A stretch of DNA of 64,000 nucleotides from contig JADJGA010000003.1 of assembly GCA_016708265.1 (NCBI GenBank), forward strand, positions 776,017 to 840,016, given 5' to 3'. Source of the stretch: Saprospiraceae bacterium. Lineage in GTDB: Bacteria; Bacteroidota; Bacteroidia; Chitinophagales; Saprospiraceae. Within the stretch, counting starts at the first letter, position 1, and every line of letters begins with the position of its first letter. A model generated the notes under the pieces. It was not told where the DNA came from and did not search any database. It saw only the letters and a list, made by a program, of their open reading frames with translations. The position numbers and the translations under genes are program-made. This document shows, piece after piece, positions 1-64,000 of this stretch.

Positions 1-2
1 TG

Positions 3-242
3 CTTCAGTTCATACAGCATGCTGAGGGTTATGTCAATTATCTGAATGCCGGAGGAGGTAAATACAATTATGTATTTAATTATCTGGATCATCTGGGCAA
101 TGTGAGAGCCAGTTTTGCTAAGGATCCGGCTACTGGTCTTCCCAAAATCCTGAAGGAAAACCATTATTCGGTCGTTGTTGGTGTTTTCACCGACAACAAT
201 CCTGATCTTCACAATAATGCCTATATTTTCAAAAATTTGTAA
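3..242 (+). CDS. C-terminal fragment of an unknown protein (5'-partial; gene continues upstream of the window)
   Basis: Open frame of 80 codons from the window edge to TAA at 240-242; normal amino-acid composition; no start codon inside the window. Confidence 0.35.
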   Translation, partial: LQFIQHAEGYVNYLNAGGGKYNYVFNYLDHLGNVRASFAKDPATGLPKILKENHYSVVVGVFTDNNPDLHNNAYIFKNL

Positions 243-797
243 CAGTTACCAAATACGCTTGTTCAAATTGTAGCTTAAATACTGACATTATTTTCATTGA
301 ATATCATTTACAAAGCAACAACTTATTTTCAATTCTTAACTTGTTTAAAATATAGAAATTCAGTCGTTGTTTGTGTTTTCACCGACAACAAGTCAGTGGC
401 ACAATTTCCTCAATTCATTATGGCAATGCCTATCGATTCATAAACTTGTAACCTTGATGAAATACGCTTGTTTTAAAAAACGCAATAATCATGATAAAGT
501 TATTGATAATTAAAACTTTAATCTTTTTTCTTGTTACTTTTTCTTTTAATCGATCGTAAATACTAAAACGCTGGAAATTTTACCATATTTTTTCATTCTT
601 TAATATTTTGAAAAGCTTTAAAATTCAGTTTCCACAATGAAAAAGTTATTTTCATTATTGAAATGACATGTTTTCAATACTTAAATTCATTATCAAATAA
701 AAAAAATTAAAATTTCTGAAATTTTTTTGAACAATAACTTGTTATATATTATTAATTATTATAATTTTACATTTATTTTACAGACAAAATTATTCCT

Positions 798-1394
798 ATG
801 GAAAGAATTTTAAAAATATTGATAATCAGTATTATTTCTTTTTTAATTGCTCTTTGGGTTATCACCGGCGTAAATTCCTGCAATGACAAAAAAGTTGATC
901 AGCTCGCTGAGACGGAAACCGATACTACCACTATGACAGGAGATACAGTTGAGCTGGCTGATGATATTTTCAGCGATGAGGTTGGCACGGATACAGATGC
1001 CATATCGAATACCGTTGCTCAAAACAACACTGCTGATAATTCTGAATTGACCAATTATGTCGGAGATGAAGAACCGACGGCAAACGATGAAACAGTTGTA
1101 AAATCTGAACCAAAAAAAGAAGAATCAAAAAAAATTGCTGAATCAAAACCGGGTACTTCATCCAGACCTTACTTCATCGTCGCAGGTAATTATATCGACA
1201 AAAGCAACGCAGATGTGATGAAAAGAAAACTTCAGAAGCTGAATTTCAACAATGCCGAAGTTGTAAATTTTGATCTGTCTCAGTACTTCACTGTGATTGC
1301 CGGAAGATATAATACTCAATCTGAAGCAGATAATCTGGCATCAAAGCTAAAAAACAAAGGTATTGATTGTTATGTAAAGAAAAGGCAAAACTGA
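798..1394 (+). CDS. Membrane-anchored SPOR-domain protein
   Basis: N-terminal TM helix; acidic low-complexity linker; C-terminal ~75 aa matches the SPOR (sporulation-related repeat) fold pattern (RPYFIVAGNY...FTVIAGRY...). Confidence 0.65.
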   Translation: MERILKILIISIISFLIALWVITGVNSCNDKKVDQLAETETDTTTMTGDTVELADDIFSDEVGTDTDAISNTVAQNNTADNSELTNYVGDEEPTANDETVVKSEPKKEESKKIAESKPGTSSRPYFIVAGNYIDKSNADVMKRKLQKLNFNNAEVVNFDLSQYFTVIAGRYNTQSEADNLASKLKNKGIDCYVKKRQN

Positions 1395-1396
1395 CA

Positions 1397-2104
1397 ATGT
1401 GCGGAAGGGCAAGTCTGACCAGAAATGAAAAAGAACTTGAAGACAGGTTTGGTTCTTCATTTTACAGCGAAGATATAGAACGGTACAATCCCGTTCCAAA
1501 TTACAATATTGCTCCCGGACAATTTTTACCGCTTATAACAAACAGCGACCCCGGCCATTTCAATATTTTTAAATGGGGATTGATCCCATTCTGGTCCAAA
1601 GACTCAAAATCAGCATATAAGCTCATTAACTCACGAGCTGAGACCCTTGAACAAAGTTCCGTATTCAAAAGTGCATTCCAGAGGAGAAGATGCCTTATTC
1701 CACTTGATGGGTTTTATGAATGGAAGATAAACGGAAAATCAAAAATACCATACAGAATTGTAAAGTCGGATTACAGTATTTTTTCTGCTGCAGGAATCTG
1801 GGAAAACTGGAAAACGCCGGAAGGAAATGAATTATTTACTTTCAGCATTATAACGGTTGAAGCAAATGAAACTGTCGCAAGACTTCATAACCGGATGCCA
1901 GCAATACTTTTTGCAGACGAAGAGAGATTTTGGATTGATGACAACATAACACTCAAGGAAGCCGGTTCATTATTGAAGCCCTATCCTTCTGAACTTATAT
2001 TTGCATATCCTGTTTCACAAAAAGTGAACAATGTGAGAAATAATACACCCGATCTATTAGTTGAAATATCCGAAGATCCGGTATCTCAGGGTAAGTTGTT
2101 TTAA
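1397..2104 (+). CDS. yedK: SOS-response-associated peptidase (SRAP/YedK, DUF159)
   Basis: Starts MCGR (Cys2 nucleophile hallmark of SRAP); motifs YNIAPGQ, WGLIPFW, PLDGFYEW; real start is an internal ATG of ORF 1367..2104. Confidence 0.85.
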   Translation: MCGRASLTRNEKELEDRFGSSFYSEDIERYNPVPNYNIAPGQFLPLITNSDPGHFNIFKWGLIPFWSKDSKSAYKLINSRAETLEQSSVFKSAFQRRRCLIPLDGFYEWKINGKSKIPYRIVKSDYSIFSAAGIWENWKTPEGNELFTFSIITVEANETVARLHNRMPAILFADEERFWIDDNITLKEAGSLLKPYPSELIFAYPVSQKVNNVRNNTPDLLVEISEDPVSQGKLF

Positions 2105-2231
2105 ATTTATCGGGATATTGTTTCTTTTTAAAAAAATTGTAAAAAAAAACAAACAGTTAGTTAAAATATTGGTGCTAAATTGATATTTTTGTGGAAATAA
2201 TAACAGAACAATATTTTAAAAAAAATAATAT

Positions 2232-4184
2232 ATGAGTTATCTCGAATTCGATAAGACAAAGTTAATAAATCTCTCATTTTCATTAAATCAGGAATTGCTC
2301 AGATCGAACAGGAGCGGTTCCTATTCATCTACAACTCTAATATTCTGTAATACAAGAAAATATCATGGCCTTTTAGTGACACCTCAACCGATGATCGATG
2401 ACGAATTGCACGTATTGGTGTCCGGGATTGACCCTACAATCATTCAGCATGATGCAGAATTCCATCTCGGTATTCACAGGTATCCCGGAGGAAAATATTC
2501 TCCGAAAGGGCATAAATATATGCGCGAAATAATAATTGATTCTATCCCCAAGATAGTTTACAGGGTAGGTGGTGTAGTTTTCTCAATAGAAAGTCTTTTT
2601 GCTTCCAGTGCCGACAGAATGCTGATAAAATATACAGTCGAAGAGTGCAATTCCCCGACAACAATAAGACTTCAGCCATTTCTTGCTTTCAGGCAAAGAC
2701 ACAGACTGAGCAAGGCAAATAATTTTATTGACAAGACATTTAAGCCATCTAATAATGGTGTCAATTTCAAATTGTATCAGGGCTATACTCCGGTTCATTT
2801 TCAGTTTTCAAAAAATACTGAATATGTGCACACACCGGACTGGTATTACAATATTGAATATGAAAAAGAAAGAAACCGGGGGTACGATTTCATGGAGGAC
2901 CTTTTTGTTCCCGGATTTTTTGAATTCGGCCTCAAAAAAGGAGAAAGCATAATTCTATCCTTAGGAACTGATGAAATAAACCCTGCAGGATTGTCGAGGA
3001 TGTTCAATAAAGAAAAAGAACTAAGGAAAAAACGCTTCGATTTTAAAAGTTCACTTGAAAATGCTGCAGATCAGTTCATTCAGAGACGTGATGGCAAGAC
3101 TGATATAATTGCCGGATATCCCTGGTTTGGTGTGTGGGGAAGAGATACATTTATTTCATTGCCCGGATTAACTTTGAGTACAGGCAGATTTGACATTGCC
3201 AAAGCTGTTCTGGATACCATGAGCAAAAGACTCAATGGTCCCTTATTCCCGAATGTCGGTACTGACAGTCAGGCTGCATTCAATTCCATTGATGCTCCGC
3301 TGTGGTATTTCTGGGCCGTTCAGCAATATGCCTATGAAACAGGAAATTTAGAAGCAGTCTGGAAAAGCTATGGTTCAAAAATGCTGGCAATACTTGAAGG
3401 ATATAAAAATGGTGCAGAGTACAATATCAAAATGCATGAAAATGGACTGATAAGCGGTGGTATTCAGGGAAAAGCACTAACCTGGATGGATGCTGTAACT
3501 GAGGGCAAAGCAGTTACACCCAGAATAGGTATGCCTGTCGAAATAAATGTGTTGTGGTTCAATGCGATAAGTTTTTATCTTGAGCTGGCTGAAAAATATG
3601 GTAAACAGAAAACCTTGACAGCATGGAAAGAAATACTTGAGAAGATCTCAAAATCATTTACTGAAACTTTCTGGGATGAGAATAAGGGATATCTCGCTGA
3701 TTATGTTGATGGTGAATACAAAAACTGGGATATACGGCCAAATATGATCTTTGCTGCTTCTCTCCCCTATAGTCCTGTTTCGGACTATATCAAGGCTGCA
3801 ATAGTGAATAAGGTAAAGGAGGAATTACTGACAGTCAGAGGCCTGAGAACATTGTCTCCAAGCAATCCCGAATATAAGGGAGTATATGAAGGAGATCAAA
3901 GCACCAGAGATAAAGCTTATCATCAGGGTACAGTATGGCCATGGCTTTTCGGACACTATGCCGAAGCATATCTGAAAATAAGAAAAAAAAGCGGCATTCA
4001 TAAAATGGAATGGTATCTTGAGCAATTTGAACAGACTATGTATGAACACGGTATAGGTACAATTTCAGAAATATTCGACGGTGATCCCCCTCATACTCCA
4101 AGAGGAGCCATATCACAGGCATGGAGTGTAGGTGAAATACTAAGAGTGATGAGTATCATTGAGAAAGTGAAAAGTGAAAAGTGA
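2232..4184 (+). CDS. Glycogen debranching enzyme (amylo-alpha-1,6-glucosidase, GDE_N + GDE_C)
   Basis: 650 aa; GDE_C-type motifs GYPWFGVWGRDTFISLPGL and (alpha/alpha)6 barrel region; syntenic with other alpha-glucan genes. Confidence 0.85.
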   Translation: MSYLEFDKTKLINLSFSLNQELLRSNRSGSYSSTTLIFCNTRKYHGLLVTPQPMIDDELHVLVSGIDPTIIQHDAEFHLGIHRYPGGKYSPKGHKYMREIIIDSIPKIVYRVGGVVFSIESLFASSADRMLIKYTVEECNSPTTIRLQPFLAFRQRHRLSKANNFIDKTFKPSNNGVNFKLYQGYTPVHFQFSKNTEYVHTPDWYYNIEYEKERNRGYDFMEDLFVPGFFEFGLKKGESIILSLGTDEINPAGLSRMFNKEKELRKKRFDFKSSLENAADQFIQRRDGKTDIIAGYPWFGVWGRDTFISLPGLTLSTGRFDIAKAVLDTMSKRLNGPLFPNVGTDSQAAFNSIDAPLWYFWAVQQYAYETGNLEAVWKSYGSKMLAILEGYKNGAEYNIKMHENGLISGGIQGKALTWMDAVTEGKAVTPRIGMPVEINVLWFNAISFYLELAEKYGKQKTLTAWKEILEKISKSFTETFWDENKGYLADYVDGEYKNWDIRPNMIFAASLPYSPVSDYIKAAIVNKVKEELLTVRGLRTLSPSNPEYKGVYEGDQSTRDKAYHQGTVWPWLFGHYAEAYLKIRKKSGIHKMEWYLEQFEQTMYEHGIGTISEIFDGDPPHTPRGAISQAWSVGEILRVMSIIEKVKSEK

Positions 4185-4350
4185 AAAGTGAATAATTGAA
4201 AATTGAAAATTTTGAGGCAAGTTGCAACAGTAGGCAATACAGTGAAGAGTGAAAAGTGAAGAGTGAAAAGTGAAAAGTGAAAAGTGAAAAGTGAAGAGTG
4301 AAGAGTGAAAAGTGAAGAGTGAAAAGTGAAGAGTGAAAAGTGAAGAGTGA
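4156..4350. repeat. Heptanucleotide microsatellite (GTGAARA)n, two blocks (4156-4190 and 4242-4350, about 16 units)
   Basis: Direct reading: gtgaaaagtgaaaagtgaaaag... and gtgaagagtgaaaagtgaagagtg...; overlaps the stop of the debranching enzyme and sits in the spacer to the next gene. Confidence 0.95.
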
Positions 4351-4590
4351 TAAGGTAGTAGACAACTGCAGGCAGAACTTACTGCTCAGTCATAAGTCGG
4401 GATTAAGTATACTTAAAACTGAAGACTGAAAATCTGCTGGGTTTTAACTTATAAATGATAGCTGATAATTGAAAAAATTTAGAAAAAAATAGTTTGCATG
4501 CTGATGAAACAGGAAAAATTTTATTTAAAATCCTGAAATCATCGGGAAGAATTAAAACACTGATCACAGATCACTGAAAAACTGAAAAAT

Positions 4591-5874
4591 ATGAAAGTAT
4601 TGATGTTCGGTTGGGAATTTCCGCCACATATCGCAGGAGGACTGGGCACTGCATGTTATGGCCTCGTAAAGGGTCTGATGAAAAGATCAGTCGATGTGAC
4701 ATTTGTAGTTCCAAAAGCCTTTGGTGATGAGGATAAGGATGTCAGGATCATAAATGCCAGCGATGTGACACTGAATATTTTCGATAAACATTTTATTGAT
4801 TTTCAGAAGAATCTTAAATATATGGAGATCAATTCAAGGTTGATACCATATCAGACTCCCGAAGAGTATTTCAGATTGCTGAATGCAGAGGAAAAAAGCA
4901 CAACCGAAGAAAATACATCGGTATTTTCAGCTTCCTATAAATTTGCTGGTGCTTATGGAAAAAATATCCTGGAAGAAGTTCAGCGATATGCCATGATAGC
5001 TGCAGAAATAGCAAACAAAGAACAATTTGATATCATTCATGCTCATGACTGGCTGACTTATGAAGCCGGAATTGCAGCAAAGAAAATAAGCGGGAAACCC
5101 CTGGTAGTGCATATACATGCCACTGAATTTGACAGGTCGGGAGAAAATGTAAATCAGATGGTATATGATATTGAGAGAAAAGGCATGGTAGCAGCCGACC
5201 GTGTAATTGCGGTCAGTCACCTTACCAGAAATATAGTTATAGACAGATATGGGATTGATCCTGAAAAAGTCAAAGTGGTGCATAATGCAGTTGAACCGGT
5301 TGAAAAAATGGATTTCTCGGAAGAGAAAAAAACTGTTGATGAAAAAATCGTAACATTTTTAGGAAGGATAACCTTCCAAAAAGGTCCGGAATATTTTGTC
5401 GAAGCATCAAATAAAGTGATGCAAAAAGACGGTAATGTCAGGTTTGTGATGGCCGGATCTGGAGATATGCTCGAAAAAATGGTTAAGAGGGTTGCCAAAG
5501 TCAGAATGGGAAATAAGTTTCACTTTACGGGTTTTCTTAAAGGCGATGATGTTGACAGGATGTTCGTATTGAGTGATGTCTATGTGATGCCCAGTGTCTC
5601 TGAACCTTTCGGTATCTCTCCGCTGGAAGCAATGAGATCAAATGTCCCAGTTATTATATCAAAGCAATCCGGGGTAGCTGAAGTTCTTAAATTCGCATTG
5701 AAAGTAGATTTCTGGGATGTGGATGCGATGGCAGATTATATTCATGCTCTGCTGCATTATGAGGGATTATCCAGGATGTTTATTAAATATGGTAAAGAAG
5801 AAGTTGATAATCTGAAGTGGGAAAATGCGGCAGTAAAAATTTCAGATATATATGAAAATACGTGTAGCATGTAA
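4591..5874 (+). CDS. Glycosyltransferase (GT4/GT5-like; possible alpha-glucan/glycogen synthase)
   Basis: N-terminal FPPHIAGGLGTACYGL resembles the KTGGL motif of GlgA-type synthases; GT-B fold E-x7-E region near the C-terminus; genomic context. Confidence 0.75.
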   Translation: MKVLMFGWEFPPHIAGGLGTACYGLVKGLMKRSVDVTFVVPKAFGDEDKDVRIINASDVTLNIFDKHFIDFQKNLKYMEINSRLIPYQTPEEYFRLLNAEEKSTTEENTSVFSASYKFAGAYGKNILEEVQRYAMIAAEIANKEQFDIIHAHDWLTYEAGIAAKKISGKPLVVHIHATEFDRSGENVNQMVYDIERKGMVAADRVIAVSHLTRNIVIDRYGIDPEKVKVVHNAVEPVEKMDFSEEKKTVDEKIVTFLGRITFQKGPEYFVEASNKVMQKDGNVRFVMAGSGDMLEKMVKRVAKVRMGNKFHFTGFLKGDDVDRMFVLSDVYVMPSVSEPFGISPLEAMRSNVPVIISKQSGVAEVLKFALKVDFWDVDAMADYIHALLHYEGLSRMFIKYGKEEVDNLKWENAAVKISDIYENTCSM

Positions 5875-6044
5875 GGTTTATGAAGGTTAAATTGTTTATG
5901 AGGTTTATAAAGTTTAGAAAGTTTAGAATGTTTAGAAGTAATAGTCAAACTGCAAATGATAATTTACGATCATACCTTTTCACCTTTCAGCCTAAAACTT
6001 TGCAACCATAAAAATAATTAAAAATAAATTAAAAAAATAGTGAT

Positions 6045-7247
6045 ATGAAATCCATTTGCTTATTTTTTCAGGTACATCAGCCATACAGATTGAGAAGATT
6101 CAGATTTTTTGATATCGGAAAAGAACCTGAATATTTTGATGATTTTCAGAATAATTATATATTGAAGAGAGTAGCAGAAAAATGCTATCTTCCTATGAAT
6201 AAGCTGCTCCTGGATCTTATAAAAGAATTCGGTTCACAGTTCAGGGTAAGTTTTTCAATTTCAGGTACTGCTATTGATCAGTTTGAGGAATACTATCCCG
6301 AAGTACTGGACAGCTTTAAGAAGCTTGCTAAAACCGGATCAGTAGAATTCCTTGCCGAGACAAACTCGCACTCACTGGCTTCACTGAAGAATAAGGAGGA
6401 ATTTTTTGCTCAGGTTAGTGCACACAAAGACAAAATCACAAAACTGTTTGGCAAAGCTCCGAAAGTATTCAGAAATACTGAAATGATCTATTCCGATGAG
6501 ATCGGGGCAATGGTAGCAGAAATGGGTTTCAGCGGGATGCTGACCGAAGGAGCCAAACATGTACTGGGCTGGAAATCTCCCAATTTCCTGTATACCAATG
6601 CTATCAATCCCAAACTGAAAATAATGCTGAGGAATTTCAGACTCAGTGACGATATTGCGTTCAGATTTTCAGAAAAAGGATGGAGTGAATGGCCACTTAC
6701 CGTAGAAAAATTTGTAGGATGGATGAAAGACCTGGGAAAAGATGAACAGGTGATCAATCTTTTCATGGATTATGAAACCTTTGGTGAACATCAGTGGGTT
6801 GATACCGGAATATTTGATTTCATGAAGGCACTTCCGGCAGAAGTATTCAAAAATTCGGATTTCACTTTCAATACTCCCGGAGAAATTATCGAAAAATACC
6901 AGCCAATATCAAAAATACATGTGCCCTATCCTATTTCATGGGCAGATGAAGAAAGAGACCTGACTGCATGGCTTGGGAATGAACTACAGGACGATGCTTT
7001 TGACAAATTATTTGAACTCGAACCACTTGTGAAAAAGTGTACTGATAAATCCATCAAAGAAAACTGGAGACACCTTCAGACAAGTGATCATTTCTACTAC
7101 ATGTGTACAAAATGGTTCTCGGACGGTGAGGTCCACAAGTATTTCAATCCCTATGGCTCACCATATGATGCATATATCAACTACATGAATGTACTTTCTG
7201 ATTTTGAGATAAGGGTGAAAAAATGCTCAGGGAAAAAGGGCAAATAG
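6045..7247 (+). CDS. Glycoside hydrolase family 57 protein (alpha-amylase/4-alpha-glucanotransferase type)
   Basis: N-terminal FFQVHQPYR motif typical of GH57; 400 aa; alpha-glucan gene context. Confidence 0.8.
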   Translation: MKSICLFFQVHQPYRLRRFRFFDIGKEPEYFDDFQNNYILKRVAEKCYLPMNKLLLDLIKEFGSQFRVSFSISGTAIDQFEEYYPEVLDSFKKLAKTGSVEFLAETNSHSLASLKNKEEFFAQVSAHKDKITKLFGKAPKVFRNTEMIYSDEIGAMVAEMGFSGMLTEGAKHVLGWKSPNFLYTNAINPKLKIMLRNFRLSDDIAFRFSEKGWSEWPLTVEKFVGWMKDLGKDEQVINLFMDYETFGEHQWVDTGIFDFMKALPAEVFKNSDFTFNTPGEIIEKYQPISKIHVPYPISWADEERDLTAWLGNELQDDAFDKLFELEPLVKKCTDKSIKENWRHLQTSDHFYYMCTKWFSDGEVHKYFNPYGSPYDAYINYMNVLSDFEIRVKKCSGKKGK

Positions 7248-7349
7248 AATAACCGGAACCTAAGTTTTTTAAGAAATCGTGGGATTAAAAAGAGAAAAAA
7301 TCCATTTACTGCCGATCGTAGCGGTAATGCTTAATGAGTCATTTTATCC

Positions 7350-7395
7350 TGCAGCCGTGACGCAAAAAACTAATCCAAAATGTACTTTTAAGACC
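7350..7395. repeat. Truncated copy of the intergenic repeat family (palindrome-proximal part only)
   Basis: ccgtgacgcaaaaaactaatccaaaatgtactttt aligns with ccgtgacgcactacgcttttccaaaatacaatttt in the full copies. Confidence 0.5.
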
Positions 7396-7427
7396 TGATG
7401 AAAAAACTTACCAGGTTTTGAAAACCC

Positions 7428-7700
7428 CTTGATCGTCACGGTTTGCAACCGTGACGCACTACGCTTTTCCAAAATACAATTTTCCATCACTTACATTGAT
7501 TATCAAATACAAATGTAAATAAATTCTCCTGGCAAATGCAATTTTTATTCTGAATTTTTATGTATCAAGTTTGCAGCAAGAGGACAGAGCTTGTGCCGCA
7601 TCTGCGGTAAGTCCTTTGGTGCGGAGACTGCTCCGTGATAAAGATCTTATCGGTACCATTTAAAACCTTCCAACCCTTCTACCTTCCTACCTTCCAACCC
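7428..7700. repeat. Intergenic repeat, copy 1 (~270 bp; 23-bp perfect palindrome cgtcacggtttgcaaccgtgacg plus conserved GC-rich hairpins)
   Basis: Near-identical to 9667-10000 and 11788-12060 in the same orientation; lies 3' of T9SS gene 7726..9552. Confidence 0.9.
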
Positions 7701-7725
7701 TTTTACCCTCCAACCGTCATACCCA

Positions 7726-9552
7726 CTATTCCATCTTCACCACCTTCTCAGTTTTCATTATTTTATGCCCATCCATAAATACACAAAAATAAAACCCCGA
7801 AGATAGTTGAGACAAATCTACAACGTTCTGCCCGTAGTATAGCCTTTGTGATAAAACCTGCCTGCCTGAAATATCAGTTATTTTTATGTGCCCATTTTCA
7901 GGAATATATTCTCCGAGTGTCACCTGCAGGATATCCTCTATTGGATTTGGGTACAGACTTATATCTATTGCTTTATCCTCAGCAGGTTCATCAGATGCAC
8001 TTGTACTGATATTTATATTCCTGCATATTGTATTGTTGCTGTTTTCATTGCTTACTGTAAGGCAAACATTATAGCTTCCATTTTTCGGAAACCTGTGGTA
8101 TGGATACCTCTCTTCGACCACAGGACTACCATCACCGAAATCCCACCTCCACAGCTCCGGCCTGAAATATGACAGATCTGTAAATTTGATAAGCAGATGA
8201 TCGAGAGTATCAGCCTCATAGCGGAATTTTGCAACCGGATCATTGTCGAGACCGAGAGTATCGCAGGGAGAGTTGTCGAGTGGACCTGTACGATAGTTTG
8301 GGAAATTTGGAATGCCACGAGTTATCCCTGTTGGCATTATCAGTGAATGCTGTTTGACAACACAACTCTCACCTTCATGATATGGATGGTGTATTACACT
8401 CATCATGCGCGTACTGGCAGAACTTGGTGAAATATATATTCTTCCATCAGGTCCAAGTCCTAAAGCACAAAAATTAACAGAATAACCAAGAGGGGCTATG
8501 GTGTCAAATGGAAAGTAGTATTTATACCCATCATAAGTAGCCACCTTAGTTTCACTTGCCAAAACATCTTCTTGTTTCAAATCGTACTGATAAATAAAAT
8601 CCCTGTTGCACATAAACAAATATCTACTGTCATGAGAAAATGATATTCCAAAACCTAATCTGTAATTTGAAAGGTCAACATATTTTAATGCCGGATTGTA
8701 TATCTTTCCTGTGCATCTGTCGAATTTAGCAATAAAATGCTGACCTCCAGTTGAATTGAAGTTTCTGCTCACAAACCAACTAAGCCATTCCCCGTCAGGA
8801 GATCCATATATTTGCCCTATACCTTCTAAACCAGTTAAATCTGTTTCCTGTCTTCCCTGGTAATGTATTCCATCTGGATCTATTAGCCAAATATGGAGTG
8901 TATTTCCTGCTTTACGAGGAGCTATCAGCCACCAGTCCCTGCCATTACCATGTGATATTGCAGTTATACTGCCTGATAGTGAATCCTTAAGCATAACTAT
9001 ATCTTTTTTCAGAATTTTTCCCAGTTTGTCATCATCACTCACTTCAAACATAGCATAACTGATCTGGTATTGAACAAAAAATGGTTCATATCTGCCGAAA
9101 GTTGTATAAAAGGTATAAAATCGATTACTATTACCAGGAACAGGCATTATAATAGCCCCCTGAATTGTTAATAATCCTGATGGAATAGCTAAATTCATAT
9201 CTCCATCATTACAATACTCCCAATCATCACTATAATTGATTGTATCTTCAATTGGGTCATCAAACTGATTATATATAACCTGTCCATTTGTAAATGCAAG
9301 TATTTTTCCCTCACTATTACATAAACTCGAATTAGTAAATGAAAAATCTAAAAATCTATCTGGGGCATAATAAATCTTTGGAGGATCATAATTGAAATCT
9401 ATATTTGAAGCCCCTCTGGTAGTATCTGATGCCCGATCGGGAAGAATTACGTCATAAGGTTCTTGCCCAAATAGCCATATATGATCCTCCTTCTGGCAAA
9501 AAGCAAATATTCTTAAAAATAAAATTATGATAATCACTAAAATTCTTAACAT
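7726..9552 (-). CDS. Secreted protein with T9SS C-terminal sorting domain (paralog family A; NGRDWWLI motif)
   Basis: Signal peptide; C-terminal ~80 aa with the LYPNP...GFYF...KVVK pattern typical of Por/T9SS CTDs; paralogous to 26366..27892. Confidence 0.7.
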   Translation of the reverse strand: MLRILVIIIILFLRIFAFCQKEDHIWLFGQEPYDVILPDRASDTTRGASNIDFNYDPPKIYYAPDRFLDFSFTNSSLCNSEGKILAFTNGQVIYNQFDDPIEDTINYSDDWEYCNDGDMNLAIPSGLLTIQGAIIMPVPGNSNRFYTFYTTFGRYEPFFVQYQISYAMFEVSDDDKLGKILKKDIVMLKDSLSGSITAISHGNGRDWWLIAPRKAGNTLHIWLIDPDGIHYQGRQETDLTGLEGIGQIYGSPDGEWLSWFVSRNFNSTGGQHFIAKFDRCTGKIYNPALKYVDLSNYRLGFGISFSHDSRYLFMCNRDFIYQYDLKQEDVLASETKVATYDGYKYYFPFDTIAPLGYSVNFCALGLGPDGRIYISPSSASTRMMSVIHHPYHEGESCVVKQHSLIMPTGITRGIPNFPNYRTGPLDNSPCDTLGLDNDPVAKFRYEADTLDHLLIKFTDLSYFRPELWRWDFGDGSPVVEERYPYHRFPKNGSYNVCLTVSNENSNNTICRNINISTSASDEPAEDKAIDISLYPNPIEDILQVTLGEYIPENGHIKITDISGRQVLSQRLYYGQNVVDLSQLSSGFYFCVFMDGHKIMKTEKVVKME

Positions 9553-9666
9553 AAAATAGTTTTTTAAAAACTCAGACCTGTCAAAAAAAGTTAAACAGGC
9601 CTGAGTAAATGATTAAATTTCATCATTTGATCAAAATAAGCTTAGTAGAAGAAACGATTCTTTTTA

Positions 9667-10000
9667 CTTGATCGTCACGGTTTAAAACTGTGACGCACTA
9701 CGCTTTTCCAAAATAAAATTTTCCATCACTTACATTGATTATCAAATACAAATGTAAATAAATTCTCCTGGCAAATGCAATTTTTATTCTGAATTTTTAT
9801 GTATCAAGTTTGCAGCAAGAGGACAGAGCCTGTGCCGCATCTGCGGTAAGTCCTTTGCTGCGGAGAATGCTCTGTGATAAATCCCGAACAATTGTCGGGA
9901 CTGACCTCTTATCACAATGGCACTGCATTCCTTTGCTGCAAAGTACCGCTCCGTGATAAAGATCTTATCGGTACCATTTAAAACCATCCAACCCTGATAC
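9667..10000. repeat. Intergenic repeat, copy 2 (~330 bp; carries an ~80-bp internal insertion/duplication including a TCCCGAACAATTGTCGGGA hairpin)
   Basis: Aligns with copies 1 and 3; extra segment 9880-9960 is absent from the other copies. Confidence 0.9.
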
Positions 10001-10005
10001 CTTTC

Positions 10006-10043
10006 TATCTTAGTAAATCGTAATTCGTAATTGAAAATTCGTA
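10006..10043. repeat. Short tandem repeat (CGTAATTC-like units)
   Basis: aatcgtaattcgtaattgaaaattcgtaattcaaaacc read directly. Confidence 0.7.
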
Positions 10044-10052
10044 ATTCAAAAC

Positions 10053-11663
10053 CTACCTTCCCTTCACAAACTTCCCACTCCGCATTCTCCCCCCATCATC
10101 AACCCTCGACACAATATAAACCCCGGGGCTGAAATCATGCAACTGCACTATATAGGTATGATCTTTCAGATTGCCCGACCATTTTCTGATTGCGTTGCCT
10201 TTGATATCAGCAATTGTATATTTTGATTCTCCGCCTTTGTCATCATAAATAAATAGGACATCTGAAGATGGATTGGGATAGATGAGAAGTTCATTTTGTG
10301 ATGTTTCTTCTGTGACACTCACTGTATCACCATTCTGACAGCCGGGTACGAGGCAGCCGTACTGATCGACCTTGAGGAGCCAGGTTGGAGCCCAACCTAT
10401 GGAATCATCTGGCATAGGTGCAAATCTGAGAGTGCCATACATATAATATCCTCCATCAGGAGAATATATGATATCATTGAGTTCATGATTTGGTGATTGT
10501 TCCGGATTGCTGACCAGGCTATATGACCTTAACCACTGTCTTTCTCCATCTTCATTTATTTTTTCCAGTATGCCTACTGTCATCAAGGCTATTCCGTTTT
10601 GCCACAATGAATCTATTTCTTTTTCTGTCAGGTTGTAGGCATAATTCACCTGGTATCCTGCTAGTAAATATCCATCTTGCTGCTGTGTCTCAATGATATT
10701 TGTTGATTTATAGTAATAGTCAATTTCAAAATCCAGACTCCAGGGTTTTTCCCAAATTTGTACAAAGTTTTTATTAAGTTTAAATACTCGTAGTCTTATT
10801 TTAGGATAAAAGTTATTTGGATCGGTTTTTTGATAGTGTTTACCATAATGAGAAGTGCATATATATTCCCCAAGCTTTGTCTTAAATAATTTAAATATAG
10901 GACCTCTCATACTATCAGTCCTGTGAACAATTTTAAAATTGCCTGCTAGATCAACCTCATAAATTATTCCTTCGATATTTCTCTTTATATATTGTCCAAT
11001 TATGAAGGGAGGATCTAAATATCCTGTACCCACTAAAAAACTGCTTCCTGTCCAATGCAAAAATGTCGGACTGTCAGATATATCTTTCTTGCCGAATATC
11101 ACATATTTTACACTATCTGTTTTGATGTTTATAATACATATCTGAGAATCTGCATATTGTGAATTCAGTGATTCCTGAATGGTCAATAAGACGGCATATA
11201 TGCTATCATTTATTTTGATCATGTCATGTAAAAATGCTGTGTCATCAGTTTGACTTATAAAAGGAATTTTTTTTAATATTTCTCCAGTCCCTATTCTATA
11301 AATCATCAGGTAACCGTTGGCATTTTTATTGCCATTACTATCAATACAAACCAATAAGGAGTCATTTTGAACAAAAGCATTATTAGTTTGATTATAAACA
11401 TTTAAGCGCTGAGGCTCTATATCAATATATCTTTTAAGGAAATTTCCATTTAAGTCAATTTTCGACATAAATACAGCATAGTAGTCAAAAGTATCATGAT
11501 CCACACCATTGCCTAAACATAGTAAGGTATCATGAAATAAAATAATCGGCCCTGACTGGTTTATATGTTTCATTATATCAATACCTTTATTGAATGTCGT
11601 TTGTGATACCAGGAAAATATTTATACTAAAAAATAAAATAAATAACAGAAATAAATTTTTCAT
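10053..11663 (-). CDS. Secreted beta-propeller-like protein with T9SS C-terminal sorting domain (family B)
   Basis: Signal peptide; C-terminus LIYPNPSSDVLFIY...GVYIVSRV...KFVKGR is a canonical T9SS CTD. Confidence 0.7.
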   Translation of the reverse strand: MKNLFLLFILFFSINIFLVSQTTFNKGIDIMKHINQSGPIILFHDTLLCLGNGVDHDTFDYYAVFMSKIDLNGNFLKRYIDIEPQRLNVYNQTNNAFVQNDSLLVCIDSNGNKNANGYLMIYRIGTGEILKKIPFISQTDDTAFLHDMIKINDSIYAVLLTIQESLNSQYADSQICIINIKTDSVKYVIFGKKDISDSPTFLHWTGSSFLVGTGYLDPPFIIGQYIKRNIEGIIYEVDLAGNFKIVHRTDSMRGPIFKLFKTKLGEYICTSHYGKHYQKTDPNNFYPKIRLRVFKLNKNFVQIWEKPWSLDFEIDYYYKSTNIIETQQQDGYLLAGYQVNYAYNLTEKEIDSLWQNGIALMTVGILEKINEDGERQWLRSYSLVSNPEQSPNHELNDIIYSPDGGYYMYGTLRFAPMPDDSIGWAPTWLLKVDQYGCLVPGCQNGDTVSVTEETSQNELLIYPNPSSDVLFIYDDKGGESKYTIADIKGNAIRKWSGNLKDHTYIVQLHDFSPGVYIVSRVDDGGRMRSGKFVKGR

Positions 11664-11787
11664 AGTTTTGATGGTAAAAAACAGGCTCTGCCTGATTAAT
11701 GACAGAGCCTGAAATTAAATAATTATTCCACTATAAGTTTTCCACTATATACTTTTCCTGATCTGTCAGTAGCATGATACATGAACC

Positions 11788-12060
11788 CTTGACCGTCACG
11801 GTTTGCAACCGTGAAGCAATACGCTCTTCTCAAATGAAATTTTCCCTTCACAATCATTGATTATCAAATACAAATGTAAACGATTTTTCCGGCAAATGTA
11901 ATTTTTATTCTGAGTTTTTATCTATCAAACTTGCAGCAAGAGGACAGAGCCTGTGCCGCATCTGCGGTAAGTCATTTGCAGCGGAGTCCTGCTCCGTGAT
12001 AAAGGTCTTACCGGCACCATTTAAAACCTTCCCACCCTTCTACCTTCCAACCCTTCTACC
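11788..12060. repeat. Intergenic repeat, copy 3 (~270 bp)
   Basis: Aligns with copies 1 and 2 (cttgaccgtcacggtttgcaaccgtgaagc...ccatttaaaacc ttcccacccttctacc). Confidence 0.9.
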
Positions 12061-12272
12061 ATCCTGCCTTCTCTGTTACCTTGCCACCTTTTACGCTCCA
12101 AATTCACACCTTTTCACAAACTTTCTTTTCATCACTATTCAGTATTTTTCAATCTTACCATCCTTTTTTGGCAAAAAGTCTGATAAAATTCCTATTTTTG
12201 CGGTTTTTTATAATCAGTGACCAGTTTTTACATTATTGGCCATGTGTAATTGAATAATTTAAACAGTAATTT

Positions 12273-15200
12273 ATGAATCATAAAAAAATCACCCTCTTTG
12301 AAGTCAGCTGGGAAGTTTGCAATAAGGTAGGAGGGATATATACGGTAGTTTCATCAAAGGAAAAGAGATTGTCAGAAAAATACGACAATGTCATCATGAT
12401 AGGACCTGAACTCGCTAAGGAAAACGGGCAGAACATTGAATTTACTGAAGACAGGACCCTTTATGAATCCTGGAGAATGATAGCCAATGAGCAGGGACTT
12501 AAATTCAGGATCGGGAGATGGAATATACCCGGCAAACCTGTAGCAATCCTTGTAGATTTCACCTCATTATTCAAAGATAAAAATAAGATTTTCGCACACT
12601 TCTGGGAAAAATACAAACTCGATTCTATCCGTGGAGACTGGGATTATGTAGAACCTGTTATGTTTGGCTATGCTGTCGGACAGGTCATAGAATCTTTTTA
12701 TAAATATCATCTGCTTCAATATGAAACAGTGCTTGCACAATTCCACGAATGGATGACCGGATCAGGAATATTATACCTTAAAGAAATGGTCCCTGAAATA
12801 GGAACAATATTCACAACTCATGCTACTGCCCTCGGGAGAACCATTGCCGGAAATCATATGCCTCTGTACAATAAAATGGAGGAATACAATCCAAGGGTCA
12901 CTGCTTCGAACAACAATATTTCATCAAAGTATTCAATAGAGAAAATCTCAGCACAGGAAGCTGATGCTTTTACAACTGTTTCAAGTATTACAGCCAGGGA
13001 ATGCAGGAATTTTCTTGAAAAAGAGCCTGACTTCGTCACACCAAATGGTTTTGAAGATACAATAGTTCCGATACAGAACGAATATAATATTAAAAAACAA
13101 ATAGCTGTAAATAAACTCAGAGAAGTTACAGAAGCAGTGATAGGTCATAAACTTGGAAAAAATCCTGTATTTATTCTTAACAGTGGCAGATATGAATTCA
13201 AGAACAAAGGTATTGATGTTTTTATTAAAGCTCTTGCACGTCTAAATGGAAAATCGAAGAAGGAAATAGTTGGTGTTATAGCAGTACCGGCAGGAATTAA
13301 ACATCCGAATCCGGTAGTGGTTCAGAGATTGAATGGTGATCTGAGCAATACATATCCCCATATCAGCACACATGAGCTTTCAGATCCGAATAATGATCCT
13401 GTGATCAGGCTTATGAGAGAGCTGAATATGCACAACAGCCCTGAACAAAATGTGAAAATCATCTTTGTGCCTGTCTATCTCAACGGTTTTGACGGAATCG
13501 TGAATCTTGAATATTACGATTTTCTGTTAGGATTTGATCTTTCGGCATTTCCTTCATATTATGAACCCTGGGGCTATACGCCGATGGAAAGCATGGCTTA
13601 TTCAGTACCAACTATAACAACATCACTTGCAGGATTTGGTGCATGGATTAAAGATAAACTGGACGATAAAAACAACGGAGCATATGTAATAGAACGTAAC
13701 GACACAAACGATGAAGAAGTAATAATTCAATTGTCGAAAATAATTTCAAAATTCTGCTCCCTGTCCGAAGGAGAAAAAATGCTGGCTTCAATGCAGGCAA
13801 AAGAATTATCAAACTTTGCTTTGTGGAAAAATCTGATAATTCACTATATTGATGCATACAATAAAGCGATAGAGAGTGCAGATAAGAGAAAAGAATTCAT
13901 AGAGGAAATGATAGCATATGAAAGAAAGGAAGTTCAGACCGAAGCCCTTGATTCCAATCAGCCTGTCTGGAAAAAGATCTTCATCAAACCGAGCCTGCCG
14001 GCAAGCATTAAATTCATAGAAGAACTCGCTAAAAACATATGGTGGACATGGAATAAAGAAGCTGAATCACTGTTCAAATATATGGATACTGAACTTTGGG
14101 AAGAAGTAGAACACAATCCGGTTGCCTTGATAGAAAAGCTGAGTATGAGACAACTAAACAGACTCGAAAATGATACAGTTTTTCATGATAAGCTGGTAAA
14201 AGTGGAAAGTAAATTCAGAAATTATATGGCTGTGGAAAAAAGACCTCAGCAGATAGTTTATTTCAGCATGGAGTTCGGACTTCATGATACAGTCAAAATA
14301 TTCTCCGGAGGTCTCGGAATTCTGGCAGGAGATTATATGAAAGAAGCAAGCGACAGCAACTATAATATGACAGGAATAGGCCTGCTTTACAGATTCGGCT
14401 ATTTTAAACAAAAAATAACATTGCTCGGAGATCAGATCTCTCACCTGACTCCTCAAAGATTCACACACCTTCCTGTCAAACCTGTCAGAAATGAAAACGG
14501 AGAATGGATGAGAATTGCCATTTCCCTGCCCGGCAGGATTTTGATGGCTCAGGTATGGAAGATGAAAGTAGGCAGAAACCTCCTGTATTTACTGGATACC
14601 GATATTGAAGATAACACTCTGGAAGACAGGAAAATCACCTCTCAACTTTATGGTGGAGGACTTGAAACCAGATTGCTTCAGGAAATAGTATTGGGAATAG
14701 GAGGAGTAAAATTGCTGGAGCAATTAAATATTGAACCAGATCTTGTACATATAAATGAAGGTCATGCAGCATTGACAGGAATTGAAAGACTAAGGATTTA
14801 TATTCAGAACAAAAATATGAGTTTTGATATAGCTAAGGAACTGGTGAGGGCTTCAAGTTTATTTACAACACATACACCTGTCCCAGCCGGTCATGATGAA
14901 TTTTCTGAAGATCTTATCAGGGCTTATCTGCCAAATTATAACGAAAAACTGAATATCTCCTGGAATGATTTTATGGGTCTGGCCAGGTGGAATCCTGAAG
15001 ATAAAACATCCAAATTCTCGATGAGCGTATTAGCAACCAAGCTTTCAATGGGAATGAACGGTGTGAGTAAGATACACGGAGAAGTTTCCCAAAAAATGTT
15101 CGCAGCTCTTTATCCTGGCTATTTCCCAAATGAAATGCACATTGATTTCGTGACTAACGGAGTTCATTTGCCTTTTTGGGTAGGAACTACATGGAATGAG

Positions 15201-16490
15201 TTATATAAAAAAAATCTTAACGAAGATTATCTGAATAATTCTCTTGATAAAAACATGTGGAATAAAATATATGATGTCAGCCATGAAACAATCTGGGAAA
15301 CAAGAAATTATTACAGACATAAACTTATAGAGTATCTTAAAATCAGACTTCATAAAGAATTACTTGACAGGAATGAATCTCCCAGGCTTGTTTATAAGAC
15401 CATCGAAGGATTACGGGATGATATACTTACAATAGGATTTGCAAGACGATTTGCTACTTATAAAAGAGGTGCCATTCTGTTCAACAATATTGAGAGACTT
15501 AAAACCATATTGAGCATTCCCAATATGCCGGTTCAGATTATTTTTGCAGGCAAAGCACATCCAAATGATAAAGCAGGCCAGGACCTTATTAAAAGTATAA
15601 TAGAGTTTTCTAAATCACCTGATTTTGCAGGTAAGATATTTTTCGTTGAAAACTACGATATTACCCTTGCAAAATACCTTGTTCAGGGAGTTGATGTTTG
15701 GTTGAATACTCCTACAAGACCTCTTGAAGCATCGGGTACAAGTGGAGAAAAAGCAGTAATGAACGGAGTTCTGAATTTAAGTGTACTTGATGGCTGGTGG
15801 GCAGAAGGATATGTCGAAGGAGCAGGTTGGGCTCTGAAAAAAGAAAGAACTTATGAAAACCAGGATTTTCAGAATGTTCTCGACGCCCTGACTATTTATG
15901 ATATAATTGAGGATGAAATTTTACCTGAATTCTATGAGCGAAACGAAAAAAATATACCTGTAAACTGGGTAAATATGATCAAGAAAAACATTGCAGAGAT
16001 CGTACCCAACTTTACAATGAAAAGAATGATTGAAGATTATAATGAAAAGTACTATACAAAGCAAATTAAAAGATATGACTCATTGAAGAAGGACGATTAC
16101 AAGCTTACTAATGAAATAGTAGAATGGAAGAACAAAGTCTTAAGCCAATGGGAGAAAATTACTGTCATAAAGTCTGAGTATCCGGACTCAACACTAAGAC
16201 CTATTATTTTAGGTGAAAAAGTGACCTCAAGACTGACTCTGGATATTGGCAGCCTTAATCCCGATGACATAGGAGTTGAAGTACTTTACGGAACTAAAAA
16301 AGAGGATGGAAATGTTGAATTGCTATTTGTGTTTCCATTAAAATTCCATAAAGCCAATGGCAGCATCGTTTCATATCAGAGAGAAGTACAGGCAGGATTG
16401 ACTGGAGTCTATGATTTTGCATTCAGAATATTTCCTAAAAATGATCTGCTGCCTCACAGAATGGATTTTCCTGTTGTGAAATGGGTATAA
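12273..16490 (+). CDS. Fusion protein: GT3 glycogen(starch) synthase (N-terminal ~550 aa) + DUF3417/GT35 alpha-glucan phosphorylase (C-terminal ~850 aa)
   Basis: N-terminus FEVSWEVCNKVGGIYTVV (eukaryote-type GT3 glycogen synthase); middle IWWTWNKEAESLF (DUF3417); EFGLHDTVKIFSGGLGILAGDYMKEASD and the lysine-containing phosphorylase core (GT35 'alpha-glucan family phosphorylase'); single uninterrupted 1405-codon frame. Confidence 0.85.
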   Translation: MNHKKITLFEVSWEVCNKVGGIYTVVSSKEKRLSEKYDNVIMIGPELAKENGQNIEFTEDRTLYESWRMIANEQGLKFRIGRWNIPGKPVAILVDFTSLFKDKNKIFAHFWEKYKLDSIRGDWDYVEPVMFGYAVGQVIESFYKYHLLQYETVLAQFHEWMTGSGILYLKEMVPEIGTIFTTHATALGRTIAGNHMPLYNKMEEYNPRVTASNNNISSKYSIEKISAQEADAFTTVSSITARECRNFLEKEPDFVTPNGFEDTIVPIQNEYNIKKQIAVNKLREVTEAVIGHKLGKNPVFILNSGRYEFKNKGIDVFIKALARLNGKSKKEIVGVIAVPAGIKHPNPVVVQRLNGDLSNTYPHISTHELSDPNNDPVIRLMRELNMHNSPEQNVKIIFVPVYLNGFDGIVNLEYYDFLLGFDLSAFPSYYEPWGYTPMESMAYSVPTITTSLAGFGAWIKDKLDDKNNGAYVIERNDTNDEEVIIQLSKIISKFCSLSEGEKMLASMQAKELSNFALWKNLIIHYIDAYNKAIESADKRKEFIEEMIAYERKEVQTEALDSNQPVWKKIFIKPSLPASIKFIEELAKNIWWTWNKEAESLFKYMDTELWEEVEHNPVALIEKLSMRQLNRLENDTVFHDKLVKVESKFRNYMAVEKRPQQIVYFSMEFGLHDTVKIFSGGLGILAGDYMKEASDSNYNMTGIGLLYRFGYFKQKITLLGDQISHLTPQRFTHLPVKPVRNENGEWMRIAISLPGRILMAQVWKMKVGRNLLYLLDTDIEDNTLEDRKITSQLYGGGLETRLLQEIVLGIGGVKLLEQLNIEPDLVHINEGHAALTGIERLRIYIQNKNMSFDIAKELVRASSLFTTHTPVPAGHDEFSEDLIRAYLPNYNEKLNISWNDFMGLARWNPEDKTSKFSMSVLATKLSMGMNGVSKIHGEVSQKMFAALYPGYFPNEMHIDFVTNGVHLPFWVGTTWNELYKKNLNEDYLNNSLDKNMWNKIYDVSHETIWETRNYYRHKLIEYLKIRLHKELLDRNESPRLVYKTIEGLRDDILTIGFARRFATYKRGAILFNNIERLKTILSIPNMPVQIIFAGKAHPNDKAGQDLIKSIIEFSKSPDFAGKIFFVENYDITLAKYLVQGVDVWLNTPTRPLEASGTSGEKAVMNGVLNLSVLDGWWAEGYVEGAGWALKKERTYENQDFQNVLDALTIYDIIEDEILPEFYERNEKNIPVNWVNMIKKNIAEIVPNFTMKRMIEDYNEKYYTKQIKRYDSLKKDDYKLTNEIVEWKNKVLSQWEKITVIKSEYPDSTLRPIILGEKVTSRLTLDIGSLNPDDIGVEVLYGTKKEDGNVELLFVFPLKFHKANGSIVSYQREVQAGLTGVYDFAFRIFPKNDLLPHRMDFPVVKWV

Positions 16491-16529
16491 GTTCACCTAC
16501 AGGTAAAAAGAAATTGCTGCTGAAATAAT

Positions 16530-17315
16530 TTACTTTTGTAATTCAGCAAATATTTTATAACTAACCTGAAGGATACTTATCAGAATTATAAGCAGCAAAA
16601 ACACCCTGATGACCCTATGAGGGGTTATCTTGTTGACTTTAGCTCCGAACCTGGCAGCAACAACAGACCCTATAATAATTGGCAATGCCATCTTAAAATC
16701 TACCTGAAGTGAGATGATCTTGCCAATTGCACCGAAAAATGATCCGAGGAATACAATAGCAAGACTGGTGCCAATGGCAGTTTTAAAGGACAGTTTAAAA
16801 ATTTTCAGAAATGCAGGTATCATCACAATCCCTCCCCCTGCACCAATGATCCCGGATATAATACCTGTAATTCCTCCCAGCATAATACTGAAACCCTTAT
16901 GAAATTTCATTTCCCTGGAAAAAGCTTCATCATTTATCTGTTTCTTTTCTCTAACTAAAAGGATAAACGAAAGGATTATAAAAAAATCAAACAGAACCAT
17001 CACACTGAAATGTGAAAGAAATTTTGAAATATATGATCCGATCAGCGCTGCAATAGCGAGTGGAATTCCAACATAGAGAAAGACATGATTATTGATAAAT
17101 TTATTTTTCCGGTGAACAATTGTTCCCGAAACAGAACCAAAAAAAACCTGCATCATGGATAATCCGGCAACAGCTCTCATAGGTATTTCTTCAAAACCAA
17201 AAACCGGTGGCAACAATAATAACAATGGTGAAATAACAACTGCACCACCCAATCCAACGAATCCGGACAGGAAACCTCCCAAAACACTTATCAAAAATAA
17301 AAGCAAATATAACAA
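16530..17315 (-). CDS. TauE/SafE (DUF81) family sulfite/anion exporter-like membrane protein
   Basis: Two glycine-rich VLGGFLSGFVGLGG / IISGIIGAGGGIVMIP repeats typical of TauE/SafE. The ORF track extends to 17459, but that extension covers two DNA palindromes and lacks a hydrophobic start, so a TTG start near 17315 is proposed. Confidence 0.65.
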   Translation of the reverse strand: MLYLLLFLISVLGGFLSGFVGLGGAVVISPLLLLLPPVFGFEEIPMRAVAGLSMMQVFFGSVSGTIVHRKNKFINNHVFLYVGIPLAIAALIGSYISKFLSHFSVMVLFDFFIILSFILLVREKKQINDEAFSREMKFHKGFSIMLGGITGIISGIIGAGGGIVMIPAFLKIFKLSFKTAIGTSLAIVFLGSFFGAIGKIISLQVDFKMALPIIIGSVVAARFGAKVNKITPHRVIRVFLLLIILISILQVSYKIFAELQK

Positions 17316-17671
17316 AACTTTATTTTTCCAAAAACAATTAAAAGTGTAAAGGTAAATAAAAATAAGTAACTTCTCAGGTAATAGCTCCGGAGGAGCTAAA
17401 TATTGGTAACATCGGATGAAATCCGATGTGAAAATGTCAACAGAAGCTTGTTTTGGCATCCTTTTTGCGCTTTGATGCGAAAATCATAACAAAACAGCAC
17501 ACCATTTTTATAAGAACCTGAGTAGTTACAAAAATAATAATTACAACTTCTCAAAATCTATTCTAAATTAGATTTCTACTATCCTTCAAATAAATAAAAT
17601 TTTTGGTATCATTTAAACCAACCTGGTTTTTGATTGTCTATATAGTATTACTAACTTTAAAAAATTTGATT

Positions 17672-18103
17672 ATGAAACTGAAATCAATTAACAGGTTTTT
17701 TTATTTTGGAGCTTTTTTAGCTTTATTTTTTCTATCAGCACAAGATACTAATGCTCAGAGAATGAGGGGCCAAATCAAAGGTGACTGGGATGAATTAGGC
17801 TCAAGGATCATCACTAAGGGTGCAGACCATGATGTTATAGAAATGACCAGAAGAGACGGATTGTTTACTAAACTTAAATTCAGAATTGTGAAATCAAGAG
17901 TGCATGTTGATAACATAAAAGTTGTTTTTCAGAACGGAGATGTAGAAAATATTAGGATTGACAGGAATTTTTCAGTTGGAGAATGGAGTTCTGTAATAGA
18001 TCTTGTTGGCAATAAAAGATTCATTGACAAGATAGTTTTCAATTATCATACCAAATTTTTTGCTGATGGCAAAGGAAAGATAATTGTATTCGGCAAATCC
18101 TGA
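17672..18103 (+). CDS. Hypothetical secreted protein (signal peptide; no recognised domain)
   Basis: Internal ATG gives MKLKSINRFFYFGAFLALFFLSAQ signal peptide; 143 aa. Confidence 0.45.
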   Translation: MKLKSINRFFYFGAFLALFFLSAQDTNAQRMRGQIKGDWDELGSRIITKGADHDVIEMTRRDGLFTKLKFRIVKSRVHVDNIKVVFQNGDVENIRIDRNFSVGEWSSVIDLVGNKRFIDKIVFNYHTKFFADGKGKIIVFGKS

Positions 18104-18128
18104 AAAATCATTAATCCGGAAAATAAAA

Positions 18129-19628
18129 TCAGAGCCTGGCAATAACTTTGCTGGGCTTTTCTTTTGAAATCAATAATAAGCCAAGGTATGTCAGTGTTCC
18201 ATTGACAGCAAGAATAAAAAATCCAAATGTAAATCCATTGAACCATTCTTTTGAATTGCTGTCAAGGATATAAGACAGTATTGGTGCCAAAATTGCTATT
18301 GGTATTATCCACTTATCCCTGATAGTCCTGGTTGTGATCAGTCCAAATGTAAATAATCCCAGTATTGGTCCATATGTATATCCTGCCGCTTTGAACAAGC
18401 CGTTTATAACTGCATCGTTATTGAGGGAATGAAAAATAATTATTGCCAGGAATAAAACAACAGAAAAAGAAAAATGAACGATCATCCTGATTCGTTTAAG
18501 AACATGTTCGGGTTTATCACTTCGGTTCAATCCTAAAAAATCAACACTGAAAGACGTTGTAAGTCCTGTCAATGCTGAATCAGCACTGGAATATGCCGCA
18601 GCAGTTATTCCCACAAGAAAAATGATTCCAACAGTCTCCGGAAGATAATTCAAAGCAATGGTAGGATATAACAGATCTGAGTTAGCAGGAATTCCAATCC
18701 CTTTGGATTCCGCAAAAATATAGAGTATTGCACCTAATGACAAAAATAATATATTTACAATAACAAGCATACTGCTCATAGTATACATATTTTTTTTTGC
18801 TTCATGAATGTTTTTACAGCTCAGATTTTTCTGCATTATATCCTGATCCATCCCTGTCATAACTATTGCTATGAGAGCCCCACTTAAAAACTGTTTAAAA
18901 AAATTATTGGGATTGCTCCATCCATCTTCAAAATAAAACCACTGGCTGTATTTACTGTTTCCGATTGTCTCAATTAAACCACCAAATCCGAGATTCATTT
19001 CTCTCCCGATAAAAATAATTGTCAGTATGACTGCAGCCAGAAAAGCTGCTGTTTGAACCGAGTCGGTAATTATCACAGTCCGGGTACCTCCCCTGAAAGT
19101 GTAAAGCCAGATTAGCAAAATAGAAATGGCCACTGTCACCGGGAACGGGATGCCAAATGGTCCTGTAAGAAACTGGTCCAGTATCAGTGATACCAGAAAA
19201 AACCTGAATGAAGCTCCTACAATTTTTGAGACAAGGAAGTAAAAAGCAGATGTTTTGTAGGAAAAATATCCGAATCTCTGATTCATGTATTCGTAAATGG
19301 ATGTAAGGTTCATCCTGTAGTATACGGGCATCAGGACATTGGCAATCACAAAATAACCAAGCAGGTAACCCAATACAAGCTGCATGTATGAAAAATTCTC
19401 ATTGACTCCCGGTTTTCCTACAACTCCCGGAATCGATATGAATGTCACTCCTGATATAGAAGCACCGATCATTGCAAAAGCCACAAGGTACCATTTTGAT
19501 TTTCTGCCAGCCAGGAAGAAACTGTTATTGTCACTTTTCCTTCCGGTAAACCATGCTATCAACAATAACACGGTGAAGTAAACAGCAATAACCAAAATGA
19601 TGGTCTGGGGGGAAATATTATTCATCAT
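18129..19628 (-). CDS. Sodium:solute symporter family (SSF) transporter
   Basis: ~13 TM helices; SSF signature region FFLAGRK...IGASISGVTFISIPG. Confidence 0.85.
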   Translation of the reverse strand: MMNNISPQTIILVIAVYFTVLLLIAWFTGRKSDNNSFFLAGRKSKWYLVAFAMIGASISGVTFISIPGVVGKPGVNENFSYMQLVLGYLLGYFVIANVLMPVYYRMNLTSIYEYMNQRFGYFSYKTSAFYFLVSKIVGASFRFFLVSLILDQFLTGPFGIPFPVTVAISILLIWLYTFRGGTRTVIITDSVQTAAFLAAVILTIIFIGREMNLGFGGLIETIGNSKYSQWFYFEDGWSNPNNFFKQFLSGALIAIVMTGMDQDIMQKNLSCKNIHEAKKNMYTMSSMLVIVNILFLSLGAILYIFAESKGIGIPANSDLLYPTIALNYLPETVGIIFLVGITAAAYSSADSALTGLTTSFSVDFLGLNRSDKPEHVLKRIRMIVHFSFSVVLFLAIIIFHSLNNDAVINGLFKAAGYTYGPILGLFTFGLITTRTIRDKWIIPIAILAPILSYILDSNSKEWFNGFTFGFFILAVNGTLTYLGLLLISKEKPSKVIARL

Positions 19629-19828
19629 AAATACTTTGTTTAAAGCAACGAAGGTAACATTGAAATATTAATGGCTAAACTAAAAATAAAAATTCTTGTT
19701 AAAATTTTATTAAAATTTTTATATTTGTAACAAAATACAATATTAATGCAACTATAGTAGTAATATAGTGTGATATTTAATTTCTTATGTTCTTTGCTTT
19801 TAATATATTTACGATAAAACCTTAAACG

Positions 19829-22800
19829 ATGAAACCAAATAAAAGCCTGATCATTTTATTATCGATACTGATCCTCGACTGCAGTTTTTTCTATAGCCAG
19901 CTTTCAGGAGCAGAACTTGGAAAAAGCAAGGGTGGTTATATGGCATCTGTTTCCTATGGTCACGCAAGACAATTCAGTGATGTACCTTCTTCAGGAGGAG
20001 GTTGGGGAACAAATCTTGCCATGGGTAAAAATCTTTATTTTGAAAGAGATGCAATGTTCAGTTTCGACCTGATTGGCAATTTATTTTACAATAAAACCAA
20101 AGGACTTGAAACCGATGAAATCACAAAACCTTTTGTAAATGAAGTATTAAAAAAGTCTGATTACAATACTTTTTTTATGAACCACAAGACTTCCATGCTA
20201 GGGCTTGGTATAGATGGCAAACTGACTTTCAATAAATTCAGGGAAGATAAGAACTGGTATGGAGCGTTGCTTCTTGGTGGAAACTGGGGGATTTATACAG
20301 CAAAGATGGATATGGAAGATGCTTGGGAAAATCTTATGCTACTGAATTTGACAAGATAAAAAACCTGAAAGAAAACGAAAAAGAAAAAAGACTTAAGCAA
20401 ATCCTTGATGGAAATTATGAGTCCAAAGCTGAAGATTTTGGTGCTATTCCATTAAAATCAAGCTTGATGCCTTCAGTTGGACTTGAATTAGGGTATGATA
20501 TTACCGATTATGTTACAGTTTTTGTAGCTAATAAATTATATCTTGGAGCTTCAAACAAGATCGATGGTGAAGTACACATTGATGACAATAAAGACAAACT
20601 GAATTATTTAAACCTGGGATTGAATGTCTATTTTGGAAAAAAATCCGCAACTCTGCCACGGATCAGGGACTATGAAAGTGTGCCTTCAAAAAATCCTGAT
20701 ACCGGCTACAAAATCCCTAAAGAAGTACAAACTCATAACCTTCCGGAGGTTAAGATAATATTTCCTGAAGAAAGATCATTTACCAGCAATACAAAACAGA
20801 TAAATGTCAGAGCTAAGATCGTCAACATAAGTTCAGCCCTTGATGTGTATTGCAAAGTAAATGAAGACAAGGTGAATTTTGACTTCAGCACAAATTTCGT
20901 AACATTTACTGCAAACCTGAAAAATGGGGAAAACAAAATTCAGGTTTACGGAAAAATGACCAGGGTCAAAGCAGAGATGTCATTACTGTATTTTACAATG
21001 GCCTCGAGGTAGACAAACCTGTAATTAAAATGGCCGACCCGGCAACTCCTAAATTTAAAGCACCAGAAGATGTATTTACAATAAAAGCTACAGTCGATAA
21101 TATAAAATCAAAGGAAGACATTAAGATTCTTGCCAATGGAACTCCAATGAAAAGCTTCAACTACAGCACTTCAACTAAGGAATTCAAAATCAAGGTAAGA
21201 TTAGCTGAGGGGCTTAACAATTTCGAACTGATAGCAACTAATGAATCAGGCTCATCTTCTTCTGTATTCGATATTTATTTCAATACAGAAATACCTGATG
21301 CCGAAACCGGAGGATTGCCGGTAATTGATATTATTAATCCAAGTTCCACTGAGTCAAATTCCTTTGAAAAAGACATTATTGATTTTAAAGCTAAAGTGAC
21401 CGGCATCAAAGATAGAAATGCTATTTTACTGACTGTAAATGGTATTGAAAATACAAAATTCAGTTATGACGTAGAAAGTGGAATGATTACAGATAAAATA
21501 AGCCTGATACCTGGAGAAACAACTATCAATGTTACTGCTGTAAATGTATTTGGCGAATCTTCAAATGAGATTTCAGTTCTTTTCAATAAAAAAACGGAGA
21601 CCACAAAAAAGAATATAACTTTTTTAGAGATCAGCAACCCGGATTTTGACTGCAATATTAACATCACGGTGAAAATTAATGAAGCAACAAGTAAAAAAGA
21701 TGTATCACTGTTTTTGAATCAATTTGAAGTAAAGAACTTTTCATTTAATCCATCCACTCAGATTTTAAAAAGCTCCCTATATCTCGATGAAGGTGATAAC
21801 ACAATAAAGGTTACTTTCAATAATAACGGAAATTCTGAATCAGAGATATATTCAGTAAAATGTCTGCCTGATGGGAACCAGGACGATAATACAGGTAATG
21901 ATGAAAAACCTGACACTATTGGTTCAACTGCAGCACCTTTGATAGATGTAATTTTTCCAGTCAATTTTGCAAAGATCGAAAGTAAAAATATAACTCTGCA
22001 GGCTAAGATTGAAAACATAAGGTCCAAGGATGATATCAGAATAACGCTCAATGAAGACCCTGTTTATGATTTCACCTATTCAGAATCTATGCTGGAATTG
22101 CGGGCTGAAATGGAGCTTGTTGATGGCCAGAATAAGATAATTATCAACGCAGTCAATCCTTACGGAAATTTTGAAAAAACTCTGATGATCACATTTGAGG
22201 AACCACTTGCAGGCCCTCCTGCGGTATTAATAAATTCACCAAGAAACGGATTTAAAACCGAAGAAAACACAGTGGTTTTCAGGGCTACCATTCAAAATGT
22301 AAAAAAGATTGAAGATATGATCGTAAAATTCAATGGATCTGTTATCAGCGATCTAAACTATGATGCAGAAAAAGGGATAATCTTCGGCTATCTGCCGGTA
22401 ACACTTGGTGAAAACAAAATTTTTGTTGAAGCAACTAACCGTTTAGGTACTGATTCTGACGAAGTGATTTTCAATAACCGTAAAGAATATTTGCCTGCCG
22501 TGAAGATAAAATCACCGAAGAACGGAGTAATTATGGGTGTTGCTTATGCTCCTGTTGAAGCAATCGTGCAAAATGTCAAAAAAGCTGCTTCTGCAGTAAT
22601 ATATGTAAATGGCCTGGTACACAGATCTATTAAACTTGAGAATGAAAAACTTGAGTCAAATGTTCCACTGAAAAAGGGAGAGAATCTGATCATAGTCAAA
22701 GTAATTAATGATTTTGGAAGTGCATCAGATTCAATTAAGGTTAGTTTCTCGGGCAAGCCGGAAATACCTCAGATCACATTTATAAATCCTCTTAAAACCG

Positions 22801-23036
22801 GGACTATTGTTAAAAATAAAGAGCTTAAATTTGAAGCTAAAGTCACTGGTATTAAACACTCATCAAATATCGAATTATACCTGAATGATACTTTGATCAG
22901 TGATGTTTACTACTTCAAAACAGAAAATAAAATTACAACTGACCTGAAGCTTTTAAAAGGCCTTAATATTATAAAAGTTATTGCAACCAATGATACTGGA
23001 ATTGATCAGCAAAGTGTGAAGATATACCTGGAATAA
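19829..23036 (+). pseudogene. Outer-membrane beta-barrel protein with ~8 tandem Ig-like (Big/PEGA-like) domains. One gene in three frames (19829..20359, 20323..21012, 21030..23036) with two frameshifts at A-runs (~20330 and ~20952-20956)
   Basis: The three ORFs are contiguous and the repeat unit (…KAKVTGIK…NG…FSYD…) continues across the frame breaks; the alternative frame across 20950-21030 reads ...GKNDQGQSRDVITVFYNGLEVDKPVIK MADPATP. N-terminal part has OM beta-barrel character ending GLNVYFGKK. Confidence 0.6.
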
Positions 23037-23221
23037 TTATATTTCAGAAAAAAAATGTTTGGAATTTTAATATTTTTTTGTTTTAATAACAGATTTATTA
23101 TACTTTAGCATTTTAGAATATCAGTATTTATAAAGACTTGACAATAATAGCGGTTTATTATTTTATTGTTTTAATTGAATATTGGAACTGAACAACAACA
23201 ACAACATTTTAAACTTAAAAG

Positions 23222-23719
23222 ATGAGATCTTTTGGCAATTTTATCATATTATTCATGATCTTCTTCAGAATAATTGACACTGTTTCAGCTCAGAATGTAA
23301 ATAGTGCATTTGACCCTAAAGTGTTCTTTATGGGTGAAAATGATCAGGATTATTCGAATGCTATTGCCCCTTATGGTGAAAGTTTGCTGTCTGTAAGCAA
23401 TGACTCCATGGAAATAGCTTATTTGAATTGGATGTATCTGTTAAAAGATATTGAAGACTTCTCAAAAAAAAACAATTTCGATCTTAATGGTCTTAAAATC
23501 TGGATCAATGTTTTCTGGAACAAGAACGGAAGAATCGATATAATATCTTTTTATCCAAAACCAAACTGCAAAAATATTGAATTTGAAAAACTAAGTTTAT
23601 TTTTTATTGATTTTATAAAGCAATACAAACCAAGATTAAAATATAAATCCAGTTTTTCACATTATGGAAGTGCCCGTTTCCCTTCATTTGCTGACATGTA
23701 TATCAATCAGGAAAAATAA
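23222..23719 (+). CDS. Hypothetical secreted protein
   Basis: Signal peptide MRSFGNFIILFMIFFRIIDTVSAQ; no recognised motif. Confidence 0.4.
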   Translation: MRSFGNFIILFMIFFRIIDTVSAQNVNSAFDPKVFFMGENDQDYSNAIAPYGESLLSVSNDSMEIAYLNWMYLLKDIEDFSKKNNFDLNGLKIWINVFWNKNGRIDIISFYPKPNCKNIEFEKLSLFFIDFIKQYKPRLKYKSSFSHYGSARFPSFADMYINQEK

Positions 23720-23883
23720 AATTGATTAGAAAATTGCATTAAACATTATGATTATACCTAAAAATTTCAGTATTTGATATAAATATCTGATATTCTCAAT
23801 AAATACATTCGCTTAACTATTTGTAAATATAATAATAAGTCATACCTTTGCACGGTTTTTAAAAATTAGAAAAATATCACAAT

Positions 23884-26004
23884 ATGGCATTAATAGGAAC
23901 AATAAGAAAAAACTCATGGCTTTTAGTAGTATTGATCGCCCTTGGTATGGGTGGTTTTGTTTTGCAGGATATTTTAACAAGCAATTCAAGATACTCTGCC
24001 GGCAATACCAGGACTATGGGAAAAGTCAATGGTATAGTTATAGACGCTGTGGAATTCAGTGAGACAGAGGCAGTTCTGTATGGAAATTCAAATACCGACA
24101 ATATTTATTCAAACAAGGCAAACCTCTGGAATTATTTTAAAAATAAAGCTTTGGCAGAATCTATTGCAAAAGATCTTGGAGTAGGAGTTAGCAATGAAGA
24201 GCTGATGGATTTGCAATTCGGACAAAATTTAAGTCCTATAATGCAGGCAAGATATCAGGATAACCAGACTGGTATGATAGATCGAAAACAGCTGGAAGAA
24301 ATAAAAAAGCCATACTAGGTGATCAATTGAATCCTGAATATAAAAAATTCTGGGCAGTTCAGGAAAATGAGATTATACACGAAAGGATGCAGACAAAAAT
24401 GTCAAATATGGTTAGTAAAGCTATATACACTCCATCATGGTATGCCGAAGACCTTTATAATCTAAATAAAACAACAGCTAGTTTTAAGTATGTTAAGGTG
24501 CCATTTGAAAAAGTAAATGATACTGAAGTTGAAGTTAAAGATAGTGATATTGAAAAATATATTTCAAAAAACAAAAAATTATTCACTAATCTTGAAGAAA
24601 CCCGTGTTGTAAAATATTTAACAATTCCTGTCACACCATCTTCAATGGATGCAAATGCTATGAACGCTGAGATAGTTCAATTGAAGAGTGATTTTACATC
24701 GGCTGAAAACGACAGTCTTTTTGCAATTACACATAATGGAGTTTATTCCAATGTTTATTATAAAAAAGATGAATTGCCTCAACAGTTGAAAAGTGACAGC
24801 ATCTCTTTATCAAAAGGAAAAATAATAGGCCCTTATGCTGAAACAGACAATTTATCCATTGCAAAAGTACTTGATGTAAGAGTTGTACCGGATAGTGTCA
24901 AAGCAAGCCATATTCTCAGATCAGTTCAGGCAGGTAATGCTGATGCACTGACCAAAGCTAAAAAAACAATCGACAGTCTTAAAGTATTGCTGGAATCAGG
25001 TAGAGGAAATTTCGACTCTCTGGCAGCGAAATTCAGCCAGGATCCCGGAAGTGCAGTAAAAGGAGGAGACCTTGGAACTTTCGCACAAGGAAGAATGGTT
25101 CCCGAATTCAATGATATATGTTTTCTGAAAGGATCAAAAAGGAAGATATTATGCAGTAACAACTCAGTTTGGAGTTCATCTGATTTATATTAAAAATCAG
25201 ATTTTCCTGAATCAGACTCCAAAATACAAAGTTGCTTATGTCACAAGGGCAATTGAACCATCTCAGGAAACACAGGATTCTGTTTATATTAAAGCAAGTG
25301 AACTGATAACTTCAAACGAATCATTGGAAAGTCTTGAGAAACAGGCAAAGAAGTTGAATTTTGAGATTAAAACTTCACAGCCACTTAAAGAAAATGATTA
25401 TGCGTTTGCTGATCTGGGAGCAGGACCAACATCCAGAGATATTGTCAAGTGGTCATTTGATGATGGCACAGAAGAAGGAGATATTGCACCAACAGTTTAC
25501 TCTTTCAATAATAAAAAATATTTTTTCGTAGAGAAATATGTGATAGCAATTCTTGACAAAGTGATGCCAAAGGGACTCAAATCAGTAGAAGATGTTAAGA
25601 AAGATATTGAGATGGTAGTAAAAAATGAACTCAAAGGCAAGAAAATTGCTGAAAAAATTAAAAATACCGATCTTAATCAGGTAGCAAATCAATTCCAGGT
25701 AAAGGTTGATACTGCTAATCAGGTAGCTTTTGAAACTGTATTTATCAATAATCTTGGGAGTGAACCTAAAATTATGAGCTATGCATTCAATGGTGAAGTC
25801 AATAAAACATACGGTCCGGTTGTAGGCAATACCGGAGTTTTTGTGGTTATGCCTGTATTGATCTCGAAACCAATTGAAAAGCCAAATTTGCAAATCGAAA
25901 AGAAAACTCAGACTGATAAGTCCAGAGCTGAAATTGGTTACAGACTCCTTAATGAGATAGCAAAAAATGTTAAGATAGAAGATAACAGAAGAAAATTCTT
26001 CTGA
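23884..26004 (+). pseudogene. ppiD: PpiD/SurA-like periplasmic chaperone with parvulin-type PPIase domain. One gene in three ORFs with two frameshifts at A-runs (~24313 and ~25145)
   Basis: N-terminus MALIGTIRKNSWLLVVLIALGMGGFV is the PpiD-type membrane anchor; parvulin motifs SHIL...GGDLGTF...MVPEF and, in the shifted frame, YYAVTTQFGVHLIYIK. Confidence 0.75.
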
Positions 26005-26026
26005 TAAACTGAAAAAACTAGCTTAT

Positions 26027-26063
26027 AAAAAGCTGTCCAAACTTATTGGGCAGCTTTTTTTTT
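26027..26063 (+). terminator. Rho-independent terminator after the PpiD-like gene
   Basis: aaaagctgtccaaacttattgggcagc followed by T9. Confidence 0.55.
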
Positions 26064-26100
26064 ATTAAATGCTTTTTTGAAAATAATAATAACATCCAGA

Positions 26101-26185
26101 CCGGCACGGTAATGCCCTTGGCTTTTTAAATTTGTAACCGTGACGAAATACACTTATATTTTATGATGTTTTCCATATAGACAAG
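26101..26185. repeat. Diverged partial copy of the T9SS-associated intergenic repeat
   Basis: tttgtaaccgtgacgaaatacacttatattttatgatgttttccat parallels caaccgtgacgcactacgcttttccaaaatacaattttccat; lies 3' of paralog gene 26366..27892. Confidence 0.5.
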
Positions 26186-26200
26186 TGACGATGGAATCTA

Positions 26201-26350
26201 AATTGATAAATCAAAACTTTATATTTTATATTTGAGTTTTATATTTTGAGTTTTTCATTTTCCAAATCCTCATCCCTCGACCAAAATTTTTCAAAATGTT
26301 GGATGATAATTTTATATTTTACATTTTGAGTTTTAAATTTTTCATTCACT
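26201..26350. repeat. AT-rich tandem micro-repeats (TATTTTGAGTTTT-like units)
   Basis: tatattttatatttgagttttatattttgagtttttcatttt ... tatattttacattttgagttttaaatttttcatt. Confidence 0.6.
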
Positions 26351-26365
26351 CATTTAAGTATCCAC

Positions 26366-27892
26366 CTATTTTAGTTTTACCACTTTCGCACTATAAAAAA
26401 TCCTTTCCGTCGATTTATCAGGATAAAATTCAATAAAATAGCTCCCATTGGAATGATCGGAAATATCAATATCTACTTCAGGTATTATATTGCTTAGGTC
26501 TTTCTGAAGAACCAACTGTCCTTCTAAATTTAAAACCACCAGTTTGCCGGGACCCGTATCAGGTAGTCTAACATTGAATATGCCCGATGATGGATTTGGA
26601 AAAACCTTTAAATCCCTGCGATACCAAACAGCGTCACCGAACAATGATGTGATGGTCGGGTCGCATATCTCAGCTTCATCGATGCGGAAGTGAGGGAAGT
26701 TGGGTATGCAATTGTTGAAATTAACTTGTGGTAATTTCAACGAATGCTGACGGAAATCACAAGCTTTGCCTTTTTCATCTGGTTTGTTAATAACATGAAG
26801 ACAAGTATTTGTTCCTGATGACACAATATAGATCTTACAGTCTGGACCCAATTGTGCCTGACCAAATTTACTCCAAAAAAAAGAAGGATCAGGAAATGAG
26901 TCAATATGCGCTATATGCTCCAGAGAGCCAGGTAAATCGTCTGCCCACAGATCGACCTGAAAAAGATCAAAGTCATTTGACAGATACACAAATCTGGAAT
27001 TTGGGGATACTGCCACACCATAGAATATTCCGCTGTCCTGTGGCATCACTCTTATGAGATTGCTAAGCAAGCCAGTCTCCCTGTCAAAATCAAAAATCAT
27101 GCATTGATCTACTGCCCCATTTGTGATCCATTTTTTACCATCTGGAGTAAAAGCGGACTGACCTAATCTTGGAACAAATTTTGGAACTTCATCGATGCGT
27201 TGAGAATCAACACTAAAACCGGTTTTCTTTAACAATATTTTGAAATAAGTATTTGTTTCTTGTGTCATCTGTATAAGCCACCAATCCCTGCCATTAATAT
27301 GCTTACATGCCGACAAGTAACCTCCTACTAAATTTGAAGTTCTGAATATTGTCTTATCCTTTTTAATTACCTTTCCTCGACCATTGTTTTGGTTCATATC
27401 TATGTAGCTGAAATACAATTCAGGTATGCTAACATGTACATATGGCGTAGCTTCAAGCTCCTGTCTTTTATGAATAAGATAATATCCATTTTTACCATCT
27501 GAAATATTCCCCGGATCGGGTAGGACTATTGAATTTTGAGTACCAGGATACCATCCCCATGGTTTACAATACTTATCCCATGTTTTACCATAATTGATAC
27601 TGTCACCATTTTCCATAAGTTGAAAAGAGCTATCCATTACAAGGCATCCATTGGAACTGAACAATAAATTACCTCCCACATCACTGATCTGGGCATTATG
27701 GTTAGCAAAAGTATCATAAAAATCGGCTGTATCAATCTTGCCTTTATTGTTGAAATCTATGATAACACCTTTGACTACATTTTTTTTTACAATATTGCAA
27801 CCAAATAACCACTTATAATCATTTTTGCTTTGGGAAAATGTTACAAAACAAAAAAAAATAATAAATAAAAAAGATAAAACTAATTTGTACAT
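26366..27892 (-). CDS. Secreted protein with T9SS C-terminal sorting domain (paralog of 7726..9552)
   Basis: Shared motifs INGRDWWLIQ, IYI.SS, RQHSL, IPNFP; C-terminus VFPNPSSGIFNV...GSYFIEF...AKVVKLK. Confidence 0.7.
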   Translation of the reverse strand: MYKLVLSFLFIIFFCFVTFSQSKNDYKWLFGCNIVKKNVVKGVIIDFNNKGKIDTADFYDTFANHNAQISDVGGNLLFSSNGCLVMDSSFQLMENGDSINYGKTWDKYCKPWGWYPGTQNSIVLPDPGNISDGKNGYYLIHKRQELEATPYVHVSIPELYFSYIDMNQNNGRGKVIKKDKTIFRTSNLVGGYLSACKHINGRDWWLIQMTQETNTYFKILLKKTGFSVDSQRIDEVPKFVPRLGQSAFTPDGKKWITNGAVDQCMIFDFDRETGLLSNLIRVMPQDSGIFYGVAVSPNSRFVYLSNDFDLFQVDLWADDLPGSLEHIAHIDSFPDPSFFWSKFGQAQLGPDCKIYIVSSGTNTCLHVINKPDEKGKACDFRQHSLKLPQVNFNNCIPNFPHFRIDEAEICDPTITSLFGDAVWYRRDLKVFPNPSSGIFNVRLPDTGPGKLVVLNLEGQLVLQKDLSNIIPEVDIDISDHSNGSYFIEFYPDKSTERIFYSAKVVKLK

Positions 27893-28218
27893 GAATTTGA
27901 ATTTTATTACAAAACTAACTTATTTAAAAAAATGTCAGGACCGCTTAACGAAGGTAAGCAAATAACCTGACATTCAAAATGATTTTTATTGATACTAATA
28001 AATGATCTGTTCATAACTATTTCTGTATTTGACAAAATATATTATTCAAATCCATATTTTAAAACGACTTTAAATACGGAGTAAAGATTTCTTAATTCTT
28101 AATCTAGAGATTAATAATTAATATCTTTGCATCTAAAATAACTGATATTAAAGAATTATATCATAAATTGTTTTATATCAATATTTTAAATATAAGTATT
28201 TAACACAAGCATAATAAG

Positions 28219-29577
28219 ATGAAAATTGTAAAAAGAGTTGATGAAGCAATAAATCCATTGACAATTCCGCCAGGTACTATCGTATATACCGGTGGCAATG
28301 CAGCTACACCGCAGGTCCTGCTCCGGGAGTTGATCAATAATGAACAGATAAAGGATATTGAATTGTTGAGCATTCTATTGCTGGGAGATGTGAAGGAAAT
28401 TTTTTCAAAGGAACTATGCGAAAGGATTACTCACCGGGTAATATTTTCAGGGCCACACTCTCGCGAAGCTCTCAACGACGGATATGCAACCTATCAGTTG
28501 ATGCACCTTTCTGATGTTCCCCACCAGGTAAAAAACTATTTCAAACCGGATGTTGTCTTTCTGTCTGTTGCCGGTCCTGATAACGGAGGCAATTACAGTT
28601 ACGGGACTACTGTAGAGAGCATTCAGGCCGCTGTAGAAGCTGCCAAAGCCAAAGGCGGAATTGTGATTGTTGAGAGAAATGCCAAGATGCCCTTTGTTCT
28701 TGGAACAACAATACATCAATCAGACATAGATTATCTTATTGACACTGATTATCCATTGCCTTTATCACCTGCTGCCGAACCCGATGAAACAGCAAAAAGG
28801 ATTGGAAAACTCGTAGCAGAACTTTTCATTGAGGATGGCACAACATTGCAATATGGTATAGGAGAAGTTCCGGAAGCTGTGACTGAAGCTATTATTGCTA
28901 AAGGAGTAAAAGATATTGGAATATATACTGAACTTTTTGCTGATGCGATGAGAAAACTTGTGACAGCTGGTATAGTGACCAATAAATATCGTGAGGTTAA
29001 TTTTTCGACATCATCAATATTTTTATCTAATTCACAGGAAGGCTATGACTGGCTGAATTTTAACAGTTCTGTTCAAAGTCGTCCGTGTAATATTACAAAT
29101 GATGTACAAAATATAGCGAAACAACATAAAATGATTGCAATTAACAGTGCTATCGGTGTTGACTTACATGGAAATATCTGGGCTGATTCATTCAAAGGCA
29201 GAAGTGTTTATAGTGGCATCGGAGGGCAATCCGATTTTCTGAGAGGCTCTTATCAGGCAAAGCAGGGTTTCGGTATAATAGCGATGAAGTCTACAACCAG
29301 CAACGGCAAATCAAAAATTTCACTGATGTCTCCAGCTGGTATTACTACTACGGCTATTCCCGCTGATCCTGTTGTGATAGTTACTGAAAACGGTGCATTT
29401 AATCCTAAAGGCCTTAATATTTCAGAACATGCTGTTGGAATAGCTCATTTGGCTGATCCTCATACAAGGGATATGTTGCTGAGATATATTTTTGACAGCC
29501 CGGAATATTTCAAACCTAAGAATGCATATAAAGACGGCAGGCCAAAAGGATTTATACCTTATGAAGCAGTAATTTAA
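28219..29577 (+). CDS. Acetyl-CoA hydrolase/transferase family protein (CoA-transferase, e.g. succinyl/4-hydroxybutyrate CoA-transferase type)
   Basis: 452 aa; AcetylCoA_hydro N- and C-domain pattern (GSGIGGQSDF-like SGIGGQSDFLRG motif). Confidence 0.75.
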   Translation: MKIVKRVDEAINPLTIPPGTIVYTGGNAATPQVLLRELINNEQIKDIELLSILLLGDVKEIFSKELCERITHRVIFSGPHSREALNDGYATYQLMHLSDVPHQVKNYFKPDVVFLSVAGPDNGGNYSYGTTVESIQAAVEAAKAKGGIVIVERNAKMPFVLGTTIHQSDIDYLIDTDYPLPLSPAAEPDETAKRIGKLVAELFIEDGTTLQYGIGEVPEAVTEAIIAKGVKDIGIYTELFADAMRKLVTAGIVTNKYREVNFSTSSIFLSNSQEGYDWLNFNSSVQSRPCNITNDVQNIAKQHKMIAINSAIGVDLHGNIWADSFKGRSVYSGIGGQSDFLRGSYQAKQGFGIIAMKSTTSNGKSKISLMSPAGITTTAIPADPVVIVTENGAFNPKGLNISEHAVGIAHLADPHTRDMLLRYIFDSPEYFKPKNAYKDGRPKGFIPYEAVI

Positions 29578-29824
29578 AGCAAATTGTAATTATTTAGCTT
29601 GTACATATATCCATTTTTAACAATTGTAAAGTGAAAGCCGAAGCTGTTAAAAAAAAATGTTTTATTGAAGTAATATATAATTTTATTTTACAGTACTTTG
29701 CGTCTTAGCGCCTTTGCGTGAAATTGAAATGCTTCAAGTTCAAAAATTTAATTGGTAAAATTGAAAATTAAAAAAAAATTTTGGCTATGCCTACACAATT
29801 ACAGCAAATTGCAATAAATGGATG

Positions 29825-31165
29825 TCAATATCTGTAATTATCAGATTTGAATGGTCCATTGACAGGTACTGATATATATTTTGACTGTTCTTCCGTCAGA
29901 TCTTCAAGTTCTATGCCTAGTTTTTTAAGATGAAGTTTTGCCACTTTTTCGTCAAGATGCTTGGGTAATACATAGACTTTATTATCAAGATCTTTGTGGT
30001 TTTGGTATAATTCAATCTGAGCAAGTACCTGATTTGTAAAAGAATTGGACATTACAAATGAAGGATGACCGGTAGCACATCCCAGGTTTACCAGGCGGCC
30101 TTCAGCAAGAACGATAACCTCTTTTCCTTCAAGCCTGAATAAATCGACCTGAGGCTTGATATTCTTTTTGGAATATCCGTAGTTCTCATTCAGCCATTTC
30201 ATATTTATTTCATTATCAAAATGTCCTATATTTGCTATGACAGCTTTGTCCTTCAAAAGATGAAAATGTTCCTTGTCAACAATATTCAAATTGCCTGTTG
30301 CGGTAAGGATAATATCTGCCAAAGGAACTGCATTTACCATTTTCCTAACTTCAAAACCTTCCATAGCTGCCTGCAAGGCACAAATAGGATCTATTTCTGT
30401 TACTATCACTCGACAATTTGCATTTCTGAAAGCTGCAGCAGTACCTTTACCCACATCACCATATCCTGCCACTACCACTACTTTACCGGCAAGCATCAGG
30501 TCAGTTGCTCTTCTGATCGCGTCAACTGCAGATTCACGTGTACCATATTTATTGTCAAATTTAGATTTAGTTACACTATCATTGACATTTATAGCCGGAA
30601 TAGATAATGAACCTTCTTTTTCTCTTTCATACAATCTGTGAACACCTGTAGTTGTCTCTTCACTTATGCCAAAGATATCCTGAACCAGGCCGGGATATTT
30701 ATCTAAAACAAGATTGGTAAGGTCACCTCCATCATCGAGTATCAGATTTAGTTTATTTCCTTTTCCAAATGCATCCAGGGTCTGTTCGACACACCACCAG
30801 TATTCTTTTTCAGTTTCTCCTTTCCATGCATATACCGGAATCCCTCTTACAGCAATTGCTGCTGCTGCATGGTCCTGTGTGGAAAAAATATTGCAGGATG
30901 ACCATGCAACTTCAGCTCCAAGTTCAATTAGAGTTTCAATTAAAACAGCAGTTTGTATTGTCATATGCAGGCATCCGGCTATTCTTGCTCCTTTCAGCGG
31001 TTTTTCATTTCCATATTCCTCTCTCAGAGCCATCAGCCCCGGCATTTCAGCTTCTGCAAGATTTATTTCCATTCTCCCCCATTCTGCCAGTGATATATCT
31101 TTTACCTTGTAAGGCAATTTATTTACAGGCAGGTTTGCATTATATTTTTCTTTTGTTTCAAACAT
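29825..31165 (-). CDS. ahcY: Adenosylhomocysteinase
   Basis: Strong match across its length: [15 protein letters not shown]-binding GYGDVGKG, C-terminal ...KSDNYRY. Confidence 0.92.
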
Positions 31166-31202
31166 TTTTTAAAATTTTTGCAAATATATGATAATAAATA
31201 AC

Positions 31203-31240
31203 AAAAAAAAAGACAGGCACAAAATATACCTGTCCACTCT
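31203..31240 (-). terminator. Rho-independent terminator (read on the minus strand) between the flotillin gene and ahcY
   Basis: gacaggcacaaaatatacctgtc hairpin with an adjacent A9 run on the plus strand (T9 on the minus strand). Confidence 0.5.
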
Positions 31241-31331
31241 AAAACCTTATTATGAAAAATTAATTGTACTTACTCATTTGATGTTTTTTTTGCAGCCTTT
31301 TCAGATTTTTCTTCAGCCTTTTCAGTGTTCT

Positions 31332-32669
31332 TTACTTTTCACCAAGATATGAAGGTAATTCAAGACCAGCCATATTAAAAAGTTCAGTCATCGGTGGCAC
31401 TGCCTTGTACATATTTGCAAGGAAAGACGCGGTATTACCTCCTTTTTCGCTATTTCCTCCATTTTCCCAGACAACAACCTTATCAAATTTAATATTTTTT
31501 ATAGCTTCAACCTGGGTTTTAACAAGTTCCGGAAGTTTATCGGCAATCAGCATTAAAACTGCATCGCGGGTGTTATTATCAGTAGCTTTAATGATCTGAT
31601 CAAAACCTTCGGCTTGTTTTCTCAAAATTTCAAACAGACCTTTTGCTTCAGCCTCTTTCATCATGACTATTGCATCTGCCTCTCCTTTTGCCTCTCTTCT
31701 GAATTTTTCAGCAACTGCTTCTGCTTCAATTTCAACTTTTCTTTTTGCAATCTCAGATTCAACTATGACATCAGCTTCTTTTGTAGCTTTTTCCTTTTGA
31801 GCCCTGGCAATTTCTGCCAACTTTTCAGCAAGATAAGCATCTTCGAGTGCCTTAGCATGCTGGACTTTCTCTGCAGAAAAAGCAATTTTTGATGCTTCAG
31901 CTTCTTTTTCTTTTCTCAAAGCGTCAGATTGAGCAATTACAATTCCTGCACTATTTTCACCTTCAACTGCAAGAGCATTAGCTTCAGCAGTTTTGATTCT
32001 CTGATCTTTCATAGCATTTGCCTCTCCGATAGCTCCATCCCTGTTTTTTTCTGCAACTGTTTTTTTAGCTTCATTAATAGCATGTGCTGCTGCTTCCTTT
32101 CCCAATGCCTGGATGTAGCCGGAATCATCTTCAATATCCGTGATATTTACATTTATAAGAGTAAGTCCGATTTTCCTTAATTCATTCCCCACATTATTTG
32201 ATACATTGGCAAGAAATTTATCCCTGTCAGCATTTATCTCTTCAATATCCATCATTGCAACAACAAGTCTCAACTGACCGAATATAATATCCTTTGCTAT
32301 ATCCTTGATCTCCTGCGTAGTCTTACCCAGAAGTCTTTCCGCAGCATTGTTCATGACTCCCGGCTCATTTGAAATAGCAACCGTGAATCTTGACGGCACA
32401 TTAACTCTGATATTTTGCTTACTTAAAGCATTTTGCAGATCAACATCAATAGAAATGGGTGACAAATCCAGGTATTCATAATCCTGAATCACCGGCCACA
32501 CAAATGCGGCTCCTCCTGCTACACATTTACCTGATCCTTCACCTGTTTTACCATAGATAACAAGGATCCTGTCAGACGGACATCTCCTGTACCTTGAAAT
32601 AAAGAAGAATAAAAGAGCAATAGCAAGAACTGCTATGCCCAATCCTGTAAAAAGTACTGCTCCTTCCAT
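31332..32669 (-). CDS. Flotillin family (SPFH/Band-7) protein, YqiK-like
   Basis: N-terminal TM; SPFH domain; long Ala/Glu/Lys-rich coiled-coil (EA repeats); 445 aa. Confidence 0.85.
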   Translation of the reverse strand: MEGAVLFTGLGIAVLAIALLFFFISRYRRCPSDRILVIYGKTGEGSGKCVAGGAAFVWPVIQDYEYLDLSPISIDVDLQNALSKQNIRVNVPSRFTVAISNEPGVMNNAAERLLGKTTQEIKDIAKDIIFGQLRLVVAMMDIEEINADRDKFLANVSNNVGNELRKIGLTLINVNITDIEDDSGYIQALGKEAAAHAINEAKKTVAEKNRDGAIGEANAMKDQRIKTAEANALAVEGENSAGIVIAQSDALRKEKEAEASKIAFSAEKVQHAKALEDAYLAEKLAEIARAQKEKATKEADVIVESEIAKRKVEIEAEAVAEKFRREAKGEADAIVMMKEAEAKGLFEILRKQAEGFDQIIKATDNNTRDAVLMLIADKLPELVKTQVEAIKNIKFDKVVVWENGGNSEKGGNTASFLANMYKAVPPMTELFNMAGLELPSYLGEK

Positions 32670-32687
32670 AAATTTATTTGATTTAAG

Positions 32688-33252
32688 TTAGTTTTTATTT
32701 TCGGTAATTTCTCCAACCAATAATATATTGTCCTCTAATATTTTAAAAACATAAATAACCGTCCCTGTAGGTAAATTCTCACCATCGGTAATAGCTCTGA
32801 GTTCCATTATTTTATTTCTAATTTCAATATTGACTAATCCTGTACCGTTTCTTTGGGCTGGTACCGGAACATAAACTTTTCCGTATTTACCCAGTGCTTC
32901 CTCAATGTCAACATTTCCCACTTCAGCTAATTTTATCAGCTGGAAAAGAACAAATGCCACAAAAACCATAGCGATAAGCCCGGCAAAAAATGAGATTATA
33001 ATTACATATTGAATATCAATACCTTTATGGAGTGTAATAACACCTACCCAACCAAAAAAAGTAAAAAATGCGATTATGCTTCTTATGGAAAATAGTAAAC
33101 CCCTGATCGACATCAAAATGTCCATCATGAGTGTCAAAATGTAAATCAGTGTCAACACCAGAATCAAAATCCAATCCTATTATACTGGAAATCAGCTGAA
33201 GAACAAATAATACAGAAAAAACTACTGAAATGGTCCAGAAAATCTGCTCTGC
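32688..33252 (-). pseudogene. NfeD/YqiJ-like (DUF1449) membrane protein partnering the flotillin; split by a frameshift at a G4 run (~33100)
   Basis: N-terminus MAEQIFWTISVVFSVLFVLQLISSIIGLDFD...HFDTHDGHFDVD in the frame of ORF 33025..33381 (true start at an internal ATG, 33252), continuing as TM helices plus a C-terminal OB-fold in ORF 32688..33167. Confidence 0.55.
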
Positions 33253-33752
33253 CATATTTAATGAATTCCACCAATCAACAAAAATCAACAAGTTCATTGT
33301 ATTATTTTTATACAAATTTAATCGCTTAAGCCATATGAAGCAAACTCTTTCGACAAATGTAGTCCAAAATTCGTTTAACATATCATTTAATTTTATTGTA
33401 TTTTGAGCTTAGTTTACATCAGATAATTAAAAGTAAAAAGTGAAAAATATTTTAAGTTATTTTTAAAGTTGGTCACTACTCAATTATGGCAAATCTTAAC
33501 CTACCATTTTTTAAAATTATACTATTCTCCTGAACTGTGAAGAAAAAGATAATTATCAATTTTAATCTAATAAATCGGGAGCATCCCATTTTTGTACATA
33601 AAGCAAACAACGAATAATTGAATTAAATAGGGATTTCCTTTATACTTTGTACTGACCGCATTGTCACGGTAAGTAGTAGGGTAAATCACAAAGAATTTTG
33701 TTATAATTAAGTTTAGGATTTACCCAATTATTCTGCGTCAATCTGCGTTTTC

Positions 33753-33812
33753 AATCTGCGTAATCTGCGGGACAAAAACCTTAGCCTTTTCTTTTTCCCG
33801 CAGATTACGCAG
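33753..33812. promoter_or_regulatory. 17-bp perfect inverted repeat (tctgcgtaatctgcggga / tcccgcagattacgcaga) within an array of about eight CTGCG(T)/ACGCAG hexamers
   Basis: Read directly in the 670-bp divergent intergenic region between the NfeD-like gene and the S9 peptidase gene. Confidence 0.5.
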
Positions 33813-34070
33813 AAAATATTCCTGATAAAATCTTGAATCACATTTCGCAGATATACGCAGAAATATCGACAATCACTATTTATTGATTAAAATAAGGAAA
33901 ATCCCATTTTTATGCCCATGGTAATTTTTATTTTGATGCAAAAACAGGATACACCCAAAAAATCAACATTTCTAAATCATAATTTATTGGATACTTTGTT
34001 AATAAACTTTATTTTATTAAAAACCTTAAGCTGAAACCATTGTTAATTAAGTAATTTAAAATCCAACATT

Positions 34071-36485
34071 ATGAAATATTTAAATCTAATTATAATCTTG
34101 ATTATGACTGATCTTTTAATTGCTCAGGAGAATATTGTTTTTCAAAAGCCTTCTGCTGAAATATTGGCATTGGCTGATTATGAAAGAGCTCCTTCAGTAT
34201 CAATGGATACAAAAAAAGAATACATGTTGCTGCAATACAGGAATACATATAAAAGCCTTGACGATCTCAATCAGGCAGAAATGAAGCTTGGAGGACTGCG
34301 GGTAAATCCAATAACCAATATTTCATCAACAGTTTCTTATATTAACAATCTGAAAATCAGGAAAATAAAAGAGTACAACGCTGAACCTGTTCAGGTAACA
34401 GGATTACCTGAAAAACCAAGGATCACAAATATTTCATGGTCTCCGGATGATACTAAAATAGCCTTCACAAATACAACAGGAAATGGAGTGGAATTATGGG
34501 TAGTGGATGTTGCTTCTGCAAAAGCCACTAAACTCACAGATGCAGTATTGAACGCTAATCTTGGCAGCCCGTTCAGTTGGTATAAGGATAATCAATCACT
34601 GTTGGTGAGAATAATACCTGAATCACGTCCATCATTGATAGATTCGGGGAAGGATTTACCCAACGGTCCTATTGTATCACTTGCCGATGGTAATGTCTCA
34701 CAAAACAGAACATATCAGGATCTGCTAAAAAATAAAACTGATGAAATAAATTTTACTACACTGACAACTTCTGAATTATACAAAGTAAATATAAATGGTG
34801 CAAAAACGCTTTTCAGGACAAAAGACCTTTATGTAGGCCAGTCTTTTTCTTCCGATGGCAATTACATTATGCTCACCACCATTTCCCCTCCATTTTCTTA
34901 TATTGTGCCTCTCAGCAGGTTTCCACAGAAAACTATAGTTTATGACCTGAACGGAAAAGAAATAAAATTGGTAAATGATGTTCCTCTTACTGAAATAATG
35001 CCAAAAGGATTTTCTGCGGTGAGAAAAGGAAAAAGAAATATGGGATGGAGAGCTGATAAACCTGCTTCTTTGTTTTTTGTTGTTGCACTTGACGAGGGAG
35101 ATCCCGCTCAGAAAGTCAATTTCAGAGACGAAATCTTCAGCTGGGATGCTCCTTTCGGTGATGAACCAGAATCACTGGTAAAAACACAGCAGAGATTTGG
35201 TGGAGTAACCTGGGGTGATGACAATACTGCAATTGTTTCTGATTCCTGGTATGATACGAGAAATGTAAAGACTTATCTTATAAATCCTTCTGATCCGGGA
35301 CAACAGCCAAAAATTATATTTGACAGGAATTATCAGGATATTTATAGTGATCCCGGACGATTTGAGACCAGGGAAAATGAGTATGCCAGGGATGTATTGG
35401 CAATTGAAAAAGGGAATTTATTCCTAATAGGAGAAGGACATACAAAAGAAGGTCAATTCCCATTTATAGATGAATTCAGTCTTAATAACTTCAAAACCAG
35501 AAGACTTTATCAGTCTACCTTTACAAACAGAAAAGAAGATATTTTTTCTATTGAAGATTTTAAGAACGGTAATGCTTTGGTCATTATACAATCAAAAAAT
35601 GAATATCCAAATTACTATTTCAGAAATTTCAGGCAAAAAGATAAACTCCAGCAGATCACTTTCAATAAAAACCCTTTCGAATCAATAAAAGATGTTGAAA
35701 AACAGGTTATTAAGTACAAAAGGGCAGATGGTGTAGAGCTGTCGGGTACTTTATATCTTCCGATCGGCTATGATAAGAAGAACAAAACAAAACTGCCCTT
35801 ACTCATCTGGGCTTATCCAGAGGAATTCAAAGACAAAAACAGTGCAGGTCAGTCTTCTATAAATCCGAATGAGTTTACTTTTCCCTATTACGGTTCATTT
35901 GTTTACTATGTTACTAAAGGCTATGTGGTACTTGATGATGCCTCTTTTCCGATAATTGGTGAAGGAGATAAGGAACCAAATGATAATTTCATAGAGCAGC
36001 TTGTATCCAATGCCAAAGCAGCAATTGATGCAGTAGATAGCCTGGGATATATTGACAGAACTAAAGTTGCTGTGGGAGGGCATTCATACGGGGCTTTTAT
36101 GACTGCAAATCTCCTGACACATTCCGATCTTTTTGTATGCGGTATAGCACGCAGCGGAGCTTATAACAGGACATTGACCCCATTCGGTTTTCAGTCCGAA
36201 CAGAGAAATTACTGGGATGCTCCCGGTGTTTACAATTCCATGTCACCATTTTATACAGCCAACTTGATGAAAAAACCGTTATTGCTGATACATGGGGAAG
36301 CTGATAACAACCCCGGCACATTCACTCTTCAAACCGAAAGGTATTTTCAGGCTTTGAAAGGACTGGGTGCAAATGCGAGAATGGTTATACTGCCAAAGGA
36401 AAGCCATGGATATGAGGCAAAGGAAAATATCCTGCATTTACTGTGGGAGCAGGAGCAGTTTCTGGATAAGTATCTTAAAAAATAA
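34071..36485 (+). CDS. S9 family serine peptidase (prolyl oligopeptidase/dipeptidyl-peptidase-like; N-terminal beta-propeller + alpha/beta hydrolase)
   Basis: Signal peptide; catalytic GGHSYGAF (GxSxG) with downstream Asp/His region; 804 aa. Confidence 0.85.
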   Translation: MKYLNLIIILIMTDLLIAQENIVFQKPSAEILALADYERAPSVSMDTKKEYMLLQYRNTYKSLDDLNQAEMKLGGLRVNPITNISSTVSYINNLKIRKIKEYNAEPVQVTGLPEKPRITNISWSPDDTKIAFTNTTGNGVELWVVDVASAKATKLTDAVLNANLGSPFSWYKDNQSLLVRIIPESRPSLIDSGKDLPNGPIVSLADGNVSQNRTYQDLLKNKTDEINFTTLTTSELYKVNINGAKTLFRTKDLYVGQSFSSDGNYIMLTTISPPFSYIVPLSRFPQKTIVYDLNGKEIKLVNDVPLTEIMPKGFSAVRKGKRNMGWRADKPASLFFVVALDEGDPAQKVNFRDEIFSWDAPFGDEPESLVKTQQRFGGVTWGDDNTAIVSDSWYDTRNVKTYLINPSDPGQQPKIIFDRNYQDIYSDPGRFETRENEYARDVLAIEKGNLFLIGEGHTKEGQFPFIDEFSLNNFKTRRLYQSTFTNRKEDIFSIEDFKNGNALVIIQSKNEYPNYYFRNFRQKDKLQQITFNKNPFESIKDVEKQVIKYKRADGVELSGTLYLPIGYDKKNKTKLPLLIWAYPEEFKDKNSAGQSSINPNEFTFPYYGSFVYYVTKGYVVLDDASFPIIGEGDKEPNDNFIEQLVSNAKAAIDAVDSLGYIDRTKVAVGGHSYGAFMTANLLTHSDLFVCGIARSGAYNRTLTPFGFQSEQRNYWDAPGVYNSMSPFYTANLMKKPLLLIHGEADNNPGTFTLQTERYFQALKGLGANARMVILPKESHGYEAKENILHLLWEQEQFLDKYLKK

Positions 36486-36489
36486 GTAA

Positions 36490-36530
36490 AAAAAAAGTCC
36501 TTTTGCATTGATGCAAAAGGACTTTTTAAA
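36490..36530 (+). terminator. Rho-independent terminator (bidirectional-looking)
   Basis: Perfect 12-bp stem gtccttttgcat-tg-atgcaaaaggac flanked by A9 upstream and T5 downstream. Confidence 0.65.
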
Positions 36531-36697
36531 TATGAAGTTGTTTTAAATTAGTTGTTTAAAAAAATGTTCATATCTCATTGATATTTAAGTAAATACTCCA
36601 AAAATAAATTGATAAATTTTTGAGCAAATTTTTTCTAAAATAAAAACATTTTTTTTATTTAAATTTCTTTACTTTTTGAGCCGTCAAAAAGTAACAA

Positions 36698-36860
36698 TCC
36701 CGACGATAAATGTCGGGACGTGCGAAATTAAACTCGCAAATCCAATTAAGCTTTAAAATCAACAAGTTATATTGTTTTCAACTACGGAAATTATACCTAC
36801 AAGGTTTCGGTAAAATTTCCTGCTTTCTCCTGCTCAGACTCCCGACGATAAATGTCGGGA
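36698..36860. repeat. Two identical 21-bp hairpins (tcccgacgataaatgtcggga) bracketing ~120 bp; REP/MITE-like
   Basis: Identical palindromes at 36698-36718 and 36840-36860. Confidence 0.7.
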
Positions 36861-36907
36861 TCGCACAGTCCTGAACTATAATTTTTAAAAAACTGCTATA
36901 AAATTAT

Positions 36908-38305
36908 CTATTTCTTGATATTCGGAAGCTGTAATCCGTAGCCCTTCTTCTTATCTTCGATTTTAAGTAAAAAGGCAAATAAGATCGCCAATATACCAAA
37001 TCCTGTAAAGATGATCATAGGAAGAGTATAATTGTAAGTATTGACGGTCTGATTATCAACAGTCACCTGACCGGTAATGCAATAGGTATTCAAAACCCAG
37101 CCTATCAATGCAGGAACTCCCATTAAACCCCAGTTCTGAACCCAGAATATTAATGAATATGCAGTACCGAGTTGCTTCTCAGGGATGATCTTCGGAACCG
37201 ATGGCCACATAGCAGAAGGTACAAGTGAAAACCCTATTCCCAGCAAAATTATTAAAAATATTGCAATGATCCAATGGCTAAGAAAAGGAATTGAAAACAT
37301 AGCATGAACAAAAACAATTATAAATGAACCGATTATCATTATTGTTGCTCCCTTGCCTTTTCTGTCATACAGATTTCCAAAGAAAGGAGTAAGAAATATA
37401 GTACCGAAAGGAAGCAAAGCCGGTATCAATCCTGCCCAATCTTCATCAACACCAAATTTTTGAACCATCAGATCCGTAGCATATTTTAAAAATGGAAATA
37501 CTGCAGAGTAAAACAAAACGCATAAAATCGCAATATACCACCAGCCTTTGTTTGTTATTATATTCAATATGTCTTTGATCTTAAATGCTTCTTCATCATC
37601 GACTACTTCATTATCTTTATCATAAGCTGCCTGTGATGCATCAAGTTTTTTATCCTGAAAAGTATAAAAGAAGAATGAAATCAATCCGATACATGCCATG
37701 ATCAGTCCAAACAGTAAAGGCATCGAAACAGTTCCGAAATATTTAGCAATCGGAAGTGATGTACCTATTGCCAGTCCTGTACCAATTCTTGCAGTTGCCA
37801 TTTCAAGACCCATTGCAAGAGCCATTTCTTTTCCTTTGAACCACTTTACTATGATTTTAGAAACCGTGATCCCCGCTACCTCAACACCAACCCCAAAAAT
37901 AGCAAATCCAATTCCAGCTATAAAAACCTGAGCTTTTGATTCAAACAATAACAGATCCCAGACCTGTCCGTCAAGACTATGAGTAGAAACAGCCCAATAT
38001 TTGATTGCAATCCCAACTACCATAAGTCCGGTTGCCATCATTCCTGTAAATCTTACACCCATTTTGTCCAGAATGATCCCACCTATGATCAAAAAGAATA
38101 AAAATACATTGAACCAGCCATAAGCACTGGTAAAAAAGCCATATTCTTCGCTGTTCCAGGATAGTTGCTGTTCAAGAAGTCCTTTCAGCGGTGCCATAAC
38201 ATCAGCCAGATAATAGCCACATAACATGGTAAATGCTACCACTGCCAATGCTGTCCAGCGTGCTACTGGTGAGTCACGCAAGGTTTGATTAATTTTTTCA
38301 GTCAT
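36908..38305 (-). CDS. MFS transporter
   Basis: 12-TM topology with two 6-TM halves separated by a charged loop; 465 aa. Confidence 0.7.
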   Translation of the reverse strand: MTEKINQTLRDSPVARWTALAVVAFTMLCGYYLADVMAPLKGLLEQQLSWNSEEYGFFTSAYGWFNVFLFFLIIGGIILDKMGVRFTGMMATGLMVVGIAIKYWAVSTHSLDGQVWDLLLFESKAQVFIAGIGFAIFGVGVEVAGITVSKIIVKWFKGKEMALAMGLEMATARIGTGLAIGTSLPIAKYFGTVSMPLLFGLIMACIGLISFFFYTFQDKKLDASQAAYDKDNEVVDDEEAFKIKDILNIITNKGWWYIAILCVLFYSAVFPFLKYATDLMVQKFGVDEDWAGLIPALLPFGTIFLTPFFGNLYDRKGKGATIMIIGSFIIVFVHAMFSIPFLSHWIIAIFLIILLGIGFSLVPSAMWPSVPKIIPEKQLGTAYSLIFWVQNWGLMGVPALIGWVLNTYCITGQVTVDNQTVNTYNYTLPMIIFTGFGILAILFAFLLKIEDKKKGYGLQLPNIKK

Positions 38306-38522
38306 AAATTTATTTTTTAAAAAATATAATAATACAAATACAACCTACAAATTTAAGGATATTTTGATAAGAAGGATATAATTATTGAAAAAATCACACA
38401 GTATAACTGCAATTGGCAATTTTTGAACCGCTATCCCTTAACTCTATCAAAAGTGTATTAATATGTTTATGAGGGATTTTTTTGACGTACTATGGTCAAA
38501 ACAGGGAAATATAGGGAAAATG

Positions 38523-38596
38523 TGGAGCTAACGGGATTCGAACCCGTGACCCCTTGACTGCCAGTCAAGTACTCTAGCCAACTGAGCTATAGCCCC
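38523..38596 (-). tRNA. tRNA-Ala (anticodon GGC)
   Basis: Reverse complement ggggctatagctcagttggctagagta cttga-ctGGCag-tcaag ...ggttcgaatcc...tagctcca; G3:U70 alanine identity pair present; T-loop GTTCGAATC. Confidence 0.9.
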
Positions 38597-38646
38597 ATGA
38601 GAGTGCAAAGGTAATAAAAAAAATTTTTAAAGAAAATATTTGAGGT

Positions 38647-39273
38647 TTACTCTGCTACTACAAATACAATTTTATTGTTCTGTCCGTTAACGCTACTGCC
38701 CAAAATCACTTTATTGTCGATATCTACTCCCTTTACCTTCATATATGCAAGAATAGCTTCCATCCTCCTCTGTGACAATATCCCGCTCCTGTAATCAGGT
38801 TCATTGACAAAACCAAACAATTTAATTGCAGAAATACTTCCTGAATTCAATTGATAGATCATATCATTAAGTATCTGGATCTGGGGTGGGTCAATATATG
38901 CAGTACCACCTTTGAATTTTATTTCAAGATTGGAATTGGATTTGAAATTTAAATTTTCTTTTGGGGCTACACTAATTACCATACTGTTATCCGCAATTAT
39001 ATTTGACTCTGCCAATGAACCATCTTCAGACTTCACATTGGATATATCAATCAGACTATCCTGTGTTTCATAGGCTTTAAGATAATCAGGCAGAACATTT
39101 AATTTGGCAAGGATGTCACCATTCCTGTTCATGAGAACTTCTGTAGGAACAGCGTCTATGAGGATCACTTTTTTGAAAACATTGTTTTTTACTTTGTCAC
39201 TATTGGTTTGCGAATAACCAAAAGTACATATATTAAGTAAAAGCAATACAACTAATACTTTTTTCATATTCAT
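38647..39273 (-). CDS. Hypothetical secreted/lipoprotein with a C-terminal OmpA-like segment
   Basis: Signal peptide MNMKKVLVVLLLLNICTFGYSQ; C-terminal LSQRRMEAILAYMKVKGV resembles the OmpA_C family. Confidence 0.45.
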   Translation of the reverse strand: MNMKKVLVVLLLLNICTFGYSQTNSDKVKNNVFKKVILIDAVPTEVLMNRNGDILAKLNVLPDYLKAYETQDSLIDISNVKSEDGSLAESNIIADNSMVISVAPKENLNFKSNSNLEIKFKGGTAYIDPPQIQILNDMIYQLNSGSISAIKLFGFVNEPDYRSGILSQRRMEAILAYMKVKGVDIDNKVILGSSVNGQNNKIVFVVAE

Positions 39274-39419
39274 GGGTTTTATAATATGAATATCAAAAAT
39301 TGTACCAAATTTAAAAAGTACTCATTTTGATATACTCAACTTACAAACGATTTAATATCTGTAATAGTTCCATGATGGTGAAAAAAAGTCAAACTAACCG
39401 GAAAAAAAATGAAAACCAA

Positions 39420-40334
39420 TCAGTTTTTTTTGACCAATCCCTTTTCTTCCAGGTCCCTTATCACTTTATCCATAACTCCGTTTATGAATTCTTTGCTTTT
39501 GTCGGTGGAATATTCCTTTGAGAGTTCTACATATTCATTTAATGTCACATTGCAAGGGATCGATTCAAAATATAAAACTTCAGCAAGGCTCATTTTAATA
39601 AATATCATATCGACATTTGCAATACGTTCTTTATCCCATTTCAATAGATTTGGAATAACATACTTTTCGAGTTCATCATTTATAGTAAGACATTTTTTTA
39701 ACAGTTTTTCCCCCAGATCAATGATCGTTTCGTCAGTAGGATAATAAGGTTCAATAAAATCTCCTTCAAAATCATTTCTTTTAAGAATTTTTTTGACTGT
39801 ACCTATTACCACCGATTTTTCACTGCTCCACTGATAGTACCTGTCATCGACCAGTTCAACAAAAACTTCACTCGCTCTGAGGTACCTGTACATTTCGAGG
39901 AGAATCTCTTCATCGTCTGTCTGAGATTTACGGTTGTGCCAGTAGGCAATATAAAGTTCGGTTTCAGAAAAACTCTTATACAATGTCCTGATGACATCAG
40001 GATCAATGAATTCACTGAATTTCAACGTTTCAAATCTTTGTTTGAGATCCTTGTTGTTTACAAGTCCTTTTATGATAGTGTTGTGATAAAGTGTGCTTTT
40101 AAATGATTTGTCATCATCTGTGGGGAGATACTTTGATACACGTTTGGTTTCGTCTTCTACTGAAACCTTAGTCATTTCAACTATTAGATATAAATTGAGT
40201 AGAAATAGCTCTATCGTACCCTTGACTGAATCATGATAAAACTTTAAAACTTCTTCATTCTTTAATTCTTTATCTCGGCTTTGAGAATAAAGAGCCTGCA
40301 TCACCTTTACTCTGATACTTCTTCTACTTAGCAT
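39420..40334 (-). CDS. nusB: Transcription antitermination factor NusB (long Bacteroidota-type form)
   Basis: N-terminus MLSRRSIRVKVMQALY and C-terminal NusB-domain motifs (DRIANVDMIFIKMSLAEVLYF...). Confidence 0.8.
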   Translation of the reverse strand: MLSRRSIRVKVMQALYSQSRDKELKNEEVLKFYHDSVKGTIELFLLNLYLIVEMTKVSVEDETKRVSKYLPTDDDKSFKSTLYHNTIIKGLVNNKDLKQRFETLKFSEFIDPDVIRTLYKSFSETELYIAYWHNRKSQTDDEEILLEMYRYLRASEVFVELVDDRYYQWSSEKSVVIGTVKKILKRNDFEGDFIEPYYPTDETIIDLGEKLLKKCLTINDELEKYVIPNLLKWDKERIANVDMIFIKMSLAEVLYFESIPCNVTLNEYVELSKEYSTDKSKEFINGVMDKVIRDLEEKGLVKKN

Positions 40335-40585
40335 GGGATTCCATTCTTTTTTACACTATGCAAAGAAAGTGTATTTTTTAAAACAAAACAAACAATGTCT
40401 GTATTTATTAACAATATTATACATATATCAATATTAAACGATCAAAAACGAATAAAGTGCCACATATTTCAAAAAAAAATTATTTACAAATTAAACACAA
40501 TTTTTTAAAATTAATTTTGTTTTTATAATACATTTCGTATTTTTGCGAAATATAAAAATGAATTTTATTTATAATTATTAATCAA

Positions 40586-40837
40586 TTGAAAATGGAAATT
40601 AAAATTTTAGGAACCGGATGTCAGAAATGCAAAACTCTGGAAAAAATGACACAGGAAGTCGTTGAAGAAAACAATTTTAATGCAACGATTACCAAAGTAG
40701 AAGATATAATGCTGATCATGAATTATGGCATTCTTTCAACTCCCGGCCTGGTAATAAATGAAAAAGTCGCTTTAAGTGGAAGATTACCTTCTAAAGATGA
40801 AATCAAAAAACATATTGAAAAATACGGCAATGAGTAG
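40586..40837 (+). CDS. Thioredoxin-family small redox protein (redox-active disulfide protein 2 / Thioredoxin_3)
   Basis: 78-83 aa; KILGTGCQKCKTLE CxxC motif. Confidence 0.8.
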   Translation: MKMEIKILGTGCQKCKTLEKMTQEVVEENNFNATITKVEDIMLIMNYGILSTPGLVINEKVALSGRLPSKDEIKKHIEKYGNE

Positions 40838-41138
40838 TTTCAGCAAATATGAGCCTGGCATTGAAGAGATTGCTGTAATAGCAAAGGCAATTCAGCATCC
40901 TGTGAGAGTGTATATCTTAAAGAAGCTCTCAAAGATGAATACATGTTGTTATAGTGGAAACCTTGTGGATGAATTGCCAATTAGTCGCAGCACCCTTTCT
41001 CAGCATTTGAAGGAATTAAAGTACGCAGGTCTGATACAAGGTGAAATAGAAGCACCATATATAAAATACTGCCTTAACAGGGAAAACTGGGAAAAAGCAA
41101 AGGAATTATTTTCAGAATTTTTTAATCTTTCAAAATAA
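40830..41138 (+). CDS. arsR: ArsR/SmtB-family transcriptional repressor
   Basis: HTH LSQHLKELKYAGLI; ATG at 40830 overlaps the upstream stop (ATGAGTAG); ORF track's longer N-terminus rejected. Confidence 0.8.
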   Translation: MSSFSKYEPGIEEIAVIAKAIQHPVRVYILKKLSKMNTCCYSGNLVDELPISRSTLSQHLKELKYAGLIQGEIEAPYIKYCLNRENWEKAKELFSEFFNLSK

Positions 41139-41150
41139 AAATAGTAGAAT

Positions 41151-41640
41151 ATGAAAAATCTATCAACAAAAATCGTCATTACAGTTGCAATTTTCTTTTA
41201 TGGAGGTCTGGCATTAAATGCATATATTGATGCAAACAATTCAAATCCCTTACTTAATGAAAATCCAATACAAAATTTTTCCAATGAAAATGTAAAGCAT
41301 GCTAAACCAATACTTTACATCTACAATTTTCATTCTACCAGGAGATGCATTTCCTGTGTTGCAATTGAGAATACAACTACTCAGGCATTGGAAAAGTATT
41401 TTAAAAAGAAGTTGAAGAAGGCAGGATCAAAAGATTTATTATCAATGTAGAGGAAAAGGAAAATAAAAAACTGGTTGAAAAATATGAGGTATATGGAACA
41501 GCACTGTATCTGGTAAGATCATTCAAGGGTAAAGAAAACACAATAGACCTTACTGCAGAGGGATTCAAATATGCTAAAAACAAGCCGGAAAAATTATTGG
41601 AAGTACTGAAGGAAAAAATTTCAGAGAATTTAAAATAAGC
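41151..41640 (+). pseudogene. Secreted CxxC-motif protein of unknown family, copy 1 (frameshifted near 41440)
   Basis: Signal peptide; YIYNFHSTRRCISCVAIE motif; continues out of frame as ...KLVEKYEVYGTALYLV... paralleling copy 2. Confidence 0.45.
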
Positions 41641-41664
41641 TGATAATTAAAAAAAGATAAACCT

Positions 41665-42101
41665 ATGAATAAAAGTATTTTCATTATGCTGATATTGTTT
41701 TTATACAATTATGCATCTTTTAGTCAGACAGTTGGTGATACAATAATTTCAAATAATCCCCAAAATCTTAAGCTAAAAGTTTATTATTTTCACATTACAG
41801 ACAGATGTTCTGCATGCTATTCAATTGAAGAGAATCTCAGAGCTACTCTTTTCACTAATTTCAAAAAGGAAATAAAAAAGGGATCGTCGATCTTCATATC
41901 CTCAACTGTGAATTGCCGGAAAACCAAAAGCTGGTAAAAAAATATACTGCTTATGGCTCAACTTTGGTAGTGACAGGATATAAAAATGGCAAAGAACTCG
42001 AAACTGAAGAATTGTCAGCCTGGGCTTTTAAAAAATCAGGGAACAAAAAGGTTTTTGTTAAAGAGCTTAGGAAAAAACTAAATGATCATCTGAGATCATA
42101 A
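41665..42101 (+). pseudogene. Secreted CxxC-motif protein of unknown family, copy 2 (frameshifted near 41925)
   Basis: Signal peptide; YYFHITDRCSACYSIEE; second part KLVKKYTAYGSTLVV in overlapping ORF 41913..42101. Confidence 0.45.
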
Positions 42102-42131
42102 TTAAAATTACAATTTTTAAGGTTAAAAATT

Positions 42132-42833
42132 ATGGAATATTTACAAAATTTGCTTGATAATACAAGCATGCCATTGTTTTCTGCATTCCTGCTTGGGTTG
42201 ATGACAGCTATCAGTCCATGTCCTCTTGCGACAAATATAACTGCAATAGCCTACATCGGTAAAAATATCGAGAATAAGAGAAAAGTATTTATTAATGGTT
42301 TGTTTTATACGCTGGGAAGAGCTATCAGTTATGTTACCATAGGTATTATTCTATTTTTCGGAGCCAGTAAGTTTCATATTGCCAGTTTTTTTCAATCAAA
42401 CGGAGAAAAATTCCTGGGTCCTTTGCTTATCATTATCGGTATTTTTATGCTGGGTGTTTTCAAATTCAATTTCCCGGGTATTGGCAAAATAACTGATAAA
42501 TTTAATCAGATGAAGACAAACCGGCTAAGTTCACTTTTGATGGGGATGCTTTTTGCACTTGCGTTTTGTCCATATAGTGGAGTTTTGTATTTTGGCATGC
42601 TCATTCCTATGACTATTTCAAGTACATCAGGACTTTTCCTGCCTTTTGTATTTGCAATTGCAACAGGCCTCCCGGTTATTGTCTTTGCATATCTGATTGC
42701 ATTTACCTTTTCGGAAGTTGGCAGTTTTTTCAACAAACTCAAAACATTTGAAAAATGGTTCAGAAAAATAGTTGCATTTGTATTCATTGCTGTTGGGATA
42801 TATTATATGTATATTTTTTTCTTTTCAAATTAA
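42132..42833 (+). CDS. CcdA/DsbD_2-like thiol:disulfide interchange membrane protein
   Basis: 6 TM; AISPCPLATN-type Cys-Pro signature of the DsbD/CcdA transmembrane electron-transfer family. Confidence 0.7.
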   Translation: MEYLQNLLDNTSMPLFSAFLLGLMTAISPCPLATNITAIAYIGKNIENKRKVFINGLFYTLGRAISYVTIGIILFFGASKFHIASFFQSNGEKFLGPLLIIIGIFMLGVFKFNFPGIGKITDKFNQMKTNRLSSLLMGMLFALAFCPYSGVLYFGMLIPMTISSTSGLFLPFVFAIATGLPVIVFAYLIAFTFSEVGSFFNKLKTFEKWFRKIVAFVFIAVGIYYMYIFFFSN

Positions 42834-42844
42834 TTTAGGTCAAC

Positions 42845-43264
42845 ATGGAAAACAGACTTAAAGTTCTTATCCTTTGTACAGGAAATTCATGCAGGAGCCA
42901 GATGGCACACGGATTTTTACAATCTTTTAATAGAAATCTTGATGTTCATTCTGCCGGCACTAAAGCATCAGGTTATATTAATGAAAAAGCGATAGTTGTG
43001 ATGAAAGAAGTCGGAATTGATATCAGTACTCATACATCTGATCCTGTTGAAAAGTATCTGAATGAAGAATGGGATTATGTGATCACTGTGTGTGGAGGTG
43101 CTAATGAAGAATGTCCAGTTTTCCATGGAATAGTTAAGAACAGGCTTCACATGGGATTTGATGACCCCAGCCATGCAATTGGAACTGAAGAATTTATCTG
43201 GAGTGAATTCCGGAGAGTAAGAGATAAGATTTGGAAGGAATTTGCTAATTTGCTAATTTGCTAA
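42845..43264 (+). CDS. arsC: Arsenate reductase, LMW-PTP family (thioredoxin-coupled ArsC)
   Basis: KVLILCTGNSCRSQMA P-loop (CX5R) at the N-terminus; 139 aa. Confidence 0.85.
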   Translation: MENRLKVLILCTGNSCRSQMAHGFLQSFNRNLDVHSAGTKASGYINEKAIVVMKEVGIDISTHTSDPVEKYLNEEWDYVITVCGGANEECPVFHGIVKNRLHMGFDDPSHAIGTEEFIWSEFRRVRDKIWKEFANLLIC

Positions 43265-43365
43265 TTTGAAAATGTACTAATATGAGAATTAGATAATGTG
43301 TTAATTTGGTATTTTGCTAATTAACTATTTCTCACATTTGCTAATTTGTTAATTAATATAAGGTA
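43245..43365. repeat. AATTTGCTAATT tandem array and relatives (left flank of a four-helix-bundle gene)
   Basis: gaatttgctaatttgctaatttgctaatttgaaaatg...tttctcacatttgctaatttgttaatt. Confidence 0.85.
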
Positions 43366-43368
43366 AAT

Positions 43369-43656
43369 ATGTTGGATGAAAAGGGAAATGTGATTGTTGA
43401 AAAAAGCTTTGGATTTGCTTTACGAATTATTGAGTTTACAGAATTACTTGAAAGTCAGAGAAAATATGTTATTGCAAATCAATTATTGAAAAGTGGGACT
43501 TCAATTGGTGCAAATATCAGAGAAGCACAGAATGCTGAAAGCAAAGCTGATTTCATACACAAAATGAAAATTGCTGGTAAAGAAGCCGATGAAACTGAAT
43601 ATTGGTTACTACTATGTAAATTTTCAAAAACTCATCCATTCGATGAAAACATATAG
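43369..43656 (+). CDS. Four-helix-bundle protein (TIGR02436; '23S rRNA intervening-sequence protein' family)
   Basis: Family-typical FGFALRII.F...ANQLLKSGTSIGANI.EAQ...S..DFIHKM.IA.KEA.ET.YWL. Confidence 0.8.
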   Translation: MLDEKGNVIVEKSFGFALRIIEFTELLESQRKYVIANQLLKSGTSIGANIREAQNAESKADFIHKMKIAGKEADETEYWLLLCKFSKTHPFDENI

Positions 43657-43689
43657 AATGATTTAAGTGAAATAAAGAAAATACTTAAT

Positions 43690-43885
43690 AAAATAATCGC
43701 ATCTTCAAAAAAGAGAATGTGAAAATGTGAGAATTCGAGAATGTGAGAATTCGAGAATGATTGAATGTGTCCCGAAAGCTTTCGGGATCGAGAATGTGAC
43801 AATGTGGTAATTTGCTAATTAATAAATTCTCACATTTACAAATTAATTTGCTAATTAACTAATTTGCTAATTAACTAAATAAAAA
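43690..43885. repeat. GAGAATGTGAGAATTC / AATTTGCTAATTAAC repeat arrays plus TCCCGAAAGCTTTCGGGA hairpin (right flank of a four-helix-bundle gene)
   Basis: Read directly; hairpin at 43770-43787. Confidence 0.85.
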
Positions 43886-43888
43886 ACT

Positions 43889-44925
43889 ATGCCATCTCAA
43901 AAAAAATTAAAATTTCTGGACAGATATCTTACTTTGTGGATATTCTTAGCCATGTTTGCAGGAGTATTTTTGGGCTGGTTAAGTCCTGACATTGCCGGAT
44001 TCTGGAATAAACTTTCATCTGGTACTACAAATATACCGATTGCAATCGGTTTGATAGTGATGATGTATCCACCACTCGCAAAAGTCAAATATGAAGAACT
44101 TGGAGATGTTTTTAGAAACACTAAAATCCTGGGATTATCTCTGGTACAGAACTGGATAATCGGACCAATTCTTATGTTTCTCCTTGCTATTGTATTTTTA
44201 CGTTTTAATGTAGATTACATGTATGGCCTGATTCTTATCGGGTTGGCCCGGTGCATTGCAATGGTAATAGTTTGGAATGATCTTGCTAAAGGTGACACAG
44301 AATATGCTGCCGGACTTGTAGCATTTAATTCAATATTTCAGGTTTTGTTTTTTTCTGTTTATGCTTACATTTTTATTGCTGTTTTGCCCGGTTGGTTTGG
44401 ATTGCCTGTAAATGATGTGGTTGCAAATATTACAATCGGACAGATAGCTGAGAGTGTTTTTATTTATCTGGGCATTCCCTTTATAGCAGGATTTTGACAA
44501 GATATTTATTGGTTAAAGCAAAAGGAAAGGATTGGTATAATAAAAAATTCATTCCTGCAATCAGTCCGCTTACTCTATATGCATTGCTTTTCACAATATT
44601 CGTGATGTTCTCACTCAAAGGTGAACTCATAGTAAAAATACCATTTGATGTTATCAGAATTGCTATTCCTCTTATAATTTATTTTGTATGTATGTTTGTA
44701 TTATCTTTCTTATGAGTAAAAGATTCGGGGCGAATTACAAACAATCAACAACTCTGTCTTTACAGCTGCCAGCAATAATTTCGAACTTGCAATAGCGGTG
44801 GCAATTTCAGTTTTGGCATTAATTCAGGTGAAGCATTTACTGCTGTGATCGGCCCTTTGGTTGAGGTGCCTGTGATGATAGCTTTGGTCAGTCTTGCATT
44901 TTGGTTTAAGAGAAAGCTGTTTTAA
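43889..44925 (+). pseudogene. acr3: ACR3-family arsenite efflux transporter, split into three frames (shifts near 44495 and 44715)
   Basis: N-terminus [13 protein letters not shown]...[14 protein letters not shown] and C-terminus ...[26 protein letters not shown] are ACR3 hallmarks; ORFs 43889..44497, 44494..44715 and the 44716-44925 frame are contiguous. Confidence 0.7.
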
Positions 44926-44942
44926 TGTGATAATTTGAAAAT

Positions 44943-45318
44943 TTGAAAATGTGCCAATGTGTCATTGAGATAATGTGCCAATTTGAAAATTTGAAAATTA
45001 TAAAAATAATTGAGTTTACAGAAACACTTGAAAATCAAAGAAAATATGTTCTTGCAAATCAATTATTGAAAAGTGGGACTTCAATAGGTGCAAATATCAG
45101 AGGAGCACAGAATGCCGAAAGCAAAGCTGATTTCATACATAAAATGAAAATTGCAGCAAAAGAAGGAGATGAAACTGAATAGTGGTTATTACTATTCAAG
45201 TTTTCAAAAGTACTTCTATTCGATGAAAGCATCCTGAATGAATTGAGTGAAATAAACAAAATACTAAATAAAATAATCGTATCATCAAAAAGAGAATTTG
45301 AGAATGTGTTAATTTGCT
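44943..45318 (+). pseudogene. Second, degenerate four-helix-bundle gene copy (in-frame stop after ...KEGDETE, then frame change)
   Basis: IEFTETLENQRKYVLANQLLKSGTSIGANIRGAQNAESKADFIHKMKIAAKEGDETE* ~90% identical to 43369..43656; flanked by the same repeat types (44925-45000, 45290-45375). Confidence 0.7.
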
Positions 45319-45376
45319 AATTATCACATTTGCTAATTTGCTAATTCTCACATTGGCTAATTAACTAATTAATAAT

Positions 45377-46720
45377 ATGGAAACAAAAAAAGAACTAAAA
45401 ATCCTGGTCTGGATTGGAATAATATTTGGTGCAGCATTCTTTTTACCTATTGAAAGTGCAAGGTTTAACACTGCAATTGCTGCAACATTGGATCTTGTGA
45501 AATGGTATGCCCGTGAGCATGTGATTTTATGCTTATTACCTGCTTTTTTTTTATTGCAGGGTTATCTCGGTATTTGTGAGTCAGGGTTCAATTTTGAGAT
45601 ACTTTGGAGCAAACGCAAAAAAATGGCTGGCTTACACAGTTGCTGCCAGCTCAGGAACTATTCTGGCAGTATGCAGTTGCACTATTTTGCCATTGTTCTC
45701 AAGCATTCACAAGAGAGGAGCAGGATTAGGACCGGCTATTGCCTTTCTATATTCTGGTCCCGCAATAAATATACTTGCCATCATTTTAACGGCAAGGATA
45801 CTCGGATTGCAAATGGGTATAGCCAGGACTATTGGTGCTGTATCTTTCAGTGTAATAATCGGATTGATAATGGCATTTATTTACCGAAAAGAAGAGAAAG
45901 TTAAAAAGGAAGAACAGATGAACATTCAGTTACCTGCTGAAAAGCGTCCGATGTGGCAAACTTCATTTCACTTTTTACACTTGTTTTGATACTTGTATTT
46001 GCAAACTGGGGAAAGCCATCCATAGATGACACATCAAGTGCCTGGTATTATTTATGGGCATACAAATGGTACATTACCGGATTTTTTTCATTGATGCTAG
46101 GCTTTTCACTAATTTATGTGCTAAAAATAAAATGGCAGTGGGTTTTGATGGCAGCATTTGCGACAATTGCTTCAGCGATATTAGCAACAAATCTTATTGA
46201 AAACTCAAAACTGGCACCACTTTTTCCGATGATGGTTGGGATAGCAGGTTTGAGTATTATTACGCTTTTGGACAAACAGGATGATGAAAACCGGGAATGG
46301 ACAATTTCAACCTGGGGTTTTGCAAAGCAAATTCTGCCATTGCTGGCAATAGGAGTTGTAACAGCCGGATTCCTGCTAGGATCAACACATGATGGTCAAA
46401 CAATTGCCGGAGTGATACCAAATGAATGGATACAATGGCTTGTGGGTGGCAATTCAGTTTTTTCCAATTTATTTGCATCAGTTGTCGGGGCATTTATGTA
46501 TTTTGCAACCCTTACAGAAGTTCCCATTCTTCAGGGGCTGATTGCATCCGGTATGGGAAAAGGCCCTGCTTTGGCTTTATTACTTGCCGGCCCATCACTT
46601 TCCCTTCCAAATATGCTTGTTATACAAAATGTTTTGGGAACTCAGAAGACAGTTGTTTATGTGACCCTGGTAGTGGCAATGGCAACAATTTCAGGTATGT
46701 TTACGGATGGCTATAACTAA
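45377..46720 (+). pseudogene. ArsP-like / DUF318 permease, split into three frames (shift at T10 run ~45545 and at T5 ~45985)
   Basis: Hallmark ILAVCSCTILPLF (TxCSC motif) in the second frame; N-terminal and C-terminal halves are permease-like TM segments in adjacent frames. Confidence 0.6.
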
Positions 46721-46735
46721 AAAGTTTAAACTTAT

Positions 46736-49700
46736 TTACTGATCTATAATTATACAATTTCCTTTGATTTCGACTGAACTTCCTTCGTTGCTAATTATTG
46801 CCGGATTTGTTGAACCCTGATAATTATGTAATACAACATTATCCAGTATCAGTTTGCCATTATTTTCAATAGCTCCTGCATTTAACCCTGCAGAATGGAT
46901 ATGAACACCCTTTAAAATCAGTCCATCACCGGTTGAGGGTGCTGAATTTTGGATAGTTGATCCTGTACCATTTGAGAATATGTGAATATTTTTAGTTAAA
47001 TCACTTTCAATCACAACATGTTTATTTATAACCAGATTTTCATTTCCGAGAAAAATGGTATCATTAATTATTGAAGAATTAAATCTGATAGTATCACCGG
47101 TAGTTGAACAATTGATTGCAGCATAAAAGAGACCTGCACCTTGAGGATATGTATTATCCACTTTCAGTCTGCAGAAATTATTTAAGCAGGTTTTAATTTT
47201 CCATGTTTGAAGACTGCCTCCATCATTGGTTGCAAGATCTTGGATCTGAAGTCTCCACTGACCTTTGACCTGTTGATTATTGAAAGTTAATAATGTATTG
47301 GAAGGTTTATATGTTCCCCCATCAGTAGGGGGGCACTGAATATCTAAATTTGCAGATTGGTCAAAATTGATATTGAAATTATCATTACTTCCACATTTCC
47401 GATCCATAATTACAACATTCACATTTGAGGGAGTATATAATGTAAATTTCAGATCACCTATATAAGTATGTAAACCAGTTAGACTTAAAACATCAAGGTC
47501 GTTTATTATTCCTAAGTCTGTAATGGGCAGATAAGAATTGACTGTTGGAGTTCCTGACGGTGAAATAATTACAGGAACATCTATACTATTATAAACAAAA
47601 CATGATTCAGTAACAAAGGAAAAAAATGCTGACCAATTGCCATTTCCGCAGGGTGAAATTGGTTTTACCCTCCAGTAAAATGTTGAAAGACCTTCAAGCA
47701 TCTGAGAGACTTGCAAGTTATTGGTAGCAGAATTCGTATTTACTATTAAAGTACTGAAGTCTGAAATTCGGGATATCTGTATTTCATAATATGCCGCACC
47801 TGCTATTGTATTCCAGCTTAATTGAGGTTTTATGCTTATGTTTGTCGAGTTATTGGCAGGAGATAATAGTGTAATAGATGACGCAGCAACATCAGTTACA
47901 ATCAAACTTAACATCGAATTCTTTACTGTAGATCCGGATGTACCAATGACCTGAATATTGTAAGAACCTGAAATGCCATCAATATTTGAAATTGTCAGGA
48001 TACTGCTTTGCCCTGGAATAACCGGATTATTTGAAAAACTATAGTTTACTCCCGAAGGTAGTCCTGCAACGCTTAAAGTTACCGGTTGACTGAATCCCAA
48101 AATACTCAATACATTCACAGCAATGTCTCCACTCTGTTGCGGACAAAGCATAAGTGACGCCGGATCTAATTGCAGACTAAATGATGGAACTCCTGTATTA
48201 ATTGTAATATTTGCATTATTGATATCAAAGAAAATATTGTCTACAGCTTTGACCATAATCCTTACAGTGGAGCTTATCCCTACAGGCACAACAATTTCCT
48301 GAGAACCATCATTAGGAGTTGAACTTAGCAAAGTTACAGGAAAGGTATTGCCACCATCATAAGATAAAAGTATACTTACATTTACAGTATTAATACCATT
48401 AGCTGTTGTTCCTGCTACATCCCATGTTATTGCTTTAGTTTCTCCTTCCAGCCAGGTGGTTGCATAATTTTGAGATGTTATTACAAATGGGCCTGCAGCA
48501 CTCCACAGTTGTAACAGTACGATTTATTTCCGAATTGCAACCCGCTACTCCTGTAAAATCGCGTGCAACGCCCCTGAAGTTCATGGTTCTTGAAACCGAT
48601 GGAAGAACCTGCCAGGTATTAGTTGTATTATTAAGAATATTCGCTAATGGAGGAAAATACCTCGATGGTGAAGTAGTGGCAAAAATACTTCGAAACATAG
48701 GACCTGTTGTATTGGTAGAAACTGGAGGCATTGTCTGAGCAGGAGAAACATAGCTGTTCATTTGATCCCAGTCATAGGAAATGGGATTGCCATCAGGATC
48801 TGAAGCATTTAACGTTAAAACAAATGGGGTAGATTTTGGTATAGTGTAATTTGGTTGTGCGGTAACATTTGGAGCATTATTTGCAAAAGTGCCAACTATT
48901 TGTGCACAACCATTTCCTGAACCTGTCAGAAATGTTTTAATTTCCTGGAGACTTTTGGCATGAAAATAAGGGTCGCTGTTAGTTTGAACATCGGGACTGC
49001 AAATTCCTGCATATGCCATAATTGTTGAAGCACTTCCTGGTTCCATAGCTGTACTGGCATTCCTGTTGCAGTTATTGTATTGCAAGTATGGTTTGCATTA
49101 AACTGATGTCCCATCTCATGAGTGACATAATCAATTACTAAAAGGATCTCCAACCGGGGTTGGAGAGCCTGTAAACCTCCTGCCTTATTATCAGTACTCA
49201 CAAACACACCCTAAATATGCAATTCCTCCATCTCCAGTACTAAAAACATGGCCAATATCGAAATTGGCTGATCCTATTACATTAGTACAATTATTTTGAT
49301 TTGCTGTTAAGTCACTAGATGAACCATCATTAGTATAACCATCGGTAGCAGCATTATAATAAAAAACCAGATTAGTATTTGCAATCAAAACAAGTCTTAC
49401 GGCAAGTTCTGATTCATATACTTCATTTACGCGATTAATAACTGTCACAACTGCAGACATCACAAGTCCTGATTGAGCAGAACTTGTAGCCCCAAAAAAA
49501 TTGCTGTATTCTCCAGTTGTTGCCTGAGCAAGCCTGTAACTCTTAACTGGCAATCCCCAATTCTTAGACATCATCGTTTTCCCTGGTTTGTCATTGAATC
49601 ATCATTGACAAAACATTCCCATCAACCTTTTTTGAATTCTTTTTTTGAATAAACAATTCTTATTTGTTTATCATCTCTTTGAAAATAATCAATATAATAT

Positions 49701-50149
49701 TTTCCTTCATCCAAAGAGGAAATGACAGCCCTGAACCCCTGCAAAGTATAATCTATTCTGATGCTTTTTAACTGATCTGAAATCGAAACACCATAAAATG
49801 TTCTTATATCGGGATATTGCAGAGCCAATTCAGGTTCCATCATATAGTATTCTACAACTTTGAATTTTTCAGTCTTGCCATCCGGCAATCCAACATTGAT
49901 TATCTGATCAGAATTTGCAACATCTTTCTCCGATTCTTTTGGCGAACTCCACAGAATAGTTTTCATCATTTCGTCATCAAAATTGTAAATGACATACTTT
50001 TCGGGAATGATATCCCTGATGCCTTTATTTTCAATCTGATCCAAAGAAACAACGTTCCATGATTGACTGAATAAAATAGAAAACTGAAAAAATGCCAGAA
50101 AAAACAGAAAAAATCTTTTACCCATAAAGTCCCATTTTAAAAAATGCAA
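46736..50149 (-). pseudogene. Secreted reprolysin-like (metzincin) zinc metalloprotease with FN3-like and proprotein-convertase P-domains. Fragmented into at least five ORFs (49622..50149, 49191..49574, 48926..49207, 48435..49085, 46736..48331)
   Basis: Signal peptide (MGKRFFLFFLAFFQFSILFSQ); HEMGHQFNANH zinc-binding HExxHxxxxxH; IMAYAGICS reprolysin_5-like segment; P-domain segment GDLKFTLYTPSNVNVVIMDRKCGSNDNF...WRLQIQD. Confidence 0.55.
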
Positions 50150-50355
50150 AAATAGAAATTCAATTGTTTATCTTGTAAAAATTGGCCTGAAAATCAATTA
50201 TAAAAAATTATATTTTTAATTGAAAAACGAAACAGGATTTTTAAATACAAAAGTAATTGAATATCAACATAAATATTTTAATGATGCATCAATAGATCAA
50301 AATGTTGATTTTAGAAGATGAATTCTTTATATGACTCAAACATTTTTAAACAATA

Positions 50356-52214
50356 TCACCATCCTATCCCATAATCTTCTCCAAAATTGCTGGATCCACC
50401 CCAAAAACTGCCATGCTCCCTGTCAAAATAAATTGCATTTACAGGACCGCTGGTTTTTTCTCTGAAAGTTAGTTTGTATCCCATATTGCTAAGGTCTTTT
50501 CTTATCCATTTTGGGATTTGTTCGTTCAGGATCAATGAACCTATGAGTTTTTCGTGATCACCAAAACTTGAAAACATCTGGTTTGTGATAAAACCCGGAG
50601 CTTCACATGCTTCCTGTACTGTCATATTGAATTCAACCATGTTGAGGAAAAACTGGAGTAAAAGCTGATCCTGTTCATCTCCCCCCTGCTTTGCAAATGA
50701 AAGAAAAGGTTTACCGTCTTTAAGAGCAAGTGTCGGAGTTAAAGTTACCCTTGGACGCTTTCCCGGGGCAACAACATTGTAAGGATTTTCTTTTTCATCT
50801 AAAACAAAACTCTGCATTCTCTGACTCATCCCGATACCTGTATTGCCAGCAATACATGCCGGGATCCATCCCCCGCTCGGAGTCATTGAAACCACCCATC
50901 CATTTTCATCAGATGCTTCGACTGATGTGGTTCCTGCAGTGAAACTTTTTATATAATCCTCATCAAATTGGTCAAAATTGAAGCCTTGTTCATTATCAGA
51001 ATTATTAATCGATTTTTTAAAGGGATTTACCTTGTCTTCATAAGGATATGGGTCTCCGGGTTTGACTCCCGGGTCATTTTTGTCAAAATTGATAAGTTCA
51101 CTTCTTTCTTTTGCATATAGTTTTGAAAGCAGTCCTTTTATCGGTTCTTCAGGTGGAAAAGCAGGATCACCATAATAGAAATCACGGTCTGCAAAAGCCA
51201 GATTCATAGCCTGATAAAGAGTATGAATGTACCTGGTTGAATTGTATCCCATGCTTTTTAAATCAAAATTTTCAAGGATGTTGAGTATTTGTAGCATTAC
51301 CGGACCCTGAGACCATTGCTGAAGTTTATATACATCAATACCCTTATAATTTGACATAAGAGGCTCTTCAATTTTGACTTGCCATTCTTCCATATCTTTA
51401 AGAGTGATCAATCCTCCCTGTTCCTGACATCCCTTAACAAACTCCTGACCAATATCACCTTTATAAAACCTGTCATACGCTGCATAGATGGCTTCTTTCC
51501 TGGATTTACCTGTTTTAAGTGCATTTTGTTCTGCTTCAACCAGTTTTCTGAGTGTTGCAAGAAGATCTTTCTGAACAAATATTTCTCCCGGATAAGGTGC
51601 TTCACGGATTTGTCCTTCGTGAGGAAGAAAAACTTTTTTGAATAAGTCCATTCTTTGATCAGTTTCTTATCACGTTCTAGTGCGTTGGCAGTCTGAGCTT
51701 CTATAGGATAGCCTTCTGCCATTTCCAAAGCCGGAGTCAGAACTTCTTTTAAACTCATAGTGCCATATTCTGCAAGCATAACCATAAGTCCACCCGGAGT
51801 TCCCGGAGTAATTGCTGCAAGAGCGCCATATTGGGGAGGATATTTATATCCCTTATTCTTAAAGAATTCAGGTGTAGCTCCAGATGGTGCGACTCCCAGA
51901 GCATTTATTGCTATCACTTTTTTAGTGACTGGATTATAGATCAGGGCCTGGGTTTCACCACCCCAGCTCAAAACATCCCACATAGTGCAGGTAGCAGCCA
52001 GCATGGCACAGGAAGCATCCACAGCATTTCCACCTTTGGCAAAAATCATTGCTCCCGCTGTAGCTGCTAAAGGTTTCCCCGTAATGGCCATCCAATGCTT
52101 GCCATGAAGAGGTGGTTTTTGAGTCACGACAGGGAGTGTATTAAATGACTGGGTATAAACGTTGCTATTTACAATAACTAAAAAGCAGATCAAAAAAAAA
52201 TCCTTCATTTTCAA
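50356..52214 (-). pseudogene. ggt: Gamma-glutamyltranspeptidase, one frameshift at an A6 run (~51650)
   Basis: N-terminal part (51408..52214; signal peptide; GGNAVDASCAMLAA...) and C-terminal part (50356..51651; Thr nucleophile region SFTAGTTSVEASDENGWVVSMTPSGG...) are both GGT; the ORFs overlap in different frames. Confidence 0.8.
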
Positions 52215-52404
52215 ATTTTATTTATCAGTTTATTGGTTTACAAAATGTCCCATTAAATGCAAATTTAATATAAAGATCTTTTGTTTTTTATTAAAAAGAT
52301 CAATATCTGATTTTTTTAACTTTAAATCTCTTGTGAAAAAACTTGATTTTATGAAAAATTTAGAGTAATTTTGGTTTCTATACATGAGTATTATCAATAA
52401 ATAA

Positions 52405-53418
52405 ATGATTATGTATAAAGATTGCAGGATATTATTTTTGGCTCTTTTTGAGATTTTTCTGTGTTTTTATCATACGGGACTGCCAGCACAGAAACCTTCA
52501 AGTAATGATTCCCACACACTTATAATTTATACCATCCCGTCAGTTGTAGAAATGGACTGGACTTCTCCCGGATCTTTATCATATTCTGCTGAAAGTTCTT
52601 TTCTATTATCAGAAAAATGTGATTATGCCATGGGACATATGTTCGTTCAGCTCATTTCACCATTATTAAAAGAGCCTTTGTATGCAGGAATGGCAGTTAA
52701 ATCAAGAAAAGGTCTTGAAAAACTTGTTCTTATCGATAAAATAGGTTTGGGTGTATTGATGGTTGAGAATGAAGGTTATCTTGAAAAAAATAATAAGTTA
52801 ATAAAGATTATTGCCAGACATAGCAAAAATAAAAAAATTTCCGCAATTAGGATTTCAATAAATGAAACTGCAATGAAGAGAGTTCTGCAATTTATTGAAA
52901 AATTCGACAAGACTGATGAATTTGGATATAAACCATCCAATTATTACGGAGGAGTATTTTGGCCTCTTTACGAAAACGAGGGAGCAGGTTGTTCAGCATT
53001 TGCTATGTCAATTCTTCACCTTGCCGGTTTTTCAATGGAAGAACTTGAGAAATGGAAAGTTGAAGTAAAATTGCCGATGACATTAATTGGTGGGAAATTG
53101 AATAATGGTAAAAAAGTTAAATTCAGAGAAGTAATAGAAACTGATCAGTGGTATGTCGGACAAGGGTTGCCCGGTAAAGATTATATAAGTTTTTCAACTT
53201 ATGATCCCTCACTTTTGTATAAATGGATAAATCTGGAGCTATCCAAAAATCCCAATCATGTAAAAAACAAAAATGATGTTAGTCTAAATAATATGCCTGT
53301 GATGGAAATGGATTATTCTGATAAATTGATATCAGAAAATGCTCCGATCTTTATATCAAGGCCTGAACCGCATATTTTTATAGATTACTTTTTTTCAAAT
53401 CTGAAATCAGTGAAATAA
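52405..53418 (+). CDS. Hypothetical secreted protein (337 aa)
   Basis: Hydrophobic N-terminus; conserved-looking Cys/His (CDYAMGHMF, GAGCSAFAMSILHLAG) hint at a thiol hydrolase fold, but no confident family assignment. Confidence 0.4.
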   Translation: MIMYKDCRILFLALFEIFLCFYHTGLPAQKPSSNDSHTLIIYTIPSVVEMDWTSPGSLSYSAESSFLLSEKCDYAMGHMFVQLISPLLKEPLYAGMAVKSRKGLEKLVLIDKIGLGVLMVENEGYLEKNNKLIKIIARHSKNKKISAIRISINETAMKRVLQFIEKFDKTDEFGYKPSNYYGGVFWPLYENEGAGCSAFAMSILHLAGFSMEELEKWKVEVKLPMTLIGGKLNNGKKVKFREVIETDQWYVGQGLPGKDYISFSTYDPSLLYKWINLELSKNPNHVKNKNDVSLNNMPVMEMDYSDKLISENAPIFISRPEPHIFIDYFFSNLKSVK

Positions 53419-53581
53419 ATACCTGTATTTTAAGATTCCTTAAAATGGGATTCAATTAACAAATTTCCATTGTCGCCTTTTATTAATTAGTATTATGAAT
53501 CAGATTTTTTACTCTGAAATTCAGGAATAGCAAATGCAGAGCTAATAAATAGCCCTGCATTCCATAAAACTATTGTTACTA

Positions 53582-54085
53582 CTATGTAAAAATTATCTGG
53601 GTTCTGTCTCCATCACACATTTCGTAGAACTTGCCTACGGTGATAATATCAACCACATCGTCCCAAAGGTCTTCTTTTTTCAATCCGAACATTTCGACAG
53701 CGAGTTTGCATGCAAATACTTCACCCCCACCTGCTGTGAACATTTCAAGAAATTCTCCTACAGGAGGAATATCAAGTTTGGCCATACCACTTTTCATCAT
53801 TGCAGAAACGCCTGCTTCAACTCCGGGCAACACACCAAGTAATGATGGGAAAGGAAACCCTCCCGGCATTCTCATTGCCGGATTACCAACAGTAGCTGTA
53901 TGAAGACTGTTCATTTGTTTTTTTGTGATAGCATCAAGACCAAAGAAAGTGAAGAATAGCTTTGCCTCCATACCTTCCATAACGGCTCCATTAGCCATCA
54001 CTAATGCTGCCATAACATCTTCCAGTGCACCTTTAGCACAAATGATACAAACCTTTTGTAAAGGTTTTTTTTCTGTTTTTTCCAT
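53582..54085 (-). CDS. DsrE/DsrF-like (DsrE2-type) sulfur-relay family protein
   Basis: 167 aa; VCIICAKGALEDV N-terminal Cys-containing loop and GGEVFACKLAVEMFG typical of the DrsE_2 family. Confidence 0.65.
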   Translation of the reverse strand: MEKTEKKPLQKVCIICAKGALEDVMAALVMANGAVMEGMEAKLFFTFFGLDAITKKQMNSLHTATVGNPAMRMPGGFPFPSLLGVLPGVEAGVSAMMKSGMAKLDIPPVGEFLEMFTAGGGEVFACKLAVEMFGLKKEDLWDDVVDIITVGKFYEMCDGDRTQIIFT

Positions 54086-54133
54086 AATTTTTATTTTTAA
54101 TATTTGTCAATAGAATTTGAGTTCAGGGGAATA

Positions 54134-54445
54134 TTAAACACAACTTGTGGGTTTTGGCAATCCTGCATATTTTGAAGACATTTTCAGAGGTCCTTTTGGG
54201 AATAATGCATAAAACTGTTTAATATCAACAATTCCTGAATTTCCAACTTTCCTGATTGTAAGTTGCTCCCCACCATTTACAGTCTTCCTTAAAAAATTTA
54301 AAACCTCAAAATGTTTGTCTGTCAATTCCAGTTCATCTTCTGCTGCAAGTGCCCTTGCTACTTCTTCATTCCATTGAGACGGATCAACTAAAAATCCATC
54401 TTCGTCAATTTTTACGCTGTTTCCAGCAACATTCAATTCTTTCAT
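54134..54445 (-). CDS. TusE/DsrC/DsvC-family sulfur relay protein
   Basis: 103 aa; C-terminal flexible arm ...GLPKPTSCV with the penultimate Cys, as in DsrC/TusE. Confidence 0.75.
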   Translation of the reverse strand: MKELNVAGNSVKIDEDGFLVDPSQWNEEVARALAAEDELELTDKHFEVLNFLRKTVNGGEQLTIRKVGNSGIVDIKQFYALFPKGPLKMSSKYAGLPKPTSCV

Positions 54446-54475
54446 ATTTGTTTGATTTTTTATTGTTAATTAAAT

Positions 54476-54688
54476 TTAATTCATATTTTTTGATAAATTT
54501 TTCATAAAAGTAACTCCGAATCCAAGAGCTTTTTTCATTTCCGGAGTATTGATCTCCCTCATTATTTTCCAGACTGAGTATGGTTGTATATCTTTTGTCT
54601 CAATACTCGAATATACGTGAATAGCATTATCAATTGATTTCAACATTTCAGGTTGTGTTAGATCCTTAACTGTATAAATTATCAGCAT
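54476..54688 (-). CDS. Small hypothetical protein (70 aa)
   Basis: ORF only; position inside the sulfur module between the DsrC-like and DUF1641 genes. Confidence 0.3.
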   Translation of the reverse strand: MLIIYTVKDLTQPEMLKSIDNAIHVYSSIETKDIQPYSVWKIMREINTPEMKKALGFGVTFMKNLSKNMN

Positions 54689-54715
54689 AATATTATCAGA
54701 AGGTCCTTGAGGTCT

Positions 54716-55144
54716 TTAGGTGTTAAGCCCTGTTACAATTTTATCGATTATTGGTACAACATTCTGAATAAATTCAAAATAGCCTTTCTCTTCAAATTCT
54801 GCTAATTTTTTGGTGACATCGATAATTGTCTCATTGAATATCGGTCCAACTTCTTTAGAAAGATCAAATGCCATTTCTAAAATATTCATAACTTCTTTGA
54901 AATTTTTAATATTTCTCAGAAAAGTTATAAGCAGGTCAGTAACTTCTTCCGGATTAATTTCTACCTGACGTTTGTCCAGTTCTTCTACTGCTGTATCATA
55001 AAAATCTTTACCGATAATTGTGAGATCACCTGTAAGATCATCCAGTCCTTGTGTCGTAAGACGCTGTCTGTTGACATAGTCCAGCACGATGTCAATTTTT
55101 GCTTCTAAAGCGTCCAGTCTTTTATTAATTGCTTGTTCGTCCAT
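54716..55144 (-). CDS. DUF1641 domain protein (commonly adjacent to SQR-type flavoproteins)
   Basis: 142 aa helical protein with the DUF1641-type pattern; immediately upstream of the SQR-like gene. Confidence 0.55.
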   Translation of the reverse strand: MDEQAINKRLDALEAKIDIVLDYVNRQRLTTQGLDDLTGDLTIIGKDFYDTAVEELDKRQVEINPEEVTDLLITFLRNIKNFKEVMNILEMAFDLSKEVGPIFNETIIDVTKKLAEFEEKGYFEFIQNVVPIIDKIVTGLNT

Positions 55145-55154
55145 GATCAGCAGA

Positions 55155-56393
55155 TTAATTGGTTTGTTTTTGTTTACCTGCCATCGACATATGAGCTTCG
55201 ATTGGCATTTCTTTTCCTTTCAGAAGAATATGCCAATATATCCACCTGAAAAGTATCTTACCATAATGATTTATCTTAGTATTTTTAAGCAAACCAAAAG
55301 GTCCGATCCCAGGGAGCGGGAATGTACCCGGCAATGGTTCAGTATCGTAATTGAAGTCAATTAAAGCTCCTTTACCATAGCCTGTTTCGATATAACAGTT
55401 GGCATGCCCGTCAAATTTAGCTTTCATTGGACGTCCCTCTATTGCACTCAAAAAGTTCTCTGTCAGGATCTCTGCGGCAAAATGTGCCACTGACCCTGCT
55501 TTTGAAGTTGGCAGATTAGCTGCATCACCAATTACAAATATATTTTCAAAATCTTTTGACTGAAGAGTGTATTTATCGGTTTTTGCATAATTCATATCAT
55601 CACCCAGGCCACTTCTCTTTACCATCTCATTGCCCATATTTACCGGAACAATTGTGAGTATATCAAAGGGGACTTCCTGACCATCATATGACAATATCTT
55701 CTTATTGTCGTTATCAACGCTTTCAAGGTAGAATTCAGGTATTATGCTGATATTCTTCTCTTCAAGCAGGGCTGAAAGCATTTTAGTCGCTACAGGTTTT
55801 GTAAATGCTCCTGACATAGGAGTCACATAAGTGATTTTGACTTTATCCCTGATCCCTTTTTTTGTGAAATAAGCTTCAGCCAGGAACACAAATTCGAGAG
55901 GAGCAACAGGGCATTTATAAGGTATCTCAGAAATGCACATTACCAGATTCCCACCTTCCCAGTCTTTGAATTTTTTTGTAGCGCAACTGCACCTTCTATA
56001 CTGTAAAAATCAAATATATCATTATACCCAAAGTTTATCCTTCAATCCAGGTGTCATATCCGGCCTGGTCTCAGTTCCTGTTGCCAGAATGAGATAATCA
56101 TATTGTAATACTTTTCCTCCTTCCAGGTAAACTTTATTTTCTTTCCCGTCTATTCTGTCAATAGAGTTAAAAATAACATTTACTCCTGGAGGGAAGAAAT
56201 CGTATTTTGGTTTAGTTACATCCTGTTTGGTATATATTCCAAAAGGAATAAACAAAAATCCTGGTTGATAATAATGTGTCTTATACTGGTCGACAATCGT
56301 AAATTCCCATTCATTAAGGTCAAGTATTTTGTACAATTTGTTCAGCATCATTGTACCTGCTGTCCCAGCCCCTAATATCAATAATTTCTTCAT
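55155..56393 (-). pseudogene. sqr: Sulfide:quinone oxidoreductase-like FAD-dependent pyridine nucleotide-disulfide oxidoreductase. Split into 56022..56393 and 55155..55940 with a third-frame segment between (two shifts, one at an A7 run ~55975)
   Basis: N-terminus KKLLILGAGTAGT (FAD Rossmann); PYKCPVAPLEF redox Cys motif; FVIGDAAN FAD-binding 2; intervening frame encodes FGYNDIFDFYSIEGAVALQK. Confidence 0.7.
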
Positions 56394-56537
56394 TTTACAA
56401 TTATAATTTTAGTTTTTAGATAAAATAATTTTATTGGATGCAAAAGTATAGTCAGTATTTCTAAAACTAAAAAATATAGATATGACATAGTACAGTTTAT
56501 GATATATGTCATATCTTTGGGGCAAAATATTATTTTG

Positions 56538-57215
56538 ATGTATTGCTCGTGCGAATCATGTCATATAAACAATACTTTCTTCACATTGATCCAGGAAGCA
56601 GGAGTTGATAAGTTTTGTCATTCAAGGTCAGAGATTAAAATTCCATCAGGAAAAACATTCATAAATCAAGGTGATGAAATTAAAAGTTTTAAATATCTTA
56701 AAGAGGGATTGATAAAACTACACAGGCTTGATATTAATGGCAAAGATCAGATAATTTTTTTTGGCAGACCTTTGGATTATATCAGTATACAAAATACATT
56801 TTCCGAAAAAACCTACAATTATTCTGTCACCGCAATTGAGAATAGTACTGTATGTATATTTGATATTAATGTCATGAAAGATCTGATCCAGACTAACGGG
56901 AAATTTGCAATAAAAATGCTTGAAATTTCAAGTATGGCATTGAACAGGATTATCGACAATTCCCTTGAACTTATCAGCAAAACCATGTATGGCAAAGTAG
57001 CCAGCCTGCTGCTCTTTTTTAGTGAAAAGTTTATCTTAAAGATAGTTTCGATTTACCGGTTTCAAGAAAGGAAATAGCGCAATATACAGGCCTTTCAATC
57101 GAAACTGTGATAAGAGTGATCTCAGAATTCCGTAAAGATGGGATTATAAAAGTATTTGGTAAAAGAATTGAAATTGTGAATAAGCCCGGATTAATTTCAC
57201 TTAATGAACATAATT
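56538..57215 (+). pseudogene. Crp/Fnr-family transcriptional regulator with N-terminal Cys cluster (MYCSCESCH), frameshifted before the HTH (~57075)
   Basis: cNMP-binding-like beta-roll region (GDEIKSFKYLKEGLIKL); C-terminal HTH VSRKEIAQYTGLSIETVIRVISEFRKDGII in the adjacent frame. Confidence 0.6.
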
Positions 57216-57231
57216 GATTCTGAATAAAATG

Positions 57232-57930
57232 TGTCAGGATTTATAAATACCATTGAGACTCACTTCGGAATCAAACAGAACAAATTCGGCTTTCTTCTCT
57301 TTTAGAAAACTACTGATCTTTTCATTATTTAAATCCTTGATCACTGTATTATTATAAATGACAAATATTGTATTTTGGTTTTAACAAAGCCCAAACCCAT
57401 TGCACCATTTTCAATTGAGATACGTTGGATATCATCAAAATGCCTGTTCACTTTTGGATGGGACTGTAAAAACAAATTGTTTTTCAATCCTGAGTTTATC
57501 AGATCCAGATCACTGATTATTAATCCATTGATTAGTGAGGTCAGGCTTGTTGAAAAGTTGTCTGATAGGGCTAAGGAAAATTCTTCTCCCGGATTGTTAT
57601 ATTTTTCTTTTTGAAAATAGAATGAGCTGAAATACAATCCTTTAGGATGGTAGATTTTGTGAATCCTTTTTGCAGTACCAGGGTCATAAGCCATAAATCC
57701 CCCAAAAAGATTGGCTGCCACAGAAGCAAGATTAATACCAAACCCAAGTTTTAATTCAATTTCCTCCACAAAGTCGAATATCTGTTTTTTATCCTGATTG
57801 ATCTTATGCAGCTCATTGATCGCTGATATCAAAGCTGTTATTGATGCCTCAATATTCCCCAAACCTGAATTGAAAGGTATCCTGTTGCTAATATTGAATA
57901 CAGTTCCAGCTCCAATATTAAACTTTTCTG
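57232..57930 (-). pseudogene. GHMP-kinase-like protein fragment (N-terminus missing, internal frameshift)
   Basis: Frame immediately following the Bcp catalytic domain reads ...NIGAGTVFNISNRIPFNSGLGNIEASITA..., reminiscent of the PxGSGLGSSAA GHMP motif. No start codon; a C-terminal piece lies in another frame down to ~57232. Confidence 0.25.
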
Positions 57931-58356
57931 CAAAGGCATTACCTGCTTTAATGAGCTTGTCAATTGTCCATTTTCACCTATCACAAAAGTTGTCCTCATT
58001 ATACCCATATATTCACGGCCATACATTTTTTTAGGTCCGTATACTCCATATGCTTTTGCAATATTCAAGTCAACATCAGCTATCAGTTCAAATGGAATAT
58101 TGTGCTTTTCCCTGAATTTGCAGTGGCTGTCAGCTGAATCAGGACTTACACCAACAATTTTATAATTTTTACTGTGCCAGAATTTAAAGTTTTCAGACAG
58201 ATTTTCTGCCTGAACAGTGCATCCGGAGGTAAAATCCTTCGGATAAAAATATAATATCAGCTTGCTACCCCTGAAATCTGACAATCTGATTTGTTTGGAA
58301 TCCTGATTGATACCTGAAAACTCAGGAGCTGTATCTCCTTTAATTAAATGACTCAT
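57838..58356 (-). CDS. bcp: Peroxiredoxin Bcp (thiol peroxidase)
   Basis: GDTAPEFSGINQDSKQIRLSDFRGSKLILYFYPKDFTSGCTVQA; the last ~30 codons of the ORF look non-native (true C-terminus probably lost to a frameshift near 57930). Confidence 0.8.
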   Translation of the reverse strand: MSHLIKGDTAPEFSGINQDSKQIRLSDFRGSKLILYFYPKDFTSGCTVQAENLSENFKFWHSKNYKIVGVSPDSADSHCKFREKHNIPFELIADVDLNIAKAYGVYGPKKMYGREYMGIMRTTFVIGENGQLTSSLKQVMPLQKSLILELELYSILATGYLSIQVWGILRHQ

Positions 58357-58361
58357 GATTT

Positions 58362-60059
58362 TTATTTTATAAATGTTTTGTTGTACTCGGCAGCATTGCC
58401 TTTAGTATCAGTTACAATCAATTTTAAAGAATGTTTACCTGGTTTGAGATTTTTGTCAAATTTGTGAGTAAGATTTTTGTATTTTTTATCATATTCAAAT
58501 AATACCCATTCTCCGTCAATGTATCCATCAGCTTTGAGATGGGGAACTGTTAAACCTGAACTGAAGTTATCTGTTACAGAAAAAATAATTCTGTCTGATT
58601 TCTTCATATTTGATTTTAAATTCCTTGGTTTAAGTGTTGGTTTTATGCTGTCTGCCATGATCTTATAAGTTCCTTCTTCACCTATTTTAGCATACATATA
58701 ACCGTCCTTAAATATTCCTCCTATGTTTTTCCTTTTGCCTCCATCAATGCGGATTATGCACATTTTATCGAAATACTTATCCGGTTTAATTGGTTTTATA
58801 TAAAGATCAATACTGTTTTTAAATGCATCTTTATTGATTGAAATGTCAATGCTGTGTGAATATCCTGAACTGTCCTTTTTGATCACTGATAAAAATGTAT
58901 TTATAAAAAAACAATTATCACCAGCCCTGATGATATAATCCGGATCAGATATTTCATATTTCTGTCCAAGGGGGATGAAGTGGTTATAAATCAATTTATC
59001 TGATTTCAACATCACACTATCTTTGATCAAATTGAATTTCAGAACAGACTTATTTCCATCAAAGTCTTCAGCTATAATTTCAATCTTTTTTGAGATGTTA
59101 GTATCAAGTTTTATTACAGCCTTATCTGATTTTATATCGTAAATATTCAAAGCATTACCAGACAATACAAACAGACGGTGATAAATATATCCGGTTCTCA
59201 AAAATTCCTTGTGGTCTATGTGGGCTTTATATGATGACAGCTGTTTCCCATCCATGTTTTCCATTTTAAAGACAAAAACGGGAAAACTGTCAATTATCAG
59301 AGTTATTTTAAAAATTCCGTTATGGTTTGTGGATCCATTTACCATATCATAGCCCATTATTTCAATCCCAACATTATCAGCTCCAAATTTTATCGTATCA
59401 GAACCAATTGTAAATGAATCAGGTTTAGATTTTTTTAAATTGTAAACCTTAGAATTAATAGAGTTGAAATCGTGATCAATCCCCACAATTTTTATTTTTT
59501 TGCTGCACTGGGGGAATTGTATCCTGACTTTAATTCCAAATAGCTGGGGATTATAACTATTGCTGGAAATGGTGTTCAGTATCTCAAAATGTAGGTGAGG
59601 TCCGTTTGAAGCCCCTGAATTACCTATGTAACCAATTATCTGTCCTTGTACCACTGGGAAATTTAAAGAATCGAGATTTAATTCAAAGGTTTGGTTCAAA
59701 ATCTGGTAATCTCTTACGAATCTTTCAATATCAGGACTAAACCTGTCAAGGTGAGCATAAAGGCTCGAATATCCGTTTGGATGATCAATTATCAGCAGAT
59801 TCCCATAACCATCCGGAGCAACACTTATTCGTCTGATGATTCCATCCATTATTGCAACTGCATAATTATCTTTTACTGCCCTGTTGATTTTCAGATCGAT
59901 ACCATTGTGAAAGTGATTGGGCCTCAGTTCTCCGTATAATCCGCTAAACCTGAGCTCATGCAGGACAGGAGATATAAACTGTGCTTTGAGATTAAGAATA
60001 AATACCAGGGGAAAAATAATATTTAAGAAAAACCTCACTTCTCTCTTCTTCAACTCCAT
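58362..60059 (-). CDS. M23 family metallopeptidase (LytM-like) with long C-terminal extension
   Basis: HNGIDL, LYAHL and GPHLHFEI motifs (HxxxD / HxH) in the N-terminal third; 565 aa. Confidence 0.8.
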   Translation of the reverse strand: MELKKREVRFFLNIIFPLVFILNLKAQFISPVLHELRFSGLYGELRPNHFHNGIDLKINRAVKDNYAVAIMDGIIRRISVAPDGYGNLLIIDHPNGYSSLYAHLDRFSPDIERFVRDYQILNQTFELNLDSLNFPVVQGQIIGYIGNSGASNGPHLHFEILNTISSNSYNPQLFGIKVRIQFPQCSKKIKIVGIDHDFNSINSKVYNLKKSKPDSFTIGSDTIKFGADNVGIEIMGYDMVNGSTNHNGIFKITLIIDSFPVFVFKMENMDGKQLSSYKAHIDHKEFLRTGYIYHRLFVLSGNALNIYDIKSDKAVIKLDTNISKKIEIIAEDFDGNKSVLKFNLIKDSVMLKSDKLIYNHFIPLGQKYEISDPDYIIRAGDNCFFINTFLSVIKKDSSGYSHSIDISINKDAFKNSIDLYIKPIKPDKYFDKMCIIRIDGGKRKNIGGIFKDGYMYAKIGEEGTYKIMADSIKPTLKPRNLKSNMKKSDRIIFSVTDNFSSGLTVPHLKADGYIDGEWVLFEYDKKYKNLTHKFDKNLKPGKHSLKLIVTDTKGNAAEYNKTFIK

Positions 60060-60064
60060 AAGGA

Positions 60065-61087
60065 TTAAATATTTTTTACTATTTGTTTCAATAATTGTTC
60101 ACTGGCTTCGTAAGGAGTCAAAGAACCCTGAAGGATCTGACTTTTTATTTCATTGATGTGTCCGGTCATTCCTGAACGGGTTTCTATCAACTGCATAAAT
60201 TTGTTTAAAAAAATACTCTGGAACCATTTGACATTTTGTGATTTTCTGTTTTCTTCTAAATATCCATTTTTAATTATCAAATCCTTATATTGCAAAACGG
60301 TATCCCACAGACCAGCAATTCCAAAATTTTCGATAGCGGATGTCATTAATATTTTTCTTTCCCATTTATTGTCTTTTATGGGTAAATATTGCAGTATCCC
60401 TGAATATTGGCTCATGGTATGTTTTGCATTGACAATATTATCGCTGTCATATTTATTTATGACTATGATATCTGCAAGTTCCATTATTCCCCTTTTTATT
60501 CCCTGCAATTCATCTCCGCTACCTGGTTGTAAAATGAGAATAAATAAGTCAGTCATGGCAGCAACATCGGTTTCAGACTGGCCAACTCCGACTGTTTCTA
60601 TAAAAACCGGATCAAAACCAGCATTTTCAACTATAATGATAGATTCACGGCTATATTTGCCAACACCACCAAGTGTATTCCCTGCCGGTGAAGTTCTGAT
60701 AAAAGACTGAGGAGAATTTGAGAGTTCCTGCATTCTTGTCTTGTCCCCCAAAATACTTCCACTGCTCAGTCCACTGGAGGGGTCTACTGTGAGAACAGCA
60801 GGTTTCATATTCTGAGCTATCAGGTTCATTCCAAGACTTTCAAGCAGAGAGCTTTTGCTTGCTCCGGGAGCACCGCTTATGCCAATCCTTAAACTTTGCT
60901 TATTATTCTGCAGGCACATATTTACCAGTCTTTCAGCACTTTCCCTATTTTCTTCAGCTTCACTTTCTATCAGTGTTATTGCCCTGCTCAATTCAAAACG
61001 GTTACCAGAAACGACTTGTTGGTACAATTCGTTAACATCTGGCAATTTCCATTTGCTAAGCTGTATATCCGGGTTAAAAACGCTCAT
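60065..61087 (-). CDS. meaB: Methylmalonyl-CoA mutase-associated GTPase MeaB (ArgK)
   Basis: P-loop IGISGAPGASKSS; ETVGVGQSE switch; NKYD G4 motif. Confidence 0.85.
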   Translation of the reverse strand: MSVFNPDIQLSKWKLPDVNELYQQVVSGNRFELSRAITLIESEAEENRESAERLVNMCLQNNKQSLRIGISGAPGASKSSLLESLGMNLIAQNMKPAVLTVDPSSGLSSGSILGDKTRMQELSNSPQSFIRTSPAGNTLGGVGKYSRESIIIVENAGFDPVFIETVGVGQSETDVAAMTDLFILILQPGSGDELQGIKRGIMELADIIVINKYDSDNIVNAKHTMSQYSGILQYLPIKDNKWERKILMTSAIENFGIAGLWDTVLQYKDLIIKNGYLEENRKSQNVKWFQSIFLNKFMQLIETRSGMTGHINEIKSQILQGSLTPYEASEQLLKQIVKNI

Positions 61088-61401
61088 ATTGCAATTCTAA
61101 TATATATCATAACTTTATTTTTGAAAAAGTATTATTCAAGTTATCAGATTTACCGAAATGAAATTGAATAAGGCTAATTTCTAAAAGCATTACTTTTTGC
61201 ATCCATGGGATTGTAACCGGTATTAAAAGATTTTTTTGCTTTAATTAGAAGATAATGGAGAATCCTGAGACTAATCCGGAGCATGTGATCAAGCTGGTAC
61301 TTAACACTGCTATATTGGTTTTTGAAATTATTTTACTGTTTTCCAACCATTTGGTGAAATAATTCGTCTTTTGTGTATATTATCAAATAAATATTTTTTA
61401 A

Positions 61402-61894
61402 ATGAAGGCATTGATCTATTTATTAAGTATTGTTTCTTTGATGTTCATTTCATGTGGTAAATCAGAATTCGGAAGTGATATTCTTTATTCTAATTCATTT
61501 GAAACAACCCAGGATACAACAGGTATAGGTGGATATTGCTTTTGGATTTAGTTAAGGATGCTCCCCCAGTGGTGGAAACCAATCGTTATCGGTTTCATGC
61601 GGATGTTATGCACCACATGCTAATTTTAAAATAGGACCTTTTTCAAGTAATAATAATGTCAAACTTTCATTTTGGGGCAAAGGAAAAGATATTGGAGGAT
61701 CAGTTTCAATGAATATTGAATCTGATTATATTAACTTAAACATACCTGGAAACAATACATCATGGAGATATTATTCTTCAGACGAAATACTGCATTGTCC
61801 TGCCGGAAAAGAAATTTCAATCACTTTGTCGGCAGGAGGCAAAGCCTCAGGACAAATTACTGTTGATATGCTGAAAGTTGAGAAAGCCGATTAG
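61402..61894 (+). pseudogene. Small lipoprotein, two closely spaced frameshifts (T4 run ~61541, C5 run ~61563)
   Basis: MKALIYLLSIVSLMFISCGKSE lipobox; three frames join as ...GYCFW/LDLVKDAP/SGGNQSLSVSCGCYAP... into ORF 61709..61894. Confidence 0.4.
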
Positions 61895-62148
61895 GTGAAT
61901 TAATAAGATCAGCGCATTTTTCGACTCGGTTGCAAACCGAGCCGATTGGATTGTTAGTGCCTGCATAATCTCTGGGCCCAAAATCATCTTCAATAACATC
62001 TGTTGGCATAATATAAGGTCCATGAACTTTATCGGTACTGGGATAATAAATGTAATAATGTCGAGATTGAGCATATATTGAAAAAATGCAAATATAACTA
62101 AACTTATGGAATATATAGTTCTTTTCATCTTAATAATAATTTTTAAGT

Positions 62149-63384
62149 TCATTCTATATTAATCGTAGCAAATTCAAATTTTTGTAAATATTTTATCCTA
62201 TTATTTATAAGTTTTTCTCTCGCCAATTTTGTATCATCCCATTCTTTTTGAAGCCATAATTTTTTATATAATAATTGATTTTCATCATCGAAATAAATAT
62301 GATAATCATAATGCAAATTGTCACTTGGGGTAGAATATGTGTTTTTAAGTAAACCACTTATATCCATCCATAATCTGTTAAAAGCCAGAATCCCGTCATC
62401 AGTGAATTCTTTATAAACTATTTTCTGATCACTTAGTGTCATCAAAGCCCAGCCTGTTCTGTATGTTTTTGGCATTGGATTATTTGCAGAACGGATACCT
62501 CCTCCAAATTTAAACATCATATATTTTCCATTGTTACTTACTACTGCTCCACCCATATTCGGATAATCTTTGATTTCATATTGCAGGTTGCCACTAAGGT
62601 CATAAATCCTCGATGTGTTTTTAAATTTTATGATCAGTCCGTCTTTCATTGATCGCAGTCTGTAATTTACTATGACATGCTGGCCTTCTGATCTCACATC
62701 AGTAAACAATGAATATTCATCAGGTATCAAAGTAGTATCTATAGCCATCTCCATACCTTCGGCATCAAAATGATAATAAGTTAATCTCTTATCTCCCACT
62801 TCCTGATAAGGTCTGTCTTTCCAAATATCAATAGTTTTGATAGTTTGAAATGTAGTATCCATAAATTCCAGTTTCAAGGGTTGTCTGCTATAATAAAAAT
62901 CTTTATCGACTTCTTTAGGGAATTCACTATATAATAGTACAGTAGGTGATAATTGTGTTATCTGATTAAATACCCATCTGCGATGTGTGGAAACCCCGAA
63001 TAATGTGTCTTGATAAACCACTTTGATATCTTCACCTCCCGGCTGATCGGGATTTATTTTGAATGTTACATTTTTTCCCATGAATGATCTGGTAATAGGT
63101 ATTTGTGCGTCAGACTTCCAGTTTAGGTCTGGTACTCCCTGACTTGATAAGACTGGATCTGATTTCTGGGCAGAAATTTCAGTTATGTTCTTTGGACTTG
63201 AACTACTTTCAATCGGTTTAGAAACTTTCTTTCCTACCCCACATCCATTACAGCCTATCAATACAAATATCCAAATCAAAATTTGAATTGATAATATTGA
63301 ATTTATATGAAGGGTTTCCTTTTTAATTTTATCTTTAAAGTTTGATTTTACCAAGGCTATAAATATTTTAATACTTCTAATCAA
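62149..63384 (-). CDS. Hypothetical lipoprotein (411 aa)
   Basis: TM/lipobox-like ILIWIFVLIGCNGC near the N-terminus; no recognised domain. Confidence 0.45.
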   Translation of the reverse strand: MIRSIKIFIALVKSNFKDKIKKETLHINSILSIQILIWIFVLIGCNGCGVGKKVSKPIESSSSPKNITEISAQKSDPVLSSQGVPDLNWKSDAQIPITRSFMGKNVTFKINPDQPGGEDIKVVYQDTLFGVSTHRRWVFNQITQLSPTVLLYSEFPKEVDKDFYYSRQPLKLEFMDTTFQTIKTIDIWKDRPYQEVGDKRLTYYHFDAEGMEMAIDTTLIPDEYSLFTDVRSEGQHVIVNYRLRSMKDGLIIKFKNTSRIYDLSGNLQYEIKDYPNMGGAVVSNNGKYMMFKFGGGIRSANNPMPKTYRTGWALMTLSDQKIVYKEFTDDGILAFNRLWMDISGLLKNTYSTPSDNLHYDYHIYFDDENQLLYKKLWLQKEWDDTKLAREKLINNRIKYLQKFEFATINIE

Positions 63385-63712
63385 AAATCATACCAATAAT
63401 CACATACATACCATACATAAATAATTATATTTCTATTTACTTACATATTTAATAAATTCTTATAGGAGCATTATATTATTACGAACTGGCAGAAATTCTG
63501 CCCCTCTTAGTGTTTTCACCAACGGGTTGGGACTTAGGGTAATTTATCGCTGGTGATAACACCAGCAACGGCTAAAAGGAATATCGGTTTTTAAATTTTT
63601 ATGTTCCATAACTGATTGAAATACATTTTAAAACTTGTCCGAATGGATCATTTTTCCTTGTTTTTAAATCAATTATTACCTAACAAAACAACATTGTTAC
63701 AAAAATCAAATT

Positions 63713-64000
63713 TATCAGATTTTCAATTTCCTGCTAAATAAATAGGTCTGAAATTTATTTTTTCATCATTCCCCCATTTGAATTTTCCATATACAATAGC
63801 ATGCCCTATCTCAGGATAGTTTTTAAGCAGGTAATGAAGGCTTTTGAGACTACCTTTCATACCTGCTTTTACTTCTATCGGGGTTATACTGTTGTTGTAG
63901 ATGGCAATAAAATCAACCTCTGCATTAGATCCAGATTCAGTTCTTGCCCAATACTTAAGTTCATGTTGCTGAGCAGAAATTTGCTGAGCTACAAATTGTT
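63713..64000 (-). CDS. C-terminal part of a DUF4143-type AAA ATPase (3'-partial; gene continues beyond the window end)
   Basis: ...WARTESGSNAEVDFIAIYNNSITPIEVKAG... matches the DUF4143 C-terminal pattern (YWR...EVDFV); stop at 63713-63715. Confidence 0.5.

What the first reader, a model, noticed from the sequence alone, without database searches (positions are those of the whole stretch)
7350..12060. A ~270-330 bp palindrome-bearing repeat brackets each of two T9SS cargo genes inserted in the middle of a glycogen gene cluster
Three full same-orientation copies (7428-7700, 9667-10000, 11788-12060) plus a stub (7350-7395) sit 3' and 5' of the unrelated T9SS genes 7726..9552 and 10053..11663. 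A diverged stub (26101-26185) follows the paralog 26366..27892. All copies share the 23-bp perfect palindrome cgtcacggtttgcaaccgtgacg, the hairpin ccgcatctgcgg, and a long-range pair acagagc...gctc(c/t)gt with apparent compensatory variation. The short ORF inside the repeat is not conserved between copies, so the signal is at the RNA/DNA level. Reading the minus strand, the element ends ~110-130 nt before the start codons of both T9SS genes. That spacing is compatible with a shared 5' leader or regulatory RNA, or alternatively a cassette-boundary element. The repeats plus T9SS genes split an otherwise contiguous alpha-glucan cluster (GDE, GT, GH57 | GT3-GT35 fusion).
Basis: seen in the sequence. 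Interest (0 to 1): 0.7.

Follow-up and report, generated by a model that had tools for sequence, protein, structure and literature searches.

The report
Duplicated promoter spacer between T9SS genes
A roughly 270-bp stretch repeated around two secreted-protein genes of a Saprospiraceae bacterium is most likely their shared promoter-and-leader region, copied by local duplication in a fast-changing gene array, and not a new RNA class or mobile element.

Summary
The repeat is real. Three same-orientation copies (7428-7700; 9667-10011 with a 79-nt insertion; 11788-12070; 87-96% identical) bracket two unrelated T9SS-cargo genes of a Saprospiraceae MAG. A fourth full copy lies at the orthologous site in a related contig (L017, 89%).

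The repeat is composite. The gene-proximal ~100 nt carry, on the genes' strand, an invariant Bacteroidota -7 promoter box (TACATTTG), an 11-bp palindrome at the predicted start site, and the 23-bp hairpin. This core also precedes gene-1 orthologs in other contigs and survives as decayed relics elsewhere in the window. The distal ~140 nt include a 48-nt near-invariant block at about -66 to -113. They occur only in the four full copies, and their role is unknown.

No helix shows compensatory change (0 of 26 pairs). There is no Rfam match, conserved ORF, TIR/TSD, transposase or integrase. Copy 3 and the L017 copy are fused at the hairpin foot to truncated T9SS-CTD coding sequence, so gene 2's "leader" is a gene remnant plus its terminator.

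Best reading: a duplicated promoter/leader spacer of a recombining T9SS gene array. Relatives do not support an ancestral contiguous glycogen cluster. This is an ordinary kind of feature, of modest interest.

The parts
7428..7700 (-). Repeat copy 1, a 'solo' copy. It lies downstream of T9SS gene 1, and no gene follows it on its strand.
   Evidence: 96% identical to copy 2
9667..10011 (-). Repeat copy 2, between gene 2 and gene 1. It contains a copy-specific 79-nt insertion (9866-9945), which is a partial internal duplication with its own hairpin.
11788..12070 (-). Repeat copy 3, upstream of gene 2. It is the ortholog of the copy in L017:3554-3834.
   Evidence: 88.9% to L017, 87.6% to copy 1
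7494..7520 (-). Promoter block of copy 1: -7 box TACATTTG (7510-7517) followed by the palindrome TTGATAATCAA. The predicted start site is near 7505. The same block lies at 9733-9759 and 11855-11881.
   Evidence: consensus from PMC9723704
7434..7456 (.). 23-bp palindrome/hairpin followed by GATCAAG, the gene-proximal end of the repeat. It also occurs at 9673-9695 (3 changes) and 11794-11816 (1 change).
   Evidence: 90% identical over 63 nt to L015:325-387
7571..7618 (.). 'Block A': 48 nt with only 2 variable positions in 4 copies from 2 species, at about -66 to -113 from the predicted start site. It also lies at 9810-9857 and 11931-11978. Function unknown.
7726..9552 (-). T9SS cargo gene 1 (PKD + Por_Secre_tail; MBK7094192.1).
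10053..11663 (-). T9SS cargo gene 2 (Por_Secre_tail; MBK7094193.1). It is unrelated to gene 1 outside the CTD.
11723..11785 (-). Remnant of the last ~20 codons (..YHATDRSGKVYSGKLIVE*) of a lost upstream T9SS gene, fused directly to the hairpin end of copy 3.
11682..11711 (-). GC-rich hairpin plus U6, ending 18 nt before the gene 2 ATG. It is the terminator of the lost upstream gene and is conserved after ORF1 in L017.
9571..9605 (-). 11-bp hairpin plus U5, ending 18 nt before the gene 1 ATG. Its 3' arm and tail are conserved in L008.
7350..7389 (-). Decayed relic of the core module (long-loop form).
26099..26176 (-). Decayed relic of the core module (long-loop form), downstream of the gene-1 paralog 26366..27892.
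199..547 (-). Two tandem decayed core modules (about 199-347 and 415-547). A promoter-block-only relic lies at about 661-716. All sit next to a truncated Rhs ORF.
   Evidence: (D7)

Best explanation
The repeat is the non-coding spacer of a small, recombining array of T9SS-cargo genes. It has been copied by local segmental duplication or gene conversion, and it works as a portable regulatory region.

Proposed mechanism:
- The gene-proximal core carries a sigma-A-type promoter (-7 box TACATTTG). An 11-bp palindrome (TTGATAATCAA) sits at the predicted start site and could serve as an operator. The transcript would start about 45 nt before the 23-bp hairpin.
- The resulting 5' leader is 190-200 nt long.
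- The leader ends in a GC-rich hairpin plus U-run 18 nt before the ATG.
- The distal half, including the 48-nt near-invariant block at about -66 to -113, is most simply an upstream binding region for a regulator of that promoter.
- This core is the native upstream region of gene 1, because it is conserved before gene-1 orthologs.
- A copy fused to the stump of a lost T9SS gene now supplies the only recognisable promoter for gene 2.
- A third copy after gene 1 is a solo left by duplication and deletion.
- The palindrome foot (GATCAAG) is the recurrent breakpoint.

Shown: the copies, their cross-species conservation above the neutral level, conservation of the -7 box, and the fusions to truncated coding sequence.

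Inferred: promoter activity, the start site, any operator or activator site, the role of the leader, and the duplication mechanism.
For: Copies and orthology:
- Three copies lie in the window and a fourth at the orthologous site after the gene-2 ortholog in L017.
- Copy 3 groups with L017, and copy 1 with copy 2.

Constraint:
- Copy 3 vs L017 is 88.9% identical over 244 nt. The adjacent gene 2 is 83% identical overall and 70% at 4-fold sites.
- The hairpin module is 90% identical between copy 1 and L015, where gene 1's 4-fold sites are 46% identical.

Promoter:
- TAnnTTTG is invariant in five aligned upstream regions from several contigs.
- The box lies within 150 nt upstream of 13 of 36 window genes, against 12% expected. 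It is the described Bacteroidota sigma-A -7 box (PMC9723704).
- The only same-strand boxes upstream of gene 1 and gene 2 are those inside copies 2 and 3.
- The core precedes gene-1 orthologs in L008 and L015/L016.

Duplication and fusion:
- In L017 the hairpin end abuts a duplicated CTD fragment. In the window it abuts the same CTD about 50 codons further in, followed by that gene's terminator.

Array dynamics:
- Gene-1 orthologs sit in a different genomic context in each of the loci fetched (L008, L011, L015).
- Another Saprospiraceae has five tandem paralogs with identical spacers.

Leader folding:
- The predicted leaders fold better than shuffled sequence: z = -4.3, -2.5, -2.2 and -2.7.

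No mobile-element genes:
- None of the 29 window ORFs scanned against Pfam (the main ORFs across all 64 kb) is a transposase or integrase.
Against: - There are no transcript data.
- The leaders would be 190-200 nt, far longer than the 24-32 nt medians reported for Bacteroidota.
- For gene 2 the leader runs through a terminator-like hairpin.
- At least five core modules (copy 1, 7350, 26099, and two at 199-547) have no gene downstream, so a promoter role does not explain why they are there.
- The near-invariance of block A has no demonstrated reason. 26 nt of it recur exactly in an unrelated Burkholderiales MAG.
- Only 64 kb of the source genome and a few short related contigs could be examined, so genome-wide distribution is unknown.
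Confidence: 0.5

Rival explanations
1. A non-autonomous mobile element (MITE- or REP-like) with a hairpin end and an outward-facing promoter. It inserts at or into T9SS gene ends and causes adjacent deletions. The copies would then be independent insertions, not duplications.
For: - The core module is dispersed: at least 8 sites in the first 27 kb of the window, plus related contigs.
- It exists in two forms, short-loop and long-loop.
- Its hairpin end abuts truncated coding sequence three times: a CTD in the window, a CTD in L017, and an Rhs core at about 170.
- It is much more conserved than neutral sites between species.
- All window copies point the same way.
Against: - There are no terminal inverted repeats and no target-site duplication common to the copies.
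- The distal boundary fades into low-complexity sequence native to the genes' 3' flanks.
- No transposase was found among the ORFs scanned across the 64 kb window.
- No exact 21-41-nt match was found in GTDB representatives, apart from two short matches in unrelated organisms, and none in JGI metagenomes, viral contigs, plasmids or phages.
- The full element is seen only in one orthologous array.
- The same-orientation argument rests on only three independent loci.
Confidence: 0.2
2. A structured cis-regulatory RNA (riboswitch- or attenuator-like leader) shared by T9SS cargo genes. The helices in the repeat would sense a signal and control read-through of the hairpin before the ATG.
For: - The leaders are long and fold well below shuffled sequence.
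- A terminator-like hairpin lies 10-20 nt before the ATG in every ortholog examined.
- Two one-sided substitutions give G-U on the genes' strand but A-C on the other strand.
Against: - 0 of 26 proposed pairs change on both sides, and 3 of the 4 variant cells break a pair. RNAalifold's covariation term is +0.81.
- The proposed acagagc/gctccgt helix lies upstream of the predicted start site.
- The sequences after the hairpin are unrelated between genes 1 and 2. The gene 2 sequence is a gene remnant.
- No Rfam family scores better than E about 0.9.
- The third T9SS paralog has no such upstream region.
Confidence: 0.1
3. A small RNA or antisense RNA made from the opposite (+) strand. It would start at block A and run into the 3' (CTD-coding) end of the adjacent T9SS gene.
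For: - A near-consensus -7 box lies about 5 nt before block A on the + strand: CAAGTTTG in copies 1 and 2, TAAGCTTG in L017.
- An invariant 5' block followed by a variable stretch resembles a seed region.
Against: - The box is imperfect in every copy and weakest in copy 3 (CAAACTTG).
- There is no exact + strand TAnnTTTG in any copy.
- There is no terminator on that strand.
- Copy 3 would not be antisense to any T9SS gene.
Confidence: 0.07
4. A site-specific recombination site marking gene cassettes (integron- or VCR-like). It would allow T9SS cargo genes to be excised, inserted or swapped.
For: - Direct repeats with a palindrome bracket unrelated genes in the same orientation.
- Junctions fall at the palindrome foot.
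- The gene pair sits in a different genomic context in each locus fetched from relatives.
Against: - No integrase or other recombinase was found among the ORFs scanned across the window.
- By inspection, no RYYYAAC/GTTRRRY core sites flank the palindrome.
- The repeat is longer than typical attC sites and carries its own promoter.
- The palindrome is symmetric, without the extrahelical bases that give attC its strand choice (my own knowledge of attC).
Confidence: 0.05

Closest known systems
Bacteroidota sigma-A promoters (-7 box TAnnTTTG) with long structured 5' UTRs, as mapped in Flavobacterium psychrophilum and Bacteroides thetaiotaomicron (PMC9723704, PMC7366714)
   Same: - There is an exact, conserved TAnnTTTG on the coding strand upstream of both genes.
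- The predicted leader folds stably.
- The same motif is about 3-fold enriched upstream of other genes in the window.
   Different: - The leader would be 190-200 nt, against a median of 24-32 nt.
- The promoter sits inside a repeat that also occurs where no gene follows.
- No start site has been mapped.
Promoter- or hairpin-bearing intergenic repeats such as Neisseria Correia elements, enterobacterial ERIC/IRU and REP sequences (from my own knowledge)
   Same: - Short non-coding repeats with a strong hairpin lie between genes.
- Some copies supply promoters or alter transcript stability.
- Decayed relics are scattered nearby.
   Different: - There are no terminal inverted repeats or target duplications.
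- The copy number seen is low, and the full element is confined to one gene array.
- No associated transposase (RAYT or other) was seen.
Vibrio cholerae repeats (VCR) / integron attC arrays (from my own knowledge)
   Same: Near-identical palindrome-bearing repeats bracket unrelated, co-oriented genes.
   Different: - No integrase, no attC core sites and no extrahelical-base asymmetry.
- The repeat carries a promoter, whereas integron cassettes are usually promoterless.
- Only three copies are present.
Tandem arrays of T9SS cargo paralogs with homogenised spacers, for example L018 here and the 17 tandem LRR proteins of F. psychrophilum mentioned in PMC9723704
   Same: The same protein family (gene 1) forms tandem arrays with identical spacers in another Saprospiraceae. 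Duplication and gene conversion are evidently frequent at such loci.
   Different: - Here the bracketed genes are not paralogs of each other.
- The spacers are 270-345 nt, not 42 nt, and contain conserved blocks.

Membership tests
Bacteroidota sigma-A promoter | -7 box TAnnTTTG on the coding strand upstream of the gene | tested here: met
   TACATTTG lies at 7510-7517, 9749-9756 and 11871-11878 on the minus strand. The TA and TTTG positions are invariant in five aligned upstream regions.
Bacteroidota sigma-A promoter | -33 TTTG element at the usual spacing, and a mapped transcription start | tested here: inconclusive
   A TTTG lies 14-15 nt upstream of the box. This is shorter than the spacing I recall (about 19-21 nt), read. 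Start-site mapping is not possible with these tools.
Structured cis-regulatory RNA / Rfam family | Match to a curated covariance model | tested here: not met
   Only a tRNA elsewhere passes at gathering threshold. The best E-values in the repeats are about 0.9-2, to unrelated eukaryotic or viral families.
Structured cis-regulatory RNA / Rfam family | Helices supported by compensatory substitutions | tested here: not met
   0 of 26 pairs change on both sides. Shuffle and slide controls give no signal beyond sequence identity. With only 4 similar sequences, the power of this test is low.
MITE | Terminal inverted repeats at both ends | tested here: not met
   The only inverted repeats are internal hairpins. 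A 10-nt match at the ends of copy 1 is absent from copies 2 and 3 and from L017.
MITE | Target-site duplication flanking each copy | tested here: not met
   Flanks differ and share no duplicated short repeat across copies.
MITE | Many dispersed copies at unrelated sites | tested here: inconclusive
   The core module is dispersed within 27 kb. The full element occurs only in the T9SS array and its ortholog. The source genome beyond the window could not be fetched.
REP / RAYT or IS200-IS605-derived PATE | Associated Y1 transposase; similar subterminal hairpins at both ends | tested here: not met
   No transposase was found among the 29 ORFs scanned across the 64 kb window. The distal end has no hairpin resembling the 23-bp palindrome. 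The rest of the genome was not testable.
Integron attC / VCR | Tyrosine integrase with attI nearby; R''/R' core sites RYYYAAC...GTTRRRY | tested here: not met
   No integrase was found among the ORFs scanned across the window. Core sites were not seen on inspecting. No attC covariance model was available to run.
Intrinsic terminator (hairpins before the start codons) | GC-rich stem followed directly by a U-run | tested here: met
   11711-11682: 11 pairs plus TTTTTT. 9605-9571: 11 pairs, an 11-13-nt loop, then TTTTT; read, folded. Its loop is too long for the scanner.
Protein-coding small ORF | ORF conserved in frame, with synonymous-biased change | tested here: not met
   ORFs differ in frame and length between copies. 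In the one ORF shared by copy 3 and L017 (31 codons), 7 of the 8 differing sense codons change the amino acid (codon count done by hand).

The most novel reading that the evidence does not exclude
The 270-bp module could be a Saprospiraceae-specific control-and-exchange unit for T9SS cargo genes. In this reading, block A and the palindrome are recognition sites for a dedicated regulator or recombinase. That protein would co-regulate the cargo genes placed behind the module and also promote their duplication, loss and replacement. This would amount to an integron-like cassette system without a canonical integrase.
Probability: 0.1. Interest if true: 0.7.

Novelty: new member of a known kind. 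Interest (0 to 1): 0.3.

Why it matters
If the reading is right, the locus shows how a fast-evolving array of secreted proteins keeps newly juxtaposed genes expressed: a ready-made promoter/leader spacer is carried along with each duplication. It also shows that a gene's apparent "leader" can be the stump and terminator of a lost neighbour.

The locus also yields a conserved non-coding block of unknown function (block A) next to T9SS cargo genes, whose regulation is poorly understood outside Porphyromonas and Flavobacterium.

None of this overturns current understanding. The main value is correct annotation and a testable candidate regulatory site.

Tried and rejected
- **Rfam.** Searches at gathering and at E<=10 found nothing relevant.
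- **Public collection scans for the element.**
  - A 21-mer of block A in GTDB representatives hit only a Burkholderiales MAG and a Treponema MAG. The similarity there is confined to 22-26 nt.
  - A 41-mer and a degenerate palindrome pattern gave no match in JGI metagenomes.
  - Three viral-contig scans gave no match.
  - BLASTN against plasmids and phages gave nothing, or chance-level hits at E>=0.3.
- **Fetching more of the source genome.** Exact-protein look-up failed four times.
- **Coding potential.** Rejected.
- **ECF-sigma or sigma-54 promoter in block A or the hairpin motif.** I considered this by eye and rejected it because the spacings do not fit. This is inference from remembered consensus sequences, not a tool result.
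- **A decayed copy of gene 1's leader hairpin after copy 1.** The local alignment is not significant; 89 of 500 shuffles score at least as high.
- **Foreign origin by composition.** GC content shows no anomaly.
- **IS200/IS605-type ends (TTGAT target, hairpins at both ends).** Considered because TTGAT precedes the hairpin on the + strand. Rejected for lack of a matching second hairpin and of any TnpA or TnpB.
- **Resemblance of the promoter block to a Fur box.** By hand, 13-14 of 19 positions match the E. coli consensus. I judged this too weak in AT-rich DNA to claim.

Full report
**1. Observation**

The window holds three same-orientation copies of a repeat at 7428-7700, 9667-10011 and 11788-12070.
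- Copy 1 vs copy 2 is 96.3% identical over 215 nt. After a 79-nt copy-2-specific insertion (9866-9945), identity is 88% over a further 83 nt.
- Copy 1 vs copy 3 is 86.6% over 276 nt.
- The ORFs between them, 7726..9552 and 10053..11663 (both minus strand), each carry a Por_Secre_tail domain. Gene 1 also has a PKD domain.
- The two genes are alike only in that C-terminal domain.
- 26366..27892 is a 29%-identical paralog of gene 1.
- The flanking ORFs are GDE, a GT4/GT5 glycosyltransferase and GH57 on one side, and a GlgA-GlgP fusion on the other.
- The source is a Saprospiraceae MAG: genes 1 and 2 are 100% identical to MBK7094192.1 and MBK7094193.1 on an 841-kb contig.

Several details of the finding fail.
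- The 23-bp palindrome is perfect only in copy 1.
- The stubs do not contain the ccgcatctgcgg hairpin or the long-range pair.
- The "compensatory" C/T difference is one-sided.

**2. Relatives**

The exact proteins of the source genome could not be looked up. I therefore fetched loci around homologs.

*GH57 side.*
- The closest relatives (88-76% aa) keep SPOR-SRAP-GDE-GT-GH57.
- They continue with a PIF1 helicase (L003) or a sulfatase (L004-L006), not the GlgA-GlgP fusion. They contain no copy of the repeat.
- The T9SS pair is therefore specific to this genome at this site. The idea of an ancestral contiguous glucan cluster split by an insertion is not supported by the relatives available.

*Gene 1 orthologs.*
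- They lie in a different context each time (L008 75% aa, L015/L016 76%, L011 68%).
- In L015/L016 a gene-2-like gene lies directly upstream, as in the window.

*Gene 2 ortholog.*
- The contig L017 carries a gene-2 ortholog (81.5% aa) and holds a fourth full copy of the repeat (L017:3554-3834).
- That copy sits at the orthologous place, directly after the gene.

**3. Anatomy (read on the genes' strand)**

The four-way alignment shows islands of complete identity separated by variable stretches. The repeat is composite.

*Proximal core, about 100 nt.*
- It starts with GTTTACATTTGTATTTGATAATCAATG. This contains an exact Bacteroidota sigma-A -7 box, TAnnTTTG, followed by the 11-bp palindrome TTGATAATCAA.
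- About 45 nt further on comes AAGCGTAnTnCGTCACGGTTGCAAACCGTGACGATCAAG, the 23-bp hairpin.
- This core, without the distal part, also precedes the gene-1 orthologs in L008 and L015/L016. The TA and TTTG positions are invariant in all five aligned upstream regions.
- Decayed versions lie at 7350-7389, 26099-26176, about 199-347, about 415-547 and (promoter block only) about 661-716.
- The module has two forms. The short form has the 23-bp palindrome. The long form has about 21 more nucleotides, including GGCATTACC, in the loop.
- In the relics the stem has decayed by uncompensated changes.

*Distal part, about 140 nt.*
- It occurs only in the four full copies (nhmmer).
- It contains "block A", CAAAKGACTTACCGCAGATGCGGCACARGCTCTGTCCTCTTGCTGCAA, with two variable positions in 48.
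- Taking the -7 box as positions -12 to -5 (PMC9723704), block A spans about -66 to -113.

*Distal boundary.* It merges into purine-rich low-complexity tracts. These are native 3' flanks of the T9SS genes, because they are also present after the orthologs in L008 and L017.

**4. Constraint**

- Copy 3 and the L017 copy share derived characters and are orthologous. They are 88.9% identical over 244 nt. The adjacent gene 2 is 83% identical overall and 70% at 4-fold degenerate sites.
- The hairpin module is 90% identical over 63 nt between copy 1 and L015, where gene 1's 4-fold sites are 46% identical.
- The repeat is therefore under purifying selection, or has spread recently.
- Copies 1 and 2 (96%) are recent duplicates or have been homogenised.

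**5. RNA structure**

- Four cells vary: three break the pair and one gives G-U.
- RNAalifold's covariation term is +0.81 kcal/mol.
- In L017 the acagagc/gctccgt helix is broken by a G-to-T change.
- Whole-copy folds are unremarkable: z = -0.57 on the genes' strand and -1.30 on the other.
- No Rfam model matches.
- No ORF is conserved in frame. In the only ORF shared by copy 3 and L017, nearly all changes are non-synonymous.
- With four similar sequences, this is absence of evidence for structure, not evidence against it. The specific claim of compensatory variation is wrong.

**6. Promoter reading**

- In this window an exact TAnnTTTG lies within 150 nt upstream of 13 of 36 genes, against 12% expected from its density. 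The consensus therefore applies to this organism.
- The only same-strand boxes between the gene 2 stop and the gene 1 ATG, and between gene 2 and the divergent glgA-glgP gene, are those inside copies 2 and 3. They lie 197 and 207 nt from the start codons.
- The predicted leaders fold more stably than shuffled sequence. For gene 1, z = -4.3 with 0 of 200 shuffles as good. For gene 2, z = -2.5. For L008, z = -2.2. For L015, z = -2.7. The stability comes mostly from the palindrome and from a GC-rich hairpin plus U-run 10-20 nt before the ATG.

**7. What lies between the repeat and gene 2**

- Alignment with L017 shows that 11785-11723 are the last ~20 codons (..YHATDRSGKVYSGKLIVE*) of a T9SS gene that is intact upstream of gene 2 in L017.
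- The hairpin 11711-11682 is that gene's terminator.
- In L017 the repeat's hairpin end is joined to a second copy of the same CTD about 50 codons earlier (NGEFEV...). That copy is followed by the same terminator and a second gene-2 paralog.
- The hairpin foot (GATCAAG) has thus been a junction to truncated coding sequence at least twice, at different points. The window's gene 2 now has no other upstream region than copy 3.
- A third such junction may exist at the window start, where an Rhs core ORF stops being Rhs-like next to decayed modules.

**8. Interpretation**

The most economical account is a regulatory spacer: promoter, possible operator, hairpin-bearing leader and an upstream conserved block.
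- It belongs natively to gene 1.
- It has been multiplied by segmental duplication and gene conversion within a T9SS cargo array, with the palindrome as a preferred breakpoint.
- Such arrays are demonstrably dynamic. Gene-1 family members form five tandem paralogs with identical 42-nt spacers in another Saprospiraceae. A gene-2 paralog fragment lies just outside the window on the same contig.

This account explains the bracketing, the grouping of copies, the fusions and the conserved -7 box.

It does not explain why block A is nearly invariant, or why solo modules persist. A role as an upstream activator site is inference only.

The main rival is a MITE- or REP-like element with an outward promoter.
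- In its favour are the dispersal of the core and the repeated truncation of neighbouring genes.
- Against it, I found no terminal inverted repeats, no common target duplication and no transposase among the 29 ORFs scanned across the 64 kb window.
- Also against it, no copies turned up in any public collection scanned.

The integron-like and + strand sRNA readings have little support.

**9. Limits**

- Only 64 kb of the source genome and short related contigs were available.
- The copy number and genome-wide neighbourhood of the element remain unknown.

**10. Verdict**

This is a real, conserved, lineage-restricted intergenic repeat.
- The regulatory (promoter/leader) reading is partly supported for its proximal third.
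- The RNA-covariation claim and the "split glycogen cluster" claim are not supported.
- It is a new instance of a known kind of feature, with one unexplained conserved block.
- Interest: 0.3.

Noticed in passing
window 1-235 and 172-200 / 362-392: The window opens in the 3' part of an Rhs/YD core ORF (..YNYVFNYLDHLGNVR..KENHY). It stops being Rhs-like where YPFG would be expected. At that point there is a hairpin GTCGTTGTTGGTGTTTTCACCGACAAC, which recurs 190 nt later. Each hairpin is followed by a decayed core module.
   Followed up: partly
window 4164-4354, 7664-7724, 10013-10051, 12026-12064, 43239-43354, 44924-44998, 45295-45371: Low-complexity tandem tracts with a 7-8-nt period (for example AAAGTGA x25 and AATTTGCT x14) sit just 3' of many stop codons. 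The tracts after genes 1 and 2 are conserved in position in L008 and L017. This looks like a lineage-wide feature of intergenic DNA.
   Followed up: no
L001:2917-2942 (Burkholderiales MAG JBBQNW010000037.1) and L002:5915-5936 (Treponema MAG): 26 nt of block A (AGGACTTACCGCAGATGCGGCACAGG) recur exactly in an AT-rich intergenic spacer of an unrelated Burkholderiales MAG, and 22 nt recur in a Treponema contig. Similarity does not extend further. A 26-mer match is unlikely by chance under uniform composition.
   Followed up: partly
window 9571-9605, 11682-11711; L008 ~9942-9985; L011 ~5945-5990; L017 ~1865-1895 and ~4060-4095: Every gene-1 or gene-2 ortholog examined has a GC-rich hairpin plus U-run ending 10-20 nt before its ATG. 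This leaves no room for a promoter after the hairpin, so these T9SS genes must be transcribed through a terminator-like structure.
   Followed up: partly
L018:2357-11869 (ENA ERZ28496113 ctg27316): Another Saprospiraceae carries five tandem 622-aa paralogs of gene 1 (83-95% nt identity) with identical 42-nt spacers. They lie downstream of a 1215-aa beta-helix T9SS gene. The same big-gene-then-gene-1 order is seen in L011.
   Followed up: partly
L017:3767-4054 and window 11723-11857 (minus strand): An ATG inside the promoter block opens an ORF that reads through the palindrome in frame into the truncated T9SS CTD, in both species (95 aa in L017, 44 aa in the window). This is probably accidental. 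The N-terminal parts are 14 of 22 identical.
   Followed up: no
window 43425-43711 and 45005-45291: A 287-nt direct repeat (88%) flanks a truncated ACR3/SBF ORF (43889..44497) and precedes an ArsP-like ORF (45953..46720). Dense AATTTGCT-type tracts surround it. This may be a rearranged arsenic-resistance locus.
   Followed up: no
outside the window, same 841-kb contig (MBK7094176.1, IPH57_03600): A 298-aa fragment 73% identical to gene 2 lies about 16 protein accessions before gene 1. That places it a little upstream of the window start, so the T9SS array or its debris extends beyond the window.
   Followed up: no
L011:1-1913: In the 68% relative, a LuxR/GerE-type response regulator and a Reg_prop sensor kinase lie divergently next to the T9SS gene pair. 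They are a candidate class of regulator for these cargo genes.
   Followed up: no

What the first reader, a model, noticed from the sequence alone, without database searches (positions are those of the whole stretch)
12273..16490. Intact 1405-aa fusion of a GT3 glycogen synthase to a DUF3417/GT35 alpha-glucan phosphorylase
Opposing activities (UDP/ADP-glucose-dependent chain elongation and phosphorolytic chain shortening) are usually separate adjacent genes in Bacteroidota. Here they are one uninterrupted frame, in a window where many other genes carry frameshifts. Either the C-terminal 'phosphorylase-like' half has a non-canonical role (glucan binding/priming), or the fusion couples synthesis and degradation on one polypeptide.
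Basis: partly seen in the sequence, partly recalled or inferred. Interest (0 to 1): 0.55.

Follow-up and report, generated by a model that had tools for sequence, protein, structure and literature searches.

The report
Fused glycogen synthase–phosphorylase gene, already catalogued
The 1405-residue gene is real and joins an apparently active glycogen-building enzyme to an apparently active glycogen-degrading enzyme, but the same fusion is common in Bacteroidota and beyond and already has its own database entry (KEGG K16153), so it is an ordinary, though biochemically unstudied, gene.

Summary
Observation confirmed. Window 12273..16490 (+) is one uninterrupted 1405-aa ORF. Its N-terminal half is a GT3 glycogen synthase (Pfam Glycogen_syn, 368 bits). 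Its C-terminal half is a DUF3417/GT35 alpha-glucan phosphorylase (TIGR02094, 809 bits), alignable end to end with the characterised Segatella copri glycogen phosphorylase.

Every catalytic residue I checked is present in both halves, including the E-X7-E glutamates and the PLP lysine K1160. All are invariant in 120 fused homologues. The "dead phosphorylase" reading is therefore refuted.

The fusion is not unusual:
- All but one of the 120 listed hits (of 6642) are ~1400-aa full-length matches.
- 53 of the 150 closest GT3 cluster representatives are fused.
- Cultured Chitinophaga filiformis and Sulfidibacter corallicola carry it.
- JGI names it "glycogen phosphorylase/synthase", which is the KEGG K16153 definition.

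The split, adjacent arrangement (GT3, a 33-153 bp gap, then GT35) occurs in gut Muribaculaceae and Prevotellaceae and forms a nested clade. The gene belongs to a conserved GDE–GT4–GH57–fusion glycogen cluster.

The linker is poorly conserved in sequence, has a nearly fixed length (23-25 aa) and is modelled as flexible.

Most likely this is a bifunctional UDP-glucose glycogen synthase/phosphorylase tethered on the glycogen particle. How the two activities are kept apart is unknown, and I found no paper that characterises the fused enzyme. Already known; low interest.

The parts
12273..16490 (+). Complete fused gene, 1405 codons plus stop: GT3 glycogen synthase :: linker :: GT35 (clade 2) alpha-glucan/glycogen phosphorylase
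12273..13880 (+). GT3 glycogen synthase half (aa 1-536). GT-B fold without the eukaryotic coiled-coil insert and without the Arg cluster.
   Evidence: Pfam Glycogen_syn 368 bits. Aligns to human GYS1, C. elegans and yeast Gsy2 in two blocks, 6-326 and 359-536, E ~1e-87. AF2 models it confidently, with the last helix at 518-544.
12747..12749 (+). Codon for E159 in the FHEW motif, equivalent to yeast Gsy2 E169
   Evidence: Aligned FHEW motif; position; invariant in 120/120 fused homologues. The yeast residue number is from my own knowledge.
13188..13208 (+). GRYEFKNKG segment: R306 and K312, nucleotide-sugar phosphate-binding residues equivalent to Gsy2 R320 and K326
   Evidence: invariant 120/120. 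Yeast residue numbers are from my own knowledge.
13563..13589 (+). E-X7-E motif (E431...E439, YYEPWGYTPME), the catalytic signature of retaining GT-B glycogen synthases
   Evidence: Aligned with YYEPWGYTPAE of human and yeast GS; invariant 120/120
13881..13952 (+). Inter-domain linker (aa 537-560). It has the lowest conservation in the protein but a nearly fixed length.
   Evidence: Least conserved 20-aa block, mean top-residue fraction 0.31. Median identity 12%, but 23-25 aa long in 119/120 homologues. AF2 pLDDT below 50 for 546-572 with no regular secondary structure.
13953..16487 (+). GT35 clade-2 glycogen phosphorylase half (aa 561-1405): N-terminal loop, DUF3417 alpha-helical domain, phosphorylase core and C-terminal beta-sheet domain
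   Evidence: End-to-end alignment to Segatella copri GP (PDB 9L6I, residues 8-851), E 7e-261. TIGR02094 808.7 bits.
13995..14291 (+). DUF3417 (aa 575-673), the N-terminal alpha-helical domain of this phosphorylase clade
   Evidence: Pfam PF11897, E 7e-29. In ScGP this domain builds the pentamer (PMC12912991).
15444..15467 (+). RRFATYKR (aa 1058-1065): R1058, R1059, Y1063 and K1064, equivalent to ScGP R507, R508, Y512 and K513 (phosphate and substrate binding)
   Evidence: invariant 120/120
15726..15752 (+). EASGTSGEK (aa 1152-1160). K1160 is the pyridoxal-phosphate lysine, equivalent to ScGP K609 and to the final K of EASGTGNMK in E. coli MalP.
   Evidence: invariant 120/120
16140..16487 (+). 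Approximate C-terminal beta-sheet domain of clade-2 phosphorylases (about aa 1290-1405)
   Evidence: Aligned to the C-terminus of ScGP. Precomputed PF28476 GlgP_C on homologues. The boundary is approximate, and this region was not in the AF2 construct.
12193..12200 (+). TATTTTTG, a match to the Bacteroidota -7 promoter consensus TAnnTTTG, 80 nt upstream of the ATG (inferred promoter)
   Evidence: Pattern search. The consensus is from established knowledge, and function was not tested.
2232..4184 (+). Cluster partner: archaeal-type glycogen debranching enzyme (GDE_N + GDE_C)
   Evidence: Directly upstream of GT4-GH57-fusion in L004 and L008.
4591..5874 (+). Cluster partner: GT4 glycosyltransferase with a starch-synthase-like N-domain (best NCBIfam match glgA_Coryne, below cutoff)
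6045..7247 (+). Cluster partner: GH57 family glycoside hydrolase

Best explanation
The gene encodes a genuine, conserved two-enzyme polypeptide, the orthologue of KEGG K16153 'glycogen phosphorylase/synthase'.

The N-terminal half is a GT3 glycogen synthase. It is a stripped-down relative of the eukaryotic enzyme, without the tetramerisation insert and without the glucose-6-phosphate/phosphorylation Arg cluster. It most likely elongates alpha-1,4 chains from UDP-glucose.

The C-terminal half is a clade-2 PLP-dependent glycogen phosphorylase of the Segatella copri type. It most likely shortens the same chains with phosphate to give glucose-1-phosphate.

The fusion arose by joining two genes that sit next to each other, in the same order, in the ancestral glycogen cluster (GDE-GT4-GH57-GT3-GT35). 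A roughly 24-residue flexible tether of nearly fixed length keeps the synthase next to the phosphorylase. The standalone form of the phosphorylase assembles into a ring that wraps glycogen particles. The inferred benefits are 1:1 stoichiometry and co-localisation of both enzymes on the particle, with the direction of net flux set by metabolite levels (UDP-glucose, Pi, AMP).

Shown here: the architecture, the intact active sites, the conservation, the synteny and the wide distribution. Inferred: donor specificity, simultaneous activity of both halves, oligomeric state and mode of regulation.

Confidence is about 0.95 for the identity and architecture and about 0.55 for the mechanistic part. The overall figure given is a blend of the two.
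For: - The ORF is intact and the domains are as described.
- The GT35 half aligns end to end with enzymatically characterised ScGP. ScGP's H316, R507, R508, K513 and PLP-K609 correspond to H867, R1058, R1059, K1064 and K1160.
- The GT3 half keeps FHEW-E159, R306, K312 and E431/E439 of E-X7-E.
- All of these residues are invariant in 120 fused homologues at 52-95% identity.
- The two halves diverge at the same rate (median identity 53% and 56%, r = 0.96), so both are under comparable constraint.
- Full-length ~1400-aa homologues dominate the hit list. 53 of the 150 nearest GT3 50%-cluster representatives are fused, down to ~33% identity.
- Named occurrences are Chitinophaga filiformis, Sulfidibacter corallicola and a Bdellovibrio MAG. 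The JGI/KEGG name is documented.
- GDE-GT4-GH57-fusion synteny holds in Saprospiraceae and Porphyromonadaceae MAGs.
- The split version has the same gene order and gaps of 33-153 bp.
- The linker is variable in sequence, fixed in length and modelled with low confidence. pTM is 0.64 with confident individual domains.
- The Bacteroidota GT3 enzyme of Prevotella bryantii uses UDP-glucose, and that organism lacks glgC (PMC7935935 citing Lou et al. 1997).
Against: - I found no biochemical study of any fused member, so bifunctionality rests on residue conservation alone.
- Two opposing activities on one chain would create a UTP-consuming futile cycle unless they are regulated, and no regulatory element was identified. 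The eukaryotic Arg cluster is absent. The ScGP distal-AMP Arg is Lys here, but it is also Lys in standalone gut GPs.
- The AF2 model covers only residues 1-1200, is a monomer and used a shallow alignment of 53 sequences. Its 'flexible tether' reading is therefore weak.
- Donor specificity (UDP- versus ADP-glucose) cannot be read from sequence.
- The rest of the source genome (galU, glgC, a GT5 glgA, a second phosphorylase) is unavailable.
Confidence: 0.72

Rival explanations
1. The phosphorylase half works mainly in the synthetic direction. It would make or extend malto-oligosaccharide primers from glucose-1-phosphate for the GT3 synthase, which has no glycogenin partner in bacteria. The fusion would then be a primer-plus-elongation machine rather than a synthesis/degradation pair.
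For: ScGP catalyses the reverse (synthetic) reaction in vitro, with a good Km for G1P but a low kcat (PMC12912991). Eukaryotic GT3 synthases need a primer (PMC11046441). No glycogenin-like GT8 lies in the window cluster. Catalytic-residue conservation is equally compatible with this direction.
Against: Phosphorylases themselves need a primer. Cellular Pi/G1P ratios normally favour phosphorolysis (established knowledge). The split orthologues in gut Bacteroidales are regarded as degradative GPs. Nothing in the sequence distinguishes direction.
Confidence: 0.12
2. The fusion exists to run both reactions at once. That would be deliberate glycogen cycling, either for energy spilling or for continuous trimming of outer-chain length, rather than reciprocal switching.
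For: Simultaneous glycogen synthesis and degradation is documented in rumen bacteria such as Fibrobacter. Prevotella bryantii is reported only to spill energy, by an undetermined mechanism (review PMC4432691). The fixed-length tether keeps both sites near the same chain ends.
Against: The organisms in which cycling or energy spilling was reported were not shown to carry the fusion, and Prevotellaceae have the split form. An obligatory futile cycle costs one UTP per turn. There is no direct evidence.
Confidence: 0.1
3. The C-terminal half is a catalytically dead, glucan-binding or scaffolding module.
For: ScGP binds and wraps glycogen particles and has surface aromatic glycogen-binding sites, so a tethering function is plausible as an additional role.
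Against: The PLP lysine, the EASGT motif, both arginines, the lysine and both histidines are present and invariant in 120/120 fused homologues. The half is as conserved as the synthase half.
Confidence: 0.03
4. The long ORF is an assembly or sequencing artefact that merged two adjacent genes, for example by loss of a stop codon and the short spacer.
For: The window contains at least one frameshifted gene, and the homologous region of the related MAG L004 is full of frame breaks.
Against: 119 independent full-length homologues have the same architecture and a 23-25-aa linker. They include complete genomes of cultured species. Split genes have 33-153 bp spacers with stops, not an in-frame linker.
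Confidence: 0.01

Closest known systems
KEGG orthology K16153, glycogen phosphorylase/synthase [EC 2.4.1.1 2.4.1.11] (JGI product names 'glycogen phosphorylase/synthase' and 'phosphorylase/glycogen(starch) synthase'; RefSeq 'alpha-glucan family phosphorylase', e.g. WP_247814908.1 of Chitinophaga filiformis)
   Same: Same ~1400-aa architecture with N-terminal GT3, a short linker and C-terminal DUF3417/GT35. Homologues carrying these names match the query over 100% of its length at 52-69% identity.
   Different: Nothing architectural. This copy is simply a new sequence, with the closest database protein at 95% identity and the closest named genomes being Saprospiraceae MAGs at 68-73%. The KO itself appears to rest on annotation, since I found no biochemical paper.
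Segatella (Prevotella) copri glycogen phosphorylase ScGP, clade-2 GP (PDB 9L6I and others; Shobu et al., PNAS 2026, PMC12912991)
   Same: Alignable from ScGP residue 8 to 851 with E 7e-261. It has the same domain set (N-loop, alpha-helical DUF3417, phosphorylase core, C-terminal beta domain) and the same catalytic residues and PLP lysine.
   Different: ScGP is a standalone 852-aa protein whose gene follows a separate GT3 gene in Prevotellaceae. Here its N-terminal loop is continuous with a 536-aa synthase. Whether the pentamer and the AMP-induced decamer can still form with five synthase domains attached is unknown. The distal-site R583 is K here, although it is also K in other standalone GPs.
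Eukaryotic GT3 glycogen synthases (human GYS1, yeast Gsy2p, C. elegans GSY-1)
   Same: GT-B fold, the FHEW, THATxLGR, GRYEFKNKG and E-X7-E motifs, E ~1e-82 to 1e-87.
   Different: This protein lacks the ~85-residue coiled-coil insert used for tetramerisation; the alignment breaks between 326 and 359. It also lacks the regulatory Arg cluster (SRRQRIIQRNRTERLS aligns with SEGEKMLASMQAKELS) and the phosphorylated tails. No glycogenin partner is evident.
Prevotella bryantii UDP-glucose-dependent glycogen synthesis (Lou et al. 1997, as cited in PMC7935935)
   Same: A Bacteroidota GT3-type synthase that replaces the ADP-glucose GlgC/GlgA route. This is the basis for predicting UDP-glucose as donor.
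   Different: That enzyme is from a family in which the synthase is a separate polypeptide. Donor use by the fused enzyme is untested.
Other fused alpha-glucan enzymes (TreS-Mak/Pep2, chlamydial GlgA-GlgB, Neisseria GlgB-MalQ; Chem Rev 2024, PMC11046441)
   Same: They follow the same principle: neighbouring genes of one glucan pathway fused into one polypeptide.
   Different: Those fusions join consecutive steps of one direction. This one joins formally opposing steps.

Membership tests
CAZy GT3 / Pfam PF05693 glycogen synthase | Significant match to the family profile above the curated threshold | tested here: met
   Glycogen_syn 368.3 bits against a cutoff of 27. PDB GT3 synthases at E 1e-82 to 1e-87.
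CAZy GT3 / Pfam PF05693 glycogen synthase | Catalytic and nucleotide-sugar-binding residues of retaining GT-B synthases (E-X7-E; Arg/Lys pair; FHEW Glu) | tested here: met
   E431/E439, R306/K312 and E159 are present and invariant in 120 homologues.
CAZy GT3 / Pfam PF05693 glycogen synthase | Eukaryote-type regulation: Arg cluster for glucose-6-phosphate/phospho-control, and the coiled-coil tetramerisation insert | tested here: not met
   The Arg cluster is replaced by SEGEKMLASMQAKELS, and the alignment gap at 326-359 lacks the insert. The protein is a GT3 member but not a eukaryote-style regulated one.
CAZy GT3 / Pfam PF05693 glycogen synthase | UDP-glucose as glucosyl donor (EC 2.4.1.11) | not testable with these tools
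   Inferred only from P. bryantii biochemistry cited in PMC7935935.
GT35 alpha-glucan phosphorylase, TIGR02094 / clade-2 GP (ScGP type) | Profile match above the curated cutoff | tested here: met
   TIGR02094 808.7 bits against 191.7. Pfam Phosphorylase 106 bits against 27, DUF3417 101 bits against 25.
GT35 alpha-glucan phosphorylase, TIGR02094 / clade-2 GP (ScGP type) | PLP-binding lysine in the EASGTxxxK motif | tested here: met
   EASGTSGEK at 1152-1160. K1160 aligns with ScGP K609 and with the final K of EASGTGNMK in E. coli MalP. Invariant 120/120.
GT35 alpha-glucan phosphorylase, TIGR02094 / clade-2 GP (ScGP type) | Substrate- and phosphate-binding residues (ScGP H316, R507, R508, K513) | tested here: met
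   H867, R1058, R1059 and K1064, invariant 120/120.
GT35 alpha-glucan phosphorylase, TIGR02094 / clade-2 GP (ScGP type) | [quoted passage not shown] | tested here: met
   The alignment runs to the last residue of ScGP (query 1405 to ScGP 851). PF28476 GlgP_C is precomputed on close homologues.
GT35 alpha-glucan phosphorylase, TIGR02094 / clade-2 GP (ScGP type) | Pentameric ring and AMP-induced decamer inhibition | not testable with these tools
   Only a monomeric truncated AF2 model was possible. The distal-site Arg583 position is Lys, as in standalone Muribaculaceae and Prevotellaceae GPs.
NCBIfam NF041129 Thermococcales maltodextrin phosphorylase (equivalog) | Score above the equivalog cutoff | tested here: not met
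   729.3 bits against a cutoff of 1500. The protein is related but is not that equivalog.
KEGG K16153 glycogen phosphorylase/synthase (fused) | Single polypeptide with N-terminal GT3 and C-terminal GT35, about 1400 aa | tested here: met
   Architecture. Full-length homologues named this way by JGI at 52-69% identity and 100% coverage. KO definition from PMC8307300. The KOfam HMM itself was not run.
KEGG K16153 glycogen phosphorylase/synthase (fused) | Both EC activities (2.4.1.1 and 2.4.1.11) demonstrated | not testable with these tools
   No experimental paper was found for any fused member.

The most novel reading that the evidence does not exclude
The poorly conserved but length-invariant ~24-residue tether might place one synthase domain on each protomer of a ScGP-like phosphorylase ring that wraps a glycogen particle. 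That would make a single 'glycogen particle machine' in which ring assembly state or occupancy of one active site gates the other. Such a structural switch would prevent futile cycling without covalent modification. Alternatively, the phosphorylase ring might supply and hold the primer for a glycogenin-independent GT3 synthase. Either case would be a new regulatory logic for storage-glucan metabolism in a large part of the Bacteroidota.
Probability: 0.15. Interest if true: 0.55.

Novelty: already known. Interest (0 to 1): 0.2.

Why it matters
As a discovery it matters little. The fused gene is widespread, has a KEGG orthology number and is routinely picked up in metagenome annotation.

Two small points are useful. 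First, RefSeq labels these proteins only 'alpha-glucan family phosphorylase'. That hides the synthase half and can make genomes look as if they lack a glycogen synthase. Second, the fused enzyme seems never to have been characterised. The 2026 structure of the standalone Segatella copri phosphorylase (a glycogen-wrapping pentamer inhibited by AMP) now makes one question directly testable: how do a synthase and a phosphorylase on one chain avoid a futile cycle?

Tried and rejected
1. **Dead phosphorylase half.** Rejected: all catalytic residues are invariant.
2. **Dead synthase half.** Rejected for the same reason.
3. **Loss of the ScGP distal AMP site (R583) as a fusion-specific regulatory change.** The position is K in 87 of 120 fused proteins. 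It is also K in standalone Muribaculaceae and Prevotellaceae GPs, and R in two others. There is no fusion-specific signal, so I dropped this line.
4. **Rigid inter-domain interface.** AF2 on residues 1-1200 gave confident domains, but pLDDT 30-37 in the linker and pTM 0.64. There is no support for a fixed interface. The test is weak because the construct is truncated, monomeric and based on 53 sequences.
5. **Full-length search of the representative library.** I used the GT3 half instead.
6. **The single-protein scan of genome contigs.** It reached only close relatives, 13 loci, so the taxon survey relies on cluster names.
7. **Exact look-up of the window protein.** Not on record, so the source organism is known only as Saprospiraceae-like.
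8. **Literature searches for a characterised fused enzyme.** Searches for DUF3417, GT3-GT35, bifunctional and domain phrases found nothing relevant. The Chem Rev 2024 review discusses Bacteroidetes GT3 but, in the 300,000 characters held, not the fusion.
9. **Rfam scan of the window.** Only one tRNA; nothing in the 609-bp upstream spacer.
10. **NJ tree with Fitch count of fused/split states.** At least 8 changes, with gut Bacteroidales split forms nested inside a mostly fused clade. The tree is rough, has no support values, and some 'split' tips are probably frameshift artefacts. For example, the P0137 cluster also contains a 1417-aa member and adjacent partial genes.

Full report
**Observation**

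Window 12273..16490 (+) is a single ATG-started ORF of 1405 codons with no internal stop.
- Pfam places Glycogen_syn (GT3; 368 bits, residues 10-332 plus a second stretch) and Glycos_transf_1 (416-485) in the N-terminal half.
- Pfam places DUF3417 (575-673) and Phosphorylase (824-1174) in the C-terminal half.
- NCBIfam gives TIGR02094 'alpha-glucan family phosphorylase' at 808.7 bits against a cutoff of 191.7.

**Are both halves functional enzymes?**

The C-terminal 850 residues align end to end (E 7e-261) with Segatella copri glycogen phosphorylase (ScGP, PDB 9L6I). That enzyme was shown in 2026 to be an active phosphorylase. It forms a glycogen-wrapping pentamer and is inhibited by AMP through decamer formation (PMC12912991).
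- The residues that paper names as catalytic are H316, R507, R508, K513 and the PLP lysine K609.
- They correspond here to H867, R1058, R1059, K1064 and K1160, the last within EASGTSGEK.
- The alignment to E. coli MalP shows the same EASGT..K motif.

The N-terminal 555 residues align with human GYS1, C. elegans and yeast Gsy2 synthases (E 1e-82 to 1e-87) in two blocks.
- The FHEW, THATxLGR, GRYEFKNKG and YYEPWGYTPxE (E-X7-E) motifs are intact.
- The eukaryotic coiled-coil insert is missing.
- The regulatory arginine cluster is missing: SRRQRIIQRNRTERLS aligns with SEGEKMLASMQAKELS.

In an alignment of the query with 119 full-length fused homologues (52-95% identity), every one of these catalytic positions is invariant. 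The two halves have diverged in step: median identity is 53% and 56%, with r = 0.96. A catalytically dead C-terminal half is excluded as far as sequence can tell.

**Is the fusion unusual?**

No.
- The protein search returned 6642 hits at E <= 1e-10. Of the best 120, 119 are 1403-1437 aa with full-length coverage (99-100%).
- JGI calls them 'phosphorylase/glycogen(starch) synthase' or 'glycogen phosphorylase/synthase'. The latter is the definition of KEGG K16153 [EC 2.4.1.1 2.4.1.11] (PMC8307300), and that KO is used routinely in pathway surveys (PMC11093988).
- I searched the GT3 half against 1.84 billion 50%-identity representatives. It gave 520 clusters at E <= 1e-30. Of the top 150, 53 carry a GT35 part after the GT3 domain (29 full length, 24 cut by contig ends) and 97 are GT3-only.
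- Named fused members include cultured Chitinophaga filiformis (WP_247814908.1, 1405 aa), the acidobacterium Sulfidibacter corallicola (WP_237377747.1, 1448 aa) and a Bdellovibrio MAG.
- The closest named genomes to this window are Saprospiraceae MAGs at 68-73%.

**Origin and context**

In a Muribaculaceae contig (L017), a Prevotellaceae contig (L020) and L014, a 536-563-aa GT3 gene is followed after 33-153 bp by a standalone DUF3417/Phosphorylase/GlgP_C gene. That gene is about 855 aa in L017 and L020 and is cut by the contig end in L014. The order is the same as in the fusion.

A rough neighbour-joining tree of GT3 domains puts the gut Bacteroidales standalone forms (Bacteroidaceae, Muribaculaceae, Prevotellaceae) as one clade nested among fused forms. 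It implies about 8 state changes in all. This suggests an old fusion with later fissions, but the tree has no support values.

In Saprospiraceae L004 and Porphyromonadaceae L008 the fusion directly follows an archaeal-type debranching enzyme, a GT4 transferase and a GH57 hydrolase. The window has the same three genes at 2232-7247. Here, however, two T9SS cargo genes on the opposite strand (7726-11663) are inserted before the fusion. The fusion then has its own 609-bp upstream region with a Bacteroidota-type TAnnTTTG motif at 12193. The downstream TauE and SSF genes are syntenic with L004.

**Linker**

Residues 537-560 are the least conserved part of the protein. Median identity there is 12%. 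Yet the linker is 23-25 residues long in 119 of 120 homologues.

An AlphaFold2 model of residues 1-1200 gives two confident domains (mean pLDDT 79.7). The linker at 546-572 has pLDDT 30-37, and pTM is 0.64. This points to a flexible tether rather than a packed interface.

**How it most likely works**

Shown: a conserved polypeptide with two intact active sites, derived from neighbouring genes of one glycogen cluster.

Inferred:
- The synthase uses UDP-glucose, by analogy with Prevotella bryantii (PMC7935935).
- The phosphorylase degrades the same particle.
- The tether ensures equal amounts and co-localisation on glycogen.
- Net direction is set by metabolites.

Not explained: how a UTP-wasting cycle is avoided. 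The eukaryotic control elements are absent. The ScGP distal AMP-site arginine is lysine here, but it is also lysine in standalone gut enzymes, so it says nothing specific about the fusion.

Rivals that remain open are a primer-making (reverse-direction) role for the phosphorylase half and deliberate glycogen cycling. A non-catalytic C-terminal half and an assembly artefact are rejected.

**Comparison and verdict**

The gene meets every sequence-level membership criterion of GT3, of TIGR02094/clade-2 GT35 and of the fused KO K16153. It fails only the Thermococcales maltodextrin-phosphorylase equivalog cutoff (729 against 1500 bits) and the eukaryote-specific regulatory features of GT3. It is an ordinary new sequence of an already catalogued fusion.

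I found no paper that characterises a fused member, within a library limited to open-access PMC and bioRxiv. The mechanistic question is therefore real but not new to this window.

Novelty: already known. Interest: 0.2.

Noticed in passing
window 2232-7247 (+); L004 1175-5669; L008 1220-5729; L013 3107-7515: A conserved gene triad recurs: archaeal-type glycogen debranching enzyme, a GT4 transferase (closest to the glgA_Coryne/GlgM-like subfamily but below cutoff) and GH57. It directly abuts the GT3::GT35 fusion in Saprospiraceae and Porphyromonadaceae MAGs and stands without it in Phocaeicola. The role of the GT4 in glycogen metabolism is flagged as unclear in the Chem Rev 2024 review.
   Followed up: partly
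window 7726-9552 and 10053-11663 (- strand): Two T9SS cargo genes (Por_Secre_tail, one with PKD domains) are inserted between GH57 and the fusion, breaking the cluster that is contiguous in the related MAG L004. A strong terminator-like hairpin at 11682-11711 (-) lies just upstream of the start of the second gene.
   Followed up: partly
window 50356-52214 (- strand): Gamma-glutamyltranspeptidase is split into two overlapping ORFs (Pfam profile 3-149 in 51408-52214, 141-506 in 50356-51651). This is either a frameshift or a sequencing error.
   Followed up: partly
window 45377-46720 (+): Three overlapping ORFs. The last carries only positions 102-292 of the ArsP_1 permease profile, so this is probably a frameshifted permease gene.
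   Followed up: no
L004 6001-10219 and flanks: The homologous fusion gene and its neighbours in Saprospiraceae MAG ABC1.120 are broken into many tblastn segments in different frames. That suggests an error-prone assembly rather than pseudogenes.
   Followed up: no
L018 5034-13695; L019 137-8798: One standalone GT3 glycogen-synthase-like gene sits not next to a phosphorylase but in front of GT2, ScmC, PqqD-like, NTP_transf_5, ABC-transporter and GT8 genes. This is a different and unexplained context for a GT3 enzyme.
   Followed up: no
window 12020-12090 (+): The 609-bp region upstream of the fusion contains a pyrimidine-rich run of CCTTCTACC-like repeats. There is no Rfam match, and its function is unknown.
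   Followed up: partly
RefSeq and GenBank names of homologues: NCBI names the ~1400-aa fused proteins only 'alpha-glucan family phosphorylase'. That conceals the glycogen synthase half. One close homologue (83% identity) is labelled 'Deltaproteobacteria bacterium', probably a mis-binned MAG contig.
   Followed up: no

Follow-up and report, generated by a model that had tools for sequence, protein, structure and literature searches.

A predicted ArsR-controlled ars operon with an ArsEFG module and two tandem arsF genes in an uncultured Bacteroidota bacterium

The ArsE-ArsF-ArsG trio analyzed here is almost certainly the module described by Chen, Zhang and Rosen in 2019 (Environ Sci Technol 53:6182). 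In the work of Chen et al., ArsE and ArsF reportedly reduce trivalent roxarsone and nitarsone at their nitro groups, and ArsG is said to export the amine products. To our knowledge, these nitro groups are the only substrates experimentally assigned to the family. A trio comprising CcdA, a thioredoxin and a redox-active disulfide protein 2 encoded in ars operons, usually together with arsC, was published in 2010; transmembrane electron flow, possibly to the periplasm, was already discussed for it, and export of the thioredoxin-like partner was not mentioned (PMC2963123). The present analysis adds to that account a set of ~80 species, the A/B pair of ArsF paralogs and an operator. Elsewhere ArsG is counted among efflux transporters, and ArsE and ArsF among proteins of organoarsenical resistance (PMC9144182). 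Two further systems share parts with the locus described below. In CcdA/DsbD relays a cytoplasmic Trx-type donor passes electrons to CcdA and on to ResA, CcmG or TlpA, an exported Trx-fold CxxC acceptor encoded alongside, as ArsF, the predicted partner, is here. Pairs of redox-active disulfide protein 2 (Thioredoxin_3) and a PF03773 permease, including Campylobacter jejuni ArsP, are represented in the operon by both kinds of protein.

A window of 64,000 nucleotides from the chromosome of an uncultured Bacteroidota bacterium was analyzed. Pfam and NCBIfam profile searches placed every component of the operon in its family, and all genes named in the original prediction were found where it had put them, within 40586-46720 on the + strand, in the order arsE, arsR, arsF-A, arsF-B, arsG, arsC, acr3 and ArsP_1 permease. 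With high confidence, the locus is assigned as an ArsR-controlled chromosomal ars operon containing an ArsEFG module. By these family assignments the locus is ordinary: its thioredoxin, membrane and secreted CxxC genes are ArsE, ArsG and ArsF, all of them described before. The original prediction had placed the system outside known ars biology, which did not hold, as ArsEFG is curated in NCBIfam and annotated in RefSeq and the redox trio was published in 2010 (PMC2963123). The ArsEFG proteins of Shewanella putrefaciens 200 belong to the same families (TIGR00412, NF040494 and NF040495, all above curated cut-offs here) and are likewise encoded by adjacent genes in an ars operon with arsR. The window differs in that arsF is duplicated into an A-type and a B-type gene and arsR lies between arsE and arsF; the combination of a clearly exported ArsF with a cytoplasmic ArsE is stated here for the Bacteroidota proteins.

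The intact arsE gene (40592..40837, +) encodes an 81-aa Thioredoxin_3 protein of the MTH895/ArsE family (PF13192, E 1.3e-27; TIGR00412, 111.6 bits, cut-off 62) whose CxxC is CQKC and which matches MTH895 (PDB 1ILO) with E 1e-13. Residues C10 and C13 of the CxxC and the cis-Pro P51 are conserved in 100% of 81 homologs. No signal peptide was found in ArsE, and there is no room for one because the CxxC begins at residue 10; the protein is thus predicted to be cytoplasmic. The arsR gene (40830..41138, +), also intact, overlaps arsE by 8 nt and encodes a 102-aa ArsR/SmtB repressor (HTH_5, E 1.8e-10; NF033788, 50.2 bits, below the cut-off of 55), with C39, C40 and C81 conserved in 81%, 88% and 100% of 89 homologs, respectively.

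The two genes that follow, arsF-A (41151..41638, +; 162 aa, motif YIYNFHSTRRCISC) and arsF-B (41665..42101, +; 145 aa, motif VYYFHITDRCSAC), encode exported CxxC proteins that had been taken for members of an unrecognised family. Once stitched across one frameshift each (~41403 and ~41880), both pass the NCBIfam ArsF model NF040494 (99.7 and 82.6 bits, cut-off 60). No Pfam model, DsbA, TlpA and Redoxin included, was matched by ArsF, which is probably why the family had seemed unrecognised. Both proteins begin with signal-like segments, that of ArsF-B ending ASFS|Q, and an export signal-like N-terminus is present in 134 of 136 ArsF ORFs. At this end, A-type proteins mostly have a lipobox Cys and B-type proteins mostly end in xxQ; one protein, P0192, in which ArsF is fused to a rhodanese, is itself a lipoprotein. 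The suggested check by structure prediction identified ArsF as a thioredoxin fold, both by fold matches and by an AF2 model of ArsF-A (pLDDT >95 for residues 51-162) with the topology beta-alpha-beta-alpha-beta-beta-alpha, its CxxC placed at the N-terminal end of helix 1. The CxxC is invariant in our alignment (A2), as are His61, Arg65 and Glu73 beside it. No conserved Pro stands at the cis-Pro position, and none that is invariant or near-invariant was found anywhere in the alignment. The family is large (3,894 clusters at 50% identity) and the divergence of the A and B paralogs is deep, the two being only 34% identical.

The arsG gene (42132..42833, +) is intact and encodes a 233-aa DsbD_2/CcdA-like 6-TM membrane protein (PF13386, E 5.4e-23) that passes the NCBIfam equivalog NF040495 (312.7 bits, cut-off 200). 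Residues Cys30 (SPCP) and Cys146 (FCPY) are each conserved in 99% of 83 homologs. ArsG can be aligned with CcdA (5VKV) from one end to the other (residues 12-223), with one conserved Cys-Pro motif each in TM1 and TM4 and a CcdA-like positive-inside hydropathy pattern that was read as N-out/C-out. The TM1 SPC motif is in register, whereas the TM4 Cys lies two residues off the catalytic Cys of CcdA (FCPY versus TPCIG). Pfam returned DsbD_TM and DsbD_2 matches and a weak CadD match; ArsG belongs to DsbD_2 and not to DsbD proper (NF001419, 27.9 bits, cut-off 330). DsbD-type families are members of the LysE transporter superfamily. Given the occurrence of more distant DsbD_2 relatives in copper-resistance contexts without a thioredoxin partner, the conserved Cys of ArsG could bind As(III) instead of carrying electrons.

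Upstream of arsE by ~45 nt, in the divergent intergenic region between the NusB gene and arsE, a Bacteroidota-type promoter consensus, TTTG-N18-TATTTTTG, was matched at 40516..40545 (+). Alone this match is weak, the consensus occurring 9 times in the window versus 4.1 expected. Its -7 box is overlapped by the palindrome ATTTCG-N8-CGAAAT (40532..40551), which has no second copy in the window (0.02 expected). It recurs in 62 of the 95 loci fetched, where it usually lies 40-60 nt upstream of arsE or arsR (L002, L004, L007 and others). The palindrome is a probable ArsR operator. The gaps between successive genes from arsE to arsC are -8, 12, 26, 30 and 11 nt. Since a conserved palindrome overlies the promoter and no gap exceeds 30 nt, arsE through arsC are predicted, almost certainly, to form one ArsR-controlled transcript, which agrees with the earlier expectation that the redox genes are co-transcribed with ars genes.

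The ArsE/ArsF/ArsG module is common in Bacteroidota. Of 80 loci from species-level genomes, 76 have ArsG following ArsF, and 72 contain ArsE, with the same number for ArsR. The gap between ArsF and ArsG is 12 nt in the median. Tandem arsF genes are the commonest state (two copies in 43 of these loci, three in 4), and the order A then B was seen in 42 loci. PGAP/RefSeq names the same cassette likewise in Fulvitalea axinellae pFA1 and on a Prevotella nigrescens F0103 plasmid, and L002-L006 and L010-L011 carry intact orthologous operons with the same chromosomal surroundings. Sufficient flank was available for 55 loci, of which 67-78% have ArsC, ACR3, ArsM or ArsP_1 (37 of the 55, at ≥5 kb of flank, when only ArsC, ACR3 or ArsM is counted), so the gene-neighbourhood survey proposed earlier came out in favor of firm linkage. 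The original prediction had reckoned with an ars-unrelated DsbA/TlpA-type family and with genes transcribed apart from ars; what we found was ars linkage, tight gaps and a shared operator. These data also bear on the idea that the module is a generic envelope disulfide-reductase system, for cytochrome c maturation or periplasmic protein repair, that merely lies beside ars genes. The DsbD_TM and DsbD_2 matches of ArsG would suit such a system, and one source names a homolog "thiol:disulfide interchange protein". However, the module is preceded by an arsR gene and by a conserved operator at the frequencies given above, most loci with sufficient flank carry other ars genes, and ArsF lacks any DsbA, TlpA or Redoxin match; this explanation is very improbable.

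In the mechanism that we propose, ArsE, as a small cytoplasmic thioredoxin, would supply ArsG with reducing equivalents at its Cys30/Cys146 pair, and ArsG would keep the CxxC of both exported ArsF proteins reduced. A-type ArsF would be tethered to the membrane (as a lipoprotein in most species) and B-type ArsF soluble, and the target of reduced ArsF would be an extracytoplasmic arsenical. The periplasmic reduction or sequestration of As(V), As(III) or organoarsenicals put forward in the original prediction is a hypothesis. That the proteins are laid out as a cytoplasm-to-periplasm relay was correctly foreseen: a signal-less ArsE, a 6-TM ArsG and an exported Trx-fold ArsF, with all cysteine pairs kept. 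As for the electron-relay step through ArsG itself, we infer it with evenly divided confidence. The transporter kinship of DsbD-type families, the weak CadD match of ArsG, its offset TM4 Cys, the partnerless DsbD_2 relatives in copper-resistance contexts and the lack in ArsF of the conserved cis-Pro typical of thiol-disulfide oxidoreductases, and so of CcdA/DsbD acceptors, count against it, and a six-electron nitro reduction is not obviously within reach of thiol chemistry.

If the published model is read to the letter, the nitroreductase that acts on trivalent roxarsone and nitarsone would consist of two subunits, ArsE and ArsF, and ArsG would be purely an efflux permease for the resulting aromatic amino-arsenicals, its two Cys binding As(III) and no electrons crossing the membrane. 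NCBIfam, building on the work of Chen et al., calls ArsF a nitroreductase subunit and ArsG an aminobenzylarsenical efflux permease, which fits this model. The listing of ArsG among organoarsenical efflux transporters (PMC9144182), the CadD match, the partnerless DsbD_2 relatives in copper contexts and the TM4 Cys out of CcdA register fit it too. However, neither ArsE nor ArsF has a flavin or nitroreductase domain, ArsF being a plain thioredoxin fold, and because ArsE is signal-less and nearly all ArsF are exported or lipid-anchored, a soluble ArsE/ArsF heterodimer in one compartment is impossible in these organisms. Moreover, the size of the ArsF family and the depth of its A/B split show that it long predates synthetic nitroaromatic arsenicals, which rules out nitroreduction as its ancestral role. 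We regard the literal model, taken as a whole, as unlikely.

Vicinal dithiols are strong binders of As(III). The arsenical itself, in trivalent and possibly organic form, could accordingly be what is passed from the ArsE CxxC to the ArsG Cys pair and on to the ArsF CxxC in the periplasm, by thiol ligand exchange, with ArsE and ArsF acting as chaperones like ArsD or CopZ/CusF. The conserved Cys pairs and the topology fit this route equally, it would square the export of ArsF with the part that ArsG reportedly plays in efflux, and the lack of a classical cis-Pro together with His61, Arg65 and Glu73 near the CxxC would suit a small-molecule site. It leaves the reported nitro-group reduction unexplained, though, and where Trx-fold CxxC proteins flank a protein of CcdA type, they usually serve as its redox partners; we hold it to be distinctly unlikely, more so than the literal model. 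The thiol relay, taken together with the ArsEFG-containing operon and a canonical remainder, is the explanation that we favor as a whole, with moderate confidence.

In the canonical remainder ArsC would reduce As(V) and ACR3 would export As(III). The arsC gene (42845..43264, +) is intact and encodes a 139-aa LMW-PTP-type arsenate reductase with Cys11, Cys83 and Cys90 (LMWPc, E 5.2e-18; TIGR02691, 132 bits, below the cut-off of 174.3). The acr3 gene (43889..44925, +) has four frameshifts (~44492, 44706, 44759 and 44811); the stitched ACR3 arsenite efflux permease of ~346 aa scores 453.9 bits with TIGR00832 (cut-off 282.8). The last gene (45377..46720, +), with two frameshifts (~45551-45561 and ~45972), encodes an ArsP_1-family permease whose pieces both match PF03773 (E 9.2e-34 and 1.3e-26). 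Stitched, it is of the long form (~447 aa), unlike the pairs with Thioredoxin_3 mentioned above, has a CSC motif at residues 99-101 and is 92-97% identical in amino acids to the intact 446-aa L002 ortholog. No NCBIfam model, equivalogs included, passed its cut-off with this permease, which is probably an exporter of trivalent organoarsenicals. In many relatives the gene immediately before the PF03773 permease gene is arsG or a second Trx_3 gene.

The original prediction was silent on the frameshifts and on two PF05635 cassettes. About nine frameshifts hit arsF-A, arsF-B, acr3 and the permease gene, none of which is a single ORF as assembled; function in this organism is therefore putative. Intact homologs of the same length validate the stitched proteins, including 162-aa homologs of ArsF-A (up to 96% identity over 100% of the query) and 145-aa orthologs of ArsF-B (e.g. 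P0012-P0028). We consider a local assembly artefact the likely cause. Most lesions are single-base changes in homopolymer length, mainly deletions (A5 versus A6 in L010 at ~41403, G3 versus G4 in L010 at ~41880). The alternative, that the island is decaying in this genome, so that the frameshifts and the stops in the PF05635 cassettes are real and the module is non-functional here, draws on the clustering of at least 14 frameshifts at 41.4-52.2 kb versus one in the remaining ~53 kb, which homopolymer density does not explain, and on the substitution-type in-frame stops of both cassettes. The cluster, however, also hits unrelated neighbouring core genes for a reprolysin-type protease and a gamma-glutamyl-transpeptidase, arsE, arsR, arsG and arsC are unbroken, and the island is a strain-variable segment, a type of region where mixed-population consensus calling degrades. 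Nor is relaxed selection visible, since the stitched proteins are 92-97% identical to their orthologs despite DNA identity of only ~80-83%. Decay thus appears improbable, if worth keeping in view.

The first cassette (43369..43719, +), a PF05635 (23S_rRNA_IVP, four-helix-bundle) reading frame between arsC and acr3 with an in-frame TAA at 43654-43656, is an insertion and probably not part of ars function. The second (45000..45290, +), likewise inserted, between acr3 and the permease gene, also has an in-frame stop and is 88% identical to the first over 287 nt. Arrays of repeats with an 8-nt period flank both, at 43223-43361 and 43692-43895 around the first and at 44916-45014 and 45287-45377 around the second.

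All the genes that the original prediction placed at positions 40586-46720 were found, all of them on the + strand. Profile searches assigned the Thioredoxin_3 gene arsE (40592-40837) to TIGR00412, "MTH895/ArsE family thioredoxin-like protein" (111.6 bits, cut-off 62). It is followed, with an 8-nt overlap, by arsR (40830-41138). The next two genes, arsF-A (41151-41638) and arsF-B (41665-42101), encode small CxxC proteins in which the predicted motifs YIYNFHSTRRCISC and VYYFHITDRCSAC are present. Neither copy has a family among Pfam models, which is probably why the proteins had been assigned to an unrecognised family. Both, however, stitched across one frameshift each, score above the cut-off (60) of NCBIfam model NF040494, the nitrophenyl compound nitroreductase subunit ArsF family, the A copy with 99.7 bits and the B copy with 82.6 bits. 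The product of arsG (42132-42833), a DsbD_2/DsbD_TM membrane protein, matches the equivalog model NF040495 with 312.7 bits (cut-off 200) over profile positions 2-224 of 225. Because the NCBIfam cut-offs for ArsF, ArsG and ArsE are all passed, the "unusual relay" of the original prediction can be identified, at the level of sequence, as the ArsEFG module (Chen, Zhang & Rosen 2019, cited in PMC9144182).

The arsC gene (42845-43264) encodes a protein of the low-molecular-weight phosphatase type with a Pfam LMWPc domain and Cys11, Cys83 and Cys90; its score with TIGR02691, the model for pI258-type thioredoxin-coupled arsenate reductases of this type, is 132.1 bits, below the cut-off of 174.3. The ACR3 protein (acr3, 43889-44925), stitched across four frameshifts, scores 453.9 bits with TIGR00832 (cut-off 282.8). 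The permease (45377-46720) belongs to ArsP_1 (PF03773) at the family level, with E-values of 9.2e-34 and 1.3e-26 on two pieces, and passes no NCBIfam equivalog cut-off. Two features had been missed in the sequence-only reading: single open reading frames are broken by frameshifts in both CxxC genes, acr3 and the permease gene, and genes of the PF05635 (23S_rRNA_IVP) family are inserted 3′ of arsC and 3′ of acr3. Related contigs contain intact orthologs of every gene in conserved order, and the stitched ArsF-A matches intact 162-aa proteins over its full length with up to 96% identity.

In cultured Bacteroidota, RefSeq uses the ArsEFG names for this cassette. The order on Fulvitalea axinellae pFA1 is ArsR-Trx-ArsF-ArsG-permease, and a Prevotella nigrescens F0103 plasmid carries ArsF-ArsG-Trx-permease-ArsC-ACR3 adjoining relaxase and integrase genes. 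The locus is a known type of ars operon, routine for Bacteroidota, with a curated ArsEFG module. The claim of novelty is therefore not upheld, both the observation and the relay idea having precedents, and the impact on annotation is small, as every component already has a name in current NCBI models.

From arsE to arsC, consecutive genes are separated by −8, 12, 26, 30 and 11 nt. A sigma-70 scan was uninformative (33 promoter-like sites versus 29 expected, and 5 terminator-like sites versus 3.2 expected), and a Bacteroidota consensus was used for the promoter search in its place. A match to this consensus, TTTG-N18-TATTTTTG, is located at 40516-40545. Overlapping its −7 box, at 40532-40551, is a palindrome, ATTTCG-N8-CGAAAT, which is unique in the window (0.02 occurrences expected). 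The same palindrome was found in 62 of 95 fetched loci, usually 40-60 nt 5′ of arsE or arsR (among others at 7390-7409 in L002, 7395-7414 in L004 and 7387-7406 in L007, three of these loci), and in some loci, such as L083, it occurs two or three times, ahead of downstream ars genes. It is a candidate family-wide ArsR operator, of which we found no prior description in the accessible literature. In the ArsR family represented here, Cys39 and Cys40 are conserved in 81% and 88% of sequences, respectively, and Cys81 in 100%. The genes from arsE through arsC almost certainly form a single ArsR-controlled transcript. Co-transcription of acr3 and the permease gene with them is less certain, since the PF05635 cassettes intervene (gaps of 104 and 169 nt, and of 451 nt).

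The neighbourhood survey called for by the original prediction was run with a profile of the CxxC family. A word-indexed search yielded 238 proteins; an exhaustive search yielded 3,894 clusters at 50% identity with E-values up to 1e-3, and 2,266 with E-values up to 1e-10. A scan of single genomes for each species gave 80 loci, nearly all from Bacteroidota, in which genes were called by tblastn with the window proteins as queries. In 76 of the 80 loci ArsG comes after ArsF in the same orientation, with a median gap of 12 nt, and contig ends explain most of the exceptions. Seventy-two loci have ArsE and 72 have ArsR; ArsC is found in 40, rhodanese in 33, ACR3 in 29, ArsP_1 in 28 and an ArsM-type methyltransferase in 19. 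When at least 5 kb of sequence is available after arsG (55 loci), ArsC, ACR3 or ArsM is found in 37 cases, or 43 if ArsP_1 is counted. These synteny counts tie the ArsF family closely to ars genes, so the refuting case named in the original prediction, a CxxC family unrelated to ars contexts elsewhere, does not apply. Tandem arsF genes are the commonest state, 43 loci having two copies and four having three; the A-then-B order is seen in 42. The A and B copies represent two old subfamilies with only 34% mutual identity.

The rhodanese, a small cytoplasmic protein of 135-145 aa, often lies 3′ of arsG or arsC (33 loci within L014-L093; also 10143-10571 in L002). It was considered as a candidate exported arsenate reductase supplied by ArsF and rejected: none of the 33 rhodaneses linked to these operons has a signal peptide, and most have no CX5R loop. 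The window itself contains neither a rhodanese nor an ArsM-type methyltransferase; the latter is present in the closer relatives L002 and L003. The only exported rhodanese is in a rare fusion lipoprotein, the ArsF homolog P0192 (297 aa), where a Cys-rich linker (CCPDPNSKDCNPDGTC) connects an N-terminal rhodanese domain to an ArsF domain at the C-terminus. Other fusions in the family are P0214, P0148, P0152, P0162 and P0195, and several of the fusions are ArsF-ArsF tandems. The best 150 representatives include fusions of two kinds only, ArsF-ArsF and rhodanese-ArsF, and none joining ArsF to DsbD or to Thioredoxin_3. The third ArsF paralog of a three-copy operon (L007, GCA_040766215.1, 8881-9291) has CGCKARVC in place of RCxxC; it is divergent, with a different active site. 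One fully syntenic contig (L004, GCA_050258615.1, JBLMZC010000003.1) bears the NCBI source label "Deltaproteobacteria bacterium". Bacteroidota is what the gene order of the contig and all other relatives indicate, so the label may stem from an error in binning or taxonomy.

ArsF-A was modelled with AlphaFold2 on a 51-sequence alignment of the family. The model has pLDDT above 95 for residues 51-162 and a beta-alpha-beta-alpha-beta-beta-alpha topology, a thioredoxin fold with Cys66-x-x-Cys69 at the N-terminus of helix 1. The fold leads us to reject ArsF as a flavin nitroreductase, and flavin or nitroreductase domains were found in none of ArsE, ArsF and ArsG. No ArsC or Spx structure is among the listed matches to the model. 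Residues F60, H61, R65, C66, C69, E73, G91, N99, G116 and L153 are invariant in the family. The 51-sequence alignment contains no invariant or near-invariant proline, and ArsF therefore lacks the cis-Pro loop that classical thiol-disulfide oxidoreductases have; invariant Gly116 is located just before beta-3, at the position expected for this loop. ArsF does not match the Pfam thioredoxin-superfamily models Thioredoxin, Redoxin, AhpC-TSA and DSBA at E-values up to 10. With no Pfam match and no conserved cis-Pro, assignment to a known DsbA, TlpA or Redoxin family was dismissed. In 134 of 136 ArsF open reading frames from the surveyed loci the N-terminus is basic and leads into a hydrophobic segment. 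The signals of A-type proteins mostly contain a lipobox cysteine, and those of B-type proteins mostly end in small-small-Gln, a signal-peptidase I pattern typical of Bacteroidota.

ArsE is a clear relative of MTH895 (PDB 1ILO, E 1e-13), with Cys10, Cys13 and the cis-proline Pro51 conserved in 100% of sequences. Since its CxxC begins at residue 10, ArsE has no signal peptide. ArsG has Pfam matches to DsbD_2 (E 5.4e-23) and DsbD_TM (E 4.4e-11) and contains six hydrophobic segments; its K/R-rich loops (residues 35-56, 119-132 and 201-209) predict an N-out/C-out topology, as in CcdA. Cys30 (in SPCP) and Cys146 (in FCPY) are conserved in 99% of 83 homologs. ArsG thus shares with CcdA/DsbD transporters six transmembrane segments and Pro-adjacent conserved cysteines in TM1 and TM4. 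In a weak pairwise alignment (E 0.018) with the solved CcdA structure 5VKV, residues 12-223 are aligned, the SPC of TM1 is in register and the TM4 cysteine lies two residues off. ArsG is not DsbD proper, scoring 27.9 bits with NF001419 against a cut-off of 330. The topology originally proposed, with a cytoplasmic thioredoxin, a CcdA-like membrane protein and exported CxxC acceptors, is well supported by the signals, loops and conserved cysteines.

The database names do not agree with this arrangement. In about 80 species ArsF appears, from its clear export signals, to be exported, its supposed partner ArsE is predicted to be cytoplasmic, and a CcdA-like protein is predicted to lie between them. 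The names reflect a published model in which ArsE and ArsF form a nitroreductase and ArsG is a permease. ArsF together with ArsE reportedly reduces trivalent roxarsone or nitarsone at the nitro group. For ArsG, efflux of trivalent aromatic amino-arsenicals is given by the NCBIfam annotation and by a citation in PMC9144182. The model is hard to reconcile with the placement of ArsE and ArsF on opposite sides of the membrane in these organisms and with the lack of a flavin domain in either protein. The ArsF family also long predates synthetic nitroaromatic arsenicals and reaches well beyond them: comprising 3,894 clusters at 50% identity, it is far too old and widespread to have arisen for 20th-century feed additives.

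An alternative is a relay in which reducing equivalents would pass from ArsE to the cysteine pair of ArsG and on to the exported ArsF proteins, and reduced ArsF would act on an arsenical outside the cytoplasm. Judging from gene context and predicted topology, we give this sequence of steps about an even chance. A wider proposal, that ArsEFG is primarily a periplasm-directed thiol relay with lipid-anchored A-type and soluble B-type acceptors, whose ancestral job would be to reduce, capture or pass on natural arsenicals outside the cytoplasm, we put forward tentatively, as a possibility somewhat short of even. An exported ArsF, a cytoplasmic ArsE, the conserved cysteine pairs and a family so old and widespread fit this wider proposal better than they fit a cytoplasmic ArsE-ArsF enzyme. 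If it holds, the names "nitroreductase subunit" and "efflux permease" would describe a side activity with synthetic feed additives.

Because dithiols bind trivalent arsenicals, what the conserved cysteines carry could be arsenic and not electrons. In such a thiol "bucket brigade" the arsenical itself would be handed from ArsE to ArsG to ArsF. DsbD-type families belong to the LysE transporter superfamily, and ArsG has a weak match to CadD. More distant DsbD_2 homologs on Bacillus plasmids adjoin CopC or copper-binding proteins and have no thioredoxin partner. These three points, too, call for caution about an electron relay. Whether electrons or arsenicals pass through ArsG matters for extracytoplasmic arsenic handling in anaerobic Bacteroidota, among them Prevotella and other gut and oral species, and the answer would correct or confirm a widely propagated annotation.

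The two PF05635 genes that interrupt the island (with their repeats at 43223-43895 and 44916-45377) encode four-helix-bundle proteins, are 88% identical over 287 nt and both contain in-frame stops. Each is bracketed on both sides by arrays of repeats with an 8-nt period (AATTTGCT, AATGTGAG and variants). The 16-mer AATTTGCTAATTTGCT has 11 near-matches, versus 0.3 expected, all within the cassette region. Among relatives, L004 lacks the cassette, and L002, L005 and L011 have one copy each. The unit resembles a small mobile cassette.

Frameshifts in this genome are concentrated in and next to the island. At least 14 cluster at 41.4-52.2 kb (41400-52214), and only one lies elsewhere in the window, in a 203-aa gene at about 33.1 kb. 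There is one in each of arsF-A and arsF-B, four in acr3 and two in the permease gene; the cluster also includes the second PF05635 copy and two neighbors unrelated to the ars genes, a reprolysin-type protease (46736-50149, four or more) and a gamma-glutamyl-transpeptidase (50356-52214). Most are one-base homopolymer changes, those in acr3 and the permease gene being mostly in T-runs. Compared with the near-identical contig L010, the arsF lesions are single-base homopolymer deletions, A5 versus A6 at about 41403 and G3 versus G4 at about 41880. Homopolymer density was considered as the cause and does not explain the clustering. The stitched proteins are 92-97% identical to their orthologs at only about 80-83% DNA identity, which gives no sign of relaxed selection. 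A local assembly-quality problem is the likelier cause of the cluster, and we consider it quite probable. The rival explanation, a real recent decay of the island, draws on the stop codons of both PF05635 genes, which are of the substitution type.

The comparison with L010 (36848-41923; 98.9% identity over 5,078 bp) also revealed a change in divergence within the segment. The flanking core genes, coding for an MFS protein, a 208-aa protein and NusB, have 1.4-4.4 substitutions per kb, and there are none in the promoter region. From the start of arsE the values switch to 38 substitutions per kb in arsE-arsR, 22 in arsF-A and 39 in arsF-B. This jump indicates a strain-variable, recombined segment that arose by allelic replacement or recombination between strains.

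Follow-up and report, generated by a model that had tools for sequence, protein, structure and literature searches.

Cyanobacterial STRR repeats form long intergenic arrays of simple-sequence repeats, and in REPIN-RAYT systems RAYT is a Y1 transposase of known chemistry and the REP sequences are conserved within a genome. The closest known relative of the four-helix-bundle (4HB) gene cassettes described here is the S23p-bearing intervening sequence (IVS) of 23S rRNA. In Coxiella, the IVS contains an S23p ORF that is preceded by variable-number tandem heptamers and enclosed by a 28-bp stem, formed by terminal inverted repeats and cleaved by RNase III (PMC4990558). Heptamer arrays of the TAACTGA type are found as direct repeats in intergenic regions of Beggiatoaceae, Cyanobacteria, and five Bacteroidetes, and binding of S1, Csp, or CsrA has been proposed for them (PMC4679880). 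In literature searches on the repeat sequences, on PF05635/TIGR02436, and on any connection of 4HB genes with STRR or heptamer repeats, we found no account of the architecture reported below, which is widespread in Bacteroidota and apparently undescribed.

We analyzed a 64-kb stretch of Saprospiraceae DNA (hereafter, the window). Profile searches identified two PF05635/TIGR02436 genes in it, one in the arsC–acr3 spacer and one in the acr3–arsP spacer, confirming where the original prediction had placed a pair of 4HB genes. The surrounding operon contains arsR (HTH_5), arsC (LMWPc), acr3 (SBF), and an arsP-type permease gene (ArsP_1) in one orientation, and its gene order is repeated at two related loci, L001 and L002. 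The first 4HB copy (43369–43722, plus strand) is open up to a premature TAG at 43654–43656, codon 96 of an ancestral 117-codon frame whose TGA (43720–43722) lies inside the first downstream repeat unit; 117 codons is the length common to all of its close relatives. This copy, previously described as intact, is therefore truncated. The remaining frame (43369–43656) matches PF05635 (E = 2.1e-22; 79.8 bits, cut-off 33.8) and TIGR02436 (E = 1.4e-24; 86.4 bits, cut-off 24), and the copy has 95% nucleotide identity to the intact L001 copy.

The second copy (44997–45301, plus strand) is a pseudogene that has lost about 17 N-terminal codons, is interrupted by a TAG at 45180–45182, and carries a 1-nt deletion near its 3′ end. 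It had rightly been called degenerate with an internal stop, but the ORF start assigned to it, 44943, falls inside a repeat array. Over about 44997–45301, it is recognized by the Pfam model with E = 3.2e-14 (53.5 bits, cut-off 33.8) and by TIGR02436 with E = 1.1e-16 (61 bits, cut-off 24). The two copies share 82% identity over 78 residues, and neither retains a full-length ORF of about 115–120 residues; both are members of the family by descent, but truncated or pseudogenes. The 4HB profile of their close relatives matches PDB entry 2RLD (E = 3.3e-33).

Reassignment of TAG is an unlikely explanation for the in-frame stops, as the thioredoxin, arsR, DsbD_2, and arsC ORFs are uninterrupted. Homopolymer frameshifts are frequent in the window and affect acr3 (43889–44925, plus strand), arsP (45377–46720, plus strand), and a reprolysin-like gene. 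Compared with L001, acr3 lacks one nucleotide at four places in T runs, which breaks it into several ORFs; these breaks, like the other frameshifts across the ars operon, are probably sequencing errors. An Rfam search returned no RNA family at E ≤ 1 between positions 40000 and 47000, and a single tRNA and no rRNA in the whole window.

Both ars spacers consist almost wholly of 8-bp tandem units (AATNTGNN). TRF detects period-8 arrays in all four flanks (43239–43354, with 14.5 copies; 43713–43759; 43851–43882; 44924–44998; 45295–45346; and 45357–45376), so that each copy is bounded by repeats on both sides, as had been predicted. With at most one mismatch, AATTTGCTAATT occurs 13 times in the 64 kb, 12 of them in these flanks, compared to an expected 2.55 ± 1.67; GAGAATGTGAGAAT, with at most two mismatches, has 12 sites, 10 of which lie in the flanks, compared to an expected 0.79. 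The spacers thus hold tandem intergenic units of 7–8 nt in several copies and above chance.

The 5′ array of cassette 1 (43239–43356, plus strand) comprises about 14 octamers (aatttgct, aatttgaa, aatgtact, and others). It covers the last eight codons and the stop codon (43262–43264) of arsC (42845–43264, plus strand), which encodes a thioredoxin-type arsenate reductase of the LMWPc family and which adjoins the cassette on its 5′ side. This array pairs with 43852–43871 (inverted pair I13), likewise in the RNA fold. The 3′ array (43788–43886, plus strand) passes through gagaatgt, gacaatgt, ggtaattt, and gctaatt units into taattaactaa and, with this A-rich tail counted, ends 2 nt before the acr3 ATG (43889). 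Nested on the 3′ side of copy 1 is a gene-less hairpin (43713–43844, plus strand; inverted pairs I9 and I12) with 90% complementary arms, AATGTGAAAATGTGAGAATT (43716–43735) and AATTCTCACATTTACAAATT (43825–43844). The loop of this hairpin holds a perfect 18-bp palindrome, TCCCGAAAGCTTTCGGGA (43770–43787; inverted pair I23), that is kept in L001. We considered whether such a GC-rich palindrome generally belongs to the cassette and rejected this, since only 4 of 21 hairpins of this kind lie near arrays.

Cassette 2 begins with an array (44924–44998, plus strand; aatgtgat, aatttgaa, aatgtgcc, and others) that starts inside the acr3 stop codon, abuts about codon 18 of the gene remnant, and pairs with 45311–45330 (I11, 90%). 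Its 3′ array (45292–45376, plus strand) is a mixture of direct units (aatttgct) and inverted ones (atcacatt, ctcacattggc) that extends to the ATG (45377) of arsP, which adjoins the cassette on its 3′ side. The right flanks do end just before the next start codon, as anticipated, with taattaacta(a) located 5–11 nt before the ATG. For window copy 1, the two flanks resemble direct repeats (score 30) more than inverted repeats (score 14.5).

We then compared these cassettes with 80 metagenome loci that carry related 4HB genes, 76 of which entered the arm statistics and 74 the promoter-box counts. At each locus, the 5′ flank was locally aligned to the reverse complement of the 3′ flank, a strict test used because RNAduplex energies on 160-nt flanks were too noisy, their AT-rich baseline being very negative. 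The median alignment score was 20.5, compared to 8.0 for shuffled flanks and 12.0 for flanks taken from other loci, and 92% of the 76 loci scored above the 99th percentile of the shuffles. Among 159 control genes from those loci, 3% passed this test, which agrees with the earlier proposal that gene and flanks form one unit. Repeat units vary from locus to locus but match between the two arms of each (weighted Jaccard 0.25 for own arms and 0.00 for other loci, p about 1e-20). The arms have a median length of 35 nt, and their outer ends lie about 6 nt past the upstream stop codon and about 7 nt before the downstream ATG.

The 4HB gene is co-oriented with its upstream neighbor in a ratio of 67:4 and with its downstream neighbor in a ratio of 61:9, and particular contexts recur: scoA|scoB (13), leuC|leuD (5), arsC|acr3 (4), arsM|acr3 (4), and arsC|arsM (3). 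The encoded proteins group by context (29 of 39 nearest neighbors, compared to 6.4 when permuted), with the Saprospiraceae copies being monophyletic, and a median dN/dS of 0.07 over 24 pairs indicates purifying selection on the 4HB protein. On viral contigs, relatives with 38–57% identity lie within the same architecture, built there from different units with a period of 7 or 8. The matches listed included more than 8000 close relatives of these 4HB genes. The window cassettes are a degenerate example of this general architecture.

Leader and trailer sequences showed no conservation between contexts, and we found no conserved element ends, target duplications, or recombinase among the cassettes; between the arms there is no ORF besides the 4HB gene, and neither a transposase nor a recombinase is encoded there. 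The cassettes share inverted termini, a majority of gene-less over gene-bearing forms, and presence/absence polymorphism with MITEs and other small non-autonomous transposons. They differ from these in having no transposase, no conserved ends, and no target-site duplications that could be seen, and in having copies that are diverged instead of near-identical.

Each of the two window copies has a counterpart at the orthologous position in related Saprospiraceae, and all five copies from Saprospiraceae group into a single clade, pointing to an old local duplication; judged by these comparisons, the window copies are old. L002 has both copies intact at 117 aa, and L003 has an intact copy 2. L001 has copy 1 only, its acr3–arsP spacer consisting of array alone, and thus differs in cassette presence from the window, L002, and L003; further presence/absence pairs occur at shared gene junctions (L119/L177, L009/L186, and L014/L136). 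The L001 junction falls inside repeat units, and no target duplications were seen at this empty site. The element is accordingly gained or lost as a unit, in line with the original prediction. The claim that it had inserted twice into the ars operon overstated how recent the two copies are, given their orthologous positions and common clade. In a horizontal-transfer test for the 4HB gene, the window and L001 versions of copy 1 differed by a dS of 0.19; values along the operon vary in a mosaic fashion from 0.19 to 2.0, and the thioredoxin gene is equally low.

We hold with moderate confidence that the window genes are ageing copies of a common Bacteroidota gene cassette, which is intercistronic, has an IVS-like layout, and carries arms that are not promoters. 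This explanation takes the observed anatomy, statistics, orthology, decay, and selection on the protein as its basis and adds a proposed mechanism. A cassette comprises a roughly 350-nt ORF for a PF05635 4HB protein (S23p/Avd-like, with 2RLD as a solved relative) placed between two arms of tandem 7–8-nt units, the 5′ arm running from a few nt past the upstream stop codon and the 3′ arm to a few nt before the downstream start codon. The 5′ units of this clade are AATKTGNN, and the 3′ units are the reverse complement. As the cassette is co-oriented with the operon and has no −7 box, it is most likely transcribed within the operon mRNA. Pairing of the arms in RNA or in single-stranded DNA would loop out the 4HB cistron and bring the flanking stop and start codons together. 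The resulting layout would be that of the S23p-bearing 23S rRNA IVS, whose stem RNase III cuts. By analogy, arms that pair in vivo could possibly direct RNase III processing of the cassette or translational coupling.

RNA folds are consistent with such pairing to differing degrees. The arms of the canonical L125 cassette pair in the predicted fold (z = −5.4), and window cassette 1 closes through its arrays with z = −2.1 (from 20 shuffles only), compared to z = −0.6 for window cassette 2. An enclosing inverted-repeat stem is a family-wide feature (92% of 76 loci), with weak stems in the window (I11 and I13). Arm mismatches show no excess of G·U over A·C (110 vs 119), and thus neither a signal of selection for sense-RNA pairing nor support for RNA-level selection; the complementarity could equally have arisen at the DNA level.

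The same explanation would account for the history of the ars copies. One cassette would have been copied into the second ars spacer before the sampled genomes diverged, and its arms may have drifted to the nearly self-complementary AATTTGCTAATT, so that both flanks would come to resemble direct repeats. The gene could be deleted by slippage or recombination involving the arrays on either side of it, leaving an array-only spacer, as in L001, which makes recombination the presumed route of cassette gain and loss. Window copy 2 would be half-way through such decay, and in copy 1 a premature stop has cut off the final 21 codons.

The cassettes resemble the 23S IVS of Coxiella burnetii and Leptospira (PMC4990558) in having a PF05635 gene in the loop of a long terminal-inverted-repeat stem, short tandem repeats of variable copy number beside the ORF (GACAGAT heptamers in Coxiella), an ORF prone to decay, and a position within the host transcript in the same orientation. 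The host of the cassette, in contrast, is the spacer of a protein-coding operon and not helix 25 or 45 of 23S rRNA; the window genes lie between arsC, acr3, and arsP, and hence outside any 23S location. The cassette arms are themselves tandem 7–8-nt arrays that abut stop and start codons. Purifying selection acts strongly on most cassette ORFs, in contrast to the Coxiella ORF, which is probably unexpressed, and RNase III cleavage is known for the IVS but only proposed for the cassettes.

A scan that started from the repeats recovered at least 120 loci, phylum-wide, and among the matches listed 119 of 120 were arrays with no 4HB gene. Neither a relaxed HMM search nor Pfam found divergent 4HB genes beside these arrays other than at L040. 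According to the original prediction, flanking repeats found as often without 4HB genes as with them would be independent micro-repeats. Their frequent occurrence without the gene is literally what we observe, but nearly every 4HB gene has arms, which argues that the arrays are more than unrelated micro-repeats. These data bear on a reading that we take to be possible, if unlikely: octamer arrays and hairpins would exist independently as an intergenic feature of the whole phylum, in the form of long simple-sequence repeats that serve as 3′-end hairpins or as RNA-stability or translational elements. The arms would then be host sequence and not termini, and the 4HB genes would be passengers that settle in or home to the hairpin loops, as S23p ORFs do in extended rRNA helices.

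Of 134 arrays among the matches listed, 73 are hairpins of fixed polarity whose loops are short (median 52 nt). Gene-less arrays turn up within operons for ribosomal proteins, ATP synthase, and nuo, and all classes of intergenic spacer contain arrays at the background rate. The 5′ arm of gene-less hairpins starts a median of 8.5 nt past the stop codon, with no hugging of the downstream start, and these hairpins may thus be a host feature in their own right. Arms that are locus-specific but internally matching would be expected if each cassette took up local arms, and the array-only spacers at the cassette junctions noted above are compatible with this view. Intergenic heptamer arrays with no gene link are, moreover, described from Bacteroidetes, Cyanobacteria, and Beggiatoaceae (PMC4679880). 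There, too, spacers are filled by tandem 7–8-nt units, in many cases up to a few nt from a start codon, copy number differs between relatives, and ribosomal-protein operons are among the sites; unlike in the cassettes, with their octamer AATKTGNN, neither inverted pairing nor a 4HB link is reported. What passenger genes in host repeats leave unexplained is the presence of complementary arms at 92% of 4HB genes as opposed to 3% of others, and the different units and periods found on distant 4HB subfamilies. In addition, parsimony in the ars operon favors gene loss over gain, since the outgroups L002 and L003 as well as the window have copy 2.

We find it improbable that the 4HB protein, a pentameric ring in solved relatives, acts in the manner of REPIN/RAYT systems by binding the units and spreading or maintaining the arrays, with gene-bearing cassettes as the autonomous form and gene-less hairpins as its non-autonomous derivatives. 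The asymmetry is the same, in that a single small gene is nearly always flanked by inverted repeat copies and the repeat is far commoner elsewhere without the gene. The 4HB gene is also the only gene of the element and is under strong purifying selection, and unit type and period shift with the 4HB subfamily. The homologous four-helix bundle Avd works with nucleic acid in diversity-generating retroelements (PMC10053308); unlike in those elements, no reverse transcriptase, template repeat, or variable repeat lies near the window genes. The flanked gene is a PF05635 member and not a Y1 (IS200/IS605-like) transposase, and the four-helix-bundle fold has no known chemistry or catalytic activity. 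Against such a role also stand units that differ from locus to locus, varying widely among proteins that are 60–77% identical, and array frequencies that remain at background in all intergenic classes.

On the reading that follows from the original prediction, each copy would be a mobile unit whose flanks stack sigma-A −7/−33 elements and provide outward promoters for acr3 and arsP; we now assign this reading a very low probability. TTTG is abundant in the arrays, the downstream arrays of this lineage are direct and end just before the next ATG, and the presence/absence polymorphism expected of a mobile unit was found. The Bacteroidota sigma-A promoter, however, has TTTG at −33 and TAnnTTTG at −7, and TAATTTG, which had been taken to match the −7 box, is one base short of it. 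The four window arrays contain no exact TAnnTTTG and are therefore not stacks of −7/TTTG elements. In the related cassettes, a box facing the next gene was found downstream of the 4HB gene at 0 of 74 loci, and a box upstream of the 4HB gene at 1 of 74, compared to 6.0 ± 2.5 in shuffled flanks. About half of all repeat units are AATGTG and have no TTTG. As the 3′ arm is generally the reverse complement of the 5′ arm, its TTTG motifs face into the cassette and not outward, and donation of promoters to downstream genes is not supported. TTTG recurs every 8 bp, as opposed to the offset of roughly 27–29 bp between −33 and −7 in the Bacteroides promoter consensus, and convergent spacers carry gene-less arrays at background frequency. 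The only exact boxes near the operon, TAATTTTG at 40512 and TATTTTTG at 40538 (40512–40545, plus strand), precede its first gene, thioredoxin (40586), by 40–70 nt and are candidates for the real operon promoter. A scan of the region for sigma-70 promoters and terminators gave sites no commoner than in shuffles, sigma-70 not being the relevant promoter type here. The arrays are not promoters.

An assembly or sequencing artefact in a low-complexity, error-prone region is scarcely conceivable. The abundance of homopolymer frameshifts (in acr3, arsP, and the reprolysin-like gene) might point to one, but the same arrangement recurs in three independently assembled related genomes and on about 80 unrelated metagenome contigs.

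For the window itself, these results correct the annotation: both 4HB copies are decaying, the frameshifts of the operon probably reflect sequencing errors, and annotation of the arrays as promoters should be avoided. For the family, many Bacteroidota operon genes annotated merely as "four helix bundle protein" have a fixed, quantifiable architecture in which arms bridge stop and start codons, and the cassette explains spacer-length polymorphism in ars, sco, and leu operons. The cassette links three poorly understood things, namely the S23p/Avd-like family, the 23S rRNA IVS, and intergenic 7–8-nt tandem repeats, and makes the question testable in cultivable Bacteroidota. A broader proposal, which we regard as rather doubtful, is that PF05635 genes and short tandem arrays are one overlooked system of Bacteroidota, their phages, and possibly Cyanobacteria and Proteobacteria. 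The 4HB pentamer would recognize the 7–8-nt units, array hairpins would be non-autonomous derivatives or landing pads, and the S23p rRNA IVS would be a special case of a "hairpin-loop cassette" that can occupy any transcribed spacer. If this proposal is true, the S23p family and the intergenic heptamer and octamer (STRR-type) repeats, which have long gone unexplained, would both gain a function and an origin.

The ars-type operon of this Saprospiraceae MAG (35% GC in the window) lies entirely on the + strand. It opens with a thioredoxin gene (start 40586) and arsR (start 40776), followed by two small ORFs, a DsbD_2 membrane protein gene (42132-42833), and an LMWPc-type arsC (42845-43264). A PF05635/TIGR02436 four-helix-bundle (4HB) gene (copy 1, 43369-43656), acr3 (43889 to ~44925), a second PF05635 remnant (copy 2, ~44997-45301), and the ArsP_1 permease gene arsP (45377-46720) complete it. 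Multiple ORFs are called for acr3 (43889-44925), for arsP, and for a 1136-aa reprolysin-like gene (46736-50150, - strand). Relative to their orthologues in L001, a related ars locus, acr3 and arsP are interrupted by 1-nt indels that fall mainly in homopolymer runs, so the assembly looks error-prone here and these frameshifts are no sign of pseudogenes. Synonymous divergence (dS) of the window from L001 varies as a mosaic along 39420-46720: 0.21 for thioredoxin, 1.49 for arsR, 0.43 for DsbD_2, 0.53 for arsC, 0.19 for 4HB, 0.65 for acr3, 2.0 for arsP, and 1.27 for nusB. This pattern suggests that lineages have recombined within the ars region. A lone tRNA gene (38523-38596, - strand) is the sole Rfam match in the whole window.

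The four spacers around both small genes are near-pure period-8 arrays of the unit AATNTGNN (aatttgct, aatttgaa, aatgtgag, aatgtgcc, and others), and TRF reports six such arrays within 43239-45376. Both motifs named in the original prediction are strongly over-represented in the window (13 matches vs 2.55 expected and 12 vs 0.79) and largely confined to these spacers. From a start at or within the upstream gene's stop codon, the arrays run to 5-11 nt short of the next ATG. The original observation as a whole was largely right. Copy 1, described as intact, is not: a TAG at codon 96 interrupts a frame that runs on to a TGA at 43720-43722, 117 codons as in all close relatives. The L001 orthologue has CTG at this codon, two substitutions away from TAG, making a read error unlikely. 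Copy 2 lacks ~17 N-terminal codons and carries an in-frame TAG and a 1-nt deletion near its end. The last units ahead of acr3 and arsP (43844-43886 and 45357-45376, with equivalents in L001 and L002), TAATTAACTAATTAA, close each of the three frames with a stop codon directly before the next start codon; in general, a stop triplet within a 7- or 8-nt unit appears in every frame inside three units.

Exact-protein look-ups recovered orthologous operons in three other assemblies. L001 (Saprospiraceae JADJGA01) has an intact copy 1 of 117 aa, and its acr3-arsP spacer is an 88 bp octamer array without a gene; both copies are intact in L002, and copy 2 is present in L003. By alignment, the L001 spacer corresponds to the left array of window cassette 2 joined to the right array, with the junction inside repeat units. 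As copy 2 occurs in L002, L003, and the window, the gene-less state of L001 is most simply a loss, of which window copy 2 is an intermediate stage. All five Saprospiraceae copies group in a single clade, apart from other ars-associated 4HB genes, pointing to the second copy as a local duplication that predates the divergence of these genomes. The reading of the 4HB genes and their repeat flanks as an element was half right. Neither conserved element ends nor a recombinase was found.

To place these copies in a wider family, metagenome contigs were scanned with an alignment of close homologues, and the best 80 loci (60-77% identity) were kept. Among them, nearly every 4HB gene has an array of direct units on its 5′ side and one of reverse-complement units on its 3′ side. 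The median local score of the 5′ flank against the reverse complement of the 3′ flank is 20.5, compared to 8.0 for shuffled flanks and 12.0 for flanks of other loci (p = 1e-14); 92% of 76 loci exceed the 99th percentile of shuffles, a threshold passed by 3% of 159 control genes from the same loci. Units vary by locus (aatttgaa, aatgtgcc, gatttgat, aatgtgct, and others) and are shared by the two arms of one locus (weighted Jaccard 0.25 vs 0.00, p ~1e-20), with rare units repeated in the partner arm at 15 of 40 loci (2.3 when permuted). Arms have a median length of 35 nt, and their outer ends lie 6 nt past the upstream stop and 7 nt ahead of the downstream ATG. Most cassettes point the same way as their upstream (67:4) and downstream (61:9) neighbors, and contexts recur: scoA|scoB (13), leuC|leuD (5), arsM|acr3 (4), arsC|acr3 (4), and arsC|arsM (3). 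Nearest 4HB neighbors share a context in 29 of 39 cases (6.4 when permuted); this clustering indicates mostly vertical inheritance with occasional moves. A median dN/dS of 0.07 indicates that the protein is functional in most lineages.

On viral contigs, 4HB relatives at a greater distance (38-57% identity) share this layout, with other arm units (TAATGAG, CAATTGA, GTAATTC, and AATTTGTA) and a period of 7 or 8. Two divergent 4HB genes (L129 1161-1457 and L135 2640-2972) have arm units quite unlike the others of those loci, namely GACGACG/GACAACA heptamers and TAACTGTT/TAATTGTT.

In L125, a canonical cassette, the predicted fold pairs both arrays around the ORF (z = -5.4). The window arms are more degenerate. 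Cassette 1, in the arsC-acr3 spacer, has a predicted fold closed via its outer arrays (z = -2.1), as the unit AATTTGCTAATT can pair with itself except at one T·T; this near self-complementarity also explains why both window flanks look like direct repeats (direct score 30 vs inverted score 14.5). A gene-less hairpin is nested in cassette 1 (43716-43735 with 43825-43844, 90%) and bears an 18-bp palindrome in its loop. Cassette 2, in the acr3-arsP spacer, retains one good pair (44924-44943 with 45311-45330, 90%), and as a whole it folds no better than shuffled sequence (z = -0.6). No G·U excess was found among arm mismatches (110 vs 119), leaving pairing in the sense RNA without support from this comparison. 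A GC-rich hairpin motif, (G)TCCCGA-N(2-10)-TCGGGA(C), recurs in several Bacteroidota loci (window 9883, 36699, 36841, and 43771; L025 5776 and 6270; L086 6681; L090 1816 and 2962). It lies near octamer arrays in only 4 of 21 instances and could be either a small repeat in its own right or a hairpin of the terminator type.

We also scanned repeat-first, for four consecutive units of the octamer consensus AATKTGNN in one genome per species, and obtained at least 120 loci, nearly all in Bacteroidota. This check for flanking repeats without the gene placed a 4HB gene beside an array in only one of the 120 loci listed, L040, also an ars operon; the clade HMM, its relaxed search at E < 10, and a Pfam search of 150 small ORFs close by gave the same answer. 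Among the matches listed, the neighboring ORFs are ordinary, coding for ribosomal proteins and for subunits of ATP synthase and nuo, and the array hairpins have a median loop of 52 nt. A reverse-complement array lies on the 3′ side in 73 of the 134 arrays listed and on the 5′ side in only 8, so gene-less array hairpins of fixed polarity are common. AATKTG units occupy the 5′ side and CAMATT units the 3′ side (L004-L123). A plain hairpin would not need such strict polarity. Across these loci the 5′ arm begins a median 8.5 nt past a stop codon and the 3′ arm lies ~70 nt from the next ATG, close to the upstream stop and not to the next start.

Three gene-less hairpins occupy junctions where relatives have a cassette (L119/L177, L009/L186, and L014/L136). 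At one, L009 6470-6823, a 349-bp spacer without a gene, where L186 has a cassette, holds in a row octamers AATGTGCT/AATTTGAA, GTGACTG heptamers, and TACTTGTTC units. The window itself has other short-period intergenic arrays without a 4HB gene or inverted partner at 4143-4354, 5872-5939, 10013-10051, and 26218-26346, with the units AAAGTGA (~25 copies), a 9-mer, GTAATTC, and a 7/14-mer; GTAATTC also flanks distant 4HB relatives on the viral contigs L215 and L218. At 7428-12071, three paralogous units of ~2.2 kb stand in tandem, each ending in a conserved ~215-290-nt segment (96% and 73% identity) followed by a (AACCTTCC)n array.

The original prediction further read the arrays as stacked, outward-facing promoters, and this interpretation is wrong. 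Its proposed -7 box, TAATTTG, has seven bases and cannot fit the eight-base TAnnTTTG. Exact matches to TAnnTTTG number 109 in the window vs 92 expected, with two just upstream of the operon's first gene (40512 and 40538) and none in the window's four arrays. Of 74 related cassettes, one has the box in the 120 nt ahead of the 4HB gene (6.0 ± 2.5 in shuffled flanks), and none has it facing the next gene in the 120 nt downstream. Elsewhere, gene-less arrays are found at background frequencies whether the spacer is convergent, divergent, or co-directional.

The 4HB family has a fixed arm architecture that bridges stop to start inside operons and has no promoter box of its own; selection on the protein is strong, the arms turn over fast, and loss leaves arrays behind. 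We infer that the cassette would be transcribed together with its operon and that the arms would pair, looping out the 4HB cistron. The resulting stem might be cut by RNase III, as in intervening sequences (IVSs) of 23S rRNA that bear the PF05635 protein S23p, or might couple translation of the flanking genes; gain and loss could proceed via array recombination or slippage. S23p-bearing IVSs are the nearest known system, sharing the protein family, an inverted-repeat stem, and adjoining tandem repeats, although their host is rRNA and the cassette sits in an operon spacer. In the Coxiella IVS, RNase III cuts a 28-bp terminal stem, and variable-number tandem GACAGAT heptamers precede the ORF (PMC4990558). 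The GACAGAA just ahead of the ATG in L129 resembles the GACAGAT/GACAGAA heptamers upstream of that S23p ORF. Intergenic heptamer arrays of Bacteroidetes, Cyanobacteria, and Beggiatoaceae have been reported without a gene link or inverted pairing (PMC4679880). REPIN-RAYT systems have a similar gene/repeat asymmetry but a different protein family. In the literature that was searched, by family name, by repeat string, and by both together, no account of the cassette was found. The mechanism is one that we infer; the generalization to a cassette architecture is strong and testable, and the window is a decayed, lineage-specific example of this widespread, apparently undescribed architecture.
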